Shown one piece after another: positions 1-46,874 of a stretch of 46,874 nt of DNA. The stretch is from an uncultured Methanosarcinales archaeon (GTDB lineage: Archaea > Nanobdellota > Nanobdellia > Woesearchaeales > CAYZNE01). Made by a program: the position numbers and the translations under genes. The stretch spans positions 1 to 46,874 of the forward strand of contig CAYWRI010000010.1 in the NCBI GenBank assembly GCA_964461035.1. The letters are read 5' to 3'. The notes beneath the pieces are model-generated. The model did not search any database. It saw only the letters and a list, made by a program, of their open reading frames with translations, and was not told where the DNA came from. Every line of letters begins with the position of its first letter. Within the stretch, counting starts at the first letter, position 1.

Positions 1-1
1 T

Positions 2-598
2 AAAACTCTTGCAAATATTGAAGGTGACTCAGATCGTCTTAAAGTAAAAATATCTTACAAAGCACAATATCTTGAACCATCTGATGACTTAGTTGTAAAT
101 GTGCTTCAAGATGCAATAGTTAAATATACTAATCAAATAATAAAACCCTTAGATCTTGAAAAATTATTTGAAAGAAGACTTGATGAATTATCTGGAGGAG
201 AACTTCAGAAAGTTGCAATAGCTGTTTGTCTTAGTAAAAATGCAGACATATTTCTTCTTGATGAGCCATCAGCATATCTTGATGTAGAGCAAAGATTATT
301 AGTCAGCAAAATAATAAGAGATATGGTTATTACATATAGTAAATCTGCACTTGTTGTTGATCATGATTTACTCTTTATTGATTATTTATCAGATAACTTA
401 ATTATATTCAAAGGCACTCCTGCAGTTCAAGGTCATGTAGATTCACCAACAACACTTGGAAAAGGGATGAAAGAATTTCTTAAAGATCTTAATATTTCTT
501 TCAGAAGAGATGAAGAAACATATCGTCCAAGAGCAAATAAATTAGATTCTCAGTTAGATAGAAAGCAAAAATCTGAAGGTAAATTGTATTATACTTAA
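2..598 (+). CDS. abcE1: ABCE1 (RNase L inhibitor / Rli1) ribosome-recycling ATPase, C-terminal part; 5' end lies outside the window
   Basis: The frame is open from nt 2. ABC signature LSGGELQKV is followed by Walker B FLLDEPSAYLD and a C-terminal tail typical of ABCE1. An upstream ORF 101..598 is listed in the track. Confidence 0.7.
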   Translation, partial: KTLANIEGDSDRLKVKISYKAQYLEPSDDLVVNVLQDAIVKYTNQIIKPLDLEKLFERRLDELSGGELQKVAIAVCLSKNADIFLLDEPSAYLDVEQRLLVSKIIRDMVITYSKSALVVDHDLLFIDYLSDNLIIFKGTPAVQGHVDSPTTLGKGMKEFLKDLNISFRRDEETYRPRANKLDSQLDRKQKSEGKLYYT

Positions 599-872
599 TA
601 CTTAGTTTTTTAGAATTATATTTATTATCTAATGTTTTATTTCATATTCCTAATAAATTTACTGTATTCTTTCCTTTTATGTCTCACATGTTACTGTTAA
701 TCTTGCAAGCTCTTAAAAAATTTTTTTGATAATTGAGGTTAGATTCTTTTTAATATTATTGATATCAAAAAGTTTTATTTATTAGTTATTGTTTACTTCT
801 TAGTAACAACTAATCAACTATTGTTTTTTAGTTAATATAAGTTAAGATATAAACTCAGGGAGGTTTTTTAAA

Positions 873-3512
873 ATGAGTAAAAGAATGATTGGTAAGCCTT
901 TTAAAAAGGTTAATTTTAGTAAAGTAAATAGTACGTTACCTTATGATATTAGAGATGCTAATATTGATTTAGGCGTAGGATTAAAACCCGATACATCTTT
1001 ACAAGCTTTTGCTAAAGGTGTTGGTGAAAGTGATATTAATGCGGGAGATGTTATTTTATATTCTTTAGGTGCTTCTGCTCTTGTTGGAACTGCAGCTATA
1101 GTTGCTGACAATATTTTAGGACATAATTCTCAACCAGGAGCGGGACATAATTCTATTGTTGCATCATATGTTAATGCAGATAGTGCTGTTAATAATGCTC
1201 AAGCTTTTTTTGTGAATAATGATATTAATTCTACTGTTGTTGGTACAACACCTATTGAGTCTTCTGATTTAGCAAAGGTTTGTAATAGTTATGATGTTGA
1301 TGTTAGTAGATTTAAGAATGATGTTAAGAAAGGTAGAAAGTTTGCTGTTGTTCATTCTAAAGATGGTGATGTCTTAGCTGTTTATAATAATAGAGGTACT
1401 AAGATTTTAAAAACTAAAGAATTATTAAAAAATGAATCTGGAACTATTGTTAAGAATATTGTTAATTATGCTGCAAATGTTTTTGAAAAAGGTTTAAATT
1501 TAATAACTCCATCTGCATGTGCAAAAGAAATTCCTTCAATTTCTTCAGGACAAAAAAAAGATGTAATGAATTTAATGCAATCTCCAAATAACGAAAAGAC
1601 TCAATTTATATTCAATGTTAAAACATTAGGTACTTTTCCAAATCAAAAATATGATTTTAGTAAGTTGGATGTTGAAGATTTTTATGCTGAAAATGGAATA
1701 AGTCTTTTATCTCTTTCTAAAACTGCACTTTCTTATGAAGAGGTTTGTGAAGAGAATAAAAATTTTTGGGTTCATACTAATCCTCTTGTAGGTGAAGCAA
1801 GTCCTGAAGATAAGAAATTTATTGATGGCTTAGTAAATATGGCTATGGATAATTATCAATTAAGTGAATTACCTAAAGTGGTTGATCAAGTAAAAAATGT
1901 TTTAAATTCCTCAAAATATTCTGATTTGGAGATTAAAGGAGTAGGATTTACGGATTTAGTTCATTCTGTTTATGTTGCCATCAATAAAGATGTTACTTTT
2001 GTAAATGCTGATAATGCTGAATCTGATGACACGCATAATATGTTCACAGAACCTGATCAAACAATTGTTGTGAATGATTCTGAGTTAAATAGGGTTTTAG
2101 CTTATAATTTAGATGATGCAACAAAATCATATTTGCATAATGACGCTGTTCAAAGTAAATTAAACCAAGCAGCTATAAAAAGTGTTGAGAAAGAAATTTT
2201 TAAACTTGAAGATTTGTTAGTTAATGATGTTGATAGTTTAGCTATAGTGCATGATAAAATTGGTGATATGAATGTTATAGTTGTAGAAAAAGATGATATT
2301 CAATATCAGGTTACTGCTGATAATGAAGGGAATACTTTGAGTTTTGTTGTCTTAAATGATACACTTTCAAAGTTTACTCATGTTATTAGTATAGGAACTC
2401 CAAATGAAGAAGATATGAAATCTTTTCAAGCATATAGTAATTTATTAAAGGATCTTTACAAACATGCCAGTCTTGCAGAAAAAAAGAATTCAGTAATTAA
2501 TTCTATGGGTTCAGAAAATGTTAATTCAAAATCAATAAAAGAAATAGTTGATTTAATTGATCCGTCTCATGGAGAAGTAACTGAAGTGGTTATGAATTTG
2601 AATTCGTCAGGAAATATTCCAAATCAAAAATTTGGGTTTGATAATTTATCTGTTCAAGATTACACTCCTGAACATGATGTGTGTAATTTATTGCTAGAAA
2701 AAGATTTCCTTTACTATGATCAATATTTTAATAAAGAAAATCAATCTTTATCTCTTTGTGCTGATTCCCTCTATATTGAGAATACTCAAGATATAATAAT
2801 AAACAAAAAAATTATTGATAATCTTGTGGATATTGCTATGGATGAATACCAATTGGAACAATTACCCTTCGTAGTTGAAAAAGTAAAAAATGTACTTTCT
2901 TCATTAGATTATTCAAATTTGATTGTTAATGATGTTACGTTTATTGGTAAATCTTTTCTTAATGTTAGTATTGATGATAATATTACTTTCGAAATTGGAT
3001 ATAATTCATCTACAGGTATTGGTAGAGGCTCTAATTCTGATGACAAATGGGGCGCTCAGAACATTACTATAACAGATCCTGAAAATAATAGAAAAATAAC
3101 TTATAATTTAGATGAAGCAACAAAAGCGTATATTCATAAAGATGGAATGAATGATGAGTTTGGTTCCAGAGCTGCTGATGCTTTTGGTAAAGAATATTCT
3201 AAACTAATGGATAAATTGAGTGATCCAAGTGATAGTTTATTTATCGTTCAGGATGAATCACCAAAGGGTATAAATTCTTTAATAATTGAAGATAGGAGTG
3301 CACAATATAGAATAGATGCTGATAGTGAAGGAAATGTATTTGCTTTTTATTTATTAGATAAATCTGTGTCCAAATATACTTTTGGAATTCATTTGAATTC
3401 TGAATGTAGAAAAAAAGCTGAAGGTCTCGATGAGTATTTCTTTGAAGTATATAAATTTGGAACACAAAGGCTTTATGATGATGCTGTAGAAGTAATGAAT
3501 AACAGAAATTAA
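873..3512 (+). CDS. Large (879 aa) soluble protein of unknown function with an internal ~325-aa tandem duplication
   Basis: A GGGAGG Shine-Dalgarno motif sits 8 nt upstream. Two divergent copies of the same module are visible in the translation: TFPNQKYDF...LVNMAMDNYQLSELPKVVDQVKNVL... against NIPNQKFGF...LVDIAMDEYQLEQLPFVVEKVKNVL.... No TM segment or signal peptide is obvious. Confidence 0.6.
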   Translation: MSKRMIGKPFKKVNFSKVNSTLPYDIRDANIDLGVGLKPDTSLQAFAKGVGESDINAGDVILYSLGASALVGTAAIVADNILGHNSQPGAGHNSIVASYVNADSAVNNAQAFFVNNDINSTVVGTTPIESSDLAKVCNSYDVDVSRFKNDVKKGRKFAVVHSKDGDVLAVYNNRGTKILKTKELLKNESGTIVKNIVNYAANVFEKGLNLITPSACAKEIPSISSGQKKDVMNLMQSPNNEKTQFIFNVKTLGTFPNQKYDFSKLDVEDFYAENGISLLSLSKTALSYEEVCEENKNFWVHTNPLVGEASPEDKKFIDGLVNMAMDNYQLSELPKVVDQVKNVLNSSKYSDLEIKGVGFTDLVHSVYVAINKDVTFVNADNAESDDTHNMFTEPDQTIVVNDSELNRVLAYNLDDATKSYLHNDAVQSKLNQAAIKSVEKEIFKLEDLLVNDVDSLAIVHDKIGDMNVIVVEKDDIQYQVTADNEGNTLSFVVLNDTLSKFTHVISIGTPNEEDMKSFQAYSNLLKDLYKHASLAEKKNSVINSMGSENVNSKSIKEIVDLIDPSHGEVTEVVMNLNSSGNIPNQKFGFDNLSVQDYTPEHDVCNLLLEKDFLYYDQYFNKENQSLSLCADSLYIENTQDIIINKKIIDNLVDIAMDEYQLEQLPFVVEKVKNVLSSLDYSNLIVNDVTFIGKSFLNVSIDDNITFEIGYNSSTGIGRGSNSDDKWGAQNITITDPENNRKITYNLDEATKAYIHKDGMNDEFGSRAADAFGKEYSKLMDKLSDPSDSLFIVQDESPKGINSLIIEDRSAQYRIDADSEGNVFAFYLLDKSVSKYTFGIHLNSECRKKAEGLDEYFFEVYKFGTQRLYDDAVEVMNNRN

Positions 3513-3513
3513 T

Positions 3514-3545
3514 TTTTTATTTTTTTATTTTTTTTATTATAAATG
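3514..3545 (+). terminator. Oligo-T run downstream of the 879-aa gene (archaeal-type terminator)
   Basis: The sequence tttttatttttttattttttttatt lies immediately after the stop codon. Confidence 0.4.
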
Positions 3546-3594
3546 TGCTTTTCTAACATAACCTTTTTAAAATGTATAGTTAATCTCAATTATT

Positions 3595-4005
3595 ATGAAT
3601 AAATTATATAGTTTAGAACTTAATAAAGATAATGCGAATAAAGAGATTACCAAAAAGAAAGTTTTAGGATTATATGAATTTGTGAAAATTAATGGTAAAA
3701 AAGTTCTTGCAAGAATAGATTCAGGTGCAGTTAAGAGTTCAATAGATATTGAACTTGCAGCAGAATTGAGCTTAGGGCCAATAATTGGTTCCAGAATAAT
3801 AAGAAATGCTCATGGAACAACGCACAGATCTTTAGTTGAAGTAGATATTGAATTATGTAGAAAAAAAGTAAAAGCTAAATTTACTCTTCAAAGTAGAAAA
3901 GAAATGAAATTTAAAGTGTTAATAGGACAAAATGTTCTAATACATAATTTTATTATTGATCCTCAGAAGAATATACTCATAAAGCATAAAAAGGTAAAAA
4001 AATGA
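3595..4005 (+). CDS. RimK-associated retropepsin-like aspartic protease domain protein (the family is annotated as 'ATP-dependent zinc protease')
   Basis: DSGA motif in ARIDSGAVKSSIDIELA. Size is ~136 aa. The stop overlaps the start of the downstream RimK gene (ATGA). This domain is known to be adjacent to rimK. Confidence 0.5.
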   Translation: MNKLYSLELNKDNANKEITKKKVLGLYEFVKINGKKVLARIDSGAVKSSIDIELAAELSLGPIIGSRIIRNAHGTTHRSLVEVDIELCRKKVKAKFTLQSRKEMKFKVLIGQNVLIHNFIIDPQKNILIKHKKVKK

Positions 4006-5090
4006 AAGCAGCATTAATAAGTTTAGGTAGTTTAAGTTCAACATGGACTGCTGACGCATTAAGGAAATACTTTGATGAAGTCGATGAAATAAATCTTAAA
4101 GAAATTGAAATAAGTTTTACTGGAAAAAATCAATTAATACTTTACAGAGAAAAACCTCTTAAAAAATATGATGCAATTTATGCCAAAGGTTCATTTAGAT
4201 ATGCTAATCTTTTATCTGCATTAACAAGTATGCTTTCAAAGGAATGTTATATGCCTTTAACAGCATCTTCATTCACTAAAGCTCATGATAAACTTTTAAC
4301 TCAACTAAGATTAAATGCTGAAAATATTCCCATGCCTGAAACATTTTTAACAACCACTATTGATGCTGCTAAGAAAATACTAAAAAAAATGCAATATCCC
4401 ATAATAATGAAATTTCCTAAAGGAACACAGGGAAAAGGAGTTATGTTTGCAGATTCTTATGCAAGTGCTTCATCAATACTTGATGCACTTAATGTATTAA
4501 AACAACCAGTCATATTACAAGAATATGTAGAAACTGATTCTACTGATTTAAGAGTAATTGTTGTTGGTGGTAAAGTTGTTGCAGCATACAAAAGACTTGG
4601 TTCAATATATGAAAAAAGAGCTAATATTCATCAAGGCGGTGTTGGTAAACCTGTTGAATTAGATAATTATACTAAATCTATTGCGATTCAAGCAGCACAA
4701 GCATTAAAAGTCGATATTTGTGGTGTTGATATATTAGAAAGTTCAAGAGGTCCTCTTGTAATAGAAGTAAATCTTAGTCCTGGGCTTCAAGGTGTTACTA
4801 AATATACAAAAATAGATGTTGCAGATAAAATTGCAGAATTTATGTACGAAAAAGCAAAATGCATTAAAAAAGAAGATACTCAAAAAAAGACAAAGTCTTT
4901 ACTTATTGATTTAGGTATTGAAGACACAATTAAAGAATCTAAAGAATATGAAGAATTAATAACAAACTTAGAATTTAGAGGTGTAAGAATTCTTCTTCCA
5001 GAAGTTTTAACAAATAAAACAAAGTTTAATGATAAAACTGATGTGGTCTTTAAATTTAAAGAAAACTCTTTGATAATTGAAAAATTTTAG
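4002..5090 (+). CDS. rimK: RimK-family ATP-grasp ligase (alpha-L-glutamate ligase-like)
   Basis: ATP-grasp layout: N-terminal pre-ATP-grasp domain, then a K-rich ATP-binding region (IIMKFPKGTQGKGV), then LQEYVE and the DLRVIVVGG...VNLSPG motifs. Confidence 0.65.
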   Translation: MKAALISLGSLSSTWTADALRKYFDEVDEINLKEIEISFTGKNQLILYREKPLKKYDAIYAKGSFRYANLLSALTSMLSKECYMPLTASSFTKAHDKLLTQLRLNAENIPMPETFLTTTIDAAKKILKKMQYPIIMKFPKGTQGKGVMFADSYASASSILDALNVLKQPVILQEYVETDSTDLRVIVVGGKVVAAYKRLGSIYEKRANIHQGGVGKPVELDNYTKSIAIQAAQALKVDICGVDILESSRGPLVIEVNLSPGLQGVTKYTKIDVADKIAEFMYEKAKCIKKEDTQKKTKSLLIDLGIEDTIKESKEYEELITNLEFRGVRILLPEVLTNKTKFNDKTDVVFKFKENSLIIEKF

Positions 5091-5533
5091 ATTTTTTGTT
5101 TAATAAAATTGCTTATTGCTTTATTCACTTTTATATTTTCTAAACCTGAATAAAATTCTTGGTCAGTAGCAAGAAATTCAAATTGTATGGATTCAATTTT
5201 TTTCTCCATTGCATTAAGTTCTTGTTTTTTCACAGTATTTCTAAAATTTTTCACAATCAATAAAAATGTTATTTTAAGTTGCTCTAAATTTTCATTTAAA
5301 CTTATAAGTTCTTGTTTTATTAAACTAAGATCTTGAGTTATTGCTAAATCAGATTCTTCTAGTTGACAATCTCTTTGCTCTTGTCTAATATCATGAATCT
5401 GAGCTTGTTTTTCAATATTAGTTAATGCTTTAAGATTAAATGTGTGTAGTGTATTTAATTCTTCTTGAGATAAATGAATCTGATTAGTATTATCTTTTGC
5501 ACTGTTCATATTAGTTTTAGTTGTAATTTCCAT
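5087..5533 (-). CDS. Hypothetical coiled-coil protein
   Basis: 148-aa ORF with heptad-like E/K/L-rich sequence; no recognizable domain. Confidence 0.35.
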   Translation of the reverse strand: MEITTKTNMNSAKDNTNQIHLSQEELNTLHTFNLKALTNIEKQAQIHDIRQEQRDCQLEESDLAITQDLSLIKQELISLNENLEQLKITFLLIVKNFRNTVKKQELNAMEKKIESIQFEFLATDQEFYSGLENIKVNKAISNFIKQKI

Positions 5534-5639
5534 TTCAGATAATTTTTTTGATTAAACAATGCACTATTTAATTCAATTAATGCACCATTTCTCATAATTA
5601 ATATTAACATTTATAAATTTATATCCATTTTAGAGTATT

Positions 5640-6785
5640 ATGAAATCAGAAACAAGTGCTTTGGATTTATTCTTTATCACAAAAGAGCTTCAAATACTAA
5701 AAGATGGAAAACTTGAAAAAGTATTTCATAATAAAGATAAAAAAACTGAAATAGTTTTCAGGATATACGCAAATCAGCATGGAACTAAACTTTTGAGAAT
5801 TGCTTTACCTAATTATATTTATCTAAGTCAATATAAAAGTGATTTTGAACAGCACCCTTCAGGTTTCGCAATGTTTCTAAGAAAGCATCTAAAAAATGCA
5901 AGAATAAAAAATATAACTCAGCACAACTTGGACAGAATTCTTGTAATAGATTTTGAAACTAAAAAAGATGATAAATTTCAAATTAAACAATTATTAATTG
6001 AATTATTTTCAGGGGGAAATGTTGTGCTCATTGATTCTTCTTTTAAAATAATGGGCTTATTAAATTCAGTTAGAAAGCAAGATAGAACAATTTTGCCAGG
6101 TAAACAATATTCTTTTCCTGATAAAAAAATAAATCCTCTACTTGATGAAACTTCAATAATTGAACAAGTATTGAAAAAAAGTGATAAAGAATCAATAATA
6201 AAAGCAATAGCAATAGACTTTAGCTTAGGTGGAGAATATGCTGAACTTATTTGCAGAGAAAGTAAAGTTGATAAAAATAAAAAAATATCTGAACTTTCAC
6301 AAGAGGATTTTCAAAAAATAATAAATTTCATAAAATCTTTGACAAATATCACTCCAAAAGGATTTATTTATGAAAAATCGATAAAACCATTAAAAGATTC
6401 AGATGAAAAAATTATTGAAAAATATGAGACATTTTGTCAAGCCATAGACGATTCTGTCACAGAAAAAAAATATTCGGAAGAAAAATCATTACATCAAAAC
6501 ATAAGTGATAAAAAAATAAGCAGAATTGACAATGTTCTAAACAAACAAGAAGAAATGATTAAAAAAATTCTGTCTGATTATGAAGATAATAATAAAAAAG
6601 GAGAGTTAATATATAATGAATATCAAGATATAAAACTACTTCTTGATAAAATTAATAATCTAAAAAAGAAAAATTTAACTTGGAATCAAATAAAATCTGC
6701 TCTTGAAAATAATAAATTAAAACATGTTATAAATGAAAAGAAGAATGAGATAATTATTGAAATAGAAGATCAACCAATTGAATAA
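5640..6785 (+). CDS. NFACT-N domain protein (Rqc2/NEMF/FbpA-family N-terminal module) with a coiled-coil tail; lacks the usual NFACT-R/DUF814 part
   Basis: The N-terminus reads SALDLFFITKELQ...KLEKVFH...PSGFAMFLRKHLKNARIKNITQHNLDRILVIDFE. This matches the conserved NFACT-N pattern, including PSGFxMxLRKxL. Confidence 0.6.
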   Translation: MKSETSALDLFFITKELQILKDGKLEKVFHNKDKKTEIVFRIYANQHGTKLLRIALPNYIYLSQYKSDFEQHPSGFAMFLRKHLKNARIKNITQHNLDRILVIDFETKKDDKFQIKQLLIELFSGGNVVLIDSSFKIMGLLNSVRKQDRTILPGKQYSFPDKKINPLLDETSIIEQVLKKSDKESIIKAIAIDFSLGGEYAELICRESKVDKNKKISELSQEDFQKIINFIKSLTNITPKGFIYEKSIKPLKDSDEKIIEKYETFCQAIDDSVTEKKYSEEKSLHQNISDKKISRIDNVLNKQEEMIKKILSDYEDNNKKGELIYNEYQDIKLLLDKINNLKKKNLTWNQIKSALENNKLKHVINEKKNEIIIEIEDQPIE

Positions 6786-6810
6786 AAAGGTTAATATTAA
6801 GAGAAATAGA

Positions 6811-7707
6811 ATGAAACTAGAAGAAAGATATAAAAAATTAAGACCTGATTTTGACATTGAAGCATGTCCTGATAATTCAGAAATACGAAATGTTTTAAGA
6901 ATTAATACTTTAAAAATATCTGAAGAAAAATGTTTAAATAGATTAAAAAAGCAAGGTGTAAAACTTAAAAAAGTAGATTTTCTTCCTCATGCATATAAAT
7001 ATGAATCAGAGTTTTCTCTCGCTTCAACAACAGAATATGCTCTTGGACATTTTTATTTACAAGAAGCAGCTTCTCAAATACCTGCGTTAATTCTAAATCC
7101 GAACAAAACAGACATTGTTCTTGATATGTGTTCTGCACCAGGAAGCAAAACATCACAGTTAAGCCAATTAATGAATAATAAAGGTGTTATTTTTGCATTT
7201 GATGATAGTTCAGGAAGATTGAAAGCATTAAGAAGTAATTTGTTAAGATGTGGTTGCAAAAACGTTATTGTTTATACAAAAGATGCAAGATTTATTTCTG
7301 ATTATAATATAAAATATGATAAAATATTGCTTGATGTACCTTGTTCTGGAAATTTTGCAATAGATCCTGAATTTTTTGAAAAAAGAACTCTTTTTAGTTT
7401 TAAAGATAGAGCAATATTACAAAAAGAATTACTTAGAGCAGCACATAAAGTTTTGAAAAAAGGTGGAAATTTAATTTATAGTACTTGTTCTTTAGAACCT
7501 GAAGAAAATGAAGAAGTAATTGATTGGTTTTTAAGAAAATATGAAGATATTTCTATTGAAAAAATAGAAATAAAAATACCTAAATCTTCAAAAGGCTTAA
7601 TAAAAGTATTTGGTAAAGACCTTAATTCAGAACTTGAAAAATGTATGCGAATTTGGCCTGATTCAGGAATGCAAGGTTTCTTTGTTGCAAAATTGGTGAA
7701 GAAATAA
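6811..7707 (+). CDS. NOL1/NOP2/Sun-family RNA m5C methyltransferase
   Basis: SAM motifs DMCSAPGSKT (motif I), ILLDVPCSGN (motif IV, catalytic PC) and GGNLIYSTCSLEPEENE (motif VI, TC). The ORF track begins at a TTG at 6778 that overlaps the upstream gene; the ATG at 6811 is preferred. Confidence 0.75.
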   Translation: MKLEERYKKLRPDFDIEACPDNSEIRNVLRINTLKISEEKCLNRLKKQGVKLKKVDFLPHAYKYESEFSLASTTEYALGHFYLQEAASQIPALILNPNKTDIVLDMCSAPGSKTSQLSQLMNNKGVIFAFDDSSGRLKALRSNLLRCGCKNVIVYTKDARFISDYNIKYDKILLDVPCSGNFAIDPEFFEKRTLFSFKDRAILQKELLRAAHKVLKKGGNLIYSTCSLEPEENEEVIDWFLRKYEDISIEKIEIKIPKSSKGLIKVFGKDLNSELEKCMRIWPDSGMQGFFVAKLVKK

Positions 7708-7713
7708 ACTTAA

Positions 7714-8301
7714 TTATTTATACCATACACTTTGGTCTCTTTGACTTTCTCCACCCATTTCTATTACCTTAAATAATGCCTTTTGTCTGTCGATAAATTT
7801 TATTTCTTCTCCTTTATTTAAGAAAAAAAGTTTAGCAATATATGTTTCGTATGATACGTTGCTTGTTATAAACACTTTACCACCTATATCGTGAACATAA
7901 TTTATTACATCTTTAATTAATTGTGGCTCTTTACCAATTGTTTCTGATAAATCATCAATTATGAAATAGGGTGTTCCGTTTTTAGTTATATTTGTTTGAT
8001 TTCTTGTTAGTTTCGAGCAATTAATATAATTAGTCCGAATTCCAGCCATTGTTAATTCTTTTGCTATTCCTATTGCAATATGCGTTTTACCAACTCCTGC
8101 AGGGCCATAAGCCCAAATTCCTGCATTAGTTCCTTCATCTAATTTTATAAACTTCCTAGCTGTGTCTAATAAGTCTTTTTGCCCTTCATTCTTAGGATGG
8201 TAGTTATTCAATGTAGAACAAGTGTTTTCAATAGGAATATCAGGGTACTTTCGTATAAATTCAATATCTCCTATTAAATCTTGTAATCTTTTCTCAGACA
8301 T
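7714..8301 (-). CDS. IstB/DnaC-like AAA+ ATPase; the reading frame stays open ~40 codons upstream of the ATG without an ATG, so it may be a remnant
   Basis: FIKLDEGTNAGIWAYGPAGVGKTHIAIGIAKEL is Walker A in an IstB-like context. YFIIDDLSE is Walker B. VFITSNVSYETY matches the IstB 'TIITSN' box. Confidence 0.5.
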   Translation of the reverse strand: MSEKRLQDLIGDIEFIRKYPDIPIENTCSTLNNYHPKNEGQKDLLDTARKFIKLDEGTNAGIWAYGPAGVGKTHIAIGIAKELTMAGIRTNYINCSKLTRNQTNITKNGTPYFIIDDLSETIGKEPQLIKDVINYVHDIGGKVFITSNVSYETYIAKLFFLNKGEEIKFIDRQKALFKVIEMGGESQRDQSVWYK

Positions 8302-8609
8302 ACGGTTTACAACAATATGATTTTCAACTATGTGCGTATTGCGAAAATATTTTTTTATCTCAATAAGTCTTTGAGGTGTTAATATTTCAGGATTAAATAG
8401 AATACTGCATTTTGAAGGAAATTATGTTTATGTTTATAAATTTTTCTACATTAACTACTTTTTAATGATTACAAGTTTTTCTAGATTTCGGAATCAATGC
8501 AAAATCTTACAAATTTTTAAATAATTTTTATCTTTCTCATTTACAACATCAAAATGTAGTATGTGATTAATATTGATTTAAATTATATGAAAGTTCTATG
8601 ATAAAACAT

Positions 8610-8954
8610 TTACACATTAACATTTCTTTTCTTTGTTTCAGAATGTAATTTTGCAAGTGCTGCTTGAAATTCTTCTTCTGTAGCTTGATTTCCTTTGAGA
8701 CATTCTTCATCTTTGTCTTTCCAGTAAATCAAATTATTCATATTTTTACGAGTAATACGTTCAGCCAACGTTTTATCTACATCTGGAACAGAGTTCATAA
8801 AGAAATATACTCCTCCTTCAAAAATTTCTTTGCAACTTTTAATACTTTTATCAGCCTTAATGCAGTAATTACATACAGGTCCTTGTACGGTTTCAACACC
8901 AATATCTTCTTTTTTCGTTAGTGGCATGCCACAAGTTATGCAGTGAGTTTCCAT
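8610..8954 (-). CDS. Zinc-ribbon domain protein (N-terminal CxxC...CxxC)
   Basis: METHCITCGMPL...GPVCNYC is a four-Cys ribbon at the N-terminus; the rest is helical. Confidence 0.4.
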   Translation of the reverse strand: METHCITCGMPLTKKEDIGVETVQGPVCNYCIKADKSIKSCKEIFEGGVYFFMNSVPDVDKTLAERITRKNMNNLIYWKDKDEECLKGNQATEEEFQAALAKLHSETKKRNVNV

Positions 8955-9182
8955 AGTGAAATTTAATTCAGTATTAAATATAAACTTTACGATTTATATG
9001 TGTTGCTCCTTAGAATATTTATAAAAAACAATATTAATTTTACAAACAATTCTAAAAAATTCGAATTAAATCAGAAAAAAACAAGTTTTTCTTAAGAAAT
9101 GTATTTGAAGATTTTTGCATTACTTGTGTTTAACAGATTTTGTTAATAATCCTTAATGTTAGCAAAATTGGAGGTAATTTAA

Positions 9183-9437
9183 ATGGGATTAACTTATAAA
9201 AAAGAAGAACAGCTTAGGCAAATGCCTATAATAAGAAATGTGATAAGAAAAAGTAAGGATGGAAGATATCTGATCCATAAAGTAATTATGACAACAATAA
9301 GACCTATGGCTTATTACAAAGCGATACTGGACAATTCTGTGGTTGTAGATGAAGAAGATGTAACGGGGAGTCTGGCAGAATACTTTGAAAAGAATCCAAA
9401 TGCTAAAATAGATGTTAAATCTGCTTCAGAGATTTAA
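9183..9437 (+). CDS. Small hypothetical protein (84 aa)
   Basis: A GGAGG Shine-Dalgarno motif lies 7 nt upstream of the ATG. No recognizable domain. Confidence 0.35.
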   Translation: MGLTYKKEEQLRQMPIIRNVIRKSKDGRYLIHKVIMTTIRPMAYYKAILDNSVVVDEEDVTGSLAEYFEKNPNAKIDVKSASEI

Positions 9438-9465
9438 TTTAAATATTAAAAAGAAAATAATTTTT
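9438..9465. terminator. Bidirectional T/A-run region between convergent genes
   Basis: The sequence ttaatttaaatattaaaaagaaaataatttttttattttttatttttt lies between the stop of 9183..9437 (+) and the stop of 9466..10674 (-). Confidence 0.3.
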
Positions 9466-10674
9466 TTATTTTTTATTTTTTATAGTTAATTCAGAACCTA
9501 TTTCTTTGCTTCTTTCAACTGCTGGTTGACCAATAGGATTTACCCCTCTTAGTAAAGCTGAATACCATGCAACATACTGAAAAAACACTAATAACTCACC
9601 AACTGTTTTTGGAGTTATTTTTTCTATTTCTAAATGAATTACGGGAATATTTTCTTCTATTGCATGTTGAAAAGTTCCTTTAAATTCATATTCTAATAAA
9701 GAACTATAAGATATTCCTTCTAAATCTTGGAGTTTACCTTTTTTTATATTGAAGTTTGATACTTTAGTAGGAACTTTAACAGATAAAACATTATCTCTTT
9801 TTTTAACCGTGATAAATAATATGATAACATTTCTTTTTCCTCCAAAAATTCTTTGATTTGTATGATGTTGGGATTCTGGTGCTAAATCACCAAATATGGT
9901 TTGGCCTTTTCCATCTTTACAAACAGTTTCATGCATTTGTTGAATAATGAAAGGTAAGAAACCAATTAATTTTGTTGAGTAAACTGGACAAAATATTTCA
10001 TTATATCCTTTTTTTTCTAATTCAAATAAAGTTGTTGCTAAATGTAAAGCAGGATTTTTATGGAAGCCTATTTTCAGACCGCATTTAGTTTGCATTGTTT
10101 TTGCACCTGCATAAATTTCTTTGATATCAATTCCTAATAATGCTGTAGGAGTTAATCCTGCTGCACTAATACCTGTATGTCTATCATCTAACTTGGGAAA
10201 ATCTTCTATAGAAGGATAAGCTAAAAAGTCTAAATTGTTTTTTTCAACAATCTTATATAATGGATTATCATTCATTGTTGTTATTATAATTTTTTTATAC
10301 TTCCAAAAAGCAAAAAATGATTCAATTGCGGTTAAATTAGTTCCTGATTTACTAATCATTACAATGAGTGTGTCCTTAGTATCTAATTTTTTCAATTCAA
10401 TAATATAATCAGGATCCACAGTATTAAGAAAATAAACTTTTTTATTAGTTTTTGATAAAGAAGTATAAAAACTTCTAAAGGGATTAATTGCACCACCATT
10501 GCCAATAATTATTATATTTGAATATGATTTATATTTTTTAACAAGAGATAATATTTTAGTTATATTTGTTGTAAATTTTACAAAATCAGGAATTTCTGTT
10601 TTTGCAATAAATTTAGAATCATTTTTTGCATTAGATAATTCTGTTTTATCATTCTCAAAATATATTTTTATCAT
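9466..10674 (-). CDS. pgi: Glucose-6-phosphate isomerase (short archaeal-type SIS-domain PGI, ~400 aa)
   Basis: IIIGNGGAINPFRSF resembles the PGI IGIGGS motif. MISKSGTNLTAIES resembles the SK(T/S)xTTxET motif. TGISAAGL resembles the wSavGl motif. The size matches the ~400-aa archaeal PGI class. Confidence 0.5.
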   Translation of the reverse strand: MIKIYFENDKTELSNAKNDSKFIAKTEIPDFVKFTTNITKILSLVKKYKSYSNIIIIGNGGAINPFRSFYTSLSKTNKKVYFLNTVDPDYIIELKKLDTKDTLIVMISKSGTNLTAIESFFAFWKYKKIIITTMNDNPLYKIVEKNNLDFLAYPSIEDFPKLDDRHTGISAAGLTPTALLGIDIKEIYAGAKTMQTKCGLKIGFHKNPALHLATTLFELEKKGYNEIFCPVYSTKLIGFLPFIIQQMHETVCKDGKGQTIFGDLAPESQHHTNQRIFGGKRNVIILFITVKKRDNVLSVKVPTKVSNFNIKKGKLQDLEGISYSSLLEYEFKGTFQHAIEENIPVIHLEIEKITPKTVGELLVFFQYVAWYSALLRGVNPIGQPAVERSKEIGSELTIKNKK

Positions 10675-10850
10675 TTTTTAAATAAATTAGTTTTCATTGT
10701 GAATTCATTATTTTATAAACTTTTTTACTAATTGTAATATTATTTAGACTTAGAACATTAAAAATATTGAGGTGAAGAATATAACCCCAATTGATTCTTT
10801 TTATTTATAACTTGAACTTATTAGTTTTTAATAAATCTTAAAGAAAATAA

Positions 10851-10967
10851 GGTGGACAGCTTCAAAGGTCTCCCACACATAAATGCAGTACCACCAAAGA
10901 CGTAAATGCGCTTTACTTCTGAGTTCGAAATGTGATCAGGTAGTTCCACACCACTATGGCCGTCCAA
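10851..10967 (-). rRNA. rrf: 5S ribosomal RNA (stand-alone)
   Basis: A G+C-rich island sits in AT-rich DNA. The reverse complement reads GGACGGCCAUAGUGGUGUGGAACUACCUGAUCACAUUUCGAACUCAGAAGUAAAGCGC...GAAGCUGUCCACC. It includes the conserved loop-C region CCUGAUC-CAUUUCGAACUCAGAAGUNAAGC. The 5' end GGACGG and the 3' end CUGUCC pair to form helix I. Confidence 0.85.
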
Positions 10968-11075
10968 AACTAAGAAACGCCGTTTTGTTTATAAATTTTC
11001 TTGTTTTGGTGATTTATACAATTTGGCCATAATATCTCAAAAACTTTAAAAAGAAATACACTAAATAATATAGAT

Positions 11076-12167
11076 ATGTTAAAAAAAGAGGTTGTAAAAA
11101 GTAAAAGACTTAATAGGCAGAAGATAATAGCTCAGCACCTAAAGATTTTAGAAGGATTAAAATATAAATCCGGTCTTTTTGCAGCATCATCAAAAGCAGT
11201 TGAAACAGGTTATGATAAAGCATGGCTAAGAGATAATTTTTATGAATGCTTAGCATTTGAAATTTTGGGTGATTTGGATACCGTTGAAAAAACTTATTCT
11301 GCAATACTTGAAACATTTCTAAAACACGAATATAAAATTGATTATGCAATAGAGAAAAAACCGCAATATAAACATGAATATATTCATGCAAGATTTCATC
11401 CTGAAACATTTGATGAATTTTGGGAGGATTGGGGAAACAAACAAAATGATTCAATAGGTGCAATTCTATTCAAAATAGGTCAATTAGAAGTCGAAGATAA
11501 TAAAAATTTACTTAATAATTCTAATTATGTGAGAATTGTGAATAAACTTGTAAAATATCTTGAATCAATTTCTTATTGGTGTGATAAAGACAGTGGAATA
11601 TGGGAGGAAGACGAAGAAGTTCATGCTTCATCAATAGGTGCATGTGTAGCAGGATTAAAATCAATATCTCGAGTAAAGGAAATAACTGTTCCTAAAGACT
11701 TAATAGAAAATGGTGAAATATCTTTAAAAAAACTTTTACCTCGTGAATCAAGTAGAAAATTTGTTGATTTATCCTTATTATCTTTAATTTATCCTTATCA
11801 TATTATTGATGAAAAACAAACAAAGCAAATACTTGAAAATGTTGAATATCATTTATTAAGGAAAAAAGGAGTCATAAGATATAAAAATGATCATTATTAT
11901 AATAAAAATACTGATGGTTATAGTGAGGAAGCTGAATGGACTTTTGGATTAAGTTGGTTAGCAATAATTTATGAGCATTTAGACAATAAAAGAAAAGCAA
12001 AAAAATTCTTAAACATGGCTATTTCCGCAAATTCAAATAAAGGTATGCCTGAACTGTATTTTTCAAATACTGATAATTCTAATGAAAATACTCCTCTTGG
12101 CTGGTCAGAATCTTTATTCATAGTTGCATTGCATGATATAAATAAAAAAGCTATGAATTCAAAATAA
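11076..12167 (+). CDS. GH15-like (glucoamylase-family, alpha/alpha6-barrel) protein
   Basis: GLFAASSKAVETGYDKAWLRDN carries the W-x-RD motif characteristic of GH15 catalytic domains. The protein is shorter than classical glucoamylases. Confidence 0.4.
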   Translation: MLKKEVVKSKRLNRQKIIAQHLKILEGLKYKSGLFAASSKAVETGYDKAWLRDNFYECLAFEILGDLDTVEKTYSAILETFLKHEYKIDYAIEKKPQYKHEYIHARFHPETFDEFWEDWGNKQNDSIGAILFKIGQLEVEDNKNLLNNSNYVRIVNKLVKYLESISYWCDKDSGIWEEDEEVHASSIGACVAGLKSISRVKEITVPKDLIENGEISLKKLLPRESSRKFVDLSLLSLIYPYHIIDEKQTKQILENVEYHLLRKKGVIRYKNDHYYNKNTDGYSEEAEWTFGLSWLAIIYEHLDNKRKAKKFLNMAISANSNKGMPELYFSNTDNSNENTPLGWSESLFIVALHDINKKAMNSK

Positions 12168-12189
12168 ACATTTTCATATAACATAAAAA

Positions 12190-12621
12190 TCAAGCTTTTA
12201 AATGTGCACGCTTTCTTTTTTTACTTGTTTGAGAATTAGGTTTATGTGCACCAAATAAAAATATTATTGCAATTACAAGAACAACTGTAAAACTAGCATA
12301 TATTGCTTGCATTGCTAAACTTTCTTTTTGTTGTTTTTCTGTTTTAAGAAGTGTTGAAAAAGAAGAACTTTCTTTTTCTTGCTTTGTTAATTCTAAAATA
12401 CTTAAACACATTTCTGGTTTGTGACACACGCCTTGATTTTCTTCATAAAATTGACAACAAACTTGAGGCGCTTCACAATCTTGCTTTCCAATAGAACATA
12501 ATGGTCGATTTGTAAGTTCAGAATAATCACTTGAAACCATCCCTGTTATACTATTTCTTACTATTCCCAAACCAAGCATTACTACAAAAAGCATTAATAT
12601 GATGATTACTTTTTTTCTCAT
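12190..12621 (-). CDS. Small Cys-rich membrane protein (TM at both ends, Cys-rich middle)
   Basis: N-terminal IIILMLFVVMLGLGIV and C-terminal VVLVIAIIFLFGA look like TM segments. The middle region contains 8 Cys. Confidence 0.4.
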   Translation of the reverse strand: MRKKVIIILMLFVVMLGLGIVRNSITGMVSSDYSELTNRPLCSIGKQDCEAPQVCCQFYEENQGVCHKPEMCLSILELTKQEKESSSFSTLLKTEKQQKESLAMQAIYASFTVVLVIAIIFLFGAHKPNSQTSKKRKRAHLKA

Positions 12622-12918
12622 AATAATAGTTTCATACTAGCTACTATAAAAAGTTTTCTATTGTCTTGGCTATTGTCGTGAGTGTTCTAAATATATCTGC
12701 GCACATATTAGTTATGAATATGAGTTCTTAATAAAATTATGCGCTCTTGCGAACAATTTTTTTTCTTAGAAGGTGCTGTTTTCCCAAAGGAGTCAACTTC
12801 TGACAATGCATTTGATGGATTATTTTAATTAGCTTGCTCTAGGTGCATAATATATATTATTTACGTCAGTAACTATATACTCGATAATTTTTTAAAGAAT
12901 GATAATATCTTATTTACT

Positions 12919-14349
12919 ATGACAGAAGAATATAAAGAAATAGGTGAATTTAGATATGAACTCTTAAAAACAGGAAATATGAAAGTTCCTGGAATAATTT
13001 ATGCTTCAAGTAAATTATTCAAGAAAATGAAGGAAGATAAAACTCTTGAACAAGTAAAAAATGTTGCTTGTCTTCCAGGAATAATAAAATCTAGTATTGC
13101 AATGAGTGATGCACATCAAGGATATGGTTTTAGTATTGGTGGAGTTGCAGCATTTGATGCTGAAACAGGAATAATAACTCCTGGAGGAATAGGATTTGAT
13201 ATAAATTGCGGAGTCCGTCTTCTTACAACCAATTTAACAAGAGAAATTGTTGAACCAAAAATATTAGAATTATTAGATGTAATATACAGAAAAGTTCCTG
13301 TTGGTGTTGGAAAAGATTCTTCTATAAGATTAAATCATGAAGAATTAGATAAAGTCCTAACTGATGGTGTTAAATGGGCTATTTCTCAAGGATTTGGAAC
13401 AGAAGATGATCTTAAAAATTGTGAATCTGAAGGTCAATTAATAGATGCTGATTCTTCTAAAGTTAGTCCTAAGGCCAAAAAAAGAGGTAAAGCTCAACTA
13501 GGAACTCTTGGAGCAGGAAATCATTTTATAGAAATACAAGTTGTTGATAAAATATATGATAAAGAAATTGCTAAAGTTTTTGGTTTTGAAAAAGAAGGAC
13601 AAATTGCGGTAATGATTCATACAGGTTCAAGAGGACTTGGACATCAAGTATGTTCAGATTACTTAAGAAAAATGGAAGATTCATTTCCTGAAATAGTTAA
13701 TAGTTTACCTGAAAAAGATTTAATTTATGCTCCAATAAATTCAGAAATGGGTAAAAATTATTATTCTGCAATGTGTGCCGCAGCTAATTTTGCTTGGTGT
13801 AATAGACATATTATTGGACATGCAGTAAAAGCATCATTCAAAAGAGTATTTGAAAATGTAGAACTGAAAACAGTTTATGATGTAGCACATAATATTGCTA
13901 AAAAAGAAGAACACATTATTGATGGTAAAAAAAGAAAAGTTTGTGTTCATAGAAAAGGTGCTACAAGAGCGTTTCCTGCACAACATCCTGAAGTTCCTGA
14001 ACATTACAAAACTACAGGTCATCCGGTCTTAATTCCTGGAAGTATGGGAACTGCATCCTATGTTCTTGTAGGAACTCAAAAAAGCTTACTTGAAACATTT
14101 GGAAGTTCAGCACATGGTGCTGGAAGACTAATGTCACGACATGCTGCAAGAAAGAGTATTGATGGTGTTGAAGTAAAAAAAGAACTTGAATTAAGAAAAA
14201 TATATGTAAAATCTCCTAGTGCCAAAGGAATAGCTGATGAGGCACCTCAAGTATACAAAGATATTGATGAAGTAATTCGAGTTACTGAAGGTTCAGGTAT
14301 TTGCAGAAAAATTGTAAGATTAATTCCATTAGGTGTTATAAAAGGATAG
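12919..14349 (+). CDS. rtcB: RNA-splicing ligase RtcB (3'-phosphate/5'-OH RNA ligase)
   Basis: Hallmarks GGIGFDINCGVRLL, LGAGNHFIEIQVVD, HTGSRGLGHQV and AHNIA...HRKGATRAF...GSMGTASYVLVG. The size is 476 aa. Confidence 0.9.
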   Translation: MTEEYKEIGEFRYELLKTGNMKVPGIIYASSKLFKKMKEDKTLEQVKNVACLPGIIKSSIAMSDAHQGYGFSIGGVAAFDAETGIITPGGIGFDINCGVRLLTTNLTREIVEPKILELLDVIYRKVPVGVGKDSSIRLNHEELDKVLTDGVKWAISQGFGTEDDLKNCESEGQLIDADSSKVSPKAKKRGKAQLGTLGAGNHFIEIQVVDKIYDKEIAKVFGFEKEGQIAVMIHTGSRGLGHQVCSDYLRKMEDSFPEIVNSLPEKDLIYAPINSEMGKNYYSAMCAAANFAWCNRHIIGHAVKASFKRVFENVELKTVYDVAHNIAKKEEHIIDGKKRKVCVHRKGATRAFPAQHPEVPEHYKTTGHPVLIPGSMGTASYVLVGTQKSLLETFGSSAHGAGRLMSRHAARKSIDGVEVKKELELRKIYVKSPSAKGIADEAPQVYKDIDEVIRVTEGSGICRKIVRLIPLGVIKG

Positions 14350-14402
14350 TGTGTGGTTCTTTTACACGACAAATATATAAAGAGAGTATTTCTTATAATA
14401 AT

Positions 14403-15587
14403 ATGAAAGAAGCAATTCATCCTGGTAAAAGAAAAATCGAAATCAGGTCAAGAATTTCTAATGATTTGAAAACTAGATTGTTAAACACAAAATTCAAAAA
14501 AGAATATCAAGGTAAAGAACTTAATATTTTTGTGGGAAGATTTGGTTATCCTCAAGTAAATGTAGGATTCTTAGGTAATGAACAAGTTGATGAAATATTT
14601 GATTCTCCAAAGCAATGGGTGAAACAAAAATTTGGAATATCAACAATAAGTGCTCTTCGTTCATCATTAATTAATTCAAGATTCAAAACAAACATAAAAG
14701 ATTTTAAAAATAAATTACTTGAACAAGCACAAGAAGTTGCATTAAGTTCAAATGCGGTAGATATGGAAATAAACTTAGAAAAACAACCCAAAAGAATTCT
14801 TTCTTTGCATAAACACAGCATACCCACAGGTCCTGCATCAACAATAAAAAATGTTAAAATAAGCTCTAATCCGAGCATTGATGAAAAAGTTGATTATATA
14901 ACATCTGATACAGATTTAAAAGCAGGAGAAGGAATATTAACACTTTATAAAAAAGGGTTTGATGAATTATTTCTCACAAAAATTTTATCAACAGGAAATC
15001 TTGGTCTTAAATATAATCGAAAAATTGTTCCAACAAGATGGAGTATAACTGCAACAGATGATACCATAGGTAAACAATTAATAACTGAAATAAGTAAGTA
15101 TCCTGCATGTGATATATTTTCAACTTTTGGAGGGCATCTTGGAAATTTTTATATTACCCTTTTTTTTCCTGGTGAATTTTCTTATGAATTATTCGAAATT
15201 GAACCTGATTCGGGAGGTGTGTGGACTGATCACGAAACCAGTTTTGGAAGAAAAACATATGCTTCCAATTGTGTTGGAGGATATTATGCAAATAGGCTAG
15301 CAATACTTGAAAAACTAAAAAAATTAAAAAGAAGTGCTTCAGTTTTAAGTATACGATTCATAACAGATCAATATTATCAACCATTAGGAGTTTGGGTTGT
15401 TAGAGAAGCATCAAGAAAAGCTTTAACGGAAAGAGAAATAAATTTTTATGATAAAAAACTAATGATAAAATATGCTATTGGACTTGCAAAAAAATACTTT
15501 AATTATGATTTAACAGAAATACTTTCTCAAAGTAAACTATTAAAAAGCATAACCTATCAAAAAAGACTTAATGAGTTTTTTAATTGA
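14403..15587 (+). CDS. nreA: NreA-like archaeal DNA-repair protein (Nre_N/Nre_C) with a C-terminal PCNA-interacting (PIP) box
   Basis: ~395 aa. The TRWSITA motif is seen in Nre proteins. The extreme C-terminus QKRLNEFFN fits QxxLxxFF. The ORF track starts at 14301, overlapping rtcB; the ATG at 14403 is preferred. Confidence 0.5.
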   Translation: MKEAIHPGKRKIEIRSRISNDLKTRLLNTKFKKEYQGKELNIFVGRFGYPQVNVGFLGNEQVDEIFDSPKQWVKQKFGISTISALRSSLINSRFKTNIKDFKNKLLEQAQEVALSSNAVDMEINLEKQPKRILSLHKHSIPTGPASTIKNVKISSNPSIDEKVDYITSDTDLKAGEGILTLYKKGFDELFLTKILSTGNLGLKYNRKIVPTRWSITATDDTIGKQLITEISKYPACDIFSTFGGHLGNFYITLFFPGEFSYELFEIEPDSGGVWTDHETSFGRKTYASNCVGGYYANRLAILEKLKKLKRSASVLSIRFITDQYYQPLGVWVVREASRKALTEREINFYDKKLMIKYAIGLAKKYFNYDLTEILSQSKLLKSITYQKRLNEFFN

Positions 15588-15635
15588 TTCTTAGAAAAAT
15601 AAAATCATCTTCATCAGATTTAACTAATAAAATAT

Positions 15636-16340
15636 TCAACTTATTTGCCAAATTAAGTCAAAATAGTTTTTATATGCTTTGGCTATCTCAGAATTTTCAA
15701 TTTTTATTGTAAATATATCTTCATTAACTAAACTTCCAATAATAACCGTGTTTTCATAAACAAAAAAACTTGTTGATGATTGATACTTTTTTGGTATTAA
15801 TTTCAAATCTTTCTTCTTGAAAAAACGCTTAAAATCATTTGTATTTGGAAGTGGTTGTATTATTTTTAAGTTAAGATTTCCTAATTCTTTTAGTAATCGT
15901 TCTTTAGTATAACCTAAGGAATTTAATATTTGAAATCCTCCACCCATCCAAAGAACTTCTGTATTAGAATTCATCATTTCAATCAGAATTGATTTTGAAG
16001 AATCTATACCTTTTAAAATTGAAACATTAGGATTCTTTTTCTTATTTACATAAAATGCACTTAATGTGGGTAATATTTTATTTAATTCTTGAGTTTGTTC
16101 TTGTTGAATCTTTTCTAATATTTTAGGATTTGTTGCTTGAAAATATTTAACATCTTTTTCAATAAAAAATGTGACAAATCCTTTATTTATTAAAATATTA
16201 AGATTATCATAAATAGTTCTTCGATGAATCTTAATTTCTTTTGAAATTTGAATTGCGGTTAATTCTCCTTTTTTTATTAATTGCAAGTAAATATTTGCTT
16301 CTGTTTCATTCAAACCCAATCTTTTTAATGTATTTATCAT
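15636..16340 (-). CDS. TrmB-family transcriptional regulator
   Basis: From the internal Met, LGLNETEANIYLQLIKKGELTAIQISKEIKIHRRTIYDNLNILINKGFV is the TrmB N-terminal winged HTH. The remainder is a sugar-binding-like C-domain. Confidence 0.55.
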   Translation of the reverse strand: MINTLKRLGLNETEANIYLQLIKKGELTAIQISKEIKIHRRTIYDNLNILINKGFVTFFIEKDVKYFQATNPKILEKIQQEQTQELNKILPTLSAFYVNKKKNPNVSILKGIDSSKSILIEMMNSNTEVLWMGGGFQILNSLGYTKERLLKELGNLNLKIIQPLPNTNDFKRFFKKKDLKLIPKKYQSSTSFFVYENTVIIGSLVNEDIFTIKIENSEIAKAYKNYFDLIWQIS

Positions 16341-16343
16341 GGT

Positions 16344-16763
16344 GTGGAGAAGCCCACACGCATATTTAAATCTTTTGATTATTTTCATTTATTTATGTCT
16401 AAATCAATGATACTTTCATTTTTGAAATATGTAATACCCATTTATGGAGATATAACTATTCATAAACACTTTTCAAAAATACGCAAAGAAAATAGAAAGA
16501 AGCTTTTAGAACATCCTCCAAACACACAATTTTTATCTGAACAAAAAATAACTGCTAAAAAAGAACTAGAAACAAAAGTAAAAGAATTAAGTCAAAAATA
16601 TGATGTTTTTATTGACATTGAAAAAGTTGAATCAAAAGAAAGGTCGAACTACGAAAGAATAAAAACACAATCAACATACATTCCCGAAATAATTGTTTTA
16701 GGTACTAAATATTTTGGTTTAATATCAATTTCCCATGTTACGTATTACAATTTTTTTTGTTAA
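16344..16763 (+). CDS. Hypothetical protein (GTG start)
   Basis: 139-aa ORF with no recognizable motif. It could be real or a spacer ORF. Confidence 0.25.
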   Translation: MEKPTRIFKSFDYFHLFMSKSMILSFLKYVIPIYGDITIHKHFSKIRKENRKKLLEHPPNTQFLSEQKITAKKELETKVKELSQKYDVFIDIEKVESKERSNYERIKTQSTYIPEIIVLGTKYFGLISISHVTYYNFFC

Positions 16764-16783
16764 ATGAGAAATTAAATTATCAT

Positions 16784-17221
16784 TCACAAATCAAGAACAA
16801 CTTGAAGCATAATTTTTTTATCAGGGATACTTGAGAAATTTTCAGTTATAATCATATCATTATAAGTTATACTTTTAATGTTTCCATGAATATCCTTGTA
16901 ATTTGATGCGTGATCACCCATTACCTTACAAGTTAAAAAAAAGCTATTTTCAAAAAATTTAATTTTCAAATCTTTAACATCATGCAAAAGAAATCCTTCG
17001 GTATCAAGTAGAAACAAAAGCTCTTCTAGAAAATCATATAATAATGATTCCTTTTTTTTTGATTTTATATTTATTTTTTTGGTTAAATTTGTTTTAACTT
17101 TTTCTGGTTCAATAAGAAGAGAAAACATTGCAAGTGCAGCATTACAAAATGATATTTCAATATTTGAACCATATGCTCTAAATTTTGCATCGGCAGTATG
17201 ATCAAGAAATTCATAATTCAT
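16784..17221 (-). CDS. Archease (RtcB activator)
   Basis: FLDHTADAKFRAYG is the archease N-terminal signature. The size is 145 aa. Confidence 0.8.
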   Translation of the reverse strand: MNYEFLDHTADAKFRAYGSNIEISFCNAALAMFSLLIEPEKVKTNLTKKINIKSKKKESLLYDFLEELLFLLDTEGFLLHDVKDLKIKFFENSFFLTCKVMGDHASNYKDIHGNIKSITYNDMIITENFSSIPDKKIMLQVVLDL

Positions 17222-17222
17222 T

Positions 17223-17561
17223 TTAATAAGTTTTCATCCTCATATCTTGTTTTTTAGAAGGCCCATTTTCTCGATCTTTTTCTGATTCATTGTAATCATT
17301 GTCAAAAGTTTTAGGTTTAAGGTTAGGATCATTGAACATATTAAAAATGTCCTGATTTTCTTCAACTTGATTATTATTTTGAATTGATGAAGAATTTTGA
17401 GAAGAATCATTGTCAAACATTCCAAAGAGTCCTTTACCTGAATCAGTAATTGGAGAAACATTTAAAGAAGAATTATTATCTCCTAAATGGTTTTGTAAAA
17501 AGTTTATTATTTGTTTTATACTTTCCTTTGAATCCTTATTTGTATCAATACTTATTATCAT
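17223..17561 (-). CDS. Small acidic S/N/D-rich protein between the radical SAM and archease genes
   Basis: The ORF is closely spaced with its neighbours (1-nt gap to archease, 5-nt to the radical SAM gene). The tail is low-complexity. Confidence 0.35.
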   Translation of the reverse strand: MIISIDTNKDSKESIKQIINFLQNHLGDNNSSLNVSPITDSGKGLFGMFDNDSSQNSSSIQNNNQVEENQDIFNMFNDPNLKPKTFDNDYNESEKDRENGPSKKQDMRMKTY

Positions 17562-17566
17562 TTTTA

Positions 17567-18703
17567 TCAGGGTTTAATAAATTCTATTTCAATTGCGAGT
17601 TGATCTGCAGTTGGATACTCGGTAACAATTGCGCATTGTTCAGGAATTAATTTTGCTAATTTTTTTGCAATACGCTGTGAAGTAAGGAGTCTGAGTTTTG
17701 AATCATCTATCTTAATTTTTTTCTTAGAAATATTATACAATTTGACAATTTTAGCTTTTAGTTTTCTTAATTCTGAAAGTTCTTCATTGACAAAAGACTT
17801 GCTTGCATCCAACAATTTATCCTCATATTTTACTCCAGGAATCATTCCAGAATAAATAACTCCTCTAACTAAAAGTCCTTCTATTGTTACTTTATCCGTA
17901 TTGAGCTTTGCTTTTTTACTTCGTAATTTAATTCTTTTTGCTAATTGAACTTTGTCCTTAAGTTTAAGGGTGCAAAAATGAGCATTGAGTTGATGTTTAT
18001 CACAAAAATCCATTAATTTTAAACCTAATTTTTTTGAACCTTTTATAGCATAAGAATTATCTGAATCAGATTCATACTTTTCTTTCATTACTTCCATATT
18101 TAAATCACTCATTTCTAATTCATTAAAATTAAAAAAATTAACTTTATCTTTAAACGAATAAATCATATTTAAGAGTTCTTTTTCTTTATCAGGAAAAACG
18201 GGTACTTCTATACCTATTTTCCATTTAAATTTTGTTGCATTATCAATATTTTTCCAATTGCTTGAATCTTCAAGATTTGGGTGAAATCTTATTTCATCAA
18301 GACCTGCATTGAATAATTGTTTTAATGTGTTTTCTGTAACTAAATCAAAACTTGTATATAAATGTACATGAAAAGAGTTACCAAATTGATCTTTAAGCAC
18401 TTTAATAAATCCTTTTGTTCTAGCCAATCTTGAAAGTGGATCTCCTCCTGTAATTCCAACACCTGTTGACTGATTTGTTTTAATTTCTTCTAAGAGCTTA
18501 TCTAAATGAAGTGGATTTATTTGAAGCTCATTAATAAAAACAACATCTTTATCTTTTTTCTTATCAGATATAGGGCAATAAAAACATTTTCTCGGACATA
18601 ATCCTGTAGCAAAAAGAACAGATTTTCTACCTTTTACACATTGCTTACATCCTTCTGCAATTTTTCCTGTACTAAATGAATAATGTTTTGTTTTTTTTAT
18701 CAT
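17567..18703 (-). CDS. Radical SAM protein, PflA-like (COG2108-type)
   Basis: ATGLCPRKCFYCP is a CxxxCxxC motif. The glycine-rich SAM motif GITGGDPL follows. An N-terminal CKQC is also present. Confidence 0.6.
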   Translation of the reverse strand: MIKKTKHYSFSTGKIAEGCKQCVKGRKSVLFATGLCPRKCFYCPISDKKKDKDVVFINELQINPLHLDKLLEEIKTNQSTGVGITGGDPLSRLARTKGFIKVLKDQFGNSFHVHLYTSFDLVTENTLKQLFNAGLDEIRFHPNLEDSSNWKNIDNATKFKWKIGIEVPVFPDKEKELLNMIYSFKDKVNFFNFNELEMSDLNMEVMKEKYESDSDNSYAIKGSKKLGLKLMDFCDKHQLNAHFCTLKLKDKVQLAKRIKLRSKKAKLNTDKVTIEGLLVRGVIYSGMIPGVKYEDKLLDASKSFVNEELSELRKLKAKIVKLYNISKKKIKIDDSKLRLLTSQRIAKKLAKLIPEQCAIVTEYPTADQLAIEIEFIKP

Positions 18704-18775
18704 ATTACTTATTATTTGGCCCTATATTTAAATGTTTTTCTGAAGAACTATTTATTAGGTAATTTATCCATAATA

Positions 18776-19495
18776 TTATTCTAATTTATCAAGTTTATCA
18801 AAAATTGAATCATTATTTTTTTTTTCTTTTTCAACATCGTCTTTTTTTGTGTTCTCATCTGTTTTATTATCAAACTTTTGACTTAAATCATTTAATGAAA
18901 GGAAAATATTTCTTTTTTTAGTGTTTTGTTTATTTTTAGAAGACGGAAGTTTAGGTTCTAAAAAACCTTCTTTTTCCTGATCTTCAAATTCAGAAATTAT
19001 TATGTTTTTCTTTTCTTCTTTTATATGATTTCTCTTTTTTTCAACAATATTTTGAAGATATTTTCTTTGAACATTAATTTTTTGAAAATTATGTCTCCTT
19101 ATGTTCAATTCATTTAATGCTTTTTGTTTATTTATAGTATCTTCCTCTTTCTCTTTCTTTTTATGTGCTTCAATTATTTTTTTAGTTTTTGGAGCTATTT
19201 TTCGGGCTCTTTTCAAGTGTTTTCTATTAATTATTTTCTCACTTCCAAAATAAATAAATATGGGTATAATGATTAGAAGAAGAATAATTATTGCAATAGT
19301 ATTTGAAGCCTTAATTTCTTGTTGTCTTAATAATTCTTGATTACTTAAAGTTTCAGTATCATTATCTTCTGCAAACACAATTAATGTATTTAAATGAATT
19401 AATATAATTATGCTTAATAGGGTAAATATGACTTTTAAGTCAAAATGTACTTCTTGCTCTTTATTTGTGCTCATATATCTTATTTTATATCTCAA
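18776..19495 (-). CDS. Membrane-anchored K/E-rich hypothetical protein
   Basis: Two hydrophobic segments are followed by a highly charged K/E coiled-coil tail. Confidence 0.35.
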   Translation of the reverse strand: MRYKIRYMSTNKEQEVHFDLKVIFTLLSIIILIHLNTLIVFAEDNDTETLSNQELLRQQEIKASNTIAIIILLLIIIPIFIYFGSEKIINRKHLKRARKIAPKTKKIIEAHKKKEKEEDTINKQKALNELNIRRHNFQKINVQRKYLQNIVEKKRNHIKEEKKNIIISEFEDQEKEGFLEPKLPSSKNKQNTKKRNIFLSLNDLSQKFDNKTDENTKKDDVEKEKKNNDSIFDKLDKLE

Positions 19496-19621
19496 GTTTA
19501 AAAAAACTTCTATAATATCTGTTATTTCATGTATTATTTGATTGGAATAATAACAAGTTTTTTATATGAATAAACTAATTTATTAGAAATTAATCGAATT
19601 ATTTAATTCGGGGGTGTATAA

Positions 19622-20365
19622 ATGGCATTAATTTATGTAATTTTAGTATTATTGGGTTTGTTCATTTTAGGTGGACTAAAAGTAATTAATGAATATGAAA
19701 AAGGGGTTGTGTTTACTCTTGGAAAATTTTCAGGAGTTTACGATGCAGGACTAAAATTAATTTTTCCAATATTTCAAACTTGGAAGAAATTAGATATGAG
19801 AACTAAAGCGGTTGATGTGCCTGATCAAGATGCAATAACAAAAGATAATGTTTCTATAAAAGTTAATGCAGTACTTTATTACAAAGTTTCTAATGCGAGT
19901 AAAGCGATTCTTGAAGTAGAATACTATCAATATGCAGTTTCTCAGTTAGCTCAAACAACAATGAGAGATGTTGTTGGTGAAGTTATTTTAGATGATCTAT
20001 TAGGTAAAAGAGATCTTGTTTCTAAAAGAATAAAAGAAATTGTTGATAAAGCATCTGATCCTTGGGGAATAAAAGTAGAATCTGTTGAATTAAAACATGT
20101 TGAGCTTCCTGAAAATATGAAAAGGGTTCTTGGTAAAGAAGCAGAAGCTGAAAGAGAAAAAAGAGCAGTAATAATTAAAGCAGAAGGAGAAGTAACAGCA
20201 TCTAAGAATATGGCTCTTGCAGCAAAAACTTTAGCTCAGGCTCCAGGCGCACTTCATTTGAGAACTCTTCAAAGTATAAATGATATGTCAAGTGACCAAA
20301 GTAACACGGTTATCTTTGCAATTCCATTAGAAGTTCTCAGATCTTTCGAAGGCAAAACCAAATAG
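19622..20365 (+). CDS. SPFH/Band-7 (stomatin/prohibitin-like) protein
   Basis: N-terminal TM LVLLGLFILGGL, then EYEKGVVFTLGKF...DVPDQDAITKDNVSIKVNAVLYYKV and an A/E-rich coiled-coil tail. A GGGGG Shine-Dalgarno motif lies upstream. Confidence 0.75.
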   Translation: MALIYVILVLLGLFILGGLKVINEYEKGVVFTLGKFSGVYDAGLKLIFPIFQTWKKLDMRTKAVDVPDQDAITKDNVSIKVNAVLYYKVSNASKAILEVEYYQYAVSQLAQTTMRDVVGEVILDDLLGKRDLVSKRIKEIVDKASDPWGIKVESVELKHVELPENMKRVLGKEAEAEREKRAVIIKAEGEVTASKNMALAAKTLAQAPGALHLRTLQSINDMSSDQSNTVIFAIPLEVLRSFEGKTK

Positions 20366-20437
20366 TTTTTTTGTTTTTTTTGTTTTTCTTTATGTGACAT
20401 ATCCAAAAAATAAAATTGGACTTTCAAGAAGATATTA

Positions 20438-20980
20438 TTATATTAAACCTTTATTTAATTTATATTCATAATCTTTTTTACATGAGCAAGTTAAATTATT
20501 TAGTAAATCAATATTTTGTGTTTTATTAAAATTTTCTATTGCTTTATGTAGTTTTTTATTACATTTTTTGCAACTAAATGGCATTCTTTTATATGACAAA
20601 TTTTCATCACTGAGACCAATAAAAAGTTCACCATATTTTGATGCTTTTTTAATTACTTCAATCACAGACCATAAATTAACAAGTTTGTATTTATTATTTT
20701 TATACAAATTTTCAAGTACGGTATTATTAATTTTTCTAAAGCTGAGCTTATCACAGGAAGGAATCACAGGGTAAGAGCGGGAGTACAAAGTTATGGTGAT
20801 CTTCCACATAGTCTGTATGTCTTTGAAGTTATGATGGAACTTGTTTTTTCTGAGGACCTTAATCCAAATGATGTTAAAGTAGGTATGACTGTGGCATTTC
20901 TTCATGATATAGGCTATGCTATCATCGCTAAAGATGGAGCTGATGTTACTGCTAAATTCCAAGATCTGAGAAGAGCTCAT
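20438..20980 (-). CDS. Hypothetical Cys-containing ORF; the 5' third overlaps the HD-domain fragment, so it may be a disrupted gene
   Basis: The AT-rich part 20438..~20755 encodes ...CKKCNKKLHK...CSCKK. There is no Met in this part except MPF near the 3' end. The upstream portion is read from the G+C-rich foreign-looking DNA. Confidence 0.25.
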   Translation of the reverse strand: MSSSQILEFSSNISSIFSDDSIAYIMKKCHSHTYFNIIWIKVLRKNKFHHNFKDIQTMWKITITLYSRSYPVIPSCDKLSFRKINNTVLENLYKNNKYKLVNLWSVIEVIKKASKYGELFIGLSDENLSYKRMPFSCKKCNKKLHKAIENFNKTQNIDLLNNLTCSCKKDYEYKLNKGLI

Positions 20981-21409
20981 ATGGATGCCGGTGCAAAGTA
21001 TGTGCTCAGAATCCTTTCAAAAAACTTTAGAGTTTATTATTCAAATGAAGAATTAGTAACAATCACGAATATAATCAAAGTCCATGATGAACCAAGCGTA
21101 AAACGACCTGATGGAGGAAAGGGATATCCATTAGATTTTAATAATAGAATATTATACCTGCAACGTGAAGCAGATAGATTGTGGATGGGAAGTAGGTTGG
21201 GATTTGATAATGATTTTAGAGGCAGGCTTGAAAGTGGAGAAACCTCACCCGCTAAGCATATTATATGGTTAGAAGAGAGATATGCTAAAGAAAAAGAATT
21301 ATATGAAGATGATAGTAAATTTAAGGGCGGACTTTTATTCAGAACACCTAGAGCATTTGAAATTCATCAACAGAATATGGTTGCTGTTAGGAAAAGATAT
21401 AATATTTAA
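20756..21409 (+). pseudogene. HD-domain phosphohydrolase gene, apparently 5'-truncated (first ATG at 20831); G+C-richer than the surroundings
   Basis: LPHSLYV(x26)VAFLHDIGY gives the His...HD motif pair. The first His is encoded upstream of the first ATG. The frame is open back to a TAA at 20672-74 with no ATG/GTG/TTG. Confidence 0.5.
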
Positions 21410-21512
21410 AATTCTGCCTTTCTTTTTAGTTCTTTCATTCGATTGTGTTTAACATCAATTAAATATACTTCCAATTAATCAAGTTAAAAAATAATAAATC
21501 AGAAAAAGTTAA

Positions 21513-21538
21513 AATAAATAAATAAATAAATAAATAAA
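21513..21538. repeat. (ATAA)6 microsatellite
   Basis: The sequence ataaataaataaataaataaataa. Confidence 0.8.
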
Positions 21539-21551
21539 AAATGTGTGTAAA

Positions 21552-21863
21552 TTAGTTATCAATCATTTCAATCTCGATGTTGAGACCTTCAGGAATAGGA
21601 ACACGCATAACAAGTCTAAGGGTTCTTTCGTCAATTCCTAAGTCAATAAGTCTTTTGTACACTCTCATCTCATATCTATCCCATGTTGCAGTTCCATTAC
21701 CACAAGGGGATTTTCTAGTAGTCACTTTTAGGTGTTTTGTTGGTAAAGGAATTGGTCCTTTCATCATTACACCTGTTTTGTCAACAACATTTTTAATATA
21801 TTTACAGGTTTCATTAATTTTATTAATGTCTGTGCTTGCTAATTTTATTCTGGCTATTTGCAT
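21552..21863 (-). CDS. rps10: Ribosomal protein S10 (uS10)
   Basis: MQIARIKLASTDINKIN...MRVPIPEGLNIEIE. It lies immediately downstream of aEF-1alpha, as in the archaeal str cluster. Start is taken at the internal Met. Confidence 0.85.
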   Translation of the reverse strand: MQIARIKLASTDINKINETCKYIKNVVDKTGVMMKGPIPLPTKHLKVTTRKSPCGNGTATWDRYEMRVYKRLIDLGIDERTLRLVMRVPIPEGLNIEIEMIDN

Positions 21864-21949
21864 GTTCTTCTTTCCATCCTTAATTTTTAAAATCATATCC
21901 AAAAAATTTGATTAGTACTTTTTGGAATTATAAAAAAAATAATAAAAAC

Positions 21950-23239
21950 TTACTCTTTTTTGACAAGATCAATACACATACCTGCTGCAACAGTTGCACC
22001 AGAATCTCTGATTGCAAATCTTGACATTTGAGGTATTTCTTTTTGTCTCTCTATTACTAAAGGAACAGTTGGTTTAATCCTAATAATTGCTGCATCTCCA
22101 TTTTTGATGAAATCTGGATTTTCTTCAAGAACTTCACCTGTTGCAGGATTAATTTTTTTCTCTATCGCCATTATTTGACAAGCTACTTGTGCAGTATGAA
22201 TATGGAAAACAGGAGTGTATCCAACAGTCATAACACTAGGATGATTTAATACTACGATTTGAGCTGTAAATTCAACAGCAACACTTGGAATGCTATCAAG
22301 ATGACCAATAACATCTCCTCTCGCAACATCTTTTTTACCAAATCCTCTTACAGATAAACCAATATTGTCACCAGGAATTGCTTCTTTAATTTTTTCGTGA
22401 TGCATTTCTATGTCTTTACATTCAGCTGTAATGCCTTTACCTTCTCTTCCAGGAACCACAATAATTTTTTCTCCTGATTTAAGAACACCAGTTTCAATTC
22501 TTCCAACTGGAACAACTCCAATACCGGTTATATTATAAACATCTTGTATTGGCATTCTCAATGGTAGATTAGTTGGTTTTTCAGGTGCAGTTAATGCGTT
22601 TATTGCTTCAACTAAAGTTGAACCTGTATACCAAGGCATTTTATCTGACTTTTTAGTTATATTTTCTCCTTGAAGTGCAGACATTGCTATAAAGGGTATA
22701 ACATCTGTTTTATAACCAACACTTTGAAGAAGTTTTGTAACTTGTTCTTTAACTTCATTGTATTTTGTTTCAGAGTATTCAACTCCTTTAATATCCATTT
22801 TATTTATTCCTATAATAACTTGACTTACACCAAGAGTTCTAGCTAAGAAAATATGCTCTTTTGTTTGAGCATTTACACCATCATTAGCTGCCACTACAAG
22901 AACTGCAGCATCTGCTTGTGATGCACCTGTTATCATGTTCTTAATAAAATCTCTGTGTCCTGGAGCATCTATTATAGTAAAATAATATTTGTCTGTTTCA
23001 AACTTTTTATGTGCAAGATCAATTGTTATTCCTCTTTCTTGTTCTTCTTTCAAATTGTCCATAACATAAGCAAATTCAAATCCTGATTTTCCAAGCTCTG
23101 CAGCTTTTTCTTTAAATTTTCTCATTTGCTGTTCTGAAACATTTCCAGTATCAAACAATAGTCTGCCAACGCTAGTTGATTTACCATGATCAACGTGTCC
23201 AATAAATACTAAGTTTATATGTGGTTTTTTATCTGCCAT
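21950..23239 (-). CDS. tuf: Translation elongation factor 1-alpha (aEF-1A)
   Basis: [17 protein letters not shown] and NKMD GTPase motifs. The full length is 429 aa. Confidence 0.95.
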
Positions 23240-23438
23240 ATTTTATTACCTCCTCAATATCAAAGATTAATATAGAGTTTATTTAATTCAAGAAATTACA
23301 GTATATTTAAAAAGGTTTTTCTTTTTATGTTCACTATTCTAAATACATGAGGTTCACATTTTTTAGAAGTTTATTACCTTTTCATTAATGGTAGATAGTA
23401 TCATTAATAATTCTTTAGAACTTTTTTCTTTCTTTACT

Positions 23439-23987
23439 TCATGATAACTTATTTGTCATAGATTTTATCTTATTGATAAACTTTGAAATCTCTTGTTTAG
23501 ATATTTTATCTAATAAAATATTTTCTAAAAAAGATTTAATTTCATATGGTAAATAGTCTATTGAATACTTTTCAAAAAGATAACTTTTAAAATTATTACA
23601 TATCCAAGATAAACAAGGAATTGGTTTATAATCTTTTAAGACACAACCAGCATTAGAATGATATCTACAAACGGGACCTCTAAATGTTTTTTCATTATTT
23701 ATTTTAGGAATTCCATACTTCTCTAATCTTTTTTTTCTAAGAAGAGGAAATTTTTCATCAAATTCAGACAAATATTCAAAATAATCCTGATCACAACACC
23801 CAATTTTTCCAGGAATAAGGTTACTGCTCATAGAATATTTTTTATTTATACAATTATTTTCACAAAATTTAGCTTTTTCAAAAAAATCATTCAACAATAT
23901 TTCTATTTCTAAATAAACTTTTAATCTCTGTTCTTTTGTTAGTCCTTTCTGATTTTCATTATTTTGATTTAATTTATGTTTAGTCAT
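23439..23987 (-). CDS. Cys-rich hypothetical protein
   Basis: 182 aa with CENNC...GCCDQDY...CRYHSNAGC...CLSWIC. It may be a metal-binding domain of unknown family. Confidence 0.35.
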   Translation of the reverse strand: MTKHKLNQNNENQKGLTKEQRLKVYLEIEILLNDFFEKAKFCENNCINKKYSMSSNLIPGKIGCCDQDYFEYLSEFDEKFPLLRKKRLEKYGIPKINNEKTFRGPVCRYHSNAGCVLKDYKPIPCLSWICNNFKSYLFEKYSIDYLPYEIKSFLENILLDKISKQEISKFINKIKSMTNKLS

Positions 23988-24250
23988 TGTCTTTAATTTT
24001 GAATTTTACTTAAGTTTAATATAATATTTAATCTTTTTTCAATAATAATTTTTTTATCAACTAAGTAACACCTAATATGACTTATATAGTACTTCATTTT
24101 ATAATTGTTATTATTTTTAGGGGTGTTTTTATAATAACTTATTTTCTATTAAATAATTTAATTAGTTTGTCTTAAGTACAAGTTTCAATTACTTATGTTT
24201 ATAACTAAATCACAGAAAGCTTTATAAAAAACAATTAGTTTCAAATGTGA

Positions 24251-24406
24251 ATGGCATCAAATAAATTAAGATTACCAAGTTCAAGTGCTGGTTTGACTTC
24301 ATTCGCAGCAGAATATAAATCAAAATTTCAACTTCAACCAGGTCATGTTGTAGCTTTAGTGATTTTTGTAATAATTCTCGAATTGTTGTTACATGCACTT
24401 ATGTAA
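24251..24406 (+). CDS. secG: Sec61-beta / SecG protein-translocase subunit (51 aa; absent from the ORF track)
   Basis: MASNKLRLPSSSAGLTSFAAEYKSKFQLQPGHVVALVIFVIILELLLHALM. The SSAGL motif and a single C-terminal TM are typical of archaeal Sec61-beta. Confidence 0.65.
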   Translation: MASNKLRLPSSSAGLTSFAAEYKSKFQLQPGHVVALVIFVIILELLLHALM

Positions 24407-24436
24407 ATATTTAAATAATTTGAGGGGGTATAATTA

Positions 24437-24787
24437 ATGTTTCCAGGAATGAATATGAATAGTAAGCAAGTTCAACAAGCTATGAAACGAATGGGTATAA
24501 AGCAAGAAGAATTTGAATCTTCTCAAGTAATAATAAAAACACCTGAAGGAGATGTAATAATAGATGATCCACAAGTTTCAAGAGTTAATATGATGGGACA
24601 AGAAACTTGGCAAGTTATTGGAAATTCTAGATTTGTAGAAACAAATACGACTCCAGATATTTCTGATGAAGATGTAAAAGCGGTTATGGATCAAGTCTCT
24701 TGCACTGAAGAACAAGCAAAGTTAGTGATAGAAAAACATAAAGGTGATTTAGCCGAAGCAATTTTAGAGTTATCCGATTCAAATTAA
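24437..24787 (+). CDS. nac: Nascent polypeptide-associated complex alpha subunit (NAC + UBA)
   Basis: GAGGGGG Shine-Dalgarno motif. The NAC domain is KQVQQAMKRMGIKQEE...VIIKTPEGDVIIDDPQVS. The C-terminal UBA-like part is EEQAKLVIEKHKGDLAEAILEL. Confidence 0.85.
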   Translation: MFPGMNMNSKQVQQAMKRMGIKQEEFESSQVIIKTPEGDVIIDDPQVSRVNMMGQETWQVIGNSRFVETNTTPDISDEDVKAVMDQVSCTEEQAKLVIEKHKGDLAEAILELSDSN

Positions 24788-24918
24788 TCAAAATATTTTT
24801 TTATTTACTTTATTCTGAAATATTAAATTTCTAAACAAACAAAGTTTTATAAATAGTTCTGGAATACTTATCTGAGGTACAAATATAGATTTGTGCTTTA
24901 GTCACGGAGTGTGAAAAA

Positions 24919-25110
24919 ATGGATAATAACAAGGGCGGTTTCAATAGAAATGCTGGTTCAAAAGGCAGTTTCAATAGAAATGCTGGCCCAAGAGAAATGC
25001 ATAAAGCAGTATGTGCTGATTGTGGAAAGGAATGTGAAGTCCCATTTCAACCATCACAAGATAGACCTGTTTATTGTAAAGAATGTTATGGAAAACATAG
25101 AAGATTCTAA
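24919..25110 (+). CDS. Small CxxC-x17-CxxC zinc-finger protein with an N-terminal GGFNRNAG tandem repeat
   Basis: CADCGKECEVPFQPSQDRPVYCKEC is exactly CxxC-x17-CxxC. A 30-bp DNA tandem repeat at 24937-24996 encodes GGFNRNAGSK/GSFNRNAGPR. Confidence 0.6.
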   Translation: MDNNKGGFNRNAGSKGSFNRNAGPREMHKAVCADCGKECEVPFQPSQDRPVYCKECYGKHRRF

Positions 25111-25372
25111 ATTTTTATCTTTTTGATGCATAATATCCAAAAAAATTATTTCTTTTTATTTTGTTATTTGATTTAAATAACTTGTCAAAATCAATTTAAT
25201 GATCAGTTTTGATTAACCTCATCTAAATTGTTTCTCTCTTTGTAACTTTAATAATGTTAAATTCATAAACTCATTTGACTCTATTTTAAGGACAATATTT
25301 ATAAAGAATTAATAAGGATAAGAATAATAAATAAAGTATAGAAATTTAAAAATAATATAAAGGGGGGATACG

Positions 25373-27679
25373 TTGGCAGTTCAGAATTGGGGAAAATGTT
25401 ATTATTCTGTAGATCATGAAGGAGAATCAGTAGTTCTTAATGTTGATTGTGAAAGCTATTTGAGAGTTCCTAGTCTTGAAGATGATTCGGTTCTAATGTC
25501 CCATACTTGTGATCAACTTATAAAAAATAAAAATGTTACAAGAATTAGATTTTCTCAGAAAAGAGACTATGAATATAGTTTAGAAGAAACAGCCATATTA
25601 AAAGAGATTGCACTATATTTTAACGAATTATCAAAAAAACCAGAATTATTTACTTTAGAAACTTATCAAGGCAATGCTCATCTTCCAAGTATAAGTAGGT
25701 GGGTGTTGGACTTGAAGAATTTATTAATTGTTCAATTAAAATCAGATCCTATAAGTGCATATATTCATTTAACTCGTCTTAAACGAGATGTTGAAATAGC
25801 TCTAGAAAGATCATTAACTAAAGATGAGCAAAATGAAATAAATAGAGTTAAAGTTTTAGTTGATTCTATTTTAGACAAACTTGAAAAGACTCGTATGATA
25901 ACTCTTGTTAAAAACGAATTATCAGGTTATACTGAAGGTGATAGAACAATTTATAGACAAATTTTCAATCCAATAATTAAACCCGATTTTATGTTTAGTA
26001 AATTAATGTCTTTATATCCTAAAGACGGAACAGAAAAATTAAATTATTCGGTTAATGAAAATGAAATAGTCATATTTGACATACCTAAAAATATTCAGCC
26101 AATGTATCATGTTCTTCCACCTGAATTTAAATTAGATGAAGAACAATATGAAATTTTAGATTTGGCTAGAAAAATAATGTCTGAACATAAGCCAGAAAAA
26201 CAGGAATTTGTAAATCCTGAAAGAATGAGAGAAGTATTTTTCAATGTTGGTCAGGATCTTATTCTCGATCTCGCAAATTATAAAAACATAAAATTATCAC
26301 AAGTAGAAGTTATTGATTTAACAAAAATATTAGTAAGATACACTGTTGGATTTGGACTTATTGAAGTTTTACTTGAAGATCCCAAAGTCCAGGATATTGC
26401 AGTTAACTCACCCTATGGTTCAGGACCGATTTATTTAGTACATGAAGATTTTGATGAATGCATTACCAACATTATTCCAACTTCAACTGATGCAGAATCT
26501 TGGGCTTCTAAACTCAGAATGATTTCTGGTAGAGCATTAGATGAAGCAAATCCAATTCTTGATACAGAAATACTTATTCCTGATGTTGCTAGTGCAAGAG
26601 TTTCGGTTGTAACACAACCTTTATCACCTTCAGGATTATCTTTTTCTTTTAGAAGACAGAGAGATAAACCTTGGACTTTTCCTTTATTTATTAAAAATAA
26701 AATGATGTCTCCTCTTGCAGCAGGTCTTTTAAGTTTTTTTATTGATGGTAATAGAACCTTGCTTGTTGCAGGAACAAGAGGTTCTGGTAAAACTTCCTTT
26801 TTAGGAAGTGTATTAATAGAAATGATGAGAAAATTTAGAATAATAACTGTTGAAGATACACTTGAACTTCCAACATCCAGTTTAAGAAAATTAGGATATG
26901 ACATTGTTTCATTACAAGTTGCTGCGGCACTTTCTAAAGATAGTAATGAATTTACTGCAACTCAAGGAATACGATCAACATTAAGATTAGGAGATTCTGC
27001 ATTATTTGTTGGAGAAGTAAGAAGTAAAGAAGCAGTTGCACTTTTCGAAGCTATGAGAATTGGCGCGGGAGCAAATGTTGTTGCAGGAACATTTCATGCA
27101 GATAGTCCTTTTGGAATATATGATAGATGTGTAAATGCAATCGGAATACCAAATAATTCATTTAAAGCTTTAGATTTAGCAATTGTTGTAAACCCCATAA
27201 AATCTGCAGATGGTCTTCATAGATGGAGAAGAATAACAAGAATAACTGAAATAAGAAAAGATTGGAGACAAGATCCATTGATGGAACATGGTTTTGTTGA
27301 TTTAATGAAATACTCAACAGCAACAGATCAACTTGAACCAACTGATTCATTAATAAATGGTGATTGTGAATTAATAAAAGATATTGCTGCTAATATAAAA
27401 GAATGGGCAGGTGATTGGGATGCAGTATGGGCCAATATAAGTTTAAGATCAAAATGCAAAGAATATCTTGTTAAACAAGCTGAAATAAATAAATTTGATG
27501 ATATGCTTGAAGCAGAGTTTGTAATACAAAGTAATGATCAATTTCATAAAGCAATTAATTACGTTAGAAATACGAATCAAGAATTAGATTCTAATCATGT
27601 TTTTACAATATGGAAATCTTGGATTGATAAAGAAATTACTAAAAAAAAATTTAATAAAGAAGAGAATGAAGATATTTAA
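25373..27679 (+). CDS. FlaI/VirB11/TadA-family secretion ATPase (archaeal type IV pilus/archaellum-type) with a ~400-aa N-terminal extension
   Basis: TTG start 7 nt after a GGGGGG motif. Walker A AGTRGSGKTS. Asp box IITVEDTLEL. Walker B LFVGEVR. His box GTFHADSP. An SFSFRRQ motif precedes these. Confidence 0.75.
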   Translation: MAVQNWGKCYYSVDHEGESVVLNVDCESYLRVPSLEDDSVLMSHTCDQLIKNKNVTRIRFSQKRDYEYSLEETAILKEIALYFNELSKKPELFTLETYQGNAHLPSISRWVLDLKNLLIVQLKSDPISAYIHLTRLKRDVEIALERSLTKDEQNEINRVKVLVDSILDKLEKTRMITLVKNELSGYTEGDRTIYRQIFNPIIKPDFMFSKLMSLYPKDGTEKLNYSVNENEIVIFDIPKNIQPMYHVLPPEFKLDEEQYEILDLARKIMSEHKPEKQEFVNPERMREVFFNVGQDLILDLANYKNIKLSQVEVIDLTKILVRYTVGFGLIEVLLEDPKVQDIAVNSPYGSGPIYLVHEDFDECITNIIPTSTDAESWASKLRMISGRALDEANPILDTEILIPDVASARVSVVTQPLSPSGLSFSFRRQRDKPWTFPLFIKNKMMSPLAAGLLSFFIDGNRTLLVAGTRGSGKTSFLGSVLIEMMRKFRIITVEDTLELPTSSLRKLGYDIVSLQVAAALSKDSNEFTATQGIRSTLRLGDSALFVGEVRSKEAVALFEAMRIGAGANVVAGTFHADSPFGIYDRCVNAIGIPNNSFKALDLAIVVNPIKSADGLHRWRRITRITEIRKDWRQDPLMEHGFVDLMKYSTATDQLEPTDSLINGDCELIKDIAANIKEWAGDWDAVWANISLRSKCKEYLVKQAEINKFDDMLEAEFVIQSNDQFHKAINYVRNTNQELDSNHVFTIWKSWIDKEITKKKFNKEENEDI

Positions 27680-27751
27680 TGGGTATTGAACTAAATAATT
27701 TATATTGAGCGTTCAAGATAAGTTAATTAAAATAAAAACTTAAAATGTACT

Positions 27752-27829
27752 GTAATTAAAACAGAAAACCTGTACATCTTCGAACAAAGAATAAATTTAG
27801 TGATAGTGCATTTTTTACTTAAAACTTAG
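27752..27829. repeat. Intergenic repeat element, copy C (partial, more diverged), upstream of the FlaJ-like gene
   Basis: gtaattaaaacagaaaacc...aataaatttagtgatagtgcattttttacttaaaacttag compares with copy A gtagctaaaacaaagg...ataaatttagtgaaagcagataatacttattacaaacttaac. Confidence 0.45.
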
Positions 27830-27864
27830 ATTTTCCAGCATTACTAATTTAATTACTGATTCAA

Positions 27865-30195
27865 ATGAAAGAACCAAAGACAGATAAAGAATTGATTGAT
27901 ATGTATAAATCTAAAGTAGATTCAGAAATACATAAAGATTTGAATATTCCTAAAGATATTGGTTCTGAAATGTATTCAAAATTTAGAGTTAAAGTAGAAA
28001 ATAAATTAAAAAAAGATTTTAATAGTGATCAAAAGCCTTTAAAACAAATAACCTCTCGACAATATGATGAATTCAGAAATTCTTTTCTTCCAAAAAATCT
28101 TTCATGGTATGAAAAAGCTTGCAATGTTTCTGAGTCATTACTTCATATGCAAGCAAATCCTTCGAAAGTAGAGCAAACAAAAGAAGATTTAGCTACTTGT
28201 CATTTAAATTGTACTCCTGCAGGCATTACAAGTTTCGCAATTCTCGGACCATTAATATTCATGGTAGTATCTTCAATATTTGGATTCATATTTCCAATTC
28301 TTGCAGGCGACAATGATCCTCAAGCAGGATTGTTTTTTGTTATGTTTTCAATAGTTATTGGATTTATTTTAATGCTTCCATTAAACAAATTTCCAAGTTT
28401 TTTAGCAACATCTTGGAGAATGAAAGCAAGTAATCAAATGGTTCTTTCTATTTTCTATGTTGCAACATATATGAGACATACTTCTAATCTTGAATTAGCA
28501 ATTGATTTTGCAGCAGAACATCTTAGTCCACCATTATCATTAGACCTAAAGAAAGTTATCTGGGATGTTGAAACTCAAGAGCATTCATCTGTAAAAGAAT
28601 CTTTAGAAGCATATCTTGAAAAATGGAAAAAATATAATATGGAATATATTGAATCAATGCACCTCATAATATCAAGTTTATATGAAACATCTGAAACAAG
28701 AAGATTAAATGCACTTGACAAATCATTAGAAGTCATACTTGAAGAAACAAAAGATAGAATGATGCATTATGCTCAAAACCTTAAAACGCCTCTTGATACT
28801 TTGAATATGTTAGGTATTGTTCTTCCAGTTCTAGGTTTAGTAATTCTTCCTTTGATGGTAAGTTTTATGCCTCAAGTAAAATGGTATCATCTTGCAAGTG
28901 TATATAATATTGCATTACCAATTATTGTTTATTACTTAGGAAAAAACATATTGGCTACAAGACCTTCAGGATATGGTCATGTTGATTTATCCCATGTTTC
29001 AGAATACAAAAAATATTCTAATATAATTATAAAAACATCTAAAAAGGAAATTATTATAAGTCCTATTTATTTGGCAGCATTAGTTTTTATACTTTTTTTT
29101 CTTATTGGAACATTTCCTTTATTTTTACATGCAGTGGCTCCCGATTTTGATTTAGTTGTTGTTAGTGATTCTAATGGGGGCGTTGCTTTAAGAAACATAC
29201 TTCTTGTTTCTGATAAAACTACAATACAACATTCATTATTAGGTTATAGATTTGATTCTGAATCTTTAAGAAACATTGGTCCTTTTGGACTTGGGGCTAC
29301 GTTGTTATCGTTAATGATTCCTATTGCTTTTGGAATTTCTTTAGGATTATATTACAAATTGAAATCAAAAAATGTTATGGGTGTAAGAGAGAAAACAAGA
29401 AAACTTGAAGAAGAATTTGCTTCATCTCTTTTTCAATTAGGTAATAGATTAGGAGATGGAATTCCTCCTGAACTCGCTTTTAGTAAAGTATCGCAAGTAA
29501 TGACTGGAACAATATCAGGTAAATTTTTTGACTTAGTATCTTTGAATATAAGTAAAAAAGGAATGTCTGTTGAAAAAGCAATTTTTGACAAAAAAGAAGG
29601 TGCAATAAATTTTTTCCCTTCTAATTTAATAGATACTTCAATGAAAATTTTAATTGAGTCTTCAAAAAAAGGTTCGCTTATTGCAAGTAATGCACTCATT
29701 AATGTATCAAACTATATTAAACAAATGCACAGAGTTGATACAAGATTAACAGATCTTATGACTGATGTTGTATCAAGTATGAAAGCACAAATAAGTTTTT
29801 TAACACCTATAATTGCGGGAATAGTTATAGGAATCACAAGCATGATAACAACAATTCTGGGTTCTTTAACAACTCAAATGAACTCACTTTCTGAAATGGG
29901 AACAAGTTCTGGTGCAGGAGGTCTTTCAACTGTAAGTCTTTTATCCATGTTTAATGCGGGTGTTCCCACATACTATTTTCAGGTAATAGTTGGTTTATAT
30001 GTTGTTCAAATTGTTTTTATATTAACCATAATTAGCAATGGAATAGTAAACGGTTCTGATAAACTAAATGAAAAGTATCTTCTTGGTAAAAACATGATTT
30101 CAAGTACACTACTATATGTTTTTATTGGAGGTGTAGTTATACTTATATTTAACCTAATTGCAGGTTCAATACTTTCAGGTTTAAGTGCGGGATAA
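27865..30195 (+). CDS. FlaJ/TadC-like polytopic membrane platform protein (776 aa)
   Basis: Many TM segments alternate with cytoplasmic helical domains. The gene lies immediately downstream of the secretion ATPase, which is the canonical FlaI-FlaJ arrangement. Confidence 0.5.
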   Translation: MKEPKTDKELIDMYKSKVDSEIHKDLNIPKDIGSEMYSKFRVKVENKLKKDFNSDQKPLKQITSRQYDEFRNSFLPKNLSWYEKACNVSESLLHMQANPSKVEQTKEDLATCHLNCTPAGITSFAILGPLIFMVVSSIFGFIFPILAGDNDPQAGLFFVMFSIVIGFILMLPLNKFPSFLATSWRMKASNQMVLSIFYVATYMRHTSNLELAIDFAAEHLSPPLSLDLKKVIWDVETQEHSSVKESLEAYLEKWKKYNMEYIESMHLIISSLYETSETRRLNALDKSLEVILEETKDRMMHYAQNLKTPLDTLNMLGIVLPVLGLVILPLMVSFMPQVKWYHLASVYNIALPIIVYYLGKNILATRPSGYGHVDLSHVSEYKKYSNIIIKTSKKEIIISPIYLAALVFILFFLIGTFPLFLHAVAPDFDLVVVSDSNGGVALRNILLVSDKTTIQHSLLGYRFDSESLRNIGPFGLGATLLSLMIPIAFGISLGLYYKLKSKNVMGVREKTRKLEEEFASSLFQLGNRLGDGIPPELAFSKVSQVMTGTISGKFFDLVSLNISKKGMSVEKAIFDKKEGAINFFPSNLIDTSMKILIESSKKGSLIASNALINVSNYIKQMHRVDTRLTDLMTDVVSSMKAQISFLTPIIAGIVIGITSMITTILGSLTTQMNSLSEMGTSSGAGGLSTVSLLSMFNAGVPTYYFQVIVGLYVVQIVFILTIISNGIVNGSDKLNEKYLLGKNMISSTLLYVFIGGVVILIFNLIAGSILSGLSAG

Positions 30196-30290
30196 ACCCC
30201 AAAAGAACAAAATTTTGAAAATTAGCGATTACAATATTAAAATTAGTGCTATTTAGACACATTTAATTTTTCAAAAACTATATAAATAGT

Positions 30291-30725
30291 GTGATTAATG
30301 TTGACATTGTATTGGTAATAAATATGAATGGAAATAAAAAAGAGATGAGTGAGGGAGTTAAATTACGCACTACAAATTTCGGAAAAAAATTATCTGATAA
30401 TGTGGCAAGATTTGGTGGTAGTTGGACATTTATTATTATATTTTTGTCCTTTTTAGTTATCTGGATAATAATAAATAAAGCTTGGGCAAATTCTTGGGAT
30501 CCTTATCCGTTTATATTACTTAATTTAGTTTTATCTTGTATTGCTGCATTACAAGCACCAATAATTCTTATGAGTCAAAATAGGGCTGCAGAACGGGATA
30601 GAATAAAAGCTGAACGAGATTATTATGTTAATAGAAAATCTGAAAGAGAGATAGAAGATATGCAAAAAGATCTTGATGAAATCAAAAAAATGATTAATAA
30701 TATTCATTTAAATTTAAGAAAATAA
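30291..30725 (+). CDS. DUF1003-family membrane protein (start uncertain; the internal Met at ~30324 is possible)
   Basis: WDPYPFILLNLVLSCIAALQAPIILMSQNRAAERDR matches the DUF1003 core. Confidence 0.5.
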   Translation: MINVDIVLVINMNGNKKEMSEGVKLRTTNFGKKLSDNVARFGGSWTFIIIFLSFLVIWIIINKAWANSWDPYPFILLNLVLSCIAALQAPIILMSQNRAAERDRIKAERDYYVNRKSEREIEDMQKDLDEIKKMINNIHLNLRK

Positions 30726-30800
30726 TAAATTTAATTATTAACTTTTTTACTCAATGTTAACTAAGGTTTATTCTTGAAAGGAAAAATATTTTACTATTTG

Positions 30801-30956
30801 TTAACGAGATTTTACAATTATTATACTAATTACTGAATTGATTCAACATTATAATAAAAGTGTGTTGTAGCTAAAACAAAGGTAAGATAGCACTTGGAAT
30901 ACTTCATAAATTTAGTGAAAGCAGATAATACTTATTACAAACTTAACTTGCTAACT
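30801..30956. repeat. Intergenic repeat element, copy A (homologous to 32461..32612 and partly to 27752..27829)
   Basis: The shared blocks are ttaNcgag..., ...agcacNtNgaataNt..taaatttagtNaNagca...ttattaNaaacttaactYgctaact. Confidence 0.6.
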
Positions 30957-31064
30957 AAAAATGTATTTATCTTAGTTTAATCCACGGCAATATTTTTTAT
31001 TATTTTGAACAGACTCTGAAAATAGAAAGCTTTTAAAAGAGAGTTAAATTCTTTGATATATTAC

Positions 31065-31139
31065 GGGGCTGTAGGGTAGCCTGGTCCATCCTCTCTGGTT
31101 TGGGACCAGAAGACCCCAGTTCGAATCTGGGCAGCCCCA
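31065..31139 (+). tRNA. tRNA-Pro (anticodon UGG)
   Basis: Acceptor GGGGCUG pairs with CAGCCCC, then discriminator A. T-arm CCCAG-UUCGAAU-CUGGG. Anticodon arm UCUGG-UUUGGGA-CCAGA with U33 and UGG at positions 34-36. The D region is slightly irregular (2 nt between the D and anticodon stems). Confidence 0.75.
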
Positions 31140-31222
31140 TTTAATTGTGAATAACAAAGAAAGTTTATTATAATCAATAGCATTAAAATAACATAAGTAT
31201 ATAAGGAGAATAAAAAGTTAAA

Positions 31223-31468
31223 ATGGTAACAAAACAATCTGGAACAACGAGAAGATTAGGTTCAAGGTATGGAAGAACCATACGTGCAAAATTAGGAAAA
31301 ATAGAGGCAACACAAAAAAAAACATATAAGTGTCCTGAATGTAAATACAAGAAAGTAAAACGAAAATCTGTGGGGATTTGGCAATGTTCTAATTGTGGAT
31401 TAAAATTTACAAGTAAAGCATATTTTGTTGATAAAAAACCTAAAGTAAAACAAAAATTAGAAGAATAA
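31223..31468 (+). CDS. rpl37ae: Ribosomal protein L37Ae (eL43)
   Basis: AAGGAG Shine-Dalgarno motif. C4 ribbon CPECKYKK...WQCSNCG. N-terminus GTTRRLGSRYGRTIR. Confidence 0.9.
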   Translation: MVTKQSGTTRRLGSRYGRTIRAKLGKIEATQKKTYKCPECKYKKVKRKSVGIWQCSNCGLKFTSKAYFVDKKPKVKQKLEE

Positions 31469-31481
31469 TTAAGGGGTGAAA

Positions 31482-31619
31482 ATGGCTAGTTATAAATGTT
31501 TTAATTGTAATAAAGAAATATCTGATAGATATATTCAAAAAAGAATAAGATGTCCTTATTGTGGAAGTAAAATAATATTTAAACCAAGACAAACAATAAC
31601 TACTGTTAAGGCTCGATAG
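31482..31619 (+). CDS. rpoP: DNA-directed RNA polymerase subunit P (Rpo12/RPABC4), 45 aa; absent from the ORF track
   Basis: MASYKCFNCNKEISDRYIQKRIRCPYCGSKIIFKPRQ has CxxC-x13-CxxC. AAGGGGTG Shine-Dalgarno motif. The position between L37Ae and Pcc1 matches the conserved archaeal arrangement. Confidence 0.75.
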   Translation: MASYKCFNCNKEISDRYIQKRIRCPYCGSKIIFKPRQTITTVKAR

Positions 31620-31620
31620 A

Positions 31621-31878
31621 ATGTTTAAAGCTTCAATTGATATTACTGAATGCGAATTAAATAAAACTGCATTAGATTTAGAAAAACTTTTTAATGCAGA
31701 TAATTTTGAAGCTAAAACAAGCAAAGTTTATTTTCAACGACAAAATAATGGTAATATTAAAATAACTATTGAAAGTGGAGATGTTGTTTCTTTTAGAGCA
31801 AGTTTAAATGGAATAACAACTATGTTAAGTATATATTATCAAAGTAAAAAAACAATAATAGAGGAACAAAATGAATGA
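31621..31878 (+). CDS. pcc1: Pcc1-like KEOPS subunit
   Basis: Size ~85 aa. The pattern ...KITIESGDVVSFRASLNGITTMLSI resembles Pcc1 (...RGTVNSYLRWI...). It lies in the conserved L37Ae-RpoP-Pcc1-PfdB context. Confidence 0.55.
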   Translation: MFKASIDITECELNKTALDLEKLFNADNFEAKTSKVYFQRQNNGNIKITIESGDVVSFRASLNGITTMLSIYYQSKKTIIEEQNE

Positions 31879-32203
31879 ACAAAAAATAGAAGAACTTTCA
31901 ATACTTCAAAAGAATGTTGCAAATCTTTCTGCTCAAAAACAACAATTTGTAACACAGTTAGCAGAGTTTGATTCTGCATTAAAATCATTAGACGATACAG
32001 AATCTGCATATAAAATAATTGGAAATATCATGATAAAATCTTCTAAAGAAGAACTAAAAAAAGATATTACAAAAAAAATAGAAATTCTTGAAGTGCGAAT
32101 TAGATCATTTGAAAAACAAGAATCAAAACTTAAAGAAAAATCAGAATCTTTGCAAAAAGAAATTATGTCTGAAATGAATGAAAAAAATAGTAATGAGAAG
32201 TGA
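31871..32203 (+). CDS. pfdB: Prefoldin beta subunit
   Basis: ~110-aa coiled-coil protein. LQKNVANLSAQKQQFVTQLAEFDSALKSLDD...IGNIMIK is typical of PfdB. Confidence 0.7.
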   Translation: MNEQKIEELSILQKNVANLSAQKQQFVTQLAEFDSALKSLDDTESAYKIIGNIMIKSSKEELKKDITKKIEILEVRIRSFEKQESKLKEKSESLQKEIMSEMNEKNSNEK

Positions 32204-32208
32204 TTAAA

Positions 32209-32439
32209 ATGTCTTTTAATGAAATTATAGAATCTTTAGAAATACTTAAAGAAGAAGTTGGCCTTCCTAAAAATCTTAAGATTAAAATTAATCAAATTAT
32301 GAAAATTCTTCTTAATGATGAAGAAAGTGAAGAAATTAGATCTCACAAAGCTGAAACAATTCTTGAAGAAATGTCTTCAGATACATCTTTACAATCATTT
32401 GTAAGAACTCAAATATATCAAATTACGAGTTTGATGTAA
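32209..32439 (+). CDS. Small helical protein, UPF0147-like
   Basis: LPKNLKIKINQIMKILLNDEESEEIRSHKAETILEEMSSDTSLQSFVRTQIYQITSLM shows two-fold pseudo-repeat helices as in the UPF0147 family. It is located after pfdB. Confidence 0.4.
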   Translation: MSFNEIIESLEILKEEVGLPKNLKIKINQIMKILLNDEESEEIRSHKAETILEEMSSDTSLQSFVRTQIYQITSLM

Positions 32440-32460
32440 TAACTTATTTCTTTAAATTAA

Positions 32461-32612
32461 TTAGCGAGTCAAATAATTGGTATTATGTGCTTAATTATTA
32501 TAATGAAATTGTCTCGTCAGAAGTGGGCATCTTTGGGGGAGAGAGCACCTTTGAATAGTGTGTAAATTTAGTAAGAGCACAAAATAGTTATTAAAAACTT
32601 AACTCGCTAACT
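32461..32612. repeat. Intergenic repeat element, copy B, bounded by a 15-16-nt imperfect inverted repeat (32453-32468 / 32602-32625)
   Basis: aaattaattagcgagt ... actcgctaacttaattaa. The internal G+C-rich core is gggcatctttgggggagagagcacc. The element is homologous to copy A at 30801..30956. Confidence 0.6.
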
Positions 32613-32862
32613 TAATTAATAATTTATTTTCAACTAGTAATTAAATAATTCTGAAATACGATAGTTATATTTATAATAACCATAATAATTTTGGGTTTAT
32701 ATTTAAATAAAATAAGCTTACTTTATTCTAATTCAGTACTTTTGTTGTTCTGAATATACTTTATAACCAATACATTTATAATTGATAATATTGATTTAAT
32801 ATAATATCTATAAAGCTTTTAATTTGTTTAATTATTTAATTAATGTGTAGAAACTGAAGAAA

Positions 32863-34329
32863 ATGGTGAGTAATTCAGGATTTGATCAGAGAATTCTTAA
32901 TGCTATACTTTATTTTATGAATAAAGGTTATGAATTTAATCAAATAAATTCATATTTATTGAACAAAGGATTTTCTCAACAAGTAATATCACAATACTAT
33001 AATTATGCTTTATCCAAATTTAAAAACAATCAATCTCAAAATTCTTTTCAAAATCAAGCAGTATCAAATACGCAAGCAACAATAAATCAATCTCAAAATT
33101 CAGGATTAACACATAAGAACACAAGATTACTTGTTCAAATTGTAGAATATATAAGAAATATGGAAAATAGAGGATATACTTTTCAACAAATTAAATCTTA
33201 TCTTATTCAAAGAGGTTATCCTTCAAATTTAATAGATGATGCAGCTGCACATCTTCAGCCCAACCAATTTCAAAATTCTCAACAACAATATGCAAATAAT
33301 TTAAATAATAATCAAAGTTCAATTTCAAGTTCTAATAATCCTAATGAAACTACAATCACAAATAAACATGAATTACACGTTCCTTCTAAAACCATGTTTC
33401 ATTTAATGGCAATATTTGCAGTCATTATTCTTTTAGGAGGGGGAATGTTTTATTTTTTTAATTTAAATCCTAATAAAGATGTGCTTTTAGATTTAATAAT
33501 TTATAATGAGGAAAAACTGCTTGAACCTGGAGCAGATTTAACTTTTGACTTAACAATTTTAAGTATGGGTGCAAGAGAAATGTTTGATATAACTTTAACA
33601 TATAAAATTTTAGATGAAAATCTTAATGTTATTGATTCAAATCAAGATACTGTTGCAATTCATACTCAGACGCGTATTGCACCAAGTATTAAACTTCCAC
33701 GTAATATTCCTGAAGGAATTTACACAATGAAAGTTTATTCTGATTATTCTGGAAAAACAGCACAATCTAGTTTTGATTTTAGAGTTGAAAACTTTCAAGT
33801 TTCGGGAATTAATAGTAGTGTTAACGATACACTTCCAAATAATTTGACTACAACTATTCCAAATAATAATCTTCCTGATGTAATATTACCTCCAGCTATA
33901 GACGACCCTAATAGTTATGAAGTAATTAGTTTTAGAGAATTTTTAGATAAAATATTTAGAACAAGCGATAGTTCTGAAAGAGCAATTCAAAAATGTCTTA
34001 ATATTAGAGAAAATCGAAATAAAGAAACTTGTATAGAAATGGTTTCTATAGAATACAATAATTCAAATATCTGCGCAGAAATAAACTCAACAGATATCAG
34101 AGATGATTGCTATTTATCACACTTGTTTAATAAAGACTTAACTGTTTGTGATAATATTATTAATTCAGATTCAAAAGCTAATTGCAATCTTGTAAAAGAT
34201 TTATTCATTTTAAGTCAATATGATGATGAGAATATGACTATGGAAGAAATAATTGCAAATACGGATATTAATATTACTATAATAACAGACAGCACTCTTG
34301 AAGAAGTAGAGGTTCTCACAATAGAATGA
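32863..34329 (+). CDS. Single-pass membrane protein: duplicated ~40-aa N-terminal cytoplasmic domain, Q/N-rich linkers, TM, Cys-rich extracellular C-domain
   Basis: NAILYFMNKGYEFNQINSYLLNKGFSQQVI compares with VQIVEYIRNMENRGYTFQQIKSYLIQRGYPSNLI. The TM is HLMAIFAVIILLGGGMFYFF. There are 6 Cys in the last 120 aa. Confidence 0.5.
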   Translation: MVSNSGFDQRILNAILYFMNKGYEFNQINSYLLNKGFSQQVISQYYNYALSKFKNNQSQNSFQNQAVSNTQATINQSQNSGLTHKNTRLLVQIVEYIRNMENRGYTFQQIKSYLIQRGYPSNLIDDAAAHLQPNQFQNSQQQYANNLNNNQSSISSSNNPNETTITNKHELHVPSKTMFHLMAIFAVIILLGGGMFYFFNLNPNKDVLLDLIIYNEEKLLEPGADLTFDLTILSMGAREMFDITLTYKILDENLNVIDSNQDTVAIHTQTRIAPSIKLPRNIPEGIYTMKVYSDYSGKTAQSSFDFRVENFQVSGINSSVNDTLPNNLTTTIPNNNLPDVILPPAIDDPNSYEVISFREFLDKIFRTSDSSERAIQKCLNIRENRNKETCIEMVSIEYNNSNICAEINSTDIRDDCYLSHLFNKDLTVCDNIINSDSKANCNLVKDLFILSQYDDENMTMEEIIANTDINITIITDSTLEEVEVLTIE

Positions 34330-34829
34330 TATCTAAAAGAGCCATGATGCAAATGATGAATTTTATTATTGTTGTAGTTTCTATTTTTCTTGTTTTGTTA
34401 ATAAGTTTAATATTTTATAGAACTCTTGATGTGACCGTCAGTGAAAGTCAATATATTGATATGGTAAATAAAATTGAAGTTGAAGTTGATTCACTTTTAT
34501 ATCAAACTTATGGAACAAGTGAAGAAATTTATTTTAATACTCCTAAAAATACTGAAAAAATATGCTTTGTTGATTACGATGTTGCTAATTTATTTGCAAA
34601 TATTGGTGATGAAAATGCTAAAGAAATTGCAAATAGAATAAAAACTTCAGAACTTTCTCCAAAACCAAATGTTATAATTCTCAATTCAAAAGAGAACAAA
34701 TATACAACATTATATGCAGGACCAATAACTGTTTATCCATCTGATGAAATATATTGTATTATTGTTCAAGGAAAACTTAATCTTGAACTAAAAAATATTG
34801 GTAAAAAAATATTGGTGAATGAAAAATGA
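34326..34829 (+). CDS. Small N-terminally membrane-anchored (possibly pilin-like) protein, translationally coupled to its neighbours
   Basis: ATGA overlaps are present at both ends. The N-terminus MISKRAMMQMMNFIIVVVSIFLVLLISLIFY is a charged stretch followed by a hydrophobic stretch. Confidence 0.4.
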   Translation: MISKRAMMQMMNFIIVVVSIFLVLLISLIFYRTLDVTVSESQYIDMVNKIEVEVDSLLYQTYGTSEEIYFNTPKNTEKICFVDYDVANLFANIGDENAKEIANRIKTSELSPKPNVIILNSKENKYTTLYAGPITVYPSDEIYCIIVQGKLNLELKNIGKKILVNEK

Positions 34830-36190
34830 AAAAAATATGGTTAATTTTTAGTTTATTATTGTTAATGTCTTTAGTTATACAATCAGTATTTGCAGATACC
34901 GTGGATGCAACGTCTTTAGAATATGTTTTTAGTGATAAAGCAGATAAATTAATGATTGGATCAAATTTATGTTTAGAAGAATCAGGTGCAAAATGTGCTC
35001 CTGTAATAAGTTTTTCTGTACAACAAGATGCTAATGTAAATATCTTGATTAATTTAGCAGATTCTGTTAATATATCTGGAAGAGCTTGTTTAGTTCAAGA
35101 AATAGAGCACACTACTTGGAATGAAGTAATGGGTTCAATATTTTCGTGCACTTATTTTAATACTGATGGAGCAGCTATTAGTTTAGAAAAACAATTTTTT
35201 CAAGGAATAAATAAAGTTGTTTTAATTCCTGATTCAGGAACAGGAAATACTGATTTAACACAGGTGTCACTAATTTTAACAACAGAAAATTCGAGCTTTG
35301 GAAATAATATGTCTAACACATCAAATATGCCTAATGAGCCCGATGTGATAATTGATCCAATTACAATATTATCACAGGAGGATGTGAGTAAATGCATGAT
35401 AGAAAATGTTTATTTTGAATTTTCTGAAGTTATGTTAAACATGCCTGTTAATATAAAAATAAAAACAACTGAATGTGCAAACTCTGTTCTAAGAATTCAA
35501 ATATTCAAAAAAGGATTAACTGATTTACTTGTTTCAGAACAACAAGCATTAGTAAACAAGAATGAAATTTCATTATTATGGATTTCTGATAAACTTGGAG
35601 AATTCTATGTTAAAGTAATATCTGAAAACACCAAAAAATCAGAACCAGTCAAAATCATAGATTTTAATGTATATCAAATACTTGAAGAAAACAAATTCTA
35701 TGAAGTTATGTCTCAAGTTCGACAAGTATCAAGATCAAATGTGAGAATTGCAATAGACATATGTGCTGCAATGCCCAGTGTAGTTGAGCGAGATGCATGC
35801 TTTGAAGAATTAGCAATTAGTTCTCAAAACAAAAATATTTGTTCAAAAATAATTGAAGATAATAGGAGATCTTCTTGTAAAGAAGTTTTTGTTTTATATG
35901 GTGATTTAGGTGGGTGCATTGAATCAGATAATAAGGCAATGTGTGCATTAGTAGGGTTGATAGCTAAAGACCAAGATTTTATTATGTATTTTTCAAAACC
36001 AGATAATGCTGCTAACAATGAAGATATAATAATGAAGAAAAAGCTCAGAACAAATTCATTTTGGTTGATTATAATTATTTTACTAATATTGTGTATAATT
36101 GTGTTTGTTGCAATGGAACTATGGAATAAAAAATTACACAAAACACAGAAAGTAAGAAAAAGAAAAAATATTCGAAAAAAAGAAAAATAG
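34826..36190 (+). CDS. Secreted Cys-rich surface protein with Sec signal peptide and C-terminal TM anchor plus K/R tail
   Basis: Signal peptide MKKIWLIFSLLLLMSLVIQSVFA. C-terminal anchor FWLIIIILLILCIIVFVAMELW followed by KKLHKTQKVRKRKNIRKKEK. About 17 Cys are present. Confidence 0.5.
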   Translation: MKKIWLIFSLLLLMSLVIQSVFADTVDATSLEYVFSDKADKLMIGSNLCLEESGAKCAPVISFSVQQDANVNILINLADSVNISGRACLVQEIEHTTWNEVMGSIFSCTYFNTDGAAISLEKQFFQGINKVVLIPDSGTGNTDLTQVSLILTTENSSFGNNMSNTSNMPNEPDVIIDPITILSQEDVSKCMIENVYFEFSEVMLNMPVNIKIKTTECANSVLRIQIFKKGLTDLLVSEQQALVNKNEISLLWISDKLGEFYVKVISENTKKSEPVKIIDFNVYQILEENKFYEVMSQVRQVSRSNVRIAIDICAAMPSVVERDACFEELAISSQNKNICSKIIEDNRRSSCKEVFVLYGDLGGCIESDNKAMCALVGLIAKDQDFIMYFSKPDNAANNEDIIMKKKLRTNSFWLIIIILLILCIIVFVAMELWNKKLHKTQKVRKRKNIRKKEK

Positions 36191-36273
36191 TTTTAACTAC
36201 TTGTATTCTTGTCTACATATGGATATCAGTAAATTTTTAAATGTGAAGTATTTCTTTAGAATAGGGTGTTAAG

Positions 36274-37581
36274 ATGAAATATTCATTTGGTGATAAAATA
36301 AAAATAATAACTAAAAAAGATGAGTGTGTTAAAGGTGTTTTTGTGCCTTCAGAAGATGATTCTTTTATAACTTTGAAATTAGATTCAGGGTATAATCAAA
36401 GTTTTTCAGAATCAAATATTAAATCACATTTATTGATAGAATCTGCAAAACCTAACAAAAAAAAAGAATATCAAATAAAGCAAAATGAAAATTTGCCTTT
36501 AATAAAACTAATACATATTGGTGGAACAATTGCTAGTAAAATTGATTATCAAACAGGCGGTGTAAAAGCTCAAATAAAACCTGAAGAATTATTCCAAGAA
36601 ATTCCTGAACTTACAGACATTTGTAGAATAAAAACTAAAGAATTACTTAATATTTTATCAGAAAATGTGAGATTTGAACATTTTAATATGATCGCTAAAG
36701 AAATATTAAATTCTTTAGAAGATAATATTGCGGGAATAATAATAACACATGGAACTGACACTCTTCATTATACGAGTGCTGCACTATCTTTAATATTACA
36801 AAATCTAAAACTTCCCGTAGTATTAGTTGGAGCACAAAGATCAAGTGATAGACCAAGTAGTGATGCTACATTAAACTTATTGGGGGCAGTAACATTTATT
36901 TTAGATGAAACTACACAAAAAGGATTTTTTGTTTCTATGCATAGTTCAACTAATGATGATAAATGCACAATATTTTCTGGTTTAAATCTAAGAAAAATGC
37001 ATTCTAGTAGAAGAGACGCATTTAGACAAATAAACTCCTTTCCAATTGCAGAAGTTAATGTAAAAGAAAAAAAAATAACATATTTTAGAAAATCTAACTT
37101 AGATTCAGATTTAATAGATTCTTTATTTGAACCTGCTTTTTTTAACAAAAGAATAAAAGTAGGAATACTAAAAGCACATCCCAATTTATTTCCTGAAGAG
37201 ATTTTAAATTTTAAAAACTTTAATGGTTTAATAATAGAAGGAACTGGCTTAGGAAATTTTCCGGTTTCAGATGTTGAAGTAGTAAAAGAAAATAAAGATA
37301 TTTATTCTTCTGTAAAAACATTAGCTGATAAAATCCCAATTATAATGTGTACACAATGCATAAATGGACTTACTGATATGAATGTATACTCTGCAGGTAG
37401 AAAAATGAAAAAATTAGGGGTAATTCAATCAGGAAATATGTCTCCAGAAACAGCATTCATAAAATTAAGCTGGCTTTTATCTAATTTTTCAAAAGAAGAA
37501 ATATTAGAAGTTTGGAATAGAAACTTTGTTGGAGAATGCATAGAAAAAACTCCATATCTAGATTTCACAGAGCGTAATTGA
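36274..37581 (+). CDS. gatD: Glu-tRNA(Gln) amidotransferase subunit D (GatD)
   Basis: Small N-terminal domain followed by an asparaginase-type domain (IHIGGTIASK...HGTDT...). GatE lies directly downstream. Confidence 0.8.
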   Translation: MKYSFGDKIKIITKKDECVKGVFVPSEDDSFITLKLDSGYNQSFSESNIKSHLLIESAKPNKKKEYQIKQNENLPLIKLIHIGGTIASKIDYQTGGVKAQIKPEELFQEIPELTDICRIKTKELLNILSENVRFEHFNMIAKEILNSLEDNIAGIIITHGTDTLHYTSAALSLILQNLKLPVVLVGAQRSSDRPSSDATLNLLGAVTFILDETTQKGFFVSMHSSTNDDKCTIFSGLNLRKMHSSRRDAFRQINSFPIAEVNVKEKKITYFRKSNLDSDLIDSLFEPAFFNKRIKVGILKAHPNLFPEEILNFKNFNGLIIEGTGLGNFPVSDVEVVKENKDIYSSVKTLADKIPIIMCTQCINGLTDMNVYSAGRKMKKLGVIQSGNMSPETAFIKLSWLLSNFSKEEILEVWNRNFVGECIEKTPYLDFTERN

Positions 37582-37582
37582 A

Positions 37583-39454
37583 ATGACATTAAAAGATTTT
37601 AAACAATTAACTAGTATTAATGAAAATATTGATTATTTTGATAAAGGCCTTAAATGTGGTCTAGAAATTCATCAGCAATTGAATACAAATAAATTATTTT
37701 GTAATTGCTCAACTAATTCTAATACGAATGTTAAAAATATAACTTTTGATTATATTGTTAAGAGAAACTTACGAAGTTCTAAAAGCGAACTGGGTCATAT
37801 TGATGCTGCTGCAAAATTTGAAATGAAAAAATCTAAAACTAATTTGTATTATGGTTCACATAAATCAAGTTGTTTAGTTGAACTTGATGAAGAACCACCA
37901 CATTCTCCAAATAAAGATGCATTATTAATTTGTCTTGAAGTAGCAAAATTCTTTGAAATGAATTCTGTTGACAAATTAAGTTTTATGAGAAAAATTGTTG
38001 TTGATGGATCTAACACTACAGGATTTCAAAGAACCGCACTTGTTGCTAAAGCTGGAATTATAGAAGAAAAAAATGTTCGTATTGAATCGCTATGTCTTGA
38101 AGAAGATGCTTGTAAAAAAATTAAAGATTATGTTAAAAAGAATGAATATTATTCAGAATATGATCTTTCTAGATTAGGAATTCCATTGATTGAAATTGCT
38201 ACTGCTCCAGACATAAAAAGTCCCATACAAGCTAAAGAAGTAGCAGAATATATTGGAATGGTTCTTAGAAGTACAGGAAAAGTAAAAAGAGGTATTGGAA
38301 CAATAAGACAGGATGTTAATGTTTCAATAAATGGTGGAGTTAGAGTAGAAATAAAAGGTGCTCAAGAACTCAATATGATTCCAAAGTTAATAATATATGA
38401 AATAATGCGACAACAAAATTTATTGAATATTTATTCAGAATTAAAAAAAATGACAATAATTATTTCTGAACCAGAACAAGTAACAGATATTTTTCTTCAA
38501 ACAAATTCAAAAATACTATCCGCTGCATTATCTGAAAAAAAATCTATTTTTGCAATAAAAATAAGTAATTGTGCTGGATGTTTTGGATTAGAAATACAGC
38601 CAAATAGAAGATTTGGTTCAGAAATTGCAGATCATGTAAAACCCTTTGGAATTAGAGGACTTTTCCATTCTGACGAAAAACTAGCTAAATATGGTTTAAC
38701 TACACAAGAAGTTGATAAATTAAAAACAAGATTACATTGTAATAAAGAAGATGCTTTTATAATTCTTGCAGAAGAAGAAACAAAAGCAAAACTTGCACTT
38801 GAAGAAGTAAAAGAATTTTTATCAAAATTAAAACTTGAAAAAGAAGTTAGACAGGCAAAACCTGATGCAACAAGCACTTTTTTACGACCAATGCCAGGTA
38901 GCGCAAGAATGTATCCTGAAACAGATATTCCAGGAATCGTAATTAACAAAAATTTATTGAAAGCACTACAACCAATAACTTTACTTTCAGAACAATATAA
39001 AGAACTTGAAACTATTGGAATTGAAAAAACATATGCTAAAGAACTTTTAAAACAAGGATTTAATATTAATTTTCTTGTAAAAAAGTATTCTAATTTGAAA
39101 CCCGAATTTATTGCAGAGTTTTTACTAGATTATCCTAAAGAAATAAAAAAAAGAAATAATCTTAATGTTGATATAACTAAATACGTTGATGAAATATTAA
39201 CAAAACTTAATAATAATAGTATAACAAAAGAAGCAGCATTTGGTGTTTTAATATTAAAGGCCCAAGGCAAATCTATTGATTATGCTCAATTTAAAGCTCT
39301 TGATGATGAGTTTGTTAAAAATAGAATAAAAGATATCATTAACAACAATAAAACTGCCCCTGCCAATGCAATAATGGGATTGTGTATGAAAGAATTCAGA
39401 GGCAAAATTGAAGGCAAAAAAGTCAAACAATTTATTGATGCGTTGTTCAATTAG
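37583..39454 (+). CDS. gatE: Glu-tRNA(Gln) amidotransferase subunit E (GatE)
   Basis: GLKCGLEIHQQLNT...LFCNC is the GatB/E-type N-terminus. The size is 623 aa with a C-terminal GatB/YqeY-like tail. It is paired with gatD. Confidence 0.8.
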   Translation: MTLKDFKQLTSINENIDYFDKGLKCGLEIHQQLNTNKLFCNCSTNSNTNVKNITFDYIVKRNLRSSKSELGHIDAAAKFEMKKSKTNLYYGSHKSSCLVELDEEPPHSPNKDALLICLEVAKFFEMNSVDKLSFMRKIVVDGSNTTGFQRTALVAKAGIIEEKNVRIESLCLEEDACKKIKDYVKKNEYYSEYDLSRLGIPLIEIATAPDIKSPIQAKEVAEYIGMVLRSTGKVKRGIGTIRQDVNVSINGGVRVEIKGAQELNMIPKLIIYEIMRQQNLLNIYSELKKMTIIISEPEQVTDIFLQTNSKILSAALSEKKSIFAIKISNCAGCFGLEIQPNRRFGSEIADHVKPFGIRGLFHSDEKLAKYGLTTQEVDKLKTRLHCNKEDAFIILAEEETKAKLALEEVKEFLSKLKLEKEVRQAKPDATSTFLRPMPGSARMYPETDIPGIVINKNLLKALQPITLLSEQYKELETIGIEKTYAKELLKQGFNINFLVKKYSNLKPEFIAEFLLDYPKEIKKRNNLNVDITKYVDEILTKLNNNSITKEAAFGVLILKAQGKSIDYAQFKALDDEFVKNRIKDIINNNKTAPANAIMGLCMKEFRGKIEGKKVKQFIDALFN

Positions 39455-40144
39455 TTATTTAGAACATAAATTTGATAAAGATAATTCATATTTGGAATAT
39501 GTATCATCTATCTCTTTTTTTGTATTTTCAGGGGGATTGTTTGTCATATTTGAAACTATTAAATGTGTTTTTGCTTTAATAAATAAAATATATGCTAATA
39601 CGTTAAAACAATTACCTAAATTAATTATTTCTGTTTTTGAAAGACTTATTTTATTTGTATCAGGATTATTAAATTTTAAATAGGGTAAAAACTTTAGAAT
39701 CAGTTTTTTCCTGGTTGCTAAATTATAAAGGTTTATAGATCTTGTAAGTAAATCATTTGAAGAAAAATCAGAATATTCGGTAATTAAATAATTTACATTA
39801 TCTTCTAATAAATTACTTGTTTCTATTTCTAAATTACTTTCTGTTCTTTTTTCTTGATATTGTAATTCCGTTAAAGCGCAAATAGTTATAGTGTAATCTG
39901 TTTCGGATTGATAAATTTTAAGAATATCATTTAATTTCTGCATTAAATAGTTCTGTGTTTTTTCAAAATCATTGTCTTTAAATATAAATTCTTTATCTTC
40001 AGAATTTAATTTAATTTCACAAATATCTTCCATGCATAATTTTGCGTAATTCTCTTCGTAATTAACCAATATTTTTTTTGCCCAACTAAGGTATATATTT
40101 ACTTTATCTTCTGCATTATTATTAATCATTTTTATCAATTTCAT
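39455..40144 (-). CDS. Hypothetical protein (229 aa)
   Basis: No recognizable motif. It is co-transcribed (4-nt overlap) with 40141..41310. Its 3' end abuts the gatE stop. Confidence 0.35.
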   Translation of the reverse strand: MKLIKMINNNAEDKVNIYLSWAKKILVNYEENYAKLCMEDICEIKLNSEDKEFIFKDNDFEKTQNYLMQKLNDILKIYQSETDYTITICALTELQYQEKRTESNLEIETSNLLEDNVNYLITEYSDFSSNDLLTRSINLYNLATRKKLILKFLPYLKFNNPDTNKISLSKTEIINLGNCFNVLAYILFIKAKTHLIVSNMTNNPPENTKKEIDDTYSKYELSLSNLCSK

Positions 40145-41310
40145 TTTTTTTGAAAATATTCCGAATAAGTAATGTTTGGATTGTCAAAGTTATTATCTAT
40201 AAAAGATTGATATTTATTATATTTTTTGTATAAATCAACTATTGAACTTTGAACATGATTTAATCTGCCTAAAGCATTTAAACCGTTTGTTATATTTTCA
40301 AAATCATGAGTTATAATAGGACCTACGTGATGAATAGTTCGCATTGTAATATAACGTATTTCAGGTATTAAAAAATCTTTATTTCCTTTGCCTAAATTGG
40401 TTATAATATATTTATAAACAAGCTTTATATTTTTCAGCTCAAACTTATACATAAGTTCATAAGATTCTAACCCTATGTTTGTTGAAATTTTATGGAGGGC
40501 GTGAATTTTATGAAGTGAGTCTAAATTGTTTTCATCAAATTTATGAACTAGTTTAGCAATATTATCTTTATAATTAAGATAATTATTATATAAATATCCA
40601 TTTTCTGTTGATTTATTCCGAGAAGCTTGAATTTTTTTAGGAGATTTTTCTTGATTTATTTGAACAAAATATTCTTCACATAAATCAAATACGAATTCAT
40701 AGTTTTCAATATTATTAAAAATATCTTCTTTGTAATACAATTGATTTTTTATCTTTTTAGAAAACGTTTCATTAGAACTTGTTTCTGTTTCATTTTTTTT
40801 AATTTCAAACGCAATATTTATGATATCATATATTGTTTTAGCTAGTACTTCTTCATTTTTAGTGTATAAGTTCCATGCTGTCTCTCCTTGTAAAAAAATA
40901 TGATTTAGTACATCTGATAAAGGTGCGTTTAGCAATCTAATTAATTTTGCATTTCTTTCAGTTAAATATGGTTTTTCTCCAAATCTTTTTTGAAGAAAAA
41001 ATTCAGGTTTAATCTCTTTAGTTTTTATTAATCTATAACGTACCCAGAAACCTCCTCCAGTAGTATCTAAATTAGAATCAAGAGGTTTTTTTAAAGCAGT
41101 TTTCAAGGTATTTAAAACATCATCAAGAGTTTGTATTGATTTAAAATCTGATTTATTATTATGTTTAAAGTCTGAATCAATTTTTTCTGTTAATTTTATA
41201 TATTTATCAAGTAGCCATCCCAACTCTACAGATCTATTCATTAAATTAATATATTGTTGAATTTTTGCAACATTTAATTCAGTGTAATCATAAGTTTTTA
41301 TTAACTCCAT
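40141..41310 (-). CDS. Hypothetical protein (389 aa)
   Basis: No recognizable motif; very AT-rich. It is the first gene of a two-gene operon immediately left of repeat element R1. Confidence 0.35.
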   Translation of the reverse strand: MELIKTYDYTELNVAKIQQYINLMNRSVELGWLLDKYIKLTEKIDSDFKHNNKSDFKSIQTLDDVLNTLKTALKKPLDSNLDTTGGGFWVRYRLIKTKEIKPEFFLQKRFGEKPYLTERNAKLIRLLNAPLSDVLNHIFLQGETAWNLYTKNEEVLAKTIYDIINIAFEIKKNETETSSNETFSKKIKNQLYYKEDIFNNIENYEFVFDLCEEYFVQINQEKSPKKIQASRNKSTENGYLYNNYLNYKDNIAKLVHKFDENNLDSLHKIHALHKISTNIGLESYELMYKFELKNIKLVYKYIITNLGKGNKDFLIPEIRYITMRTIHHVGPIITHDFENITNGLNALGRLNHVQSSIVDLYKKYNKYQSFIDNNFDNPNITYSEYFQKK

Positions 41311-41394
41311 TTTAACTGAAAAGTCTCATTTATTTATAAAAGTTTCATTTAGAATTACTTAAAAGTGATTACAAAATGCATTATTATTTATTTA

Positions 41395-41556
41395 ATCATT
41401 GCTTAAAAGTTTTAGTTCAATATTTTTGATAACATTTTTTATTGATTACTCAACATATTGCTTAGTCAATACATTTATTATACAATAGATTGGTTAATCA
41501 ATAAATAAAATATTTTTTGATAGAATTTTATTGCTAAAAGTTTTAAGCAAAAATCA
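41395..41556. repeat. Palindromic repeat element R1 (terminal inverted repeat tgcttaaaagtttta / aaaagttttaagca). It contains two TTGATTAANCAA-like palindromes. It is homologous to R2 at 46405..46562
   Basis: tgcttaaaagttttagttcaa...ttgattactcaa...ttggttaatcaa...ttgctaaaagttttaagcaaaaa. Confidence 0.6.
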
Positions 41557-41774
41557 TAAGTTTTAATTCTAAATTTTTACTTAAAAAAATGATATTACTA
41601 AAATAATTTAAAATAATTTAAATTTCTTAAGATATGGTTTTAGATTTTTCTCTCGACGAAAAAAATATTATTAAATAATTAAGATCATCCAATAAACCAA
41701 TTTTAGTATTGATTAATCGATAGATTTAAATATGAGTTTATCTCAATCACATTGAGTGAGTTATCAAATGAAAA

Positions 41775-42104
41775 ATGAAAAAGAAAAAAGAAAATAAATC
41801 TGAAGAAAAAGGACCATTAATAGAATTTAAAGGATTTTTAACATTATTCATACTTCATGAATTATCTAAGAAAGCTCAATGTGGTGACGAATTAGCCGTA
41901 AGAATTGGTCGACGAAAAAAAGATAAATTAACTCCTGGAACAATATATCCAACTCTTAAAAGATTAAGAAAATTAAAACTAATAAATTTCAAAAGATTTG
42001 GAAGAAAAAAAGTATATACTTTAACAGAATTGGGTAAAAATGAGCTAAAAAAATTATATTTAGTGATAAAACATTACTTTAAAGGTTTAAAAAGCAAAAT
42101 TTAA
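41775..42104 (+). CDS. PadR-family transcriptional regulator
   Basis: LTPGTIYPTLKRLRKLKLI...YTLTELGKNEL is the canonical PadR winged HTH. Confidence 0.75.
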   Translation: MKKKKENKSEEKGPLIEFKGFLTLFILHELSKKAQCGDELAVRIGRRKKDKLTPGTIYPTLKRLRKLKLINFKRFGRKKVYTLTELGKNELKKLYLVIKHYFKGLKSKI

Positions 42105-42121
42105 CTTAACAAAAATTAAAA

Positions 42122-43156
42122 ATGGCAATAACTAAAAAAAATCTTGGTAAAAAAACAGAAGCTCAAACAGGAAAATTAGAGAAAAAAGATTACAAAGAAA
42201 TTCTTAAAGAAATAAATTCATATAATAAAAATAGAAAAATCCTTCAAAAAAAGTTTAATCTTAAAAATTTAAAAAAAGTTTATCTAAAACATATGAAAAA
42301 ACCTGAATCGTTAGAATCAGCGTTAGTAAAATTTGAATCAAATTTTTTTAGTCATTTAAAATTATTTGTCCAATATTATCATAATTTAGTACAAAATATT
42401 GAACAAGAAATTGGTGCGGAAGATAATGTTCAAGTTAGAATTCTTAATTATTTTCATAATTTATTATTAAGAGCTGGTTCACAAAGTAGAAAAATAAGAG
42501 TTCCTGATAAAGACGTTTTGATTGAATTTGAAAAAGAATTCCGAAAATCATTAAATAAGCAACTTAAGGAAATCAAAATTGATGAAAAAAAGATTAAAGA
42601 AGAAGTAAAAGGTAAAATAAGTGAAGTTATTCATGGAAAACCCGTTGCATTAATGAGAAAAGTTCATGGTAAATTTGTGATGCTTAGTGATGAGGAAGAG
42701 AAACTTGAAAACGAAATAAAAGAAGTGACTGATACTATTGATGAAAATCCGTTATTATTTATTCCAAGATTTCTAAAGGTCGCAGATAATTATCCTAATG
42801 TTATAAAAAATATTAAAATTATAATAGAAGATATTCATCTTCTTGAAAGAGATCTTTTAATAAATTTCAAAGAAGAAATGCGTCAAATGGGTGCAATATT
42901 TGATCTTTTAACACAATATGGTTGGAAAAAAGGACAATCCGACTTTGATTCAATAAAAGAAGAATATAAAAAAATTATGGATTTAGAAAAAAAAGAAAGT
43001 ATTACTGAATACAAAATGGATGAGAGAATTAAAAATATGGTTCTTTTTGATGAAAAAGTATTTAATGATATGATGAGATATTTATATGAAACTGCAGATA
43101 GATTTGAACGAGTTCAAAAACAAAAAGGAAGAAATACTTTAGATTTAGCTACTTAA
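42122..43156 (+). CDS. K/E-rich helical hypothetical protein (344 aa), co-transcribed with the PadR gene
   Basis: The gap to the PadR gene is 17 nt. No recognizable domain. Confidence 0.35.
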   Translation: MAITKKNLGKKTEAQTGKLEKKDYKEILKEINSYNKNRKILQKKFNLKNLKKVYLKHMKKPESLESALVKFESNFFSHLKLFVQYYHNLVQNIEQEIGAEDNVQVRILNYFHNLLLRAGSQSRKIRVPDKDVLIEFEKEFRKSLNKQLKEIKIDEKKIKEEVKGKISEVIHGKPVALMRKVHGKFVMLSDEEEKLENEIKEVTDTIDENPLLFIPRFLKVADNYPNVIKNIKIIIEDIHLLERDLLINFKEEMRQMGAIFDLLTQYGWKKGQSDFDSIKEEYKKIMDLEKKESITEYKMDERIKNMVLFDEKVFNDMMRYLYETADRFERVQKQKGRNTLDLAT

Positions 43157-43690
43157 TTATCTAAGTACAAACCATTCTCGAATTAAATCATTAGTTGTTT
43201 TTAAACTATTTAATTTATCTGATTTGGTTTGTAATTCTATTGGATTTTTTGAATAATAAGGTAAATTCAATTGTTGTGCTAAATAAAATGCTTCAGAATC
43301 AGAACTTGAATAAATTAAAACTTGAGCATTATTTTTTTTAATATGTTTTCCATGATATGGTATTAATTCATTAATATAAAATGGGAGAAAACAAGAGTCA
43401 ATTCCTGTAGATGTTGCTAAAATCTTTATTTCAGCAGAATTTAAACAGGAAGATTGTTCTTTATATTTATTTAATTTGTTTGTTAATTCGGTTTTTCTTT
43501 GATTTGAAATTTCAAAAGGAAAATCTGCATCCAAAATATAAATATCAAATCCATCAGTATTTTCTATAATTTGTTGACCATTTTTATAATCAAAAGCAAA
43601 AGTAACATTTTCTATTTGATTTAACTGAACAAGTGTATCAAGTAATTCTGTATTTCTATAATGTAAATCATCAAGCCAAAATATTTTCAT
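43157..43690 (-). CDS. CheY-like receiver (REC) domain protein with a ~60-aa C-terminal extension
   Basis: MKIFWLDD is an acidic pair. IYILDADFP is a phospho-acceptor Asp candidate. KILATSTG is the T/S position. HGKHIKK is the conserved-Lys position. Confidence 0.45.
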   Translation of the reverse strand: MKIFWLDDLHYRNTELLDTLVQLNQIENVTFAFDYKNGQQIIENTDGFDIYILDADFPFEISNQRKTELTNKLNKYKEQSSCLNSAEIKILATSTGIDSCFLPFYINELIPYHGKHIKKNNAQVLIYSSSDSEAFYLAQQLNLPYYSKNPIELQTKSDKLNSLKTTNDLIREWFVLR

Positions 43691-43815
43691 AAAGATTACT
43701 TTTCACTAATATTGTTTTTTAACTAAAAAACCCTGTCTTTTTAGTACAAATATCATATTTTATTGAGTTTTCATTCTTTATTTTTAAAGAAATCTATTCT
43801 GTTTCAGAAAAACTA

Positions 43816-43835
43816 CGCATAATGTTGATTATGCG
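43816..43835. promoter_or_regulatory. Perfect palindrome CGCATAAT-GTTG-ATTATGCG between the ligase-like and REC genes; a related copy lies at ~45534-45554 in the PIN/recombinase divergent region
   Basis: The hairpin is followed on the minus strand by TAGTTTTTCT, so it may also act as a terminator for the ligase-like gene. The second site is cgcataatgtttatatgcaa. Confidence 0.45.
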
Positions 43836-43838
43836 AAG

Positions 43839-44696
43839 TTAAATAAGGAAATTTTCTTTTTCAAAAAATAAAGGCATAACTTCCGTTCTAATATAACTAG
43901 CTTTACGATTCAAAATAGATCTTAACTTAGCCGTTTCTGATTTAGATAATTTTGTTTCATTAAGAACATCTTCAATAGTTCTTTCAATAATTGAATGTGG
44001 TGTAAAATTTCCATTTAAATGTGAAATTGAATTTTGTCCAACTTTAATCAATCTTCTTTTAGTAACATATTTTTCGACACCTTTCTTTTTAGAATCAGTT
44101 TCGACAAAATCAGAATGATAAATTTTACTGAATCTTAATCCATTTTGAAATTCATCAGAATATTGATGAACTACAACCCCTTCAGGAACTCCTGAATATA
44201 ATTTACTTTTTTCTAGAGCTTCTTCAATTATTAATGGATTAACCTTGCCCTCAGATAATAATGGAATAGATTTAATCTTTTTATCCAACCCCATTAATTC
44301 TATCCAATATTGAGATTCTTTAGGATGTAAAAATTTAGATTTACTTTGATCATATATTCCAATCATAAAAAATTTATTAAGATTTTCTTCATCATATAGA
44401 ATATGACCATATCCTTTATGTGTAAATTCTCCAAAAATAATAAAATCTTTAGGTAAATCAAAAATTTCTGGATTTAAATAATCATATAAAAATCTCCTAA
44501 ATTGATCAAAATAATATTTTTTAGAATTACCTATGGGTGCACCTCTACTCCAACCAGCAATATGGTTCATGTTTTTCCTTATCGAAACATTAGCACCATC
44601 AACTTTTTCAAATACATAAACACCTTTATCGATAATGGTTTCATTGCAATAAGGTTCTTTTATTGAGGGAAATTTGAAATTACTCATTTGTATCAC
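43839..44696 (-). CDS. Covalent nucleotidyltransferase of the RNA/DNA-ligase superfamily, minimal RNA-ligase-like (285 aa, no OB domain)
   Basis: Motif I is VFEKVDGANVSIR (KxDG). Motif III is FIIFGEF. Motif IV is PEGVVVHQ. A motif-V-like RFSKIYH is present. The start overlaps the end of the PIN gene. Confidence 0.45.
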   Translation of the reverse strand: MIQMSNFKFPSIKEPYCNETIIDKGVYVFEKVDGANVSIRKNMNHIAGWSRGAPIGNSKKYYFDQFRRFLYDYLNPEIFDLPKDFIIFGEFTHKGYGHILYDEENLNKFFMIGIYDQSKSKFLHPKESQYWIELMGLDKKIKSIPLLSEGKVNPLIIEEALEKSKLYSGVPEGVVVHQYSDEFQNGLRFSKIYHSDFVETDSKKKGVEKYVTKRRLIKVGQNSISHLNGNFTPHSIIERTIEDVLNETKLSKSETAKLRSILNRKASYIRTEVMPLFFEKENFLI

Positions 44697-45435
44697 AACT
44701 TAAATCATATTTTCTCACATTTATAGGATTAACATATTCTTTTAAATGTGCAAATTCAGGCTCTCTAGATAGTGCATTTAATGTTTTGTAAATATGTGCA
44801 TCAGATGATAAAATAGCAATTTTATAGGTTTCTTTTAACAATTTATGCAAACCATTTTTCTCATTTAATTTAAATTTATGCGCTGAAAAATTTGCAATAG
44901 TTAATGCAATTTTAATTAAATCTAAATCAGGAGTAGAAATAATGTCTAAAACAAATTTTTTATTTGATAAATTACATTTATTCGAATGCAAAAACCAATT
45001 AGCGAGATACAATTTTGAATCTAAATCGGAAGGTGAACTTTTAAGAATTCCTTCTCCAAAATTTGTTTCATACGTTTTGTTTGCATCTTTAACATATGAC
45101 TTGACATCTTCAGGTATACCTTTCGAAGAAGCTACTAATAAATCATAAGTTTTTTCAGAAATTTCAGGAGTTCCAGAAATATGACAATTTTTATGGTTTT
45201 CTATTTCTCTCATTATTTTATCAGGAATAACTAAATTTGAGTTACTTAGTAAAGAATTTAATTTATGCACAAATTCATTACCTCTTTTATAACCAAAATT
45301 AATCTGTTTTCTAGTAGCTAATTCTAAATCAATAATTGCACAAGTATCTAATATGATTAATGGTTTCATTCCCAATGAGGCTGAACCATTAAAATAAGAT
45401 TTCATATACGCATAAATATTGGGGCGACCATACAT
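44680..45435 (-). CDS. PIN-domain nuclease (251 aa)
   Basis: MKPLIILDTCAIIDLELA is the VapC/PIN-type N-terminal strand with the first catalytic Asp. Downstream acidic residues are present. It is larger than a canonical VapC. Confidence 0.5.
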   Translation of the reverse strand: MYGRPNIYAYMKSYFNGSASLGMKPLIILDTCAIIDLELATRKQINFGYKRGNEFVHKLNSLLSNSNLVIPDKIMREIENHKNCHISGTPEISEKTYDLLVASSKGIPEDVKSYVKDANKTYETNFGEGILKSSPSDLDSKLYLANWFLHSNKCNLSNKKFVLDIISTPDLDLIKIALTIANFSAHKFKLNEKNGLHKLLKETYKIAILSSDAHIYKTLNALSREPEFAHLKEYVNPINVRKYDLSCDTNE

Positions 45436-45548
45436 ATTAATAAGGATATATTTAATATTTATAAAGTTTTCTATAAATAATTACTTAAAAGTGGTAAGTG
45501 AAATAATATTAGACAATCTTTATAAAGAAAGCTTCGCATAATGTTTAT

Positions 45549-46874: not shown

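Follow-up and report, generated by a model that had tools for sequence, protein, structure and literature searches.

Copies of an intergenic element in the window

The window, a complete 46.9-kb contig (46,874 nt, 27% GC) of a Woesearchaeota-type archaeon, carries four intergenic copies of one element, A to D. The genes that these copies flank are core housekeeping genes, and the only tyrosine recombinase gene (45549-46385), Xer-like by Pfam, lies 13 kb away. Copies A (30797-30958, plus strand) and B (32457-32616, plus strand) enclose the block that runs from tRNA-Pro to UPF0147. Copy C (27680-27859, plus strand) fills the entire spacer between the stop codon of a T2SSE-type ATPase gene (27679) and the start of a FlaJ-like gene (27865), and copy D (12696-12876, minus strand) occupies the divergent spacer between the genes for RtcB (12919-14349, plus strand) and a 143-aa membrane protein (12190-12621, minus strand).

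A preliminary description of this DNA had recognized A, B, and a diverged third copy, and the shared blocks that it quoted are present, with 109, 251, and 36 nt confirmed as the distances to the downstream genes. The homology of A and B is firm (BLASTN within the window, 78% identity over 92 nt, E = 2e-14; 81% over 67 nt ungapped), but the 75 to 85% identity in blocks that had been reported applies to the 3' half (79.5%) and not to the 5' half (55%), with 65.5% over the full length. Copy C is likewise genuine (A versus C, BLASTN E = 6e-5), although nhmmer assigns it the longer extent given above. No special meaning attaches to the flanking of the tRNA-Pro to UPF0147 block by A and B, because the same block is conserved in all relatives without such copies. 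Copy D had been missed (B versus D, BLASTN E = 1.6e-7; nhmmer 6e-44 with D in the model). A degenerate pattern of the shared blocks matches exactly four sites in the window, A to D, and none in any of 100 dinucleotide-preserving shuffles; nhmmer and a covariance model found no further copies in the window.

Homologs in related genomes

The same element is present in related genomes with protein identities of 60 to 73%. Homologs in these relatives were first picked up by nhmmer, and a covariance model (R1) was then built from five of them. In a search of the sampled clade DNA (244 to ~290 kb, from loci picked near anchor genes only), R1 recovered 12 members at E ≤ 0.001, copy D included. Extrapolation from these loci gives a genome-wide density of roughly one copy per 10 to 30 kb.

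Pattern scans of larger collections returned little else. In a metagenome scan with a pattern that fits all four window copies, the only contigs of the same organism were L061, which is identical to part of the window, and L057, a different contig that carries a fifth copy, E; the other 12 matches were dismissed as chance. A scan of 185,579 species genomes (a collection that does not contain the source genome) with an A/B/D-type pattern turned up 44 single hits, all in unrelated bacteria, and these were also judged to be chance because none fits the family HMM. Two scans of IMG/VR, one with the window pattern and one with a canonical-core pattern, yielded chance hits only, in which the covariance model finds no element.

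A conserved rod-like fold

The covariance model of the relatives describes the canonical element as a single rod of ~120 nt. Outermost is a terminal helix, H2, of 7 to 10 bp, followed inward by an asymmetric internal loop (5'-UAAGGYGA/5'-GARA), in which a Watson-Crick Y-R pair could be framed by tandem G.A pairs. Next come H3 (5 to 7 bp) and a large A/U-rich internal loop, then Pc1 (4 bp) and Pc2 (5 bp) with an invariant GU bulge between them, and finally a purine-rich bulge and a short apical hairpin with a UACG-type loop.

Copy D is the only canonical member in the window. It scores 57.6 bits (E ~3e-10) against the relatives-only model R1 over model positions 1 to 120, and the cmsearch alignment places its core rod at 12733-12853. 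On the minus strand, its H2 pairs ATTATGCAC (12843-12851) with GCGCATAAT (12736-12744), its H3 pairs GAGCAA (12834-12839) with TTGTTC (12751-12756), its inner helices pair TGC..TGT with ACA.GCA, and its apical hairpin reads TCC-TTTG-GGA (12782-12791). Copies A, B, and E, and in part D, form a derived subfamily specific to the source genome, in which 5' and 3' extensions of ~20 and ~35 nt, respectively, close an extra outer helix, H1, that holds G.U pairs and mismatches; within this subfamily the 3' half retains ~80% identity and the 5' half decays. In copy A, H1 is formed by GTTAACGAG (30800-30808) and CTTGCTAAC (30947-30955), H3 by ACTGAATT (30832-30839) and AATTTAGT (30909-30916), and the inner helix by AAGTGT (30858-30863) and GCACTT (30890-30895), all on the plus strand. 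Copy B, on the same strand, pairs TTAGCGAGT (32461-32469) with ACTCGCTAA (32602-32610) in H1, TATTATGTGCTT (32481-32492) with GAGCACAAAATA (32575-32586) in H2, TTATTA (32495-32500) with TAGTAA (32569-32574) in H3, and TGTCTC with GAGAGCA in the inner helix. Copy C is a degenerate member that retains three plus-strand helices, AGTTAATT/AATTTAGT (27721-27728 with 27794-27801), ATGTAC/GTACAT (27745-27750 with 27772-27777), and CTGT/ACAG.

The R1 scores of these three copies are low: 20.9 bits for A (30823-30932; E = 0.024, second best in the window), 14.9 bits for B (32480-32588; third best), and 14 bits for C (fifth best site). Single-sequence folding is uninformative for A and D (z = +1.07 and +0.16 versus shuffles), and the predicted folding energy of B is -39.1 kcal/mol (z = -3.1). 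Because of the poor model scores of 14 to 21 bits, and because A and D fold no better than shuffles, A, B, and C may be decaying relics rather than functional RNAs.

The case for the fold comes from compensatory change. In an alignment of the 12 members, which was fitted to the model and thereby favors structure, 92.0% of the cells of the proposed pairs are formed, compared with 71.1 ± 1.7% in 500 shuffles, none of which reaches the observed value, and with 31 to 43% when partners are slid. Both sides have changed in 17 of 25 pairs (65 cells), so that pairing is kept by double changes, and the covariation score is 0.631 versus 0.232. On four of five measures no shuffle among the 500 attains the observed value, and on the fifth two do. 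H2 pairs take up to five pair types: this terminal helix reads GUUAUGCAC/GUGCAUAAC in one subfamily and GUAUACUAUC/GAUAGUAUAC in another, and it pairs in nearly all copies despite at least four unrelated sequence types (UUAUGCA, UACUAUC, AACAUCC, and UGCUAUA). The Y-R pair in the conserved loop is C-G in six members and U-A in the other six, without exception. L081 disrupts a competing local hairpin, GAGCUCA/UGAGUUC, and carries compensatory changes in H3 and Pc1. The compensatory changes thus exceed both the shuffled and the slid controls, as expected of a conserved structured RNA, with the proviso that the alignment was fitted to the model. The earlier suggestion of a small structured noncoding RNA family thereby gains support, mainly through D and the homologs of the relatives, whereas A, B, and C are themselves degenerate or derived. 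RNAalifold detected almost no structure in three window copies or in a naive eight-sequence alignment, and the fold appeared only once the canonical copies of the relatives had been aligned.

The UACG-type loop and the G.A-rich loop occur on the assigned strand only, on which G.U pairs (18) also outnumber A.C pairs (12). This excess is small, and the antisense strand of D and A folds at least equally well; therefore, we rely chiefly on orientation and the loop motifs to assign the strand.

Genomic context, promoters, and turnover

The genes downstream of the copies include those for the FlaJ-like protein, tRNA-Pro/L37Ae, a 488-aa RecX_HTH protein, a membrane protein, ThiF, RLI/ABCE1, a radical SAM protein, a T2SSE ATPase, and an rve transposase. 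At three sites (copy E on L057, L071:119-239, and L051:18565-18686), the element is antisense to both of its neighbors, and several downstream genes have a TATA box of their own between the copy and the start codon. In view of these contexts and of the unrelated downstream genes, the idea of a regulatory leader, put forward in the preliminary description, is not supported, nor is a riboswitch.

Most free-standing copies have a TATA-like box 20 to 50 nt upstream of the core, which takes the form CTTTAWAW in about half of them and is weaker in the rest. Just upstream of copy B lies a putative box of the CTTTAWAW type, CTTTAAAT (32450-32457, plus strand), recognized by its letters. For D and the copies in L075/L073 and L071, the box is the near-palindromic TATA box of the neighboring gene. 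At D, this sequence (12888-12897), which reads TTTTTTAAAG or CTTTAAAAAA depending on the strand, resembles the promoter consensus of the window and would be the RtcB promoter box; read on the minus strand, it lies ~15 to 35 nt upstream of D, i.e., at promoter distance, and it may be used bidirectionally.

Copies occupy the same position in different species upstream of ThiF (L073, L077, and L085) and of RLI (L073 and L075). Between such positional orthologs the element is 72 to 86% identical, compared with 67 to 75% at third codon positions of the flanking genes. Their large internal loops are not clearly better conserved than those of paralogs, which argues against a guide function; we thus find no support for these loops as guides. 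At orthologous sites, the element has been both gained and lost.

A proposed RNA-level element and its alternatives

Our findings describe a hitherto unreported element that one group of tiny DPANN archaea carries in many copies per genome. It is best read as an element that acts at the RNA level, whether a stable small RNA or a module within operon transcripts, with lineage-specific expansion and decay. From sequence comparison, we assign a probability of about 0.5 to the proposal that A to D are paralogous copies of a multicopy structured RNA element that acts as RNA and is specific to one Woesearchaeota-type DPANN clade. Copies packed between codirectional genes would be transcribed within the operon transcript, and free-standing copies would be transcribed from a TATA box 25 to 45 nt upstream, in several cases the near-palindromic box of a divergent neighbor. 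A protein might then bind to the terminal helix and the conserved G.A-rich loop, delimiting and protecting a discrete small RNP whose maturation would be akin to that of archaeal C/D-box sRNA genes scattered in spacers. New copies would arise by duplication or gene conversion within the genome and would later be lost by deletion. We infer, then, an element that is transcribed, bound by protein, and active in trans. A bolder version is speculative and, in our estimate, rather improbable: a new archaeal class of RNP small RNAs, with tens of copies per ~1-Mb DPANN genome, whose helix and G.A loop would attract a common protein (e.g., L7Ae or a partner peculiar to the clade) and whose variable A/U-rich loops would confer target specificity in a guide-like manner unrelated to C/D and H/ACA RNAs, or else a self-processing RNA spreading through an RNA intermediate.

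The rod might instead never be released and act in cis on the processing, stability, or translational coupling of polycistronic transcripts, much as ERIC, REP, or Correia-type hairpins do in bacterial operons. We consider this possible, if doubtful. It fits well with the at least four independent copies that fill spacers of codirectional genes from the stop codon to 8 to 35 nt before the next start (C, the copy upstream of ThiF, the copy downstream of the radical SAM gene, and L089:12240), all four of which are wedged tightly into operons and co-oriented with the genes; the conservation of pairing points the same way, as does a tendency of the copies to share the orientation of the gene downstream (about 8 versus 3 independent sites). 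The three antisense copies do not fit, nor does the lack of a common function among flanking genes. Moreover, D, B, and the copies upstream of RLI would fall outside the downstream mRNA because they lie upstream of that gene's own TATA box. A module that works as DNA, with the conserved 3' half as a promoter or transcription factor site common to several genes, appears very improbable to us. In A, B, and E, the 3' half is indeed conserved in sequence, not by covariation, and includes two TATA-like, A/T-rich boxes (TAAATTTA and TTATTAAAAA) separated by ~26 nt; four of the five copies from the source genome also face the downstream gene. Against it, these internal boxes depart from the CTTTAWAW-type consensus of the genome, a better consensus TATA box stands between the element and the tRNA-Pro, 488-aa, and 143-aa genes, copy E faces away from both neighbors, and the elements of the relatives show base-pair covariation, unlike a DNA binding site.

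Mobility raises another alternative, namely a selfish repeat without host function (a MITE, a REPIN-like single-stranded DNA hairpin, or a small retroelement) whose pairing the mobilizing enzyme would need. Copy C is an insertion relative to three relatives, in which the ATPase/FlaJ junction measures only 8 to 20 nt; presence or absence varies at several orthologous sites, and A and B sit at synteny breakpoints relative to the relatives. Derived features are shared between nonallelic sites, e.g., a 45-nt insertion in L073:17220-17382 and L089:7424-7589, the extrapolated density of ~1 per 10 to 30 kb is high, and the weak bias of G.U over A.C leaves room for pairing at the DNA level. We nevertheless regard a selfish repeat as improbable. 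The terminal helix exists in at least four unrelated, still-pairing sequences and therefore offers a transposase no conserved terminal inverted repeat. Inspection by eye of A, B, D, E, and the operonic copies revealed no consistent target-site duplication, although in such old copies, and in DNA with 73% A+T, short duplications could have decayed or be unrecognizable. The miniature repeat considered in the preliminary description is not supported in the MITE sense: the copies compared share no sequence-conserved terminal inverted repeats, and the window and the gene tables for the sampled loci of the relatives contain no autonomous partner with matching ends. The element is also not palindromic, its loops being asymmetric, conserved in sequence, and strand specific. 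Pfam tables for ~290 kb of clade DNA list no IS200/IS605, RAYT, TnpB, or reverse transcriptase, and their sole transposase is one rve gene in L081, with none in the window. In at least one case (L081), the element is absent through deletion, with an 18-nt stub left behind, and positional orthologs have been kept in different species, apparently under constraint.

Among archaea, genomes are smallest and most densely packed with genes in the DPANN lineages, from which we know of hardly any described noncoding RNA besides rRNA, tRNA, RNase P, and SRP RNAs; searches of the literature that combined Woesearchaeota or DPANN with structured RNA or MITE brought up nothing relevant. The element takes a measurable share of the scarce intergenic DNA of these archaea. 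A well-supported fold, subfamilies across species, and same-position copies together imply a function or a very successful parasite that annotation has missed. The covariance model could annotate such elements in Woesearchaeales MAGs and picks out candidates for RNA-seq and protein-binding work. The elements also account for several puzzling long spacers and synteny breakpoints.

Comparison with known systems

Just as the preliminary description could place the element in no known RNA family, we see no Rfam match. Searched with Rfam 15 at the gathering threshold, the whole window yields only 5S rRNA and tRNA-Pro, and scans at E ≤ 10 of A plus B, D, C, and a canonical relative (L077:14940-15140) return noise from unrelated families at 12 to 21 bits. 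Copy C does align to helix III/loop C of the window's own 5S rRNA (ACCTG..ACAT.TTCGAAC..AGAA.TAA; z = 6.1), and the octamer TCAGAAGT is common to B, D, and 5S rRNA. We treat this resemblance as coincidence: the other copies give z values of -1.4 to 2.1, the same block aligns to two different parts of 5S rRNA, canonical relatives read GCAGAGAGU instead of the octamer, and the Rfam 5S model matches no copy at E ≤ 10. The template and variable repeats of a diversity-generating retroelement were rejected as well, all copies being intergenic and their differences not adenine specific. Integron attC sites require 5'-RYYYAAC...GTTRRRY-3' at the ends of an imperfect palindrome, beside cassettes and an IntI integrase gene, whereas the ends of A and D have the opposite polarity (5'-GTTA...TAAC-3'), the genes that the copies flank are housekeeping genes, and the sole tyrosine recombinase gene is distant and Xer-like.

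Among small RNAs, archaeal H/ACA sRNAs, which form RNPs, resemble the element in their succession of lower stem, large internal loop, and upper stem and in a G.A-type motif. The element differs in having no ACA/ANA box after the lower stem, a G.A loop below rather than above the large internal loop, and internal-loop strands of 17 to 20 nt, about twice the size of a pseudouridylation pocket. By-eye comparison with the respective consensus did not fit for H/ACA, attC, or C/D, and no H/ACA family of Rfam matches the element. In genomic behavior, the element recalls the bacterial ERIC/IRU, Correia/NEMIS, BOX, and REP/REPIN repeats: these measure 100 to 160 nt, occur in tens of copies, chiefly in transcribed spacers and frequently in operons, form long imperfect hairpins, vary in presence or absence between relatives, and are associated with rearrangement points. 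They are, however, near-palindromes with conserved terminal inverted repeats, frequently accompanied by target duplications or by a transposase of their own (RAYT), whereas the element has covarying termini, asymmetric strand-specific loops, no mobilizing gene that we could see, and an archaeal host.

Archaeal box C/D sRNAs offer another comparison, although the element is not one of them: it has no C or D box, and the Rfam C/D models give only subthreshold noise elsewhere in the region. Box C/D sRNAs are ~50 to 70 nt long with the boxes RUGAUGA and CUGA, whereas the element is a single rod of ~120 nt with AAGGYGA and GARA, three further helices, and no guide-like conservation. In a canonical K-turn, the L7Ae site, the C-stem is followed by a 3-nt bulge and immediately by tandem sheared G.A/A.G pairs that open the NC-stem. 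The element has tandem GA/GA beside H3 in 9 of 12 members (not in D, L055, and L091), and, judged by its sequence alone, it places a covarying Watson-Crick Y-R pair and a further G/A between this tandem and a 5-nt UAAGG bulge. In both systems, nevertheless, a terminal stem adjoins a G.A internal loop; in C/D RNAs, this loop is the K-turn bound by L7Ae. Box C/D sRNA genes likewise form many paralogous small-RNA genes per genome, scattered in short spacers, of which some have their own promoter and many abut or overlap the ends of ORFs and rely on read-through.

Copies of the element in the window and its relatives

The window (G+C content, 26.8%) is an NCBI contig in its entirety (46,874 bp), and its nearest protein matches come from metagenome-assembled genomes labelled Woesearchaeota or Nanoarchaeota. 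Four copies of an intergenic element were located in it, at 30797-30958 (copy A), 32457-32616 (copy B), 27680-27859 (copy C) and, on the minus strand, 12696-12876 (copy D). The preliminary description had listed A, B and a partial C. Homology of A and B is upheld by BLASTN (E = 2e-14, 78% identity over 92 nt) and in an ungapped comparison (81% across 67 nt); identity reaches 79.5% in the 3' half versus 55% in the 5' half (65.5% overall). Copy C proved to be real but weaker, and it extends further than described, taking up the entire spacer that separates the ATPase gene from the FlaJ-like one. Copy D, whose neighbours are RtcB and a gene for a small membrane protein, had been missed. A pattern of the shared blocks matches at A, B, C and D only, with no match in 100 shuffles, and neither a family HMM nor a covariance model finds additional copies in the window.

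The gene content round the copies is ordinary and archaeal. Copies A to C lie among genes for a T2SSE-type ATPase, a FlaJ-like membrane protein and DUF1003, with tRNA-Pro, L37Ae, RpoP, Pcc1, prefoldin beta, UPF0147 and a 488-aa protein with a RecX-type HTH also nearby. Away from them, the window encodes RtcB, Nre, 5S rRNA, EF-1alpha and GatD/E; transposase genes are absent from it. At the contig end, inverted repeats of ~220 nt (41361-41578 and 46378-46600; 83% over 143 nt and 77% over 79 nt), which bear no relation to the A-D family, enclose a 4.8-kb module. This module, perhaps an integrated or invertible element, encodes a tyrosine recombinase (45549-46385), an RNA ligase and a PadR regulator, along with several unknown proteins. 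An 879-aa ORF (873-3512) without Pfam match contains an internal repeat (2057-2143 versus 3056-3142, 70% over 87 nt) at a spacing of exactly 999 nt, indicating a putative duplicated domain of ~333 aa.

Scans of 185,579 species genomes and IMG/VR with window-type patterns returned chance matches only. The JGI metagenome scan recovered the same organism only, as a contig 100% identical to the window (L061) and as a new copy, E (contig L057), which keeps the 3' half (AGCACCTTTGAATA...TAAATTCAGTGAGAGCACATAATACTTATTTAAAACTTAAATCGCTAAC) and has a much shorter 5' half. Two anchor proteins, the FlaJ-like protein (65-73% identical) and prefoldin beta (61-71%), led to loci of related genomes (L numbers), in which the family HMM and later the covariance model detected diverged members. 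These occur between an ATP_bind_3 gene and ThiF (L073:14107-14226, L077:14985-15106, L085:13035-13155), upstream of RLI/ABCE1 (L075:17313-17434, L073:17220-17382), adjoining tRNA-Pro (L081:9012-9132, L071:119-239), after a radical-SAM gene (L055:3811-3929, L091:4872-4994), after the FlaJ-like gene (L089:12240-12360), upstream of the ATPase gene (L089:7424-7589) and at L051:18565-18686. Members at E <= 0.001 number 12 in 244 kb, four of them within 37 kb of assembly GCA_053986505.1; extrapolation from these loci, which were not randomly chosen, suggests a copy number in the tens per genome. Searches of Rfam 15 matched no family to the element, bearing out the earlier failure to place it in a known one, and we found no account of such an element in the searchable literature.

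A conserved fold supported by compensatory changes

Structure was derived by aligning five canonical relatives, and the covariance model R1 was built from the same five with that structure. The aligned relatives form one rod. Its termini pair in H2 (7-10 bp), followed inwards by an internal loop with 5'-(Y)UAAGGYGA-3' opposite 5'-GARA-3', H3 (GCUCA/UGAGC or a variant of it), a large A/U-rich internal loop with a 5' strand of ~17 nt and a 3' strand of ~19 nt, Pc1 (GUUC/GAAC), an invariant GU bulge, Pc2 (UGCAG/CUGCA), a purine-rich bulge on the 5' side above Pc2, and an apical helix of 3-5 bp with a UACG-type or CACG loop.

Among the 12 members retrieved by R1, standard pairs fill 92.0% of pair cells, versus 71.1 +/- 1.7% with shuffled 3' partners (0/500 shuffles equalled the observed value) and 31-43% with partners slid 1-3 columns; the alignment, made by fitting to R1, is biased towards the structure, yet the gap to the slid controls is still very large. 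The test for compensatory changes that the preliminary description had called for was positive in this model-fitted alignment, with double-sided changes at 17 of 25 pairs (65 cells versus 22.7 expected) and a covariation score of 0.631 versus 0.232. Individual compensated pairs are persuasive support for the fold. H2 reads GUUAUGCAC/GUGCAUAAC in the ThiF copies, GUAUACUAUC/GAUAGUAUAC in L081 and CAUACUGUC/GACAGUAUG in L089; H3, GCUCA/UGAGC in some members, has changed to ACUGA/UCAGU elsewhere; and at the Y-R pair of the conserved loop, six sequences have C-G and the other six U-A, without exception. A competing local hairpin (GAGCUCA/UGAGUUC), prompted by a spurious Rfam match, is uncompensated in L081, where H3 and Pc1 are compensated.

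Copy D matches R1 end to end (57.6 bits), and the training set held no sequence from the window's genome. With filters off, R1 ranks D first in the window, then A (20.9 bits), B (14.9 bits), a probably false match inside a gene (38545-38636) and C (14.0 bits). Nested helices are kept by eye in A (H3 ACUGAAUU/AAUUUAGU; Pc1 AAGUGU/GCACUU), B (H2 UAUUAUGUGCUU/GAGCACAAAAUA; H3 UUAUUA/UAGUAA; inner UGU.CUC/GAG.A.GCA) and C (AUGUAC/GUACAU and CUGU/ACAG), and in all three the UAAGGYGA side of the loop is gone. Copies A to E carry flanks absent from the relatives (~20 nt 5'; ~35 nt 3', TTATTAAAAACTTAAC.CGCTAAC), which close an extra outer helix, H1 (GUUAACGAG/CUUGCUAAC in A, UUAGCGAGU/ACUCGCUAA in B, AGUUA/UAACU in D). 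Of A, B and D, only B (z = -3.1) folds significantly better than its shuffles. Copies A, B and C, those of the preliminary description, thus belong to a derived subfamily that is peculiar to this lineage. They are perhaps partly decayed and, as the least canonical members, may be relics.

Discussion

We are confident that the element is conserved, base paired and single stranded. It probably also functions as an RNA on the assigned strand, though this is less firm. The UACG-type and G.A-rich loops speak for it, as does the way in which the operonic copies are oriented; G.U pairs outnumber A.C pairs by only a small margin (18 versus 12), which weighs against it.

Several known identities were rejected. 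End polarity is wrong for an attC site, and C/D and ACA boxes are missing for a C/D or H/ACA-type RNA. The element's loop bears a loose likeness to a K-turn. Copy C (27745-27815) aligns to the helix III/loop C region of the window 5S rRNA (10851-10967; z = 6.1 versus shuffles), and B and D have the octamer TCAGAAGT in common with that rRNA; a 5S rRNA origin was discarded, since the resemblance is not family-wide and finds no support in other copies or the Rfam 5S model, and for copy C we treat it as coincidence.

Of the two main rival readings, a selfish repeat that some unseen enzyme mobilises is improbable, although copies do come and go. The ATPase-FlaJ spacer measures 185 nt in the window, all of it copy C, versus 8-20 nt with a GAGGTG ribosome-binding site in L051, L054 and L056, which identifies copy C as an insertion. 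At 27865-27950, the window FlaJ-like ORF has ~28 N-terminal residues found in no relative, and the relatives start at a TTG matching that near 27937; either the insertion made a new N-terminus, or the true start lies downstream and the spacer is ~260 nt. Two non-allelic members of GCA_053986505.1 (L073:17220-17382 and L089:7424-7589) share a 45-nt apical insertion forming two hairpins (UUCUUG...CAAGAA and GGAAAU...AUUUCC) that is lacking in a positional orthologue from another species (L075:17313-17434), suggesting recent copying or gene conversion between the two. Copies are also lost by internal deletion, as in the remnant upstream of ThiF in L081 (14407-14459), where just the first ~18 nt (TTATGCACTTAAGACGAG) are left. 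Every relative has a convergent gene directly after the tRNA-Pro...UPF0147 block and the homologue of the 488-aa gene ~7 kb further on, adjoining RLI; by this gene order, B sits at a rearrangement junction and A at another, between DUF1003 and tRNA-Pro. The termini covary rather than being conserved, the loops are asymmetric and strand specific, and the loci examined showed no transposase partner, which speaks against a classical MITE; target duplications are not evident. The one transposase gene seen in ~290 kb of clade DNA is rve-type (IS481/IS3-like; L081:8015-8914), between an AAA ATPase gene and tRNA-Pro, ~100 nt downstream of the copy at L081:9012-9132 and in the same orientation. Positional orthologues of the element are 72-86% identical; for the flanking genes, identity is 67-75% when only third codon positions are compared and 81-86% across all coding positions. 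Moderate purifying selection on the element would fit these values.

An operon module acting purely in cis is unlikely, if a more serious candidate. Copies tightly wedged within operons are co-oriented with the genes at all four independent sites; overall, ~8 independent sites run in the direction of the downstream gene, and at three (E, L071, L051) the element is antisense to the genes on either side.

Promoter boxes in the window genome read (A)AACTTTATAAA or CTTTAAAA, 25-35 nt before leaderless starts. For tRNA-Pro, the 488-aa gene and a 143-aa gene, a separate box lies between element and gene in each case, which argues against A, B and D as their leaders; the preliminary description had listed a regulatory leader among its options. 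In most free-standing copies, a TATA-like box can be seen 20-50 nt upstream of the core (a good match in about half); as element promoters these are only suggestive, chance boxes being common at 73% A+T. Near-palindromic boxes shared with the divergent neighbour (D with RtcB, L075 and L073 with a 450-aa gene, L071 with tRNA-Pro) suggest bidirectional use of a single box. Such boxes lie at window 12888-12897, L075 ~17475-17490 and L071 ~270-290, at promoter distance on the opposite strand.

Our main reading, to which we give a probability of about 0.5, is that the elements make up a family of small RNAs that form RNPs. Neighbouring or shared TATA boxes would drive transcription of the element, or it would be cut out of operon transcripts, and its terminal helix and G.A loop could offer a platform for protein binding and end protection. 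To our knowledge, almost no noncoding RNAs are known in this lineage, and a new element family there is moderately to clearly interesting. The element is a new family whose genomic behaviour is like that of known dispersed structured repeats and sRNA gene families; as proposed here, it would resemble the archaeal C/D sRNA genes in this respect.

What the first reader, a model, noticed from the sequence alone, without database searches (positions are those of the whole stretch)
32863..36190. Translationally coupled three-gene cell-surface operon sharing a six-Cys module
Seen: three ORFs overlap by ATGA at 34326 and 34826. Protein 1 (488 aa) has a duplicated ~40-aa N-terminal domain (GYEFNQINSYLLNKGF / GYTFQQIKSYLIQRGY), two Q/N-rich low-complexity linkers, one TM and a Cys-rich ectodomain. 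Protein 2 (167 aa) has an N-terminal anchor. Protein 3 (454 aa) has a Sec signal peptide, ~17 Cys and a C-terminal TM with a polybasic tail. Proteins 1 and 3 share a ~70-aa six-Cys module (ETCIEMVSIEYNNSNICAEINSTDIRDDC against DACFEELAISSQNKNICSKIIEDNRRSSC, and CDNIINSDSKANCNLV against CIESDNKAMCALV). Inference: a disulfide-stabilised surface complex, possibly for adhesion or host interaction. It sits immediately downstream of repeat element B.
Basis: seen in the sequence. Interest (0 to 1): 0.55.

Follow-up and report, generated by a model that had tools for sequence, protein, structure and literature searches.

The report
Conserved DPANN three-protein envelope operon
Three tightly linked genes of a small-genome (DPANN-type) archaeon encode membrane-anchored surface proteins, one of them pilin-like and two sharing a cysteine-containing helical repeat that is common in metagenomes but matched no model in Pfam, NCBIfam or the PDB; what the proteins do is still only inferred.

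Summary
Three ORFs (32863-34329, 34326-34829, 34826-36190) overlap by ATGA. Their order is kept in five related lineages, and a sixth contig ends inside p2. All six carry a conserved BRE/TATA-like motif upstream.

The "six-Cys module" is real (p1 vs p3 BLASTP E=8e-10; all six Cys invariant). It is not private to this operon. It consists of three units of a 26-residue Cys-Cys repeat, modelled as helical. That repeat occurs, usually in long arrays, in at least 2,760 protein clusters and matched no Pfam, NCBIfam or PDB entry.

- **p1:** two homologous cytoplasmic three-helix domains (borderline RecX_HTH), one TM, an Ig/CARDB-like beta-sandwich, then the module.
- **p2:** a conserved [KR][KR]A leader before its hydrophobic segment, and a confident model with a long helix plus a beta head. 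A distant homologue lies within a run of pilin-like genes in an Aenigmarchaeota MAG. Foldseek did not retrieve pilins.
- **p3:** Sec signal, two unassigned Cys-bearing regions, the module, a C-terminal TM and a polybasic tail. It has 13 Cys, not about 17.

Best reading: a lineage-specific membrane-anchored envelope complex with a pilin-like subunit, coupled to a conserved cytoplasmic domain. Complex formation, disulfides and adhesion are inferred, not shown. Interest is moderate.

The parts
32810..32826 (+). BRE/TATA-like promoter motif upstream of p1 (window: ATAAAGCTTTTAATTTG; other lineages: cGAAAcCTTTATATA)
   Evidence: Alignment of the p1 upstream regions from six lineages shows a conserved block A.A.CTTT..A about 35-50 nt before the ATG. 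Reading it as an archaeal BRE/TATA element is inference.
32863..34329 (+). p1, 488 aa, bitopic N-in membrane protein
   Evidence: ORF. Homologues P0002, P0003, P0004, P0008 and P0054 at 33-42% identity. AF2 model m8e9c05510dc8.
32887..33036 (+). p1 cytoplasmic three-helix domain 1 (aa 9-58)
   Evidence: AF2 helices 9-20, 25-34 and 39-58, pLDDT about 80. Homologous to domain 2 (hhalign 98.7%).
33115..33249 (+). p1 cytoplasmic three-helix domain 2 (aa 85-129), borderline RecX_HTH3 match
   Evidence: Pfam PF21981, 27.1 bits against a cut-off of 26, on residues 108-127. Second most conserved segment of p1, after the juxtamembrane motif: 61.6% mean pairwise identity.
33361..33393 (+). p1 juxtamembrane motif [HN]-[KR]-H-E-x-H-x-P-x-[KR]-T (aa 167-177)
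   Evidence: H169, E170, H172, P174 and T177 are invariant. 64.6% mean identity. Function unknown.
33403..33459 (+). p1 transmembrane segment (aa 181-199)
   Evidence: Kyte-Doolittle window 2.38. Flank charge +1 on the N side and -1 on the C side in five of six lineages, -4 on the C side in the sixth.
33484..33786 (+). p1 extracellular beta-sandwich (aa 208-308), Ig/CARDB/MG2-like
33922..34224 (+). p1 Cys-repeat module (aa 354-454): two capping helices plus three 26-residue Cys-Cys helical units (Cys 378, 390, 404, 416, 429, 441)
   Evidence: All-helical in AF2, pLDDT about 75. Homologous to the p3 module. Cys spacings 12, 14, 12, 13, 12.
34225..34326 (+). p1 acidic C-terminal tail with two short predicted strands (aa 455-488)
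   Evidence: AF2 strands 471-475 and 483-487, low to medium confidence. Conserved I-x-[LI]-T-[VI] pattern.
34326..34829 (+). p2, 167 aa, pilin-like protein with a class-III-type N-terminus (M-I-S-K-R-A | M-M-Q..., hydrophobic 13-31)
   Evidence: K4 and A6 invariant. AF2 pLDDT 80.4, helix 4-58 plus an 8-strand head with C80 and C144 invariant. Distant homologue P0164 within a run of pilin-like genes. Foldseek found no pilin hit.
34826..36190 (+). p3, 454 aa, type-I membrane protein
   Evidence: ORF. Homologues P0006 (61% identity) and the p3 genes of L001, L004, L007 and L011.
34826..34894 (+). p3 Sec-type signal peptide (aa 1-23, ...SVFA|DTV)
   Evidence: Hydrophobic 4-22. Small residues at -3 and -1 (x-A|E or D) in five of the six family members; P0006 has a longer N-terminus with no such site in the stretch shown. 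The cleavage site is inferred.
34895..35275 (+). p3 N-terminal ectodomain (aa 24-150) with four invariant Cys (49, 57, 88, 108); fold not determined
   Evidence: Invariant columns. No Pfam, NCBIfam or PDB sequence match.
35366..35665 (+). p3 middle ectodomain (aa 181-280) with invariant C190 and C217; secondary structure not determined here
   Evidence: Alignment. No detectable homology to the p1 sandwich (hhalign probability 3%).
35687..35980 (+). p3 Cys-repeat module (aa 288-385; Cys 313, 325, 339, 351, 364, 373)
   Evidence: BLASTP against p1 E=8e-10. HMM score 125 bits. Spacings 12, 14, 12, 13, 9.
36059..36187 (+). p3 C-terminal TM (aa 412-430) and polybasic cytoplasmic tail (aa 431-454, net +10)
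   Evidence: KD 3.47. Tail charge +3 to +13 across six lineages. No PGF-CTERM motif on direct reading.

Best explanation
The operon encodes a membrane-anchored envelope assembly specific to one small clade of low-GC DPANN-type archaea.

Proposed mechanism:
- One promoter drives three tightly linked genes, so the products are probably made in matched amounts.
- p3 is exported by Sec. Its signal is removed, and it stays anchored by a C-terminal TM with a polybasic tail inside the cell.
- p1 inserts with its N-terminus inside. Two three-helix domains and an invariant juxtamembrane motif remain in the cytoplasm. A beta-sandwich, a flexible linker and the Cys-repeat module lie outside.
- p2 inserts through a class-III-type (prepilin-like) N-terminus. 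Its hydrophobic helix stays in the membrane and carries a small beta head.
- The paralogous Cys-repeat modules of p1 and p3 pair with each other, or bind the same partner, and act as a rigid scaffold that is probably disulfide-stapled.
- The beta-sandwich and the unassigned p3 ectodomains form the exposed surface. p1's conserved cytoplasmic domain ties the assembly to an intracellular partner.

Shown here: gene structure, conservation of the trio, homology of the modules, predicted topology, the predicted folds of p1 and p2, and the pilin-like gene context of p2 and p1 relatives.

Inferred: the physical complex, disulfides, prepilin processing, and the biological role (surface or host contact, or envelope organisation).
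For: Operon and conservation:
- ATGA overlaps at both junctions.
- The p1-p2-p3 order is kept in the window, L001, L004, L007 and L011; the L013 contig ends inside p2. Flanking genes differ between them.
- A promoter-like motif is conserved upstream of p1 in all six.

Module:
- Homology between p1 and p3 with all six Cys invariant.
- The module is helical in the AF2 model.

Topology:
- One TM in p1; a signal plus a C-terminal TM and basic tail in p3; an N-terminal hydrophobic segment in p2.
- Every Cys of p1 lies on the outside-predicted part.

p2 pilin-like:
- The [KR][KR]A leader is invariant and lies six residues before a 19-residue hydrophobic segment at 13-31.
- Documented archaeal pilin processing sites include RA|QI and RA|VS (PMC4371748).
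- AF2 gives a long helix plus a beta head at pLDDT 80.
- The remote homologue P0164 (hhalign 96.3%, E=1.6e-9) sits among five consecutive genes, three with canonical KG|/KA| leaders.
- The distant p1-like P0125 is flanked by two large genes with KKG|Q and KKA|Q leaders.

Cytoplasmic coupling:
- p1 domain 2 and the juxtamembrane motif are the most conserved segments, at 62-65% against 40-48% for the ectodomains.
Against: - There is no direct evidence of interaction; no multimer prediction was possible.
- Foldseek of the p2 model against the PDB returned no pilin or archaellin (best E=0.16).
- No prepilin peptidase (Peptidase_A24) gene was found in the window.
- The T2SSE ATPase lies 5 kb upstream only in this genome. 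It is absent within +/-6 kb in the other lineages.
- Distant relatives of p1 and p2 occur without the other two genes, so the trio is not an obligate unit across DPANN.
- The repeat occurs in thousands of unrelated proteins, so sharing it does not by itself imply pairing.
- Disulfide pairing could not be deduced. Many of these organisms live in anoxic settings, where extracellular Cys may stay reduced.
Confidence: 0.45

Rival explanations
1. Transmembrane sensor or scaffold logic, as in ToxR-ToxS, TcpP-TcpH or RodZ. Here p1 is the active component: its ectodomain senses something outside, perhaps with p2 and p3 as co-receptors or stabilisers. Its cytoplasmic helical domains then bind DNA or a cytoplasmic or cytoskeletal partner.
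For: - Architecture: cytoplasmic HTH-like three-helix domains, one TM, a Cys-containing ectodomain, and a roughly 170-aa N-anchored partner encoded immediately downstream.
- The cytoplasmic domain 2 and the juxtamembrane motif are the most conserved parts of the operon.
- Borderline RecX_HTH hits.
Against: - No OmpR/PhoB-type winged helix or any other DNA-binding family match.
- The RecX_HTH3 match is 27.1 bits on 20 residues.
- The PDB profile search finds only a designed three-helix miniprotein, at E=0.31.
- By direct count the domains are near neutral in charge.
- p2 did not match ToxS or any other solved structure.
Confidence: 0.2
2. Dedicated accessory set of a type IV pilus-like machine. 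p2 is a (minor) pilin polymerised by the T2SSE-family ATPase at 25373-27679, with the polytopic protein at 27865-30195 as platform. p1 and p3 act as base, anchor or tip-associated proteins.
For: - p2's leader, hydrophobic domain and lollipop-shaped model.
- Relatives of p2 and p1 lie in neighbourhoods of pilin-like genes.
- The window has a T2SSE ATPase followed by an 8-TM protein 2.7-7.5 kb upstream.
Against: - The ATPase is separated from the operon by unrelated genes (DUF1003, tRNA-Pro, L37Ae, Pcc1, prefoldin, UPF0147).
- The ATPase is not near the operon in the other lineages.
- The 8-TM protein has no T2SSF match.
- There is no fold match of p2 to pilins.
- p1 and p3 have ordinary TM anchors rather than class III signals.
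Confidence: 0.15
3. There is no specific complex. Three independent envelope proteins of unknown function happen to be co-transcribed, and the shared module is simply a promiscuous extracellular repeat.
For: - The repeat occurs in at least 2,760 clusters in many architectures.
- p1-like and p2-like genes occur alone elsewhere.
Against: - Strict conservation of order and tight spacing in five lineages, plus a sixth cut inside p2, despite changing neighbours.
- The p1 and p3 modules share the same capped three-unit form. In the top of the exhaustive search only p1-type and p3-type proteins match it end to end as a single stretch, and the array proteins do not.
Confidence: 0.12
4. The regularly spaced Cys pairs bind metals or are redox-active, for example Zn or Fe-S sites between adjacent helices, rather than forming structural disulfides. 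The module would then be an extracellular redox or metal-handling element.
For: - Strict 12/14 periodicity of Cys in a helical repeat.
- Among the array proteins the Cys count is even in only 61 of 143.
- The lineages carry anaerobe-type genes nearby, such as rubrerythrin and desulfoferrodoxin.
Against: - No cofactor-binding family match.
- Odd Cys counts can be explained by the N-terminal G-C seen in the consensus of the array proteins, read here as a lipobox-type Cys.
- Nothing was tested directly.
Confidence: 0.05

Closest known systems
Archaeal type IV pilin-like proteins (class III signal peptide substrates of PibD/FlaK/EppA), including minor pilins
   Same: p2 has a short basic leader ending in [KR]A six residues before a 19-residue hydrophobic segment at 13-31. 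Its model shows a long N-terminal helix plus a beta head with a conserved Cys pair. It is small (167 aa). A remote homologue lies inside a run of genes with canonical KG|/KA| leaders. RA| processing sites are documented (PMC4371748).
   Different: There is no sequence or Foldseek match to any pilin or archaellin. Six semi-polar residues separate the putative cleavage site from the hydrophobic core. No peptidase gene is in the window. The gene sits between two non-pilin membrane protein genes rather than next to PilB/PilC.
Sel1-like repeat proteins / Helicobacter cysteine-rich proteins (Hcp), i.e. disulfide-bridged alpha/alpha repeats (comparison from my own knowledge of the family)
   Same: Extracytoplasmic tandem helix-turn-helix repeats with two Cys per unit, placed on neighbouring helices.
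   Different: The unit is 26 residues with 12/14 Cys spacing, not about 36 residues. No Sel1 or TPR Pfam match appeared in p1, p3 or 99 array proteins. No PDB sequence match. The relation is by analogy only.
ToxR-ToxS (and TcpP-TcpH) of Vibrio; RodZ of rod-shaped bacteria (from my own knowledge)
   Same: A bitopic protein with a cytoplasmic helical (HTH-type) domain, one TM and a Cys-bearing or beta-rich ectodomain. For ToxRS, a small N-anchored partner gene lies immediately downstream.
   Different: No homology to OmpR-type or XRE-type HTH domains. The organism is an archaeon. There is a third, type-I membrane protein. The partner p2 has no structural match to any solved protein.
RecX three-helix repeats (Pfam PF21981/PF21982)
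   Same: p1's duplicated N-terminal domains are three-helix units with the G-[YF]-x-x-x-Q-I-x-x-Y-L signature and give RecX_HTH hits.
   Different: The hits are marginal (27.1 bits against 26, on 20 residues). There are two units separated by Q/N-rich linkers and tethered to a membrane, not three contiguous units in a soluble RecA regulator.
CARDB / macroglobulin MG2 / CBM-type beta-sandwich domains of cell-surface proteins
   Different: Sequence scores are below the Pfam thresholds (MG2 15.8 bits against 32.8). This is a generic fold that says nothing about ligand.

Membership tests
Type IV pilin-like / class III signal peptide proteins (p2) | Short positively charged leader ending in [KR][GA] that precedes, rather than follows, the hydrophobic domain | tested here: met
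   M-x-x-K-[KR]-A is conserved in all five full-length p2 sequences; K4 and A6 are invariant. My crude regex found only two ORFs of this kind in the window: p2, and an internal alternative start of the 8-TM ORF at 29758/29779. No FlaFind run was possible.
Type IV pilin-like / class III signal peptide proteins (p2) | Hydrophobic H-domain of about 20 residues directly after the processing site | tested here: met
   Residues 13-31, KD 3.16. However, six semi-polar residues intervene after the putative site.
Type IV pilin-like / class III signal peptide proteins (p2) | Pilin fold: extended N-terminal alpha-helix packed on a beta-sheet head, structurally similar to solved pilins or archaellins | tested here: inconclusive
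   The AF2 model (pLDDT 80.4) has helix 4-58 plus 8 strands. Foldseek against the PDB gave no pilin or archaellin, best E=0.16.
Type IV pilin-like / class III signal peptide proteins (p2) | Cleavage by an A24 prepilin peptidase | not testable with these tools
   No Peptidase_A24 gene among the window ORFs scanned. The rest of the genome was not available.
Type IV pilin-like / class III signal peptide proteins (p2) | Genomic association with other pilin-like genes or with PilB/PilC | tested here: inconclusive
   Remote homologue P0164 lies in a five-gene pilin-like run. A T2SSE ATPase is 5 kb upstream in the window only and not in the other lineages.
RecX three-helix domain (p1 N-terminus) | Pfam RecX_HTH match above the gathering threshold | tested here: inconclusive
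   PF21981 27.1 bits against 26, on residues 108-127 only. PF21982 17.7 bits against 26. Precomputed weak hits in 2 of 4 homologues. NCBIfam RecX models score far below their cut-offs.
Sel1-like / Hcp disulfide-bridged helical repeats (module) | Match to Sel1 or TPR-type profiles | tested here: not met
   No such Pfam hit in p1 or p3, in 10 array proteins or in 99 array proteins. No PDB sequence hit with a 40-sequence repeat profile.
ToxR-like membrane-bound transcription activators (p1) | Cytoplasmic OmpR/PhoB-type winged-helix DNA-binding domain | tested here: not met
   No Trans_reg_C or other DNA-binding family at E<=1.
CARDB / MG2 beta-sandwich (p1 208-308) | Sequence match above the family threshold; fold similarity | tested here: inconclusive
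PGF-CTERM / archaeosortase substrates (p3 C-terminus) | PGF motif immediately before the C-terminal TM and basic tail | tested here: not met
   Direct reading of ...KKKLRTNSFWLIIIILLILCIIVFVAM... and of the five homologues shows no PGF. No NCBIfam or Pfam hit.
Phage or anti-phage defence proteins | Match to PHROGs or PADLOC models | tested here: not met
   No hit at E<=0.05.

The most novel reading that the evidence does not exclude
The trio is a previously undescribed archaeal trans-envelope receptor. In this reading a pilin-like subunit (p2) and two bitopic proteins are held together by a new disulfide-stapled (or metal-binding) 26-residue helical repeat domain. Contact with a host cell or surface is relayed across the membrane to the invariant juxtamembrane H-E-x-H motif and the conserved three-helix domains of p1. 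The repeat itself would be a new, very large family of extracytoplasmic domains in uncultivated archaea, and possibly bacteria, that current domain databases miss entirely.
Probability: 0.15. Interest if true: 0.7.

Novelty: new variant of a known kind. Interest (0 to 1): 0.4.

Why it matters
DPANN archaea depend on contact with other cells, yet almost none of their envelope proteins have assigned roles. This trio is conserved and promoter-equipped. It combines a pilin-like protein with two anchored proteins and a strongly conserved cytoplasmic domain, which makes it a concrete candidate for envelope organisation or contact sensing in one such clade.

Separately, the 26-residue Cys-Cys helical repeat is abundant (at least 2,760 clusters at 50% identity) and is invisible to Pfam, NCBIfam and the PDB. 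Defining it as a family would annotate thousands of 'hypothetical' secreted proteins.

If the operon turns out to be just another set of surface proteins, the gain is limited to that annotation.

Tried and rejected
- **Phage or defence origin.** No PHROGs or PADLOC hits, and the neighbours are housekeeping genes.
- **Concatenated p2+p3 profile search.** It returned only P0006, because TM words swamped the candidate list. That search was wasted.
- **afdb50 fold search.** The library was unavailable.
- **ATPase/platform link in the Aenigmarchaeota contig.** I suspected two large genes near the p2-like gene were homologues of the window's T2SSE ATPase and platform. BLAST showed no similarity; they look like coiled-coil proteins.
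- **Larger duplication between p1 and p3.** I tested whether the p1 beta-sandwich and the p3 middle domain are also paralogous. hhalign probability was 3%.
- **Deducing the disulfide partners.** I looked at how 12/14-spaced Cys runs start and end, and at Cys parity in 143 array proteins. The result was inconclusive.
- **PDB sequence searches.** Profiles of p1, p2, p3 and the repeat found nothing useful.
- **Literature searches.** Queries on DPANN or Woesearchaeota cysteine-rich surface proteins found nothing relevant.
- **p3 structure prediction.** The last prediction slot then went to p2, so the two N-terminal domains of p3 remain unmodelled.

Full report
**1. What is in the sequence**

The window is low-GC (about 27%) and archaeal. 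It carries:
- GatD and GatE directly downstream of the finding;
- aEF-1alpha, NAC, RtcB, archease and Nre;
- L37Ae, Pcc1, prefoldin-beta and UPF0147 directly upstream (L013 shows the same string of genes);
- tRNA-Pro and 5S rRNA.

The three ORFs are exactly as reported: p1 32863..34329 (488 aa), p2 34326..34829 (167 aa) and p3 34826..36190 (454 aa). Both junctions read ATGA. A GGTGA lies 7 nt before the p3 start, and a GAGGT lies 12 nt before the p2 start.

**2. Conservation**

A word-indexed search found only three relatives of p1, at 33-42% identity. The exhaustive profile search added two more, P0008 and P0054, plus one distant relative, P0125.

Wherever the contig allows, the same three genes follow one another in the same order. 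The product sizes are 446/168/446, 450/183/448, 463/166/432 and 442/169/419. L013 ends inside p2.

Spacing is tight but not always overlapping, ranging from a 4-nt overlap to a 135-nt gap.

The flanking genes differ. In most lineages ABCE1 lies upstream and AsnRS or AspRS downstream. In the window the neighbours are UPF0147 and GatD. The trio therefore moves as a unit.

A BRE/TATA-like block (cGAAAcCTTTATATA; window 32810-32826) is conserved 35-50 nt upstream of p1 in all six lineages, so the operon has its own promoter.

The only named relative is 'Candidatus Woesearchaeota archaeon' (P0125). Two species-representative MAGs with the operon are titled 'uncultured Methanosarcinales archaeon'. 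I treat that label with caution, given the gene content and the 24-31% GC.

**3. The shared module**

BLASTP of p1 against p3 gives 32% identity over 106 residues, E=8e-10. In nine sequences (four p1, five p3) all six Cys align. An HMM of the module finds only p1 and p3 in the six-frame translations of the window and of the loci held at that point, L001-L007.

In the AF2 model of p1 the module (residues 354-454) is all-helical at pLDDT of about 75. Each Cys sits on one of two neighbouring helices.

An exhaustive HMMER search with a six-sequence profile found 2,760 cluster representatives at E<=1e-3 and 420 at E<=1e-10. Most matched 5-14 times per protein.

In these proteins the Cys spacing alternates 12 and 14, so the period is 26. 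The approximate consensus is C-x2-I-x6-[RK]-D-x-C-[YF]-x2-V-A-x4-D-x2-[IL]-C.

The operon's module is therefore three such units (spacings 12, 14, 12, 13, 12 in p1 and 12, 14, 12, 13, 9 in p3) preceded by two capping helices. The same capped three-unit form occurs at the C-terminus of other ectodomains. Examples are P0150 after a repeated N-terminal region that I read as FN3-like, and P0048 and P0129, which carry two copies.

Of 143 array proteins, 97 have an N-terminal hydrophobic stretch. The consensus N-terminus contains an L...G-C that I read as lipobox-like. They are therefore mostly extracytoplasmic.

No Pfam or NCBIfam model matches the repeat in p1, p3, 10 array proteins or 99 array proteins. 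A 40-sequence repeat profile finds nothing in the PDB. My literature searches did not find a description of it.

Disulfide formation is plausible but untested. Cys-run statistics could not tell which Cys pair with which.

**4. p1**

The AF2 model (four sequences, mean pLDDT 58, domains 65-85) shows the following:

| Residues | Feature |
|---|---|
| 9-58 | Three-helix domain 1 |
| 85-129 | Three-helix domain 2 |
| between and after these | Q/N-rich disordered linkers |
| 181-199 | Transmembrane segment |
| 208-308 | Beta-sandwich |
| 312-353 | Disordered linker, about 40 residues |
| 354-454 | Cys-repeat module |
| 455-488 | Acidic tail with two short strands |

The two helical domains are homologous (hhalign 98.7%, E=1.5e-16). 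They give borderline RecX_HTH hits: PF21981 at 27.1 bits against a cut-off of 26, on 20 residues.

Domain 2 (61.6% mean pairwise identity) and the juxtamembrane motif [HN]-[KR]-H-E-x-H-x-P-x-[KR]-T (64.6%) are the most conserved parts of the whole operon. The ectodomains are at 40-48%.

The following support an N-in, C-out orientation:
- the charge bias across the TM;
- all six Cys lying after the TM;
- the location of the homologous module in p3.

**5. p2**

All five full-length sequences start M-x-x-K-[KR]-A, followed by six semi-polar residues and a 19-residue hydrophobic stretch. K4 and A6 are invariant. This is the arrangement of class III (prepilin-type) signals, in which the processing site precedes the hydrophobic domain. 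Sites such as RA|QI (EpdA) and RA|VS (PilA4-6) are listed for archaeal pilins (PMC4371748).

The AF2 model is confident (pLDDT 80.4, pTM 0.65). It has one helix from residue 4 to 58, then an eight-stranded head with one helix. The two invariant Cys (80 and 144) sit on strands. That is the overall shape of a pilin. However, Foldseek against the PDB returned no pilin or archaellin (best E=0.16), so fold membership remains open.

Independent support comes from gene context.
- A metagenome scan with the p2 profile found a distant homologue, P0164, in Ca. Aenigmarchaeota (hhalign 96.3%, E=1.6e-9 over the whole head, including both Cys). It lies in a run of five consecutive small genes with N-terminal hydrophobic segments. 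Three have canonical leaders: MNNKG|AIQ, MLRKG|QMH and MNNRKA|QAS.
- The distant p1-like gene P0125 in a Woesearchaeota MAG is flanked by two large genes with KKG|QVT and KKA|QIS leaders.

In the window a T2SSE-family ATPase (25373-27679) and an 8-TM protein (27865-30195) lie upstream. Unrelated genes intervene, and the other lineages show no such linkage. No Peptidase_A24 gene is in the window.

**6. p3**

- The signal peptide has small residues at -3 and -1 in five of the six family members.
- Two ectodomain regions (24-150 and 181-280) carry six invariant Cys and have no detectable relatives.
- The module spans 288-385.
- A short stalk follows, then the TM at 412-430 and a polybasic tail with net charge +3 to +13.
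- There is no PGF-CTERM motif.
- The protein has 13 Cys, not about 17.
- Its structure was not modelled, because the last prediction slot went to p2.

**7. Interpretation**

Established here:
- a conserved, separately promoted three-gene unit;
- all products membrane-anchored with external domains;
- paralogous helical Cys-repeat modules in p1 and p3;
- a pilin-shaped p2 with a class-III-type leader;
- a strongly constrained cytoplasmic portion of p1.

I therefore favour a heteromeric envelope assembly with a pilin-like subunit that is mechanically or informationally coupled to the cytoplasm (confidence about 0.45). Adhesion or host contact is a reasonable role for a DPANN organism, but no result here supports it.

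The rivals are:
- a sensor or scaffold logic like ToxRS or RodZ (0.2);
- accessory parts of a type IV pilus-like machine (0.15);
- mere co-transcription of unrelated envelope proteins (0.12);
- a metal or redox role for the Cys arrays (0.05).

The first two overlap with the favoured reading rather than excluding it.

**8. Novelty and score**

The proteins belong to no described family. The kind of thing they are is familiar: a membrane-anchored surface assembly built from Ig-like sandwiches, helical repeats and a pilin-like protein.

The most useful by-product is recognition of an abundant, unannotated 26-residue Cys repeat.

I rate the finding as a new variant of a known kind, with interest 0.4.

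Noticed in passing
One lies about 105 nt upstream of tRNA-Pro and one about 250 nt upstream of p1. The p1-proximal copy sits inside a 21-nt inverted repeat (32452-32472 / 32599-32619) and folds better than shuffles (z = -3.1 on the + strand, -3.8 on the - strand). It has no Rfam match at E<=1. It could be a small RNA, a MITE-like element or a shared regulatory region.
   Followed up: partly
window 25373-27679 and 27865-30195: A 768-aa T2SSE-family (PilB/archaellum-type) ATPase is followed by a 776-aa protein with at least 8 predicted TM segments and no Pfam family. This is probably a divergent type IV pilus-like assembly pair. Any link to p2 is unproven.
   Followed up: partly
window 873-3512 (879-aa ORF): A large ORF with no Pfam family contains an internal direct repeat of 87 nt at 999-nt spacing (2057-2143 / 3056-3142, 70% identity). 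This suggests an internal duplication of a domain of about 333 aa.
   Followed up: no
window 39455-46385: GC drops to 22-25% over 40-46 kb. Most ORFs there have no family. The region ends with an RNA ligase (43839-44696) and a tyrosine recombinase or phage-integrase-family gene (45549-46385). It may be an integrated element.
   Followed up: no
L011 7841-7975 (between p2 and p3): In one lineage the p2-p3 junction carries a 135-nt insert with a GC-rich core (…GTTGTCGAGGGTTGGGTCCTACGGACCGACAG…) in an otherwise AT-rich genome. It may be a small inserted element or a structured RNA.
   Followed up: no
L018/L019 9370-12487 (Ca. Aenigmarchaeota, GCA_011772255.1): Five consecutive small genes (198, 151, 349, 157 and 169 aa) all have N-terminal hydrophobic segments, and three have canonical class III leaders. 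All are annotated hypothetical and none has a Pfam family. This is an unannotated pilin-like gene cluster.
   Followed up: partly
L010 1833-4025 and 7375-10434 (Ca. Woesearchaeota, GCA_016188175.1): Two large paralogous proteins (730 and 1019 aa; the latter with 20 Cys) carry canonical KKG|Q and KKA|Q prepilin-type leaders. They flank the distant p1-like gene.
   Followed up: partly
L008, L009 (CAYZNE010000029.1, CAYONI010000001.1): The GTDB species-representative MAGs carrying the operon are titled 'uncultured Methanosarcinales archaeon'. Their loci have about 30% GC and a DPANN-like gene set (form III RuBisCO, ABCE1, rubrerythrin), and the only named relative of p1 is Woesearchaeota. The titles may be a generic or wrong label.
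   Followed up: no
L020 1-75 (contig with the 14-repeat protein P0007): A DsbD_TM (CcdA-like) gene lies about 6 kb from the largest Cys-repeat array protein. This is a single case, so no inference is drawn.
   Followed up: no

Follow-up and report, generated by a model that had tools for sequence, protein, structure and literature searches.

A conserved two-gene operon encoding a predicted PIN-like nuclease and a compact RNA ligase in DPANN-type archaea

We analyzed a stretch of archaeal DNA of 46,874 nucleotides (hereafter, the window) and identified two overlapping minus-strand genes, of which the first encodes a probable metal-dependent PIN-like endonuclease and the second a protein assigned from its sequence to the compact ATP-dependent RNA ligases. 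As judged by comparison with related loci, the two genes are an operon vertically inherited in DPANN-type archaea. Our preferred reading, to which we give about an even chance, is that the pair represents a DPANN-type cut-and-join operon with a housekeeping role on stable RNAs. The features of the region are as follows.

44680-45435, minus strand: leading gene of the operon, predicted to encode a PIN-like metallonuclease of 251 aa
43839-44687, minus strand: predicted gene for an ATP-dependent RNA ligase (282 aa when translated from the ATG at 44687), with a nucleotidyltransferase domain and a helical domain at the C terminus (about 80 aa)
43157-43690, minus strand: 177-aa orphan ORF, weakly receiver-like, adjacent to the conserved pair and outside it
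45456-45471, minus strand: archaeal BRE/TATA-like element, GAAAAC TTTATAAATA, read from the sequence
45549-46385, plus strand: xerA, tyrosine recombinase (NF040815, Pfam), divergent from the operon
43812-43839, no strand: palindrome ACTACGCATAA-TGTTGA-TTATGCGAAGT, dif-like (11+6+11), abutting the ligase stop codon
45531-45557, no strand: further copy of the dif-like site in degenerate form, GCTTCGCATAA-TGTTT-ATATGCAAATC, from a repeat search and site scan

The original prediction had described three co-directional minus-strand ORFs, and these are present at 44680-45435, 43839-44696 and 43157-43690. The second of them has 285 aa if it is read from the GTG at 44696; the ATG at 44687 is the start in the database entry and in the homologues. 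The PIN-like gene was said to end inside the ligase ORF, and an overlap of 8 nt was indeed seen in the window (ATGAGTAA), with translational coupling of the ligase gene to the PIN-like gene being supported. The BRE/TATA-like element presumably serves as the promoter of the operon, and since it precedes the ATG of the PIN-like gene by approximately 25 nt, the transcript would be leaderless or have a short leader. The block AAAACTTTATAAATATTAAATATATC is near-identical in L008, whereas the proteins share only 63-70% identity.

We further examined the ligase. The protein matched PF09414 with 54.7 bits (cutoff 27; E=1.7e-14) and the RNA ligase group phrog_548 at 1.3e-14. The full set of nucleotidyltransferase motifs claimed for it, including the KxDG lysine, can be read in the sequence (EKVDGAN, IIFGEF, PEGVVVH and FSKIYH), and the residues E27, K28, D30, G31, F85, G86, E87, E169, G170, K188 and H191 are invariant in eight ligases down to 24% identity. 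The nucleotidyltransferase domain is followed by the helical tail alone, which bears out the earlier description of a stand-alone ligase that lacks an OB domain. By fold, this domain was closest to RNA ligases, ahead of DNA ligases and capping enzymes; the profile searches matched PF09414 and did not assign the protein to a capping enzyme or a DNA-ligase fragment, and the motif I lysine was conserved. Identity with Rnl3 (Pab1020 type) was rejected, given that the TIGR01209 score was 22.5 bits (cutoff 136.9) over residues 18-139 only, that about 25 aa precede motif I and that PF18330 was not matched. The Rnl5 type (NgrRnl/DraRnl) was likewise rejected: motif I lies at residue 28, so there is no space for the N-terminal OB-like domain of Rnl5. 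The C-terminal helical domain also sets the protein apart from T4 Rnl2, as full-length 2hvq aligned just 12 residues beyond 1s68, which contains only the nucleotidyltransferase domain. These features place the second gene product, on the basis of its sequence, among the compact ATP-dependent RNA ligases.

For the first gene product, the PIN-type segment MKPLIILDTCAIIDLE sits at residues 23-38 and not, as first described, at the start of the ORF; the preceding N-terminal extension of 22 aa is conserved. The acidic residues are retained almost without exception across 84 members of the family (D30, 99%; E77, 100%; D170, 100%; D212, 99%), and a loss of the PIN catalytic residues, which would have argued against the assignment, was thus not observed. 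In the predicted structure, D30 follows the strand 24-29, E77 lies in the helix 72-80 and D212 follows the strand 204-210, in agreement with the PIN-like nuclease superfamily, in which the conserved D-E-D-D set of three to four acidic residues falls where strands end or helices begin. Among Pfam matches at E<=0.01 across the 84 members, 16 of 17 were to PIN families (best, PIN_4 at 3.4e-5), the only family kind that recurred, and within the close set PIN_12 was matched in six of nine members and DUF4411 in four of nine. Pfam gathering scores were reached by none of the 84 members, no PIN protein was found among PDB sequences with the protein itself or with the 7- and 84-member profiles, Foldseek gave no match of the model to the PDB below an E of 0.2, and no NCBIfam family recurred in a scan of the 84 members. 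An hhalign comparison of the 84-member profile with a five-member VapC alignment (from plasmid records) yielded a probability of 1.9%, and in that same alignment E77 was paired with VapC E42 and D170 with VapC D98. Identity with HARP was rejected, since PIN_5 (PF08745) was matched by none of the 84 members. The protein is best described as a probable PIN-like, metal-dependent endonuclease whose active site is of the D-E-D-D type. Its family is uncharacterised, comprises roughly 119 clusters at the 50% identity level and has a clear predicted active site. A metagenome scan with the alignment of this family recovered the window's own sequence and one locus already in the set, and nothing else.

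The two genes were found together wherever both could be assessed. In 11 of 11 assessable archaeal lineages (window/L018, which are the same sequence; L007/8; L001-6/13/19; L009-11/14; L012; L020; L021; L022; L024; L025; L026), the PIN-like gene lies directly 5' of the ligase gene, with a junction that ranges from the 8-nt overlap to a 6-nt gap, and the pairing is kept down to 21-25% identity. The relatives carrying the pair are labelled Woesearchaeota or Nanoarchaeota. The two proteins co-diverge: a Mantel test gave r=0.82, a value reached in 5 of 5000 permutations. At each locus the pair is single-copy and embedded in conserved synteny with translation genes, within very small genomes; its neighbors across lineages include GatD/GatE, ribosomal protein S10, EF-1alpha, ThrRS, ProRS and XerA. 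Outside this group, no member of the PIN-like family was found within about 4 kb of related PF09414 ligases at 27 viral and 2 bacterial loci, and compared with the nick-sealing RNA ligases T4 Rnl2, Naegleria NgrRnl (Rnl5) and kinetoplastid REL1, which share PF09414, only the archaeal clade has an obligate PIN-like partner. None of the outcomes that the original prediction had named as speaking against it was encountered, including the last of them, absence of the gene pairing everywhere else.

PIN-type metallonucleases leave 3'-OH and 5'-phosphate ends. In the mechanism that we propose, the PIN-like nuclease would cut RNA as a metal-dependent endonuclease, and the ligase would adenylate Lys28 and join 3'-OH and 5'-phosphate ends. 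Because these are the ends that a PIN-type cut would produce, the ligase could reseal or circularize the nuclease products without an end-healing enzyme. RtcB and Archease, which are encoded separately from the pair in the same window, handle a different end chemistry, in which RtcB joins a 3'-phosphate or 2',3'-cyclic phosphate to a 5'-OH. RtcB/Archease and Pnkp/Hen1 resemble the pair as RNA end-joining machinery encoded by gene pairs, but Pnkp heals the ends prior to ligation and neither system encodes a nuclease. The operon may then carry out housekeeping cut-and-join reactions on stable RNAs, in which precursors of tRNA, rRNA or small RNAs would be trimmed and subsequently circularized or resealed. 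The analysis establishes directly how the genes are organized, to which family and fold the ligase belongs, that catalytic residues are retained in both proteins, and that the two are obligately paired and co-diverge; we infer RNA as the substrate, the action of both enzymes on the same molecule and this biological role. A search of Rfam around the operon at a permissive threshold returned a chance-level snoRNA match alone (E=0.62). A bolder version, which we put forward tentatively and consider rather less probable, is that the pair constitutes a protein-only, DPANN-specific RNA cut-and-join machine and a second, RtcB-independent ligation pathway by which particular stable RNAs (tRNA, rRNA or C/D-box-type precursors) would be excised and then recircularized or rejoined; it might also stand in for an absent 5'-processing activity, such as RNase P, in these reduced genomes.

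In an alternative to which we assign a low probability, the pair would maintain DNA or RNA:DNA hybrids: the PIN-like protein would be a nuclease of the FEN/5'-nuclease type that removes flaps or primers, and the Rnl2-like ligase would seal the resulting nick, with RNA as the 3'-OH strand.

A further comparison is with VapBC, with which the pair shares a PIN-type D-E-D-D nuclease, an LDT motif past strand 1 and a tightly coupled two-gene organization. The pair might be a toxin-antidote or defence module, in which the PIN-like protein would act as an RNase toxin in the manner of VapC and the ligase, as an antitoxin of the repair type or an immunity factor, would reverse the damage; we regard this as unlikely. 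In its favor, about one-fifth of PIN proteins are toxins of toxin-antitoxin systems, and conflict systems combining a nuclease with a ligase have been proposed (PMC5499597); a toxin-antitoxin idea has also been raised for HARP-Rnl3 (PMC12153264). The tight coupling of the two genes, and the location of the pair, flanked by two dif-like sites and next to a region that is variable and rich in orphans, point in the same direction. However, VapBC pairs a nuclease with a DNA-binding VapB-type antitoxin, whereas here an enzyme takes the place of the antitoxin and its gene follows that of the nuclease. Neither a DNA-binding antitoxin nor an autoregulatory HTH gene is present; the divergent xerA lies upstream and the ligase downstream, with no small ORF between them. 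The nuclease, roughly double the size of VapC, contains a helical insert of some 100 aa, and the pair occupies conserved chromosomal synteny. No PADLOC model was matched by either protein. The single-copy state at every locus, the synteny with translation genes, the very small genomes, the vertical co-divergence of the two genes and the lack of the PIN-like family on viral contigs with related ligases all argue against such a module, as does the Rnl3 knockout in Thermococcus, which showed no growth defect (PMC12153264). We thus found no positive evidence for the toxin/antitoxin-like character suggested by the original prediction, and the housekeeping cut-and-join reading remains the one that we prefer.

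The third ORF had been presented as a CheY-like receiver protein belonging to the module. Under that three-gene model, the nuclease and ligase would be controlled by the adjacent receiver. The 177-aa ORF is co-directional with the pair and begins only 148 nt downstream, and it has receiver-like residues (D7-D8, D54 and T92/S93) together with a weak match to the receiver 6ont in a PDB phmmer search (E=0.012), the SLN1 receiver following at E=0.91. However, Pfam Response_reg was not matched at E<=1, and Leu occupies the position of the conserved Lys. A search of 5.8 billion proteins returned no homologue other than the ORF itself, and tblastn against the related loci matched only L018, which is the same sequence. 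The ORF is absent from the closest relative (L007/L008) and from all 10 other lineages, which largely refutes the three-gene model, and a palindrome with a T5 tract separates it from the pair. We consider control by this protein highly improbable; by sequence, the ORF is an addition specific to this lineage and no part of the module.

Upstream of the operon, the divergent recombinase gene matched NCBIfam NF040815 (recomb_XerA_Arch) with 272 bits against a cutoff of 220 and Pfam Phage_integrase at 8e-48. XerA is the archaeal recombinase for chromosome dimer resolution. The gene neighbors the pair in L001-L006 and L008 as well, and the order xerA, PIN-like, ligase, PadR, GatE, GatD is common to the window and L007/L008. 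The remaining genes of the window are those of an ordinary archaeal chromosome (EF-1alpha, GatD/E, RtcB, Archease and 5S rRNA), and the GC content of the region (0.22-0.25, versus 0.23-0.33 elsewhere in the window) reveals no compositional break. The recombinase-bearing island of the original prediction was accordingly not seen: a genomic island or integrated mobile element was rejected on the uniform GC content, the XerA equivalog and the gene order conserved in relatives.

The hairpin reported after the ligase gene does exist. It has a perfect 8-bp stem, a 4-nt loop and a T5 tail immediately after the stop codon (dG -13.2, z -4.1), and it may act as a transcription terminator. The palindrome is, in addition, best read as a dif-like site of XerA, with arms that are complementary at 10 of 11 positions around a 6-bp spacer; two 11-bp inverted arms and a 6-bp spacer are the architecture defined for dif (PMC2958812). 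It was the sole site with <=1 mismatch in a scan of the 46.9-kb window. In L008 the site (GATTCGCATAA-TGTATA-TTATGCGAAGT) lies 145 nt past the ligase stop, with the arms kept and the spacer altered, and stays conserved amid otherwise diverged intergenic DNA. The window and L008 sites share 20 and 23 positions, respectively, with the 28-mer of E. coli dif, a single-copy sequence in 5130 of 5426 E. coli genomes. The proximity of site and recombinase resembles the linked xerS-difSL module (PMC2958812; PMC5357621), whereas the dif sites of Thermococcales are not adjacent to xerA (PMC2958812); here the site lies within 1.7 kb of the gene. The window flags a likely DPANN dif site beside xerA. A point of difference from these Xer/dif systems is the degenerate second copy, which is in direct orientation, carries two mismatches and a 5-nt spacer, and overlaps the xerA start codon; the half-site TTATGCGAAGT is kept at the xerA start in L008.

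The full and degenerate sites lie 1.72 kb apart and therefore bracket exactly the PIN-like and ligase genes in the window. This arrangement, with a weaker form of the two-site bracket in L008, raises the question of whether the pair is, or was, a cassette mobilized by Xer (of the IMEX or dif-module type) at a chromosomal dif beside xerA. This explanation concerns history only and is compatible with any function. It appears improbable: L009, L020, L021 and L024 have the pair without an adjacent xerA or recognizable sites, the divergence of the pair tracks lineage, and the second site may instead be an autoregulatory operator of XerA, as in xerS/difSL (PMC5357621).

The closest known parallel to the proposed cut-and-join operon is HARP-Rnl3, for which processing and circularization have been proposed as the role (PMC12153264; PMC5499597). 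Both are archaeal genetic linkages of a small PIN-superfamily metallonuclease (about 200-250 aa) and an ATP-dependent RNA ligase of the KxDG type, with compatible ends (5'-P, 3'-OH). Under our preferred reading, the pair would be the counterpart of HARP-Rnl3 in DPANN archaea. The components differ, as the DPANN-type nuclease is not of the PIN_5 family and the ligase is outside TIGR01209 and lacks the N-terminal and dimerization domains of Rnl3. The arrangement and taxa also differ: the DPANN-type genes invariably run in the same direction and overlap or abut, whereas HARP-Rnl3 pairs, found in halophiles, methanogens, Thermococcales and Aquificales, are co-localized in only about one-third of the archaeal cases, with a mostly divergent orientation. 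The earlier view that the combination was undescribed was overstated, because HARP (PIN_5) nucleases and Rnl3 (TIGR01209) RNA ligases were noted to co-occur and co-localize in 2017 (PMC5499597), and their association was analyzed in 2025 (PMC12153264). In the literature covered on DPANN, RNA ligases and PIN domains, and on PF09414, the present pair was not described; the likeliest earlier source, Burroughs & Aravind 2016 (NAR 44:8525), lies outside that coverage.

The reason for the genetic tie between PIN-type nucleases, among them the protein-only RNase P HARP, and ATP-dependent RNA ligases is an open question (PMC12153264). The HARP-Rnl3 linkage is statistical and mostly not operonic, whereas the DPANN-type pair is a strictly conserved overlapping operon built from a PIN-like family unrelated by sequence to HARP and from a different clade of minimal RNA ligases. 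The existence of such a separate, conserved and co-diverged operon suggests that the partnership is either a recurrent solution or ancient. The pair offers a clean two-protein system for biochemistry on end chemistry, complex formation and circularization. If the bolder version given above is true, the pair would represent the HARP-Rnl3 association in obligately linked form and the best system for finding out what that association is for.

By gene content, the AT-rich window (GC ~27%) reads as ordinary archaeal chromosome, with genes for EF-1alpha, GatD/GatE, RtcB, Archease, Nre, NFACT, RsmB, 5S rRNA and tRNA-Pro. Apart from small corrections, the raw observations of the original prediction stand, namely three minus-strand ORFs, an overlap and a hairpin:

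44680-45435, minus strand: PIN-like ORF, 251 aa
43839-44696, minus strand: ligase ORF, 285 aa counted from GTG
43157-43690, minus strand: receiver-like ORF, 177 aa

Translation of the public ligase protein, as of every homologue, begins at the ATG at 44687 (282 aa), and the overlap with the PIN-like ORF is 8 nt (ATGAGTAA). The ligase stop is immediately followed by a hairpin whose stem is a perfect 8 bp; its loop has 4 nt and a T5 tract trails it (dG -13.2 kcal/mol, z = -4.1). The VapC/PIN-type motif expected at the start of the first ORF is present but occupies residues 23-38 and is preceded by a conserved extension of 22 aa. The ~45 nt 5' of the PIN-like start are almost identical in the window (45436-45480) and in locus L008 of the closest relative (1700-1766), while the flanking intergenic DNA has diverged. 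Within this segment, a BRE/TATA-like element (TTTATAAATA) precedes the PIN-like ATG by ~25 nt; it is a predicted promoter whose conservation is consistent with a single leaderless operon transcript.

The gene pairing is the strongest result of our analysis. At every archaeal locus with either gene and adequate flanks, the PIN-like gene lies immediately 5' of the ligase gene, with junctions ranging from the 8-nt overlap to a 6-nt gap. The pairing thus recurs outside the window and holds in 11 of 11 assessable archaeal lineages at identities down to 21-25%; the relatives carry the source names Woesearchaeota and Nanoarchaeota. Full or near-full pairs came from the window (same sequence as L018) and from related loci L007/L008, L001-L006/L013/L019, L009-L011/L014, L012, L020, L021 and L024; in L022, L025 and L026 the ligase is truncated by the contig end, and L023 and L027, whose contigs end too early, were left out of the count. 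Across 8 lineages, pairwise identities of one protein were correlated with those of the other (Mantel r = 0.82, a value reached by 5 of 5000 permutations), which points to joint divergence of the two genes. Related ligases of the Pfam RNA_ligase family (PF09414; 23-31% identity) served as a control, and no PIN-like family member lay within ~4 kb of them on viral (0/27) or bacterial (0/2) contigs. The partnership is a specific trait of this archaeal clade.

The 282-aa ligase matches PF09414 at 54.7 bits (cutoff 27) and a PHROG RNA-ligase family at 1.3e-14, compared with scores of at most 12.2 for DNA ligases and 9.7 for capping enzymes. Across eight ligases with identities down to 24%, E27-K28-x-D30-G31 (motif I), F85-G86-E87 (III), E169-G170 (IV) and K188/H191 (V) are invariant, as are three residues of the C-terminal helical domain, T209, R212 and K215. 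The protein contains no OB domain. The proposed minimal KxDG RNA ligase is thus borne out for family and fold, and the profile scores and the invariant K28 speak against a capping enzyme or a DNA-ligase fragment that has lost its lysine; ligase activity we infer. Assignment to Rnl5 was rejected, as the N-terminal domain would not fit.

Evidence for the nuclease is weaker than for the ligase, yet coherent. The PIN-like protein belongs to no modelled PIN family, and the sole Pfam match of the window protein was a sub-threshold one to PIN_12 (E=0.004). An exhaustive profile search returned 119 cluster representatives at E<=1e-3, almost all of 190-260 aa. Among 84 family members, the only recurrent Pfam families were PIN (PIN_12 nine times, PIN_4 five times, PIN and PIN_8 once each), the best match being PIN_4 at 3.4e-5. 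No single score reached the gathering cutoff, but the clustering of weak matches on one clan is meaningful because only ~0.8 chance matches in total were expected at the threshold used. The acidic residues whose loss would have spoken against a PIN nuclease are retained in these members (D30 99%, E77 100%, D170 100%, D212 99%), along with T31, H81, E91, K160, S167 and H214; in the alignment, the four acidic positions read as the PIN-type D-E-D-D pattern. In the predicted model, D30 comes after strand 1, E77 sits within the helix that follows strand 2, and D212 comes after a later strand, which would place them like PIN catalytic residues. Foldseek with this model, HMM searches of PDB sequences and hhalign against VapC gave nothing informative. 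The 251-aa protein is quite likely, though not proven, to be a PIN-like metallonuclease. One search match, P0037, is a predicted 705-aa protein of ~ten near-identical repeats, whose ~67-aa unit corresponds to the profile's E77-H81-E91 stretch (IREAQIYHWNGNIQGGEPSVS); this protein is probably a quirk of assembly or of tandem repetition.

Hydrolysis by PIN-type metallonucleases, among them HARP and PRORP in their RNase P role, yields 5'-phosphate and 3'-OH ends, and ATP-dependent Rnl enzymes seal such ends via lysyl-AMP and then AppRNA intermediates. The operon products are therefore chemically matched and no end-healing enzyme is needed: the PIN-like protein would cut to 5'-phosphate and 3'-OH, and the ligase would rejoin these ends directly. 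The window also encodes the following:

12919-14349: RtcB (Pfam 2.3e-170)
16784-17221: Archease, the RtcB cofactor (Pfam 6.6e-33)

Some 2.4 kb separates these genes; Nre (14301-15587) and a TrmB-family regulator are encoded in between. The organism therefore has canonical 3'-P/5'-OH RNA ligation besides the PF09414 ligase, and end chemistry would be split, RtcB/Archease handling 3'-P/5'-OH and the pair 5'-P/3'-OH.

We propose with moderate confidence that the pair performs a housekeeping cut-and-join step on stable RNA, which would either be trimmed and then circularised, or be resealed. We base this on the pair's tight translational coupling, vertical co-divergence and retention in very small genomes, and on its neighbours, which are recurrently tRNA or translation genes (GatD/E, ThrRS, ProRS, S10, EF-1alpha). 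A toxin-antidote module seems unlikely, and a pair that repairs nicks or flaps in nucleic acids very unlikely. GatD and/or GatE (archaeal Glu-tRNA(Gln) amidotransferase) lie repeatedly at a distance of a few kb or less, the most divergent lineages included:

window 36274-39454: GatD/GatE
L007 3318-6502: GatD/GatE
L021 4609-6105: GatD and/or GatE
L024 693-1943 and 4664-6106: GatD and/or GatE

In L021 and L024, the ligase is directly followed by GatE. This recurrence may reflect no more than synteny, or it may hint at a tRNA-related role.

Two dif-like sites accompany the pair:

43812-43839, plus-strand reading ACTACGCATAA-TGTTGA-TTATGCGAAGT: dif-like site, 11-bp arms (10/11 complementary), 6-bp spacer
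45531-45557: degenerate direct copy, overlapping the xerA start codon

The first is the window's only 11+6+11 site with <=1 mismatch. In L008, its equivalent (3573-3600; GATTCGCATAA-TGTATA-TTATGCGAAGT) sits 145 nt past the ligase stop amid otherwise diverged DNA and keeps the arms with a different spacer, which argues that the palindrome is a candidate site for protein binding and not just a terminator. The E. coli dif 28-mer, present as a single copy in 5130 of 5426 E. coli genomes, is matched by the window site at 20/28 positions and by the L008 site at 23/28. Two 11-bp arms and a 6-bp spacer define dif sites, and archaeal ones were reported to agree with the bacterial consensus at 14-18 of 28 positions (PMC2958812). 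L008 keeps a half-site at the xerA start (~1525-1552), and xerS/difSL is a known case of a recombinase gene beside its own site (PMC5357621). Judged by sequence, the site at 43812-43839 may be this lineage's chromosomal dif, placed beside xerA, and the copy at the xerA start an autoregulatory element or a relic. Together they enclose the PIN-like and ligase genes exactly, as expected of a cassette once mobilised by Xer, a history compatible with the other readings; however, the pair occurs without xerA or such sites in L009, L020, L021 and L024, and we regard this history as an improbable, minority possibility. Directly 3' of the ligase, the more distant lineage L001 (6838-6900) carries three tandem copies of a ~16-nt motif, (T/A)ATTGCATAACAACAG, followed by GCATAACAATAATATGTCTTATG; the motif is similar to the dif-like half-site (TTCGCATAA) and might be that lineage's counterpart. 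In L012 (5200-5385), TATGCGACGCTGGCTT occurs twice, ~146 nt apart, in 590 nt of non-coding DNA 3' of the ligase, one copy adjoining GCGTCGCATAA.

The recombinase is an XerA equivalog, likewise adjacent to the pair in L001-L006 and L008, and the order GatD, GatE, PadR, ligase, PIN-like, XerA is common to the window and L007/L008, so the supposed recombinase-bearing island dissolves into syntenic chromosome. Between GatE and the ligase lies a variable region:

39455-43690: variable stretch of orphan ORFs
41775-42104: conserved PadR regulator, inside that stretch

ORFs of 229, 389 and 344 aa within 39455-43156 have no family assignment, and GC is slightly lower there (0.22-0.23). The L007 equivalent holds different, shorter ORFs (102 and 193 aa), and the 344-aa protein has no tblastn match in it. 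The 177-aa ORF, cast in the original prediction as a CheY-like module member, is an orphan: it has no homologue besides itself in a 5.8-billion-protein collection and no match in any related locus, and the matching space in L007/L008 (3600-3860 in L008), where the ligase is 70% identical, is non-coding. Two PDB matches (E=0.012 and E=0.91) give it a putative receiver-like character; the DD, D and T/S positions are retained, Leu stands in place of the conserved Lys, and Pfam Response_reg gives no match. The ORF immediately adjoins the dif-like site and may represent an insertion peculiar to this lineage, at a hotspot beside dif.

The combination was first thought undescribed, but an association of PIN_5 with TIGR01209 RNA ligases was noted in 2017 (PMC5499597) and analysed as HARP-Rnl3 in 2025, where the same cut-and-join idea was put forward and left as an open question (PMC12153264); it is not categorically new. 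In contrast to HARP-Rnl3, the nuclease here is not PIN_5 (0/84 members match, and HARP membership was rejected), the ligase is not Rnl3 (TIGR01209 22.5 bits, cutoff 136.9), and DPANN-type archaea, the hosts here, are not listed among HARP hosts. Our literature search, whose scope did not extend to Burroughs & Aravind 2016, found no published description of this pair. What is new is an unmodelled PIN-like family and a distinct, compact ligase clade, in obligate operonic linkage in DPANN-type archaea.
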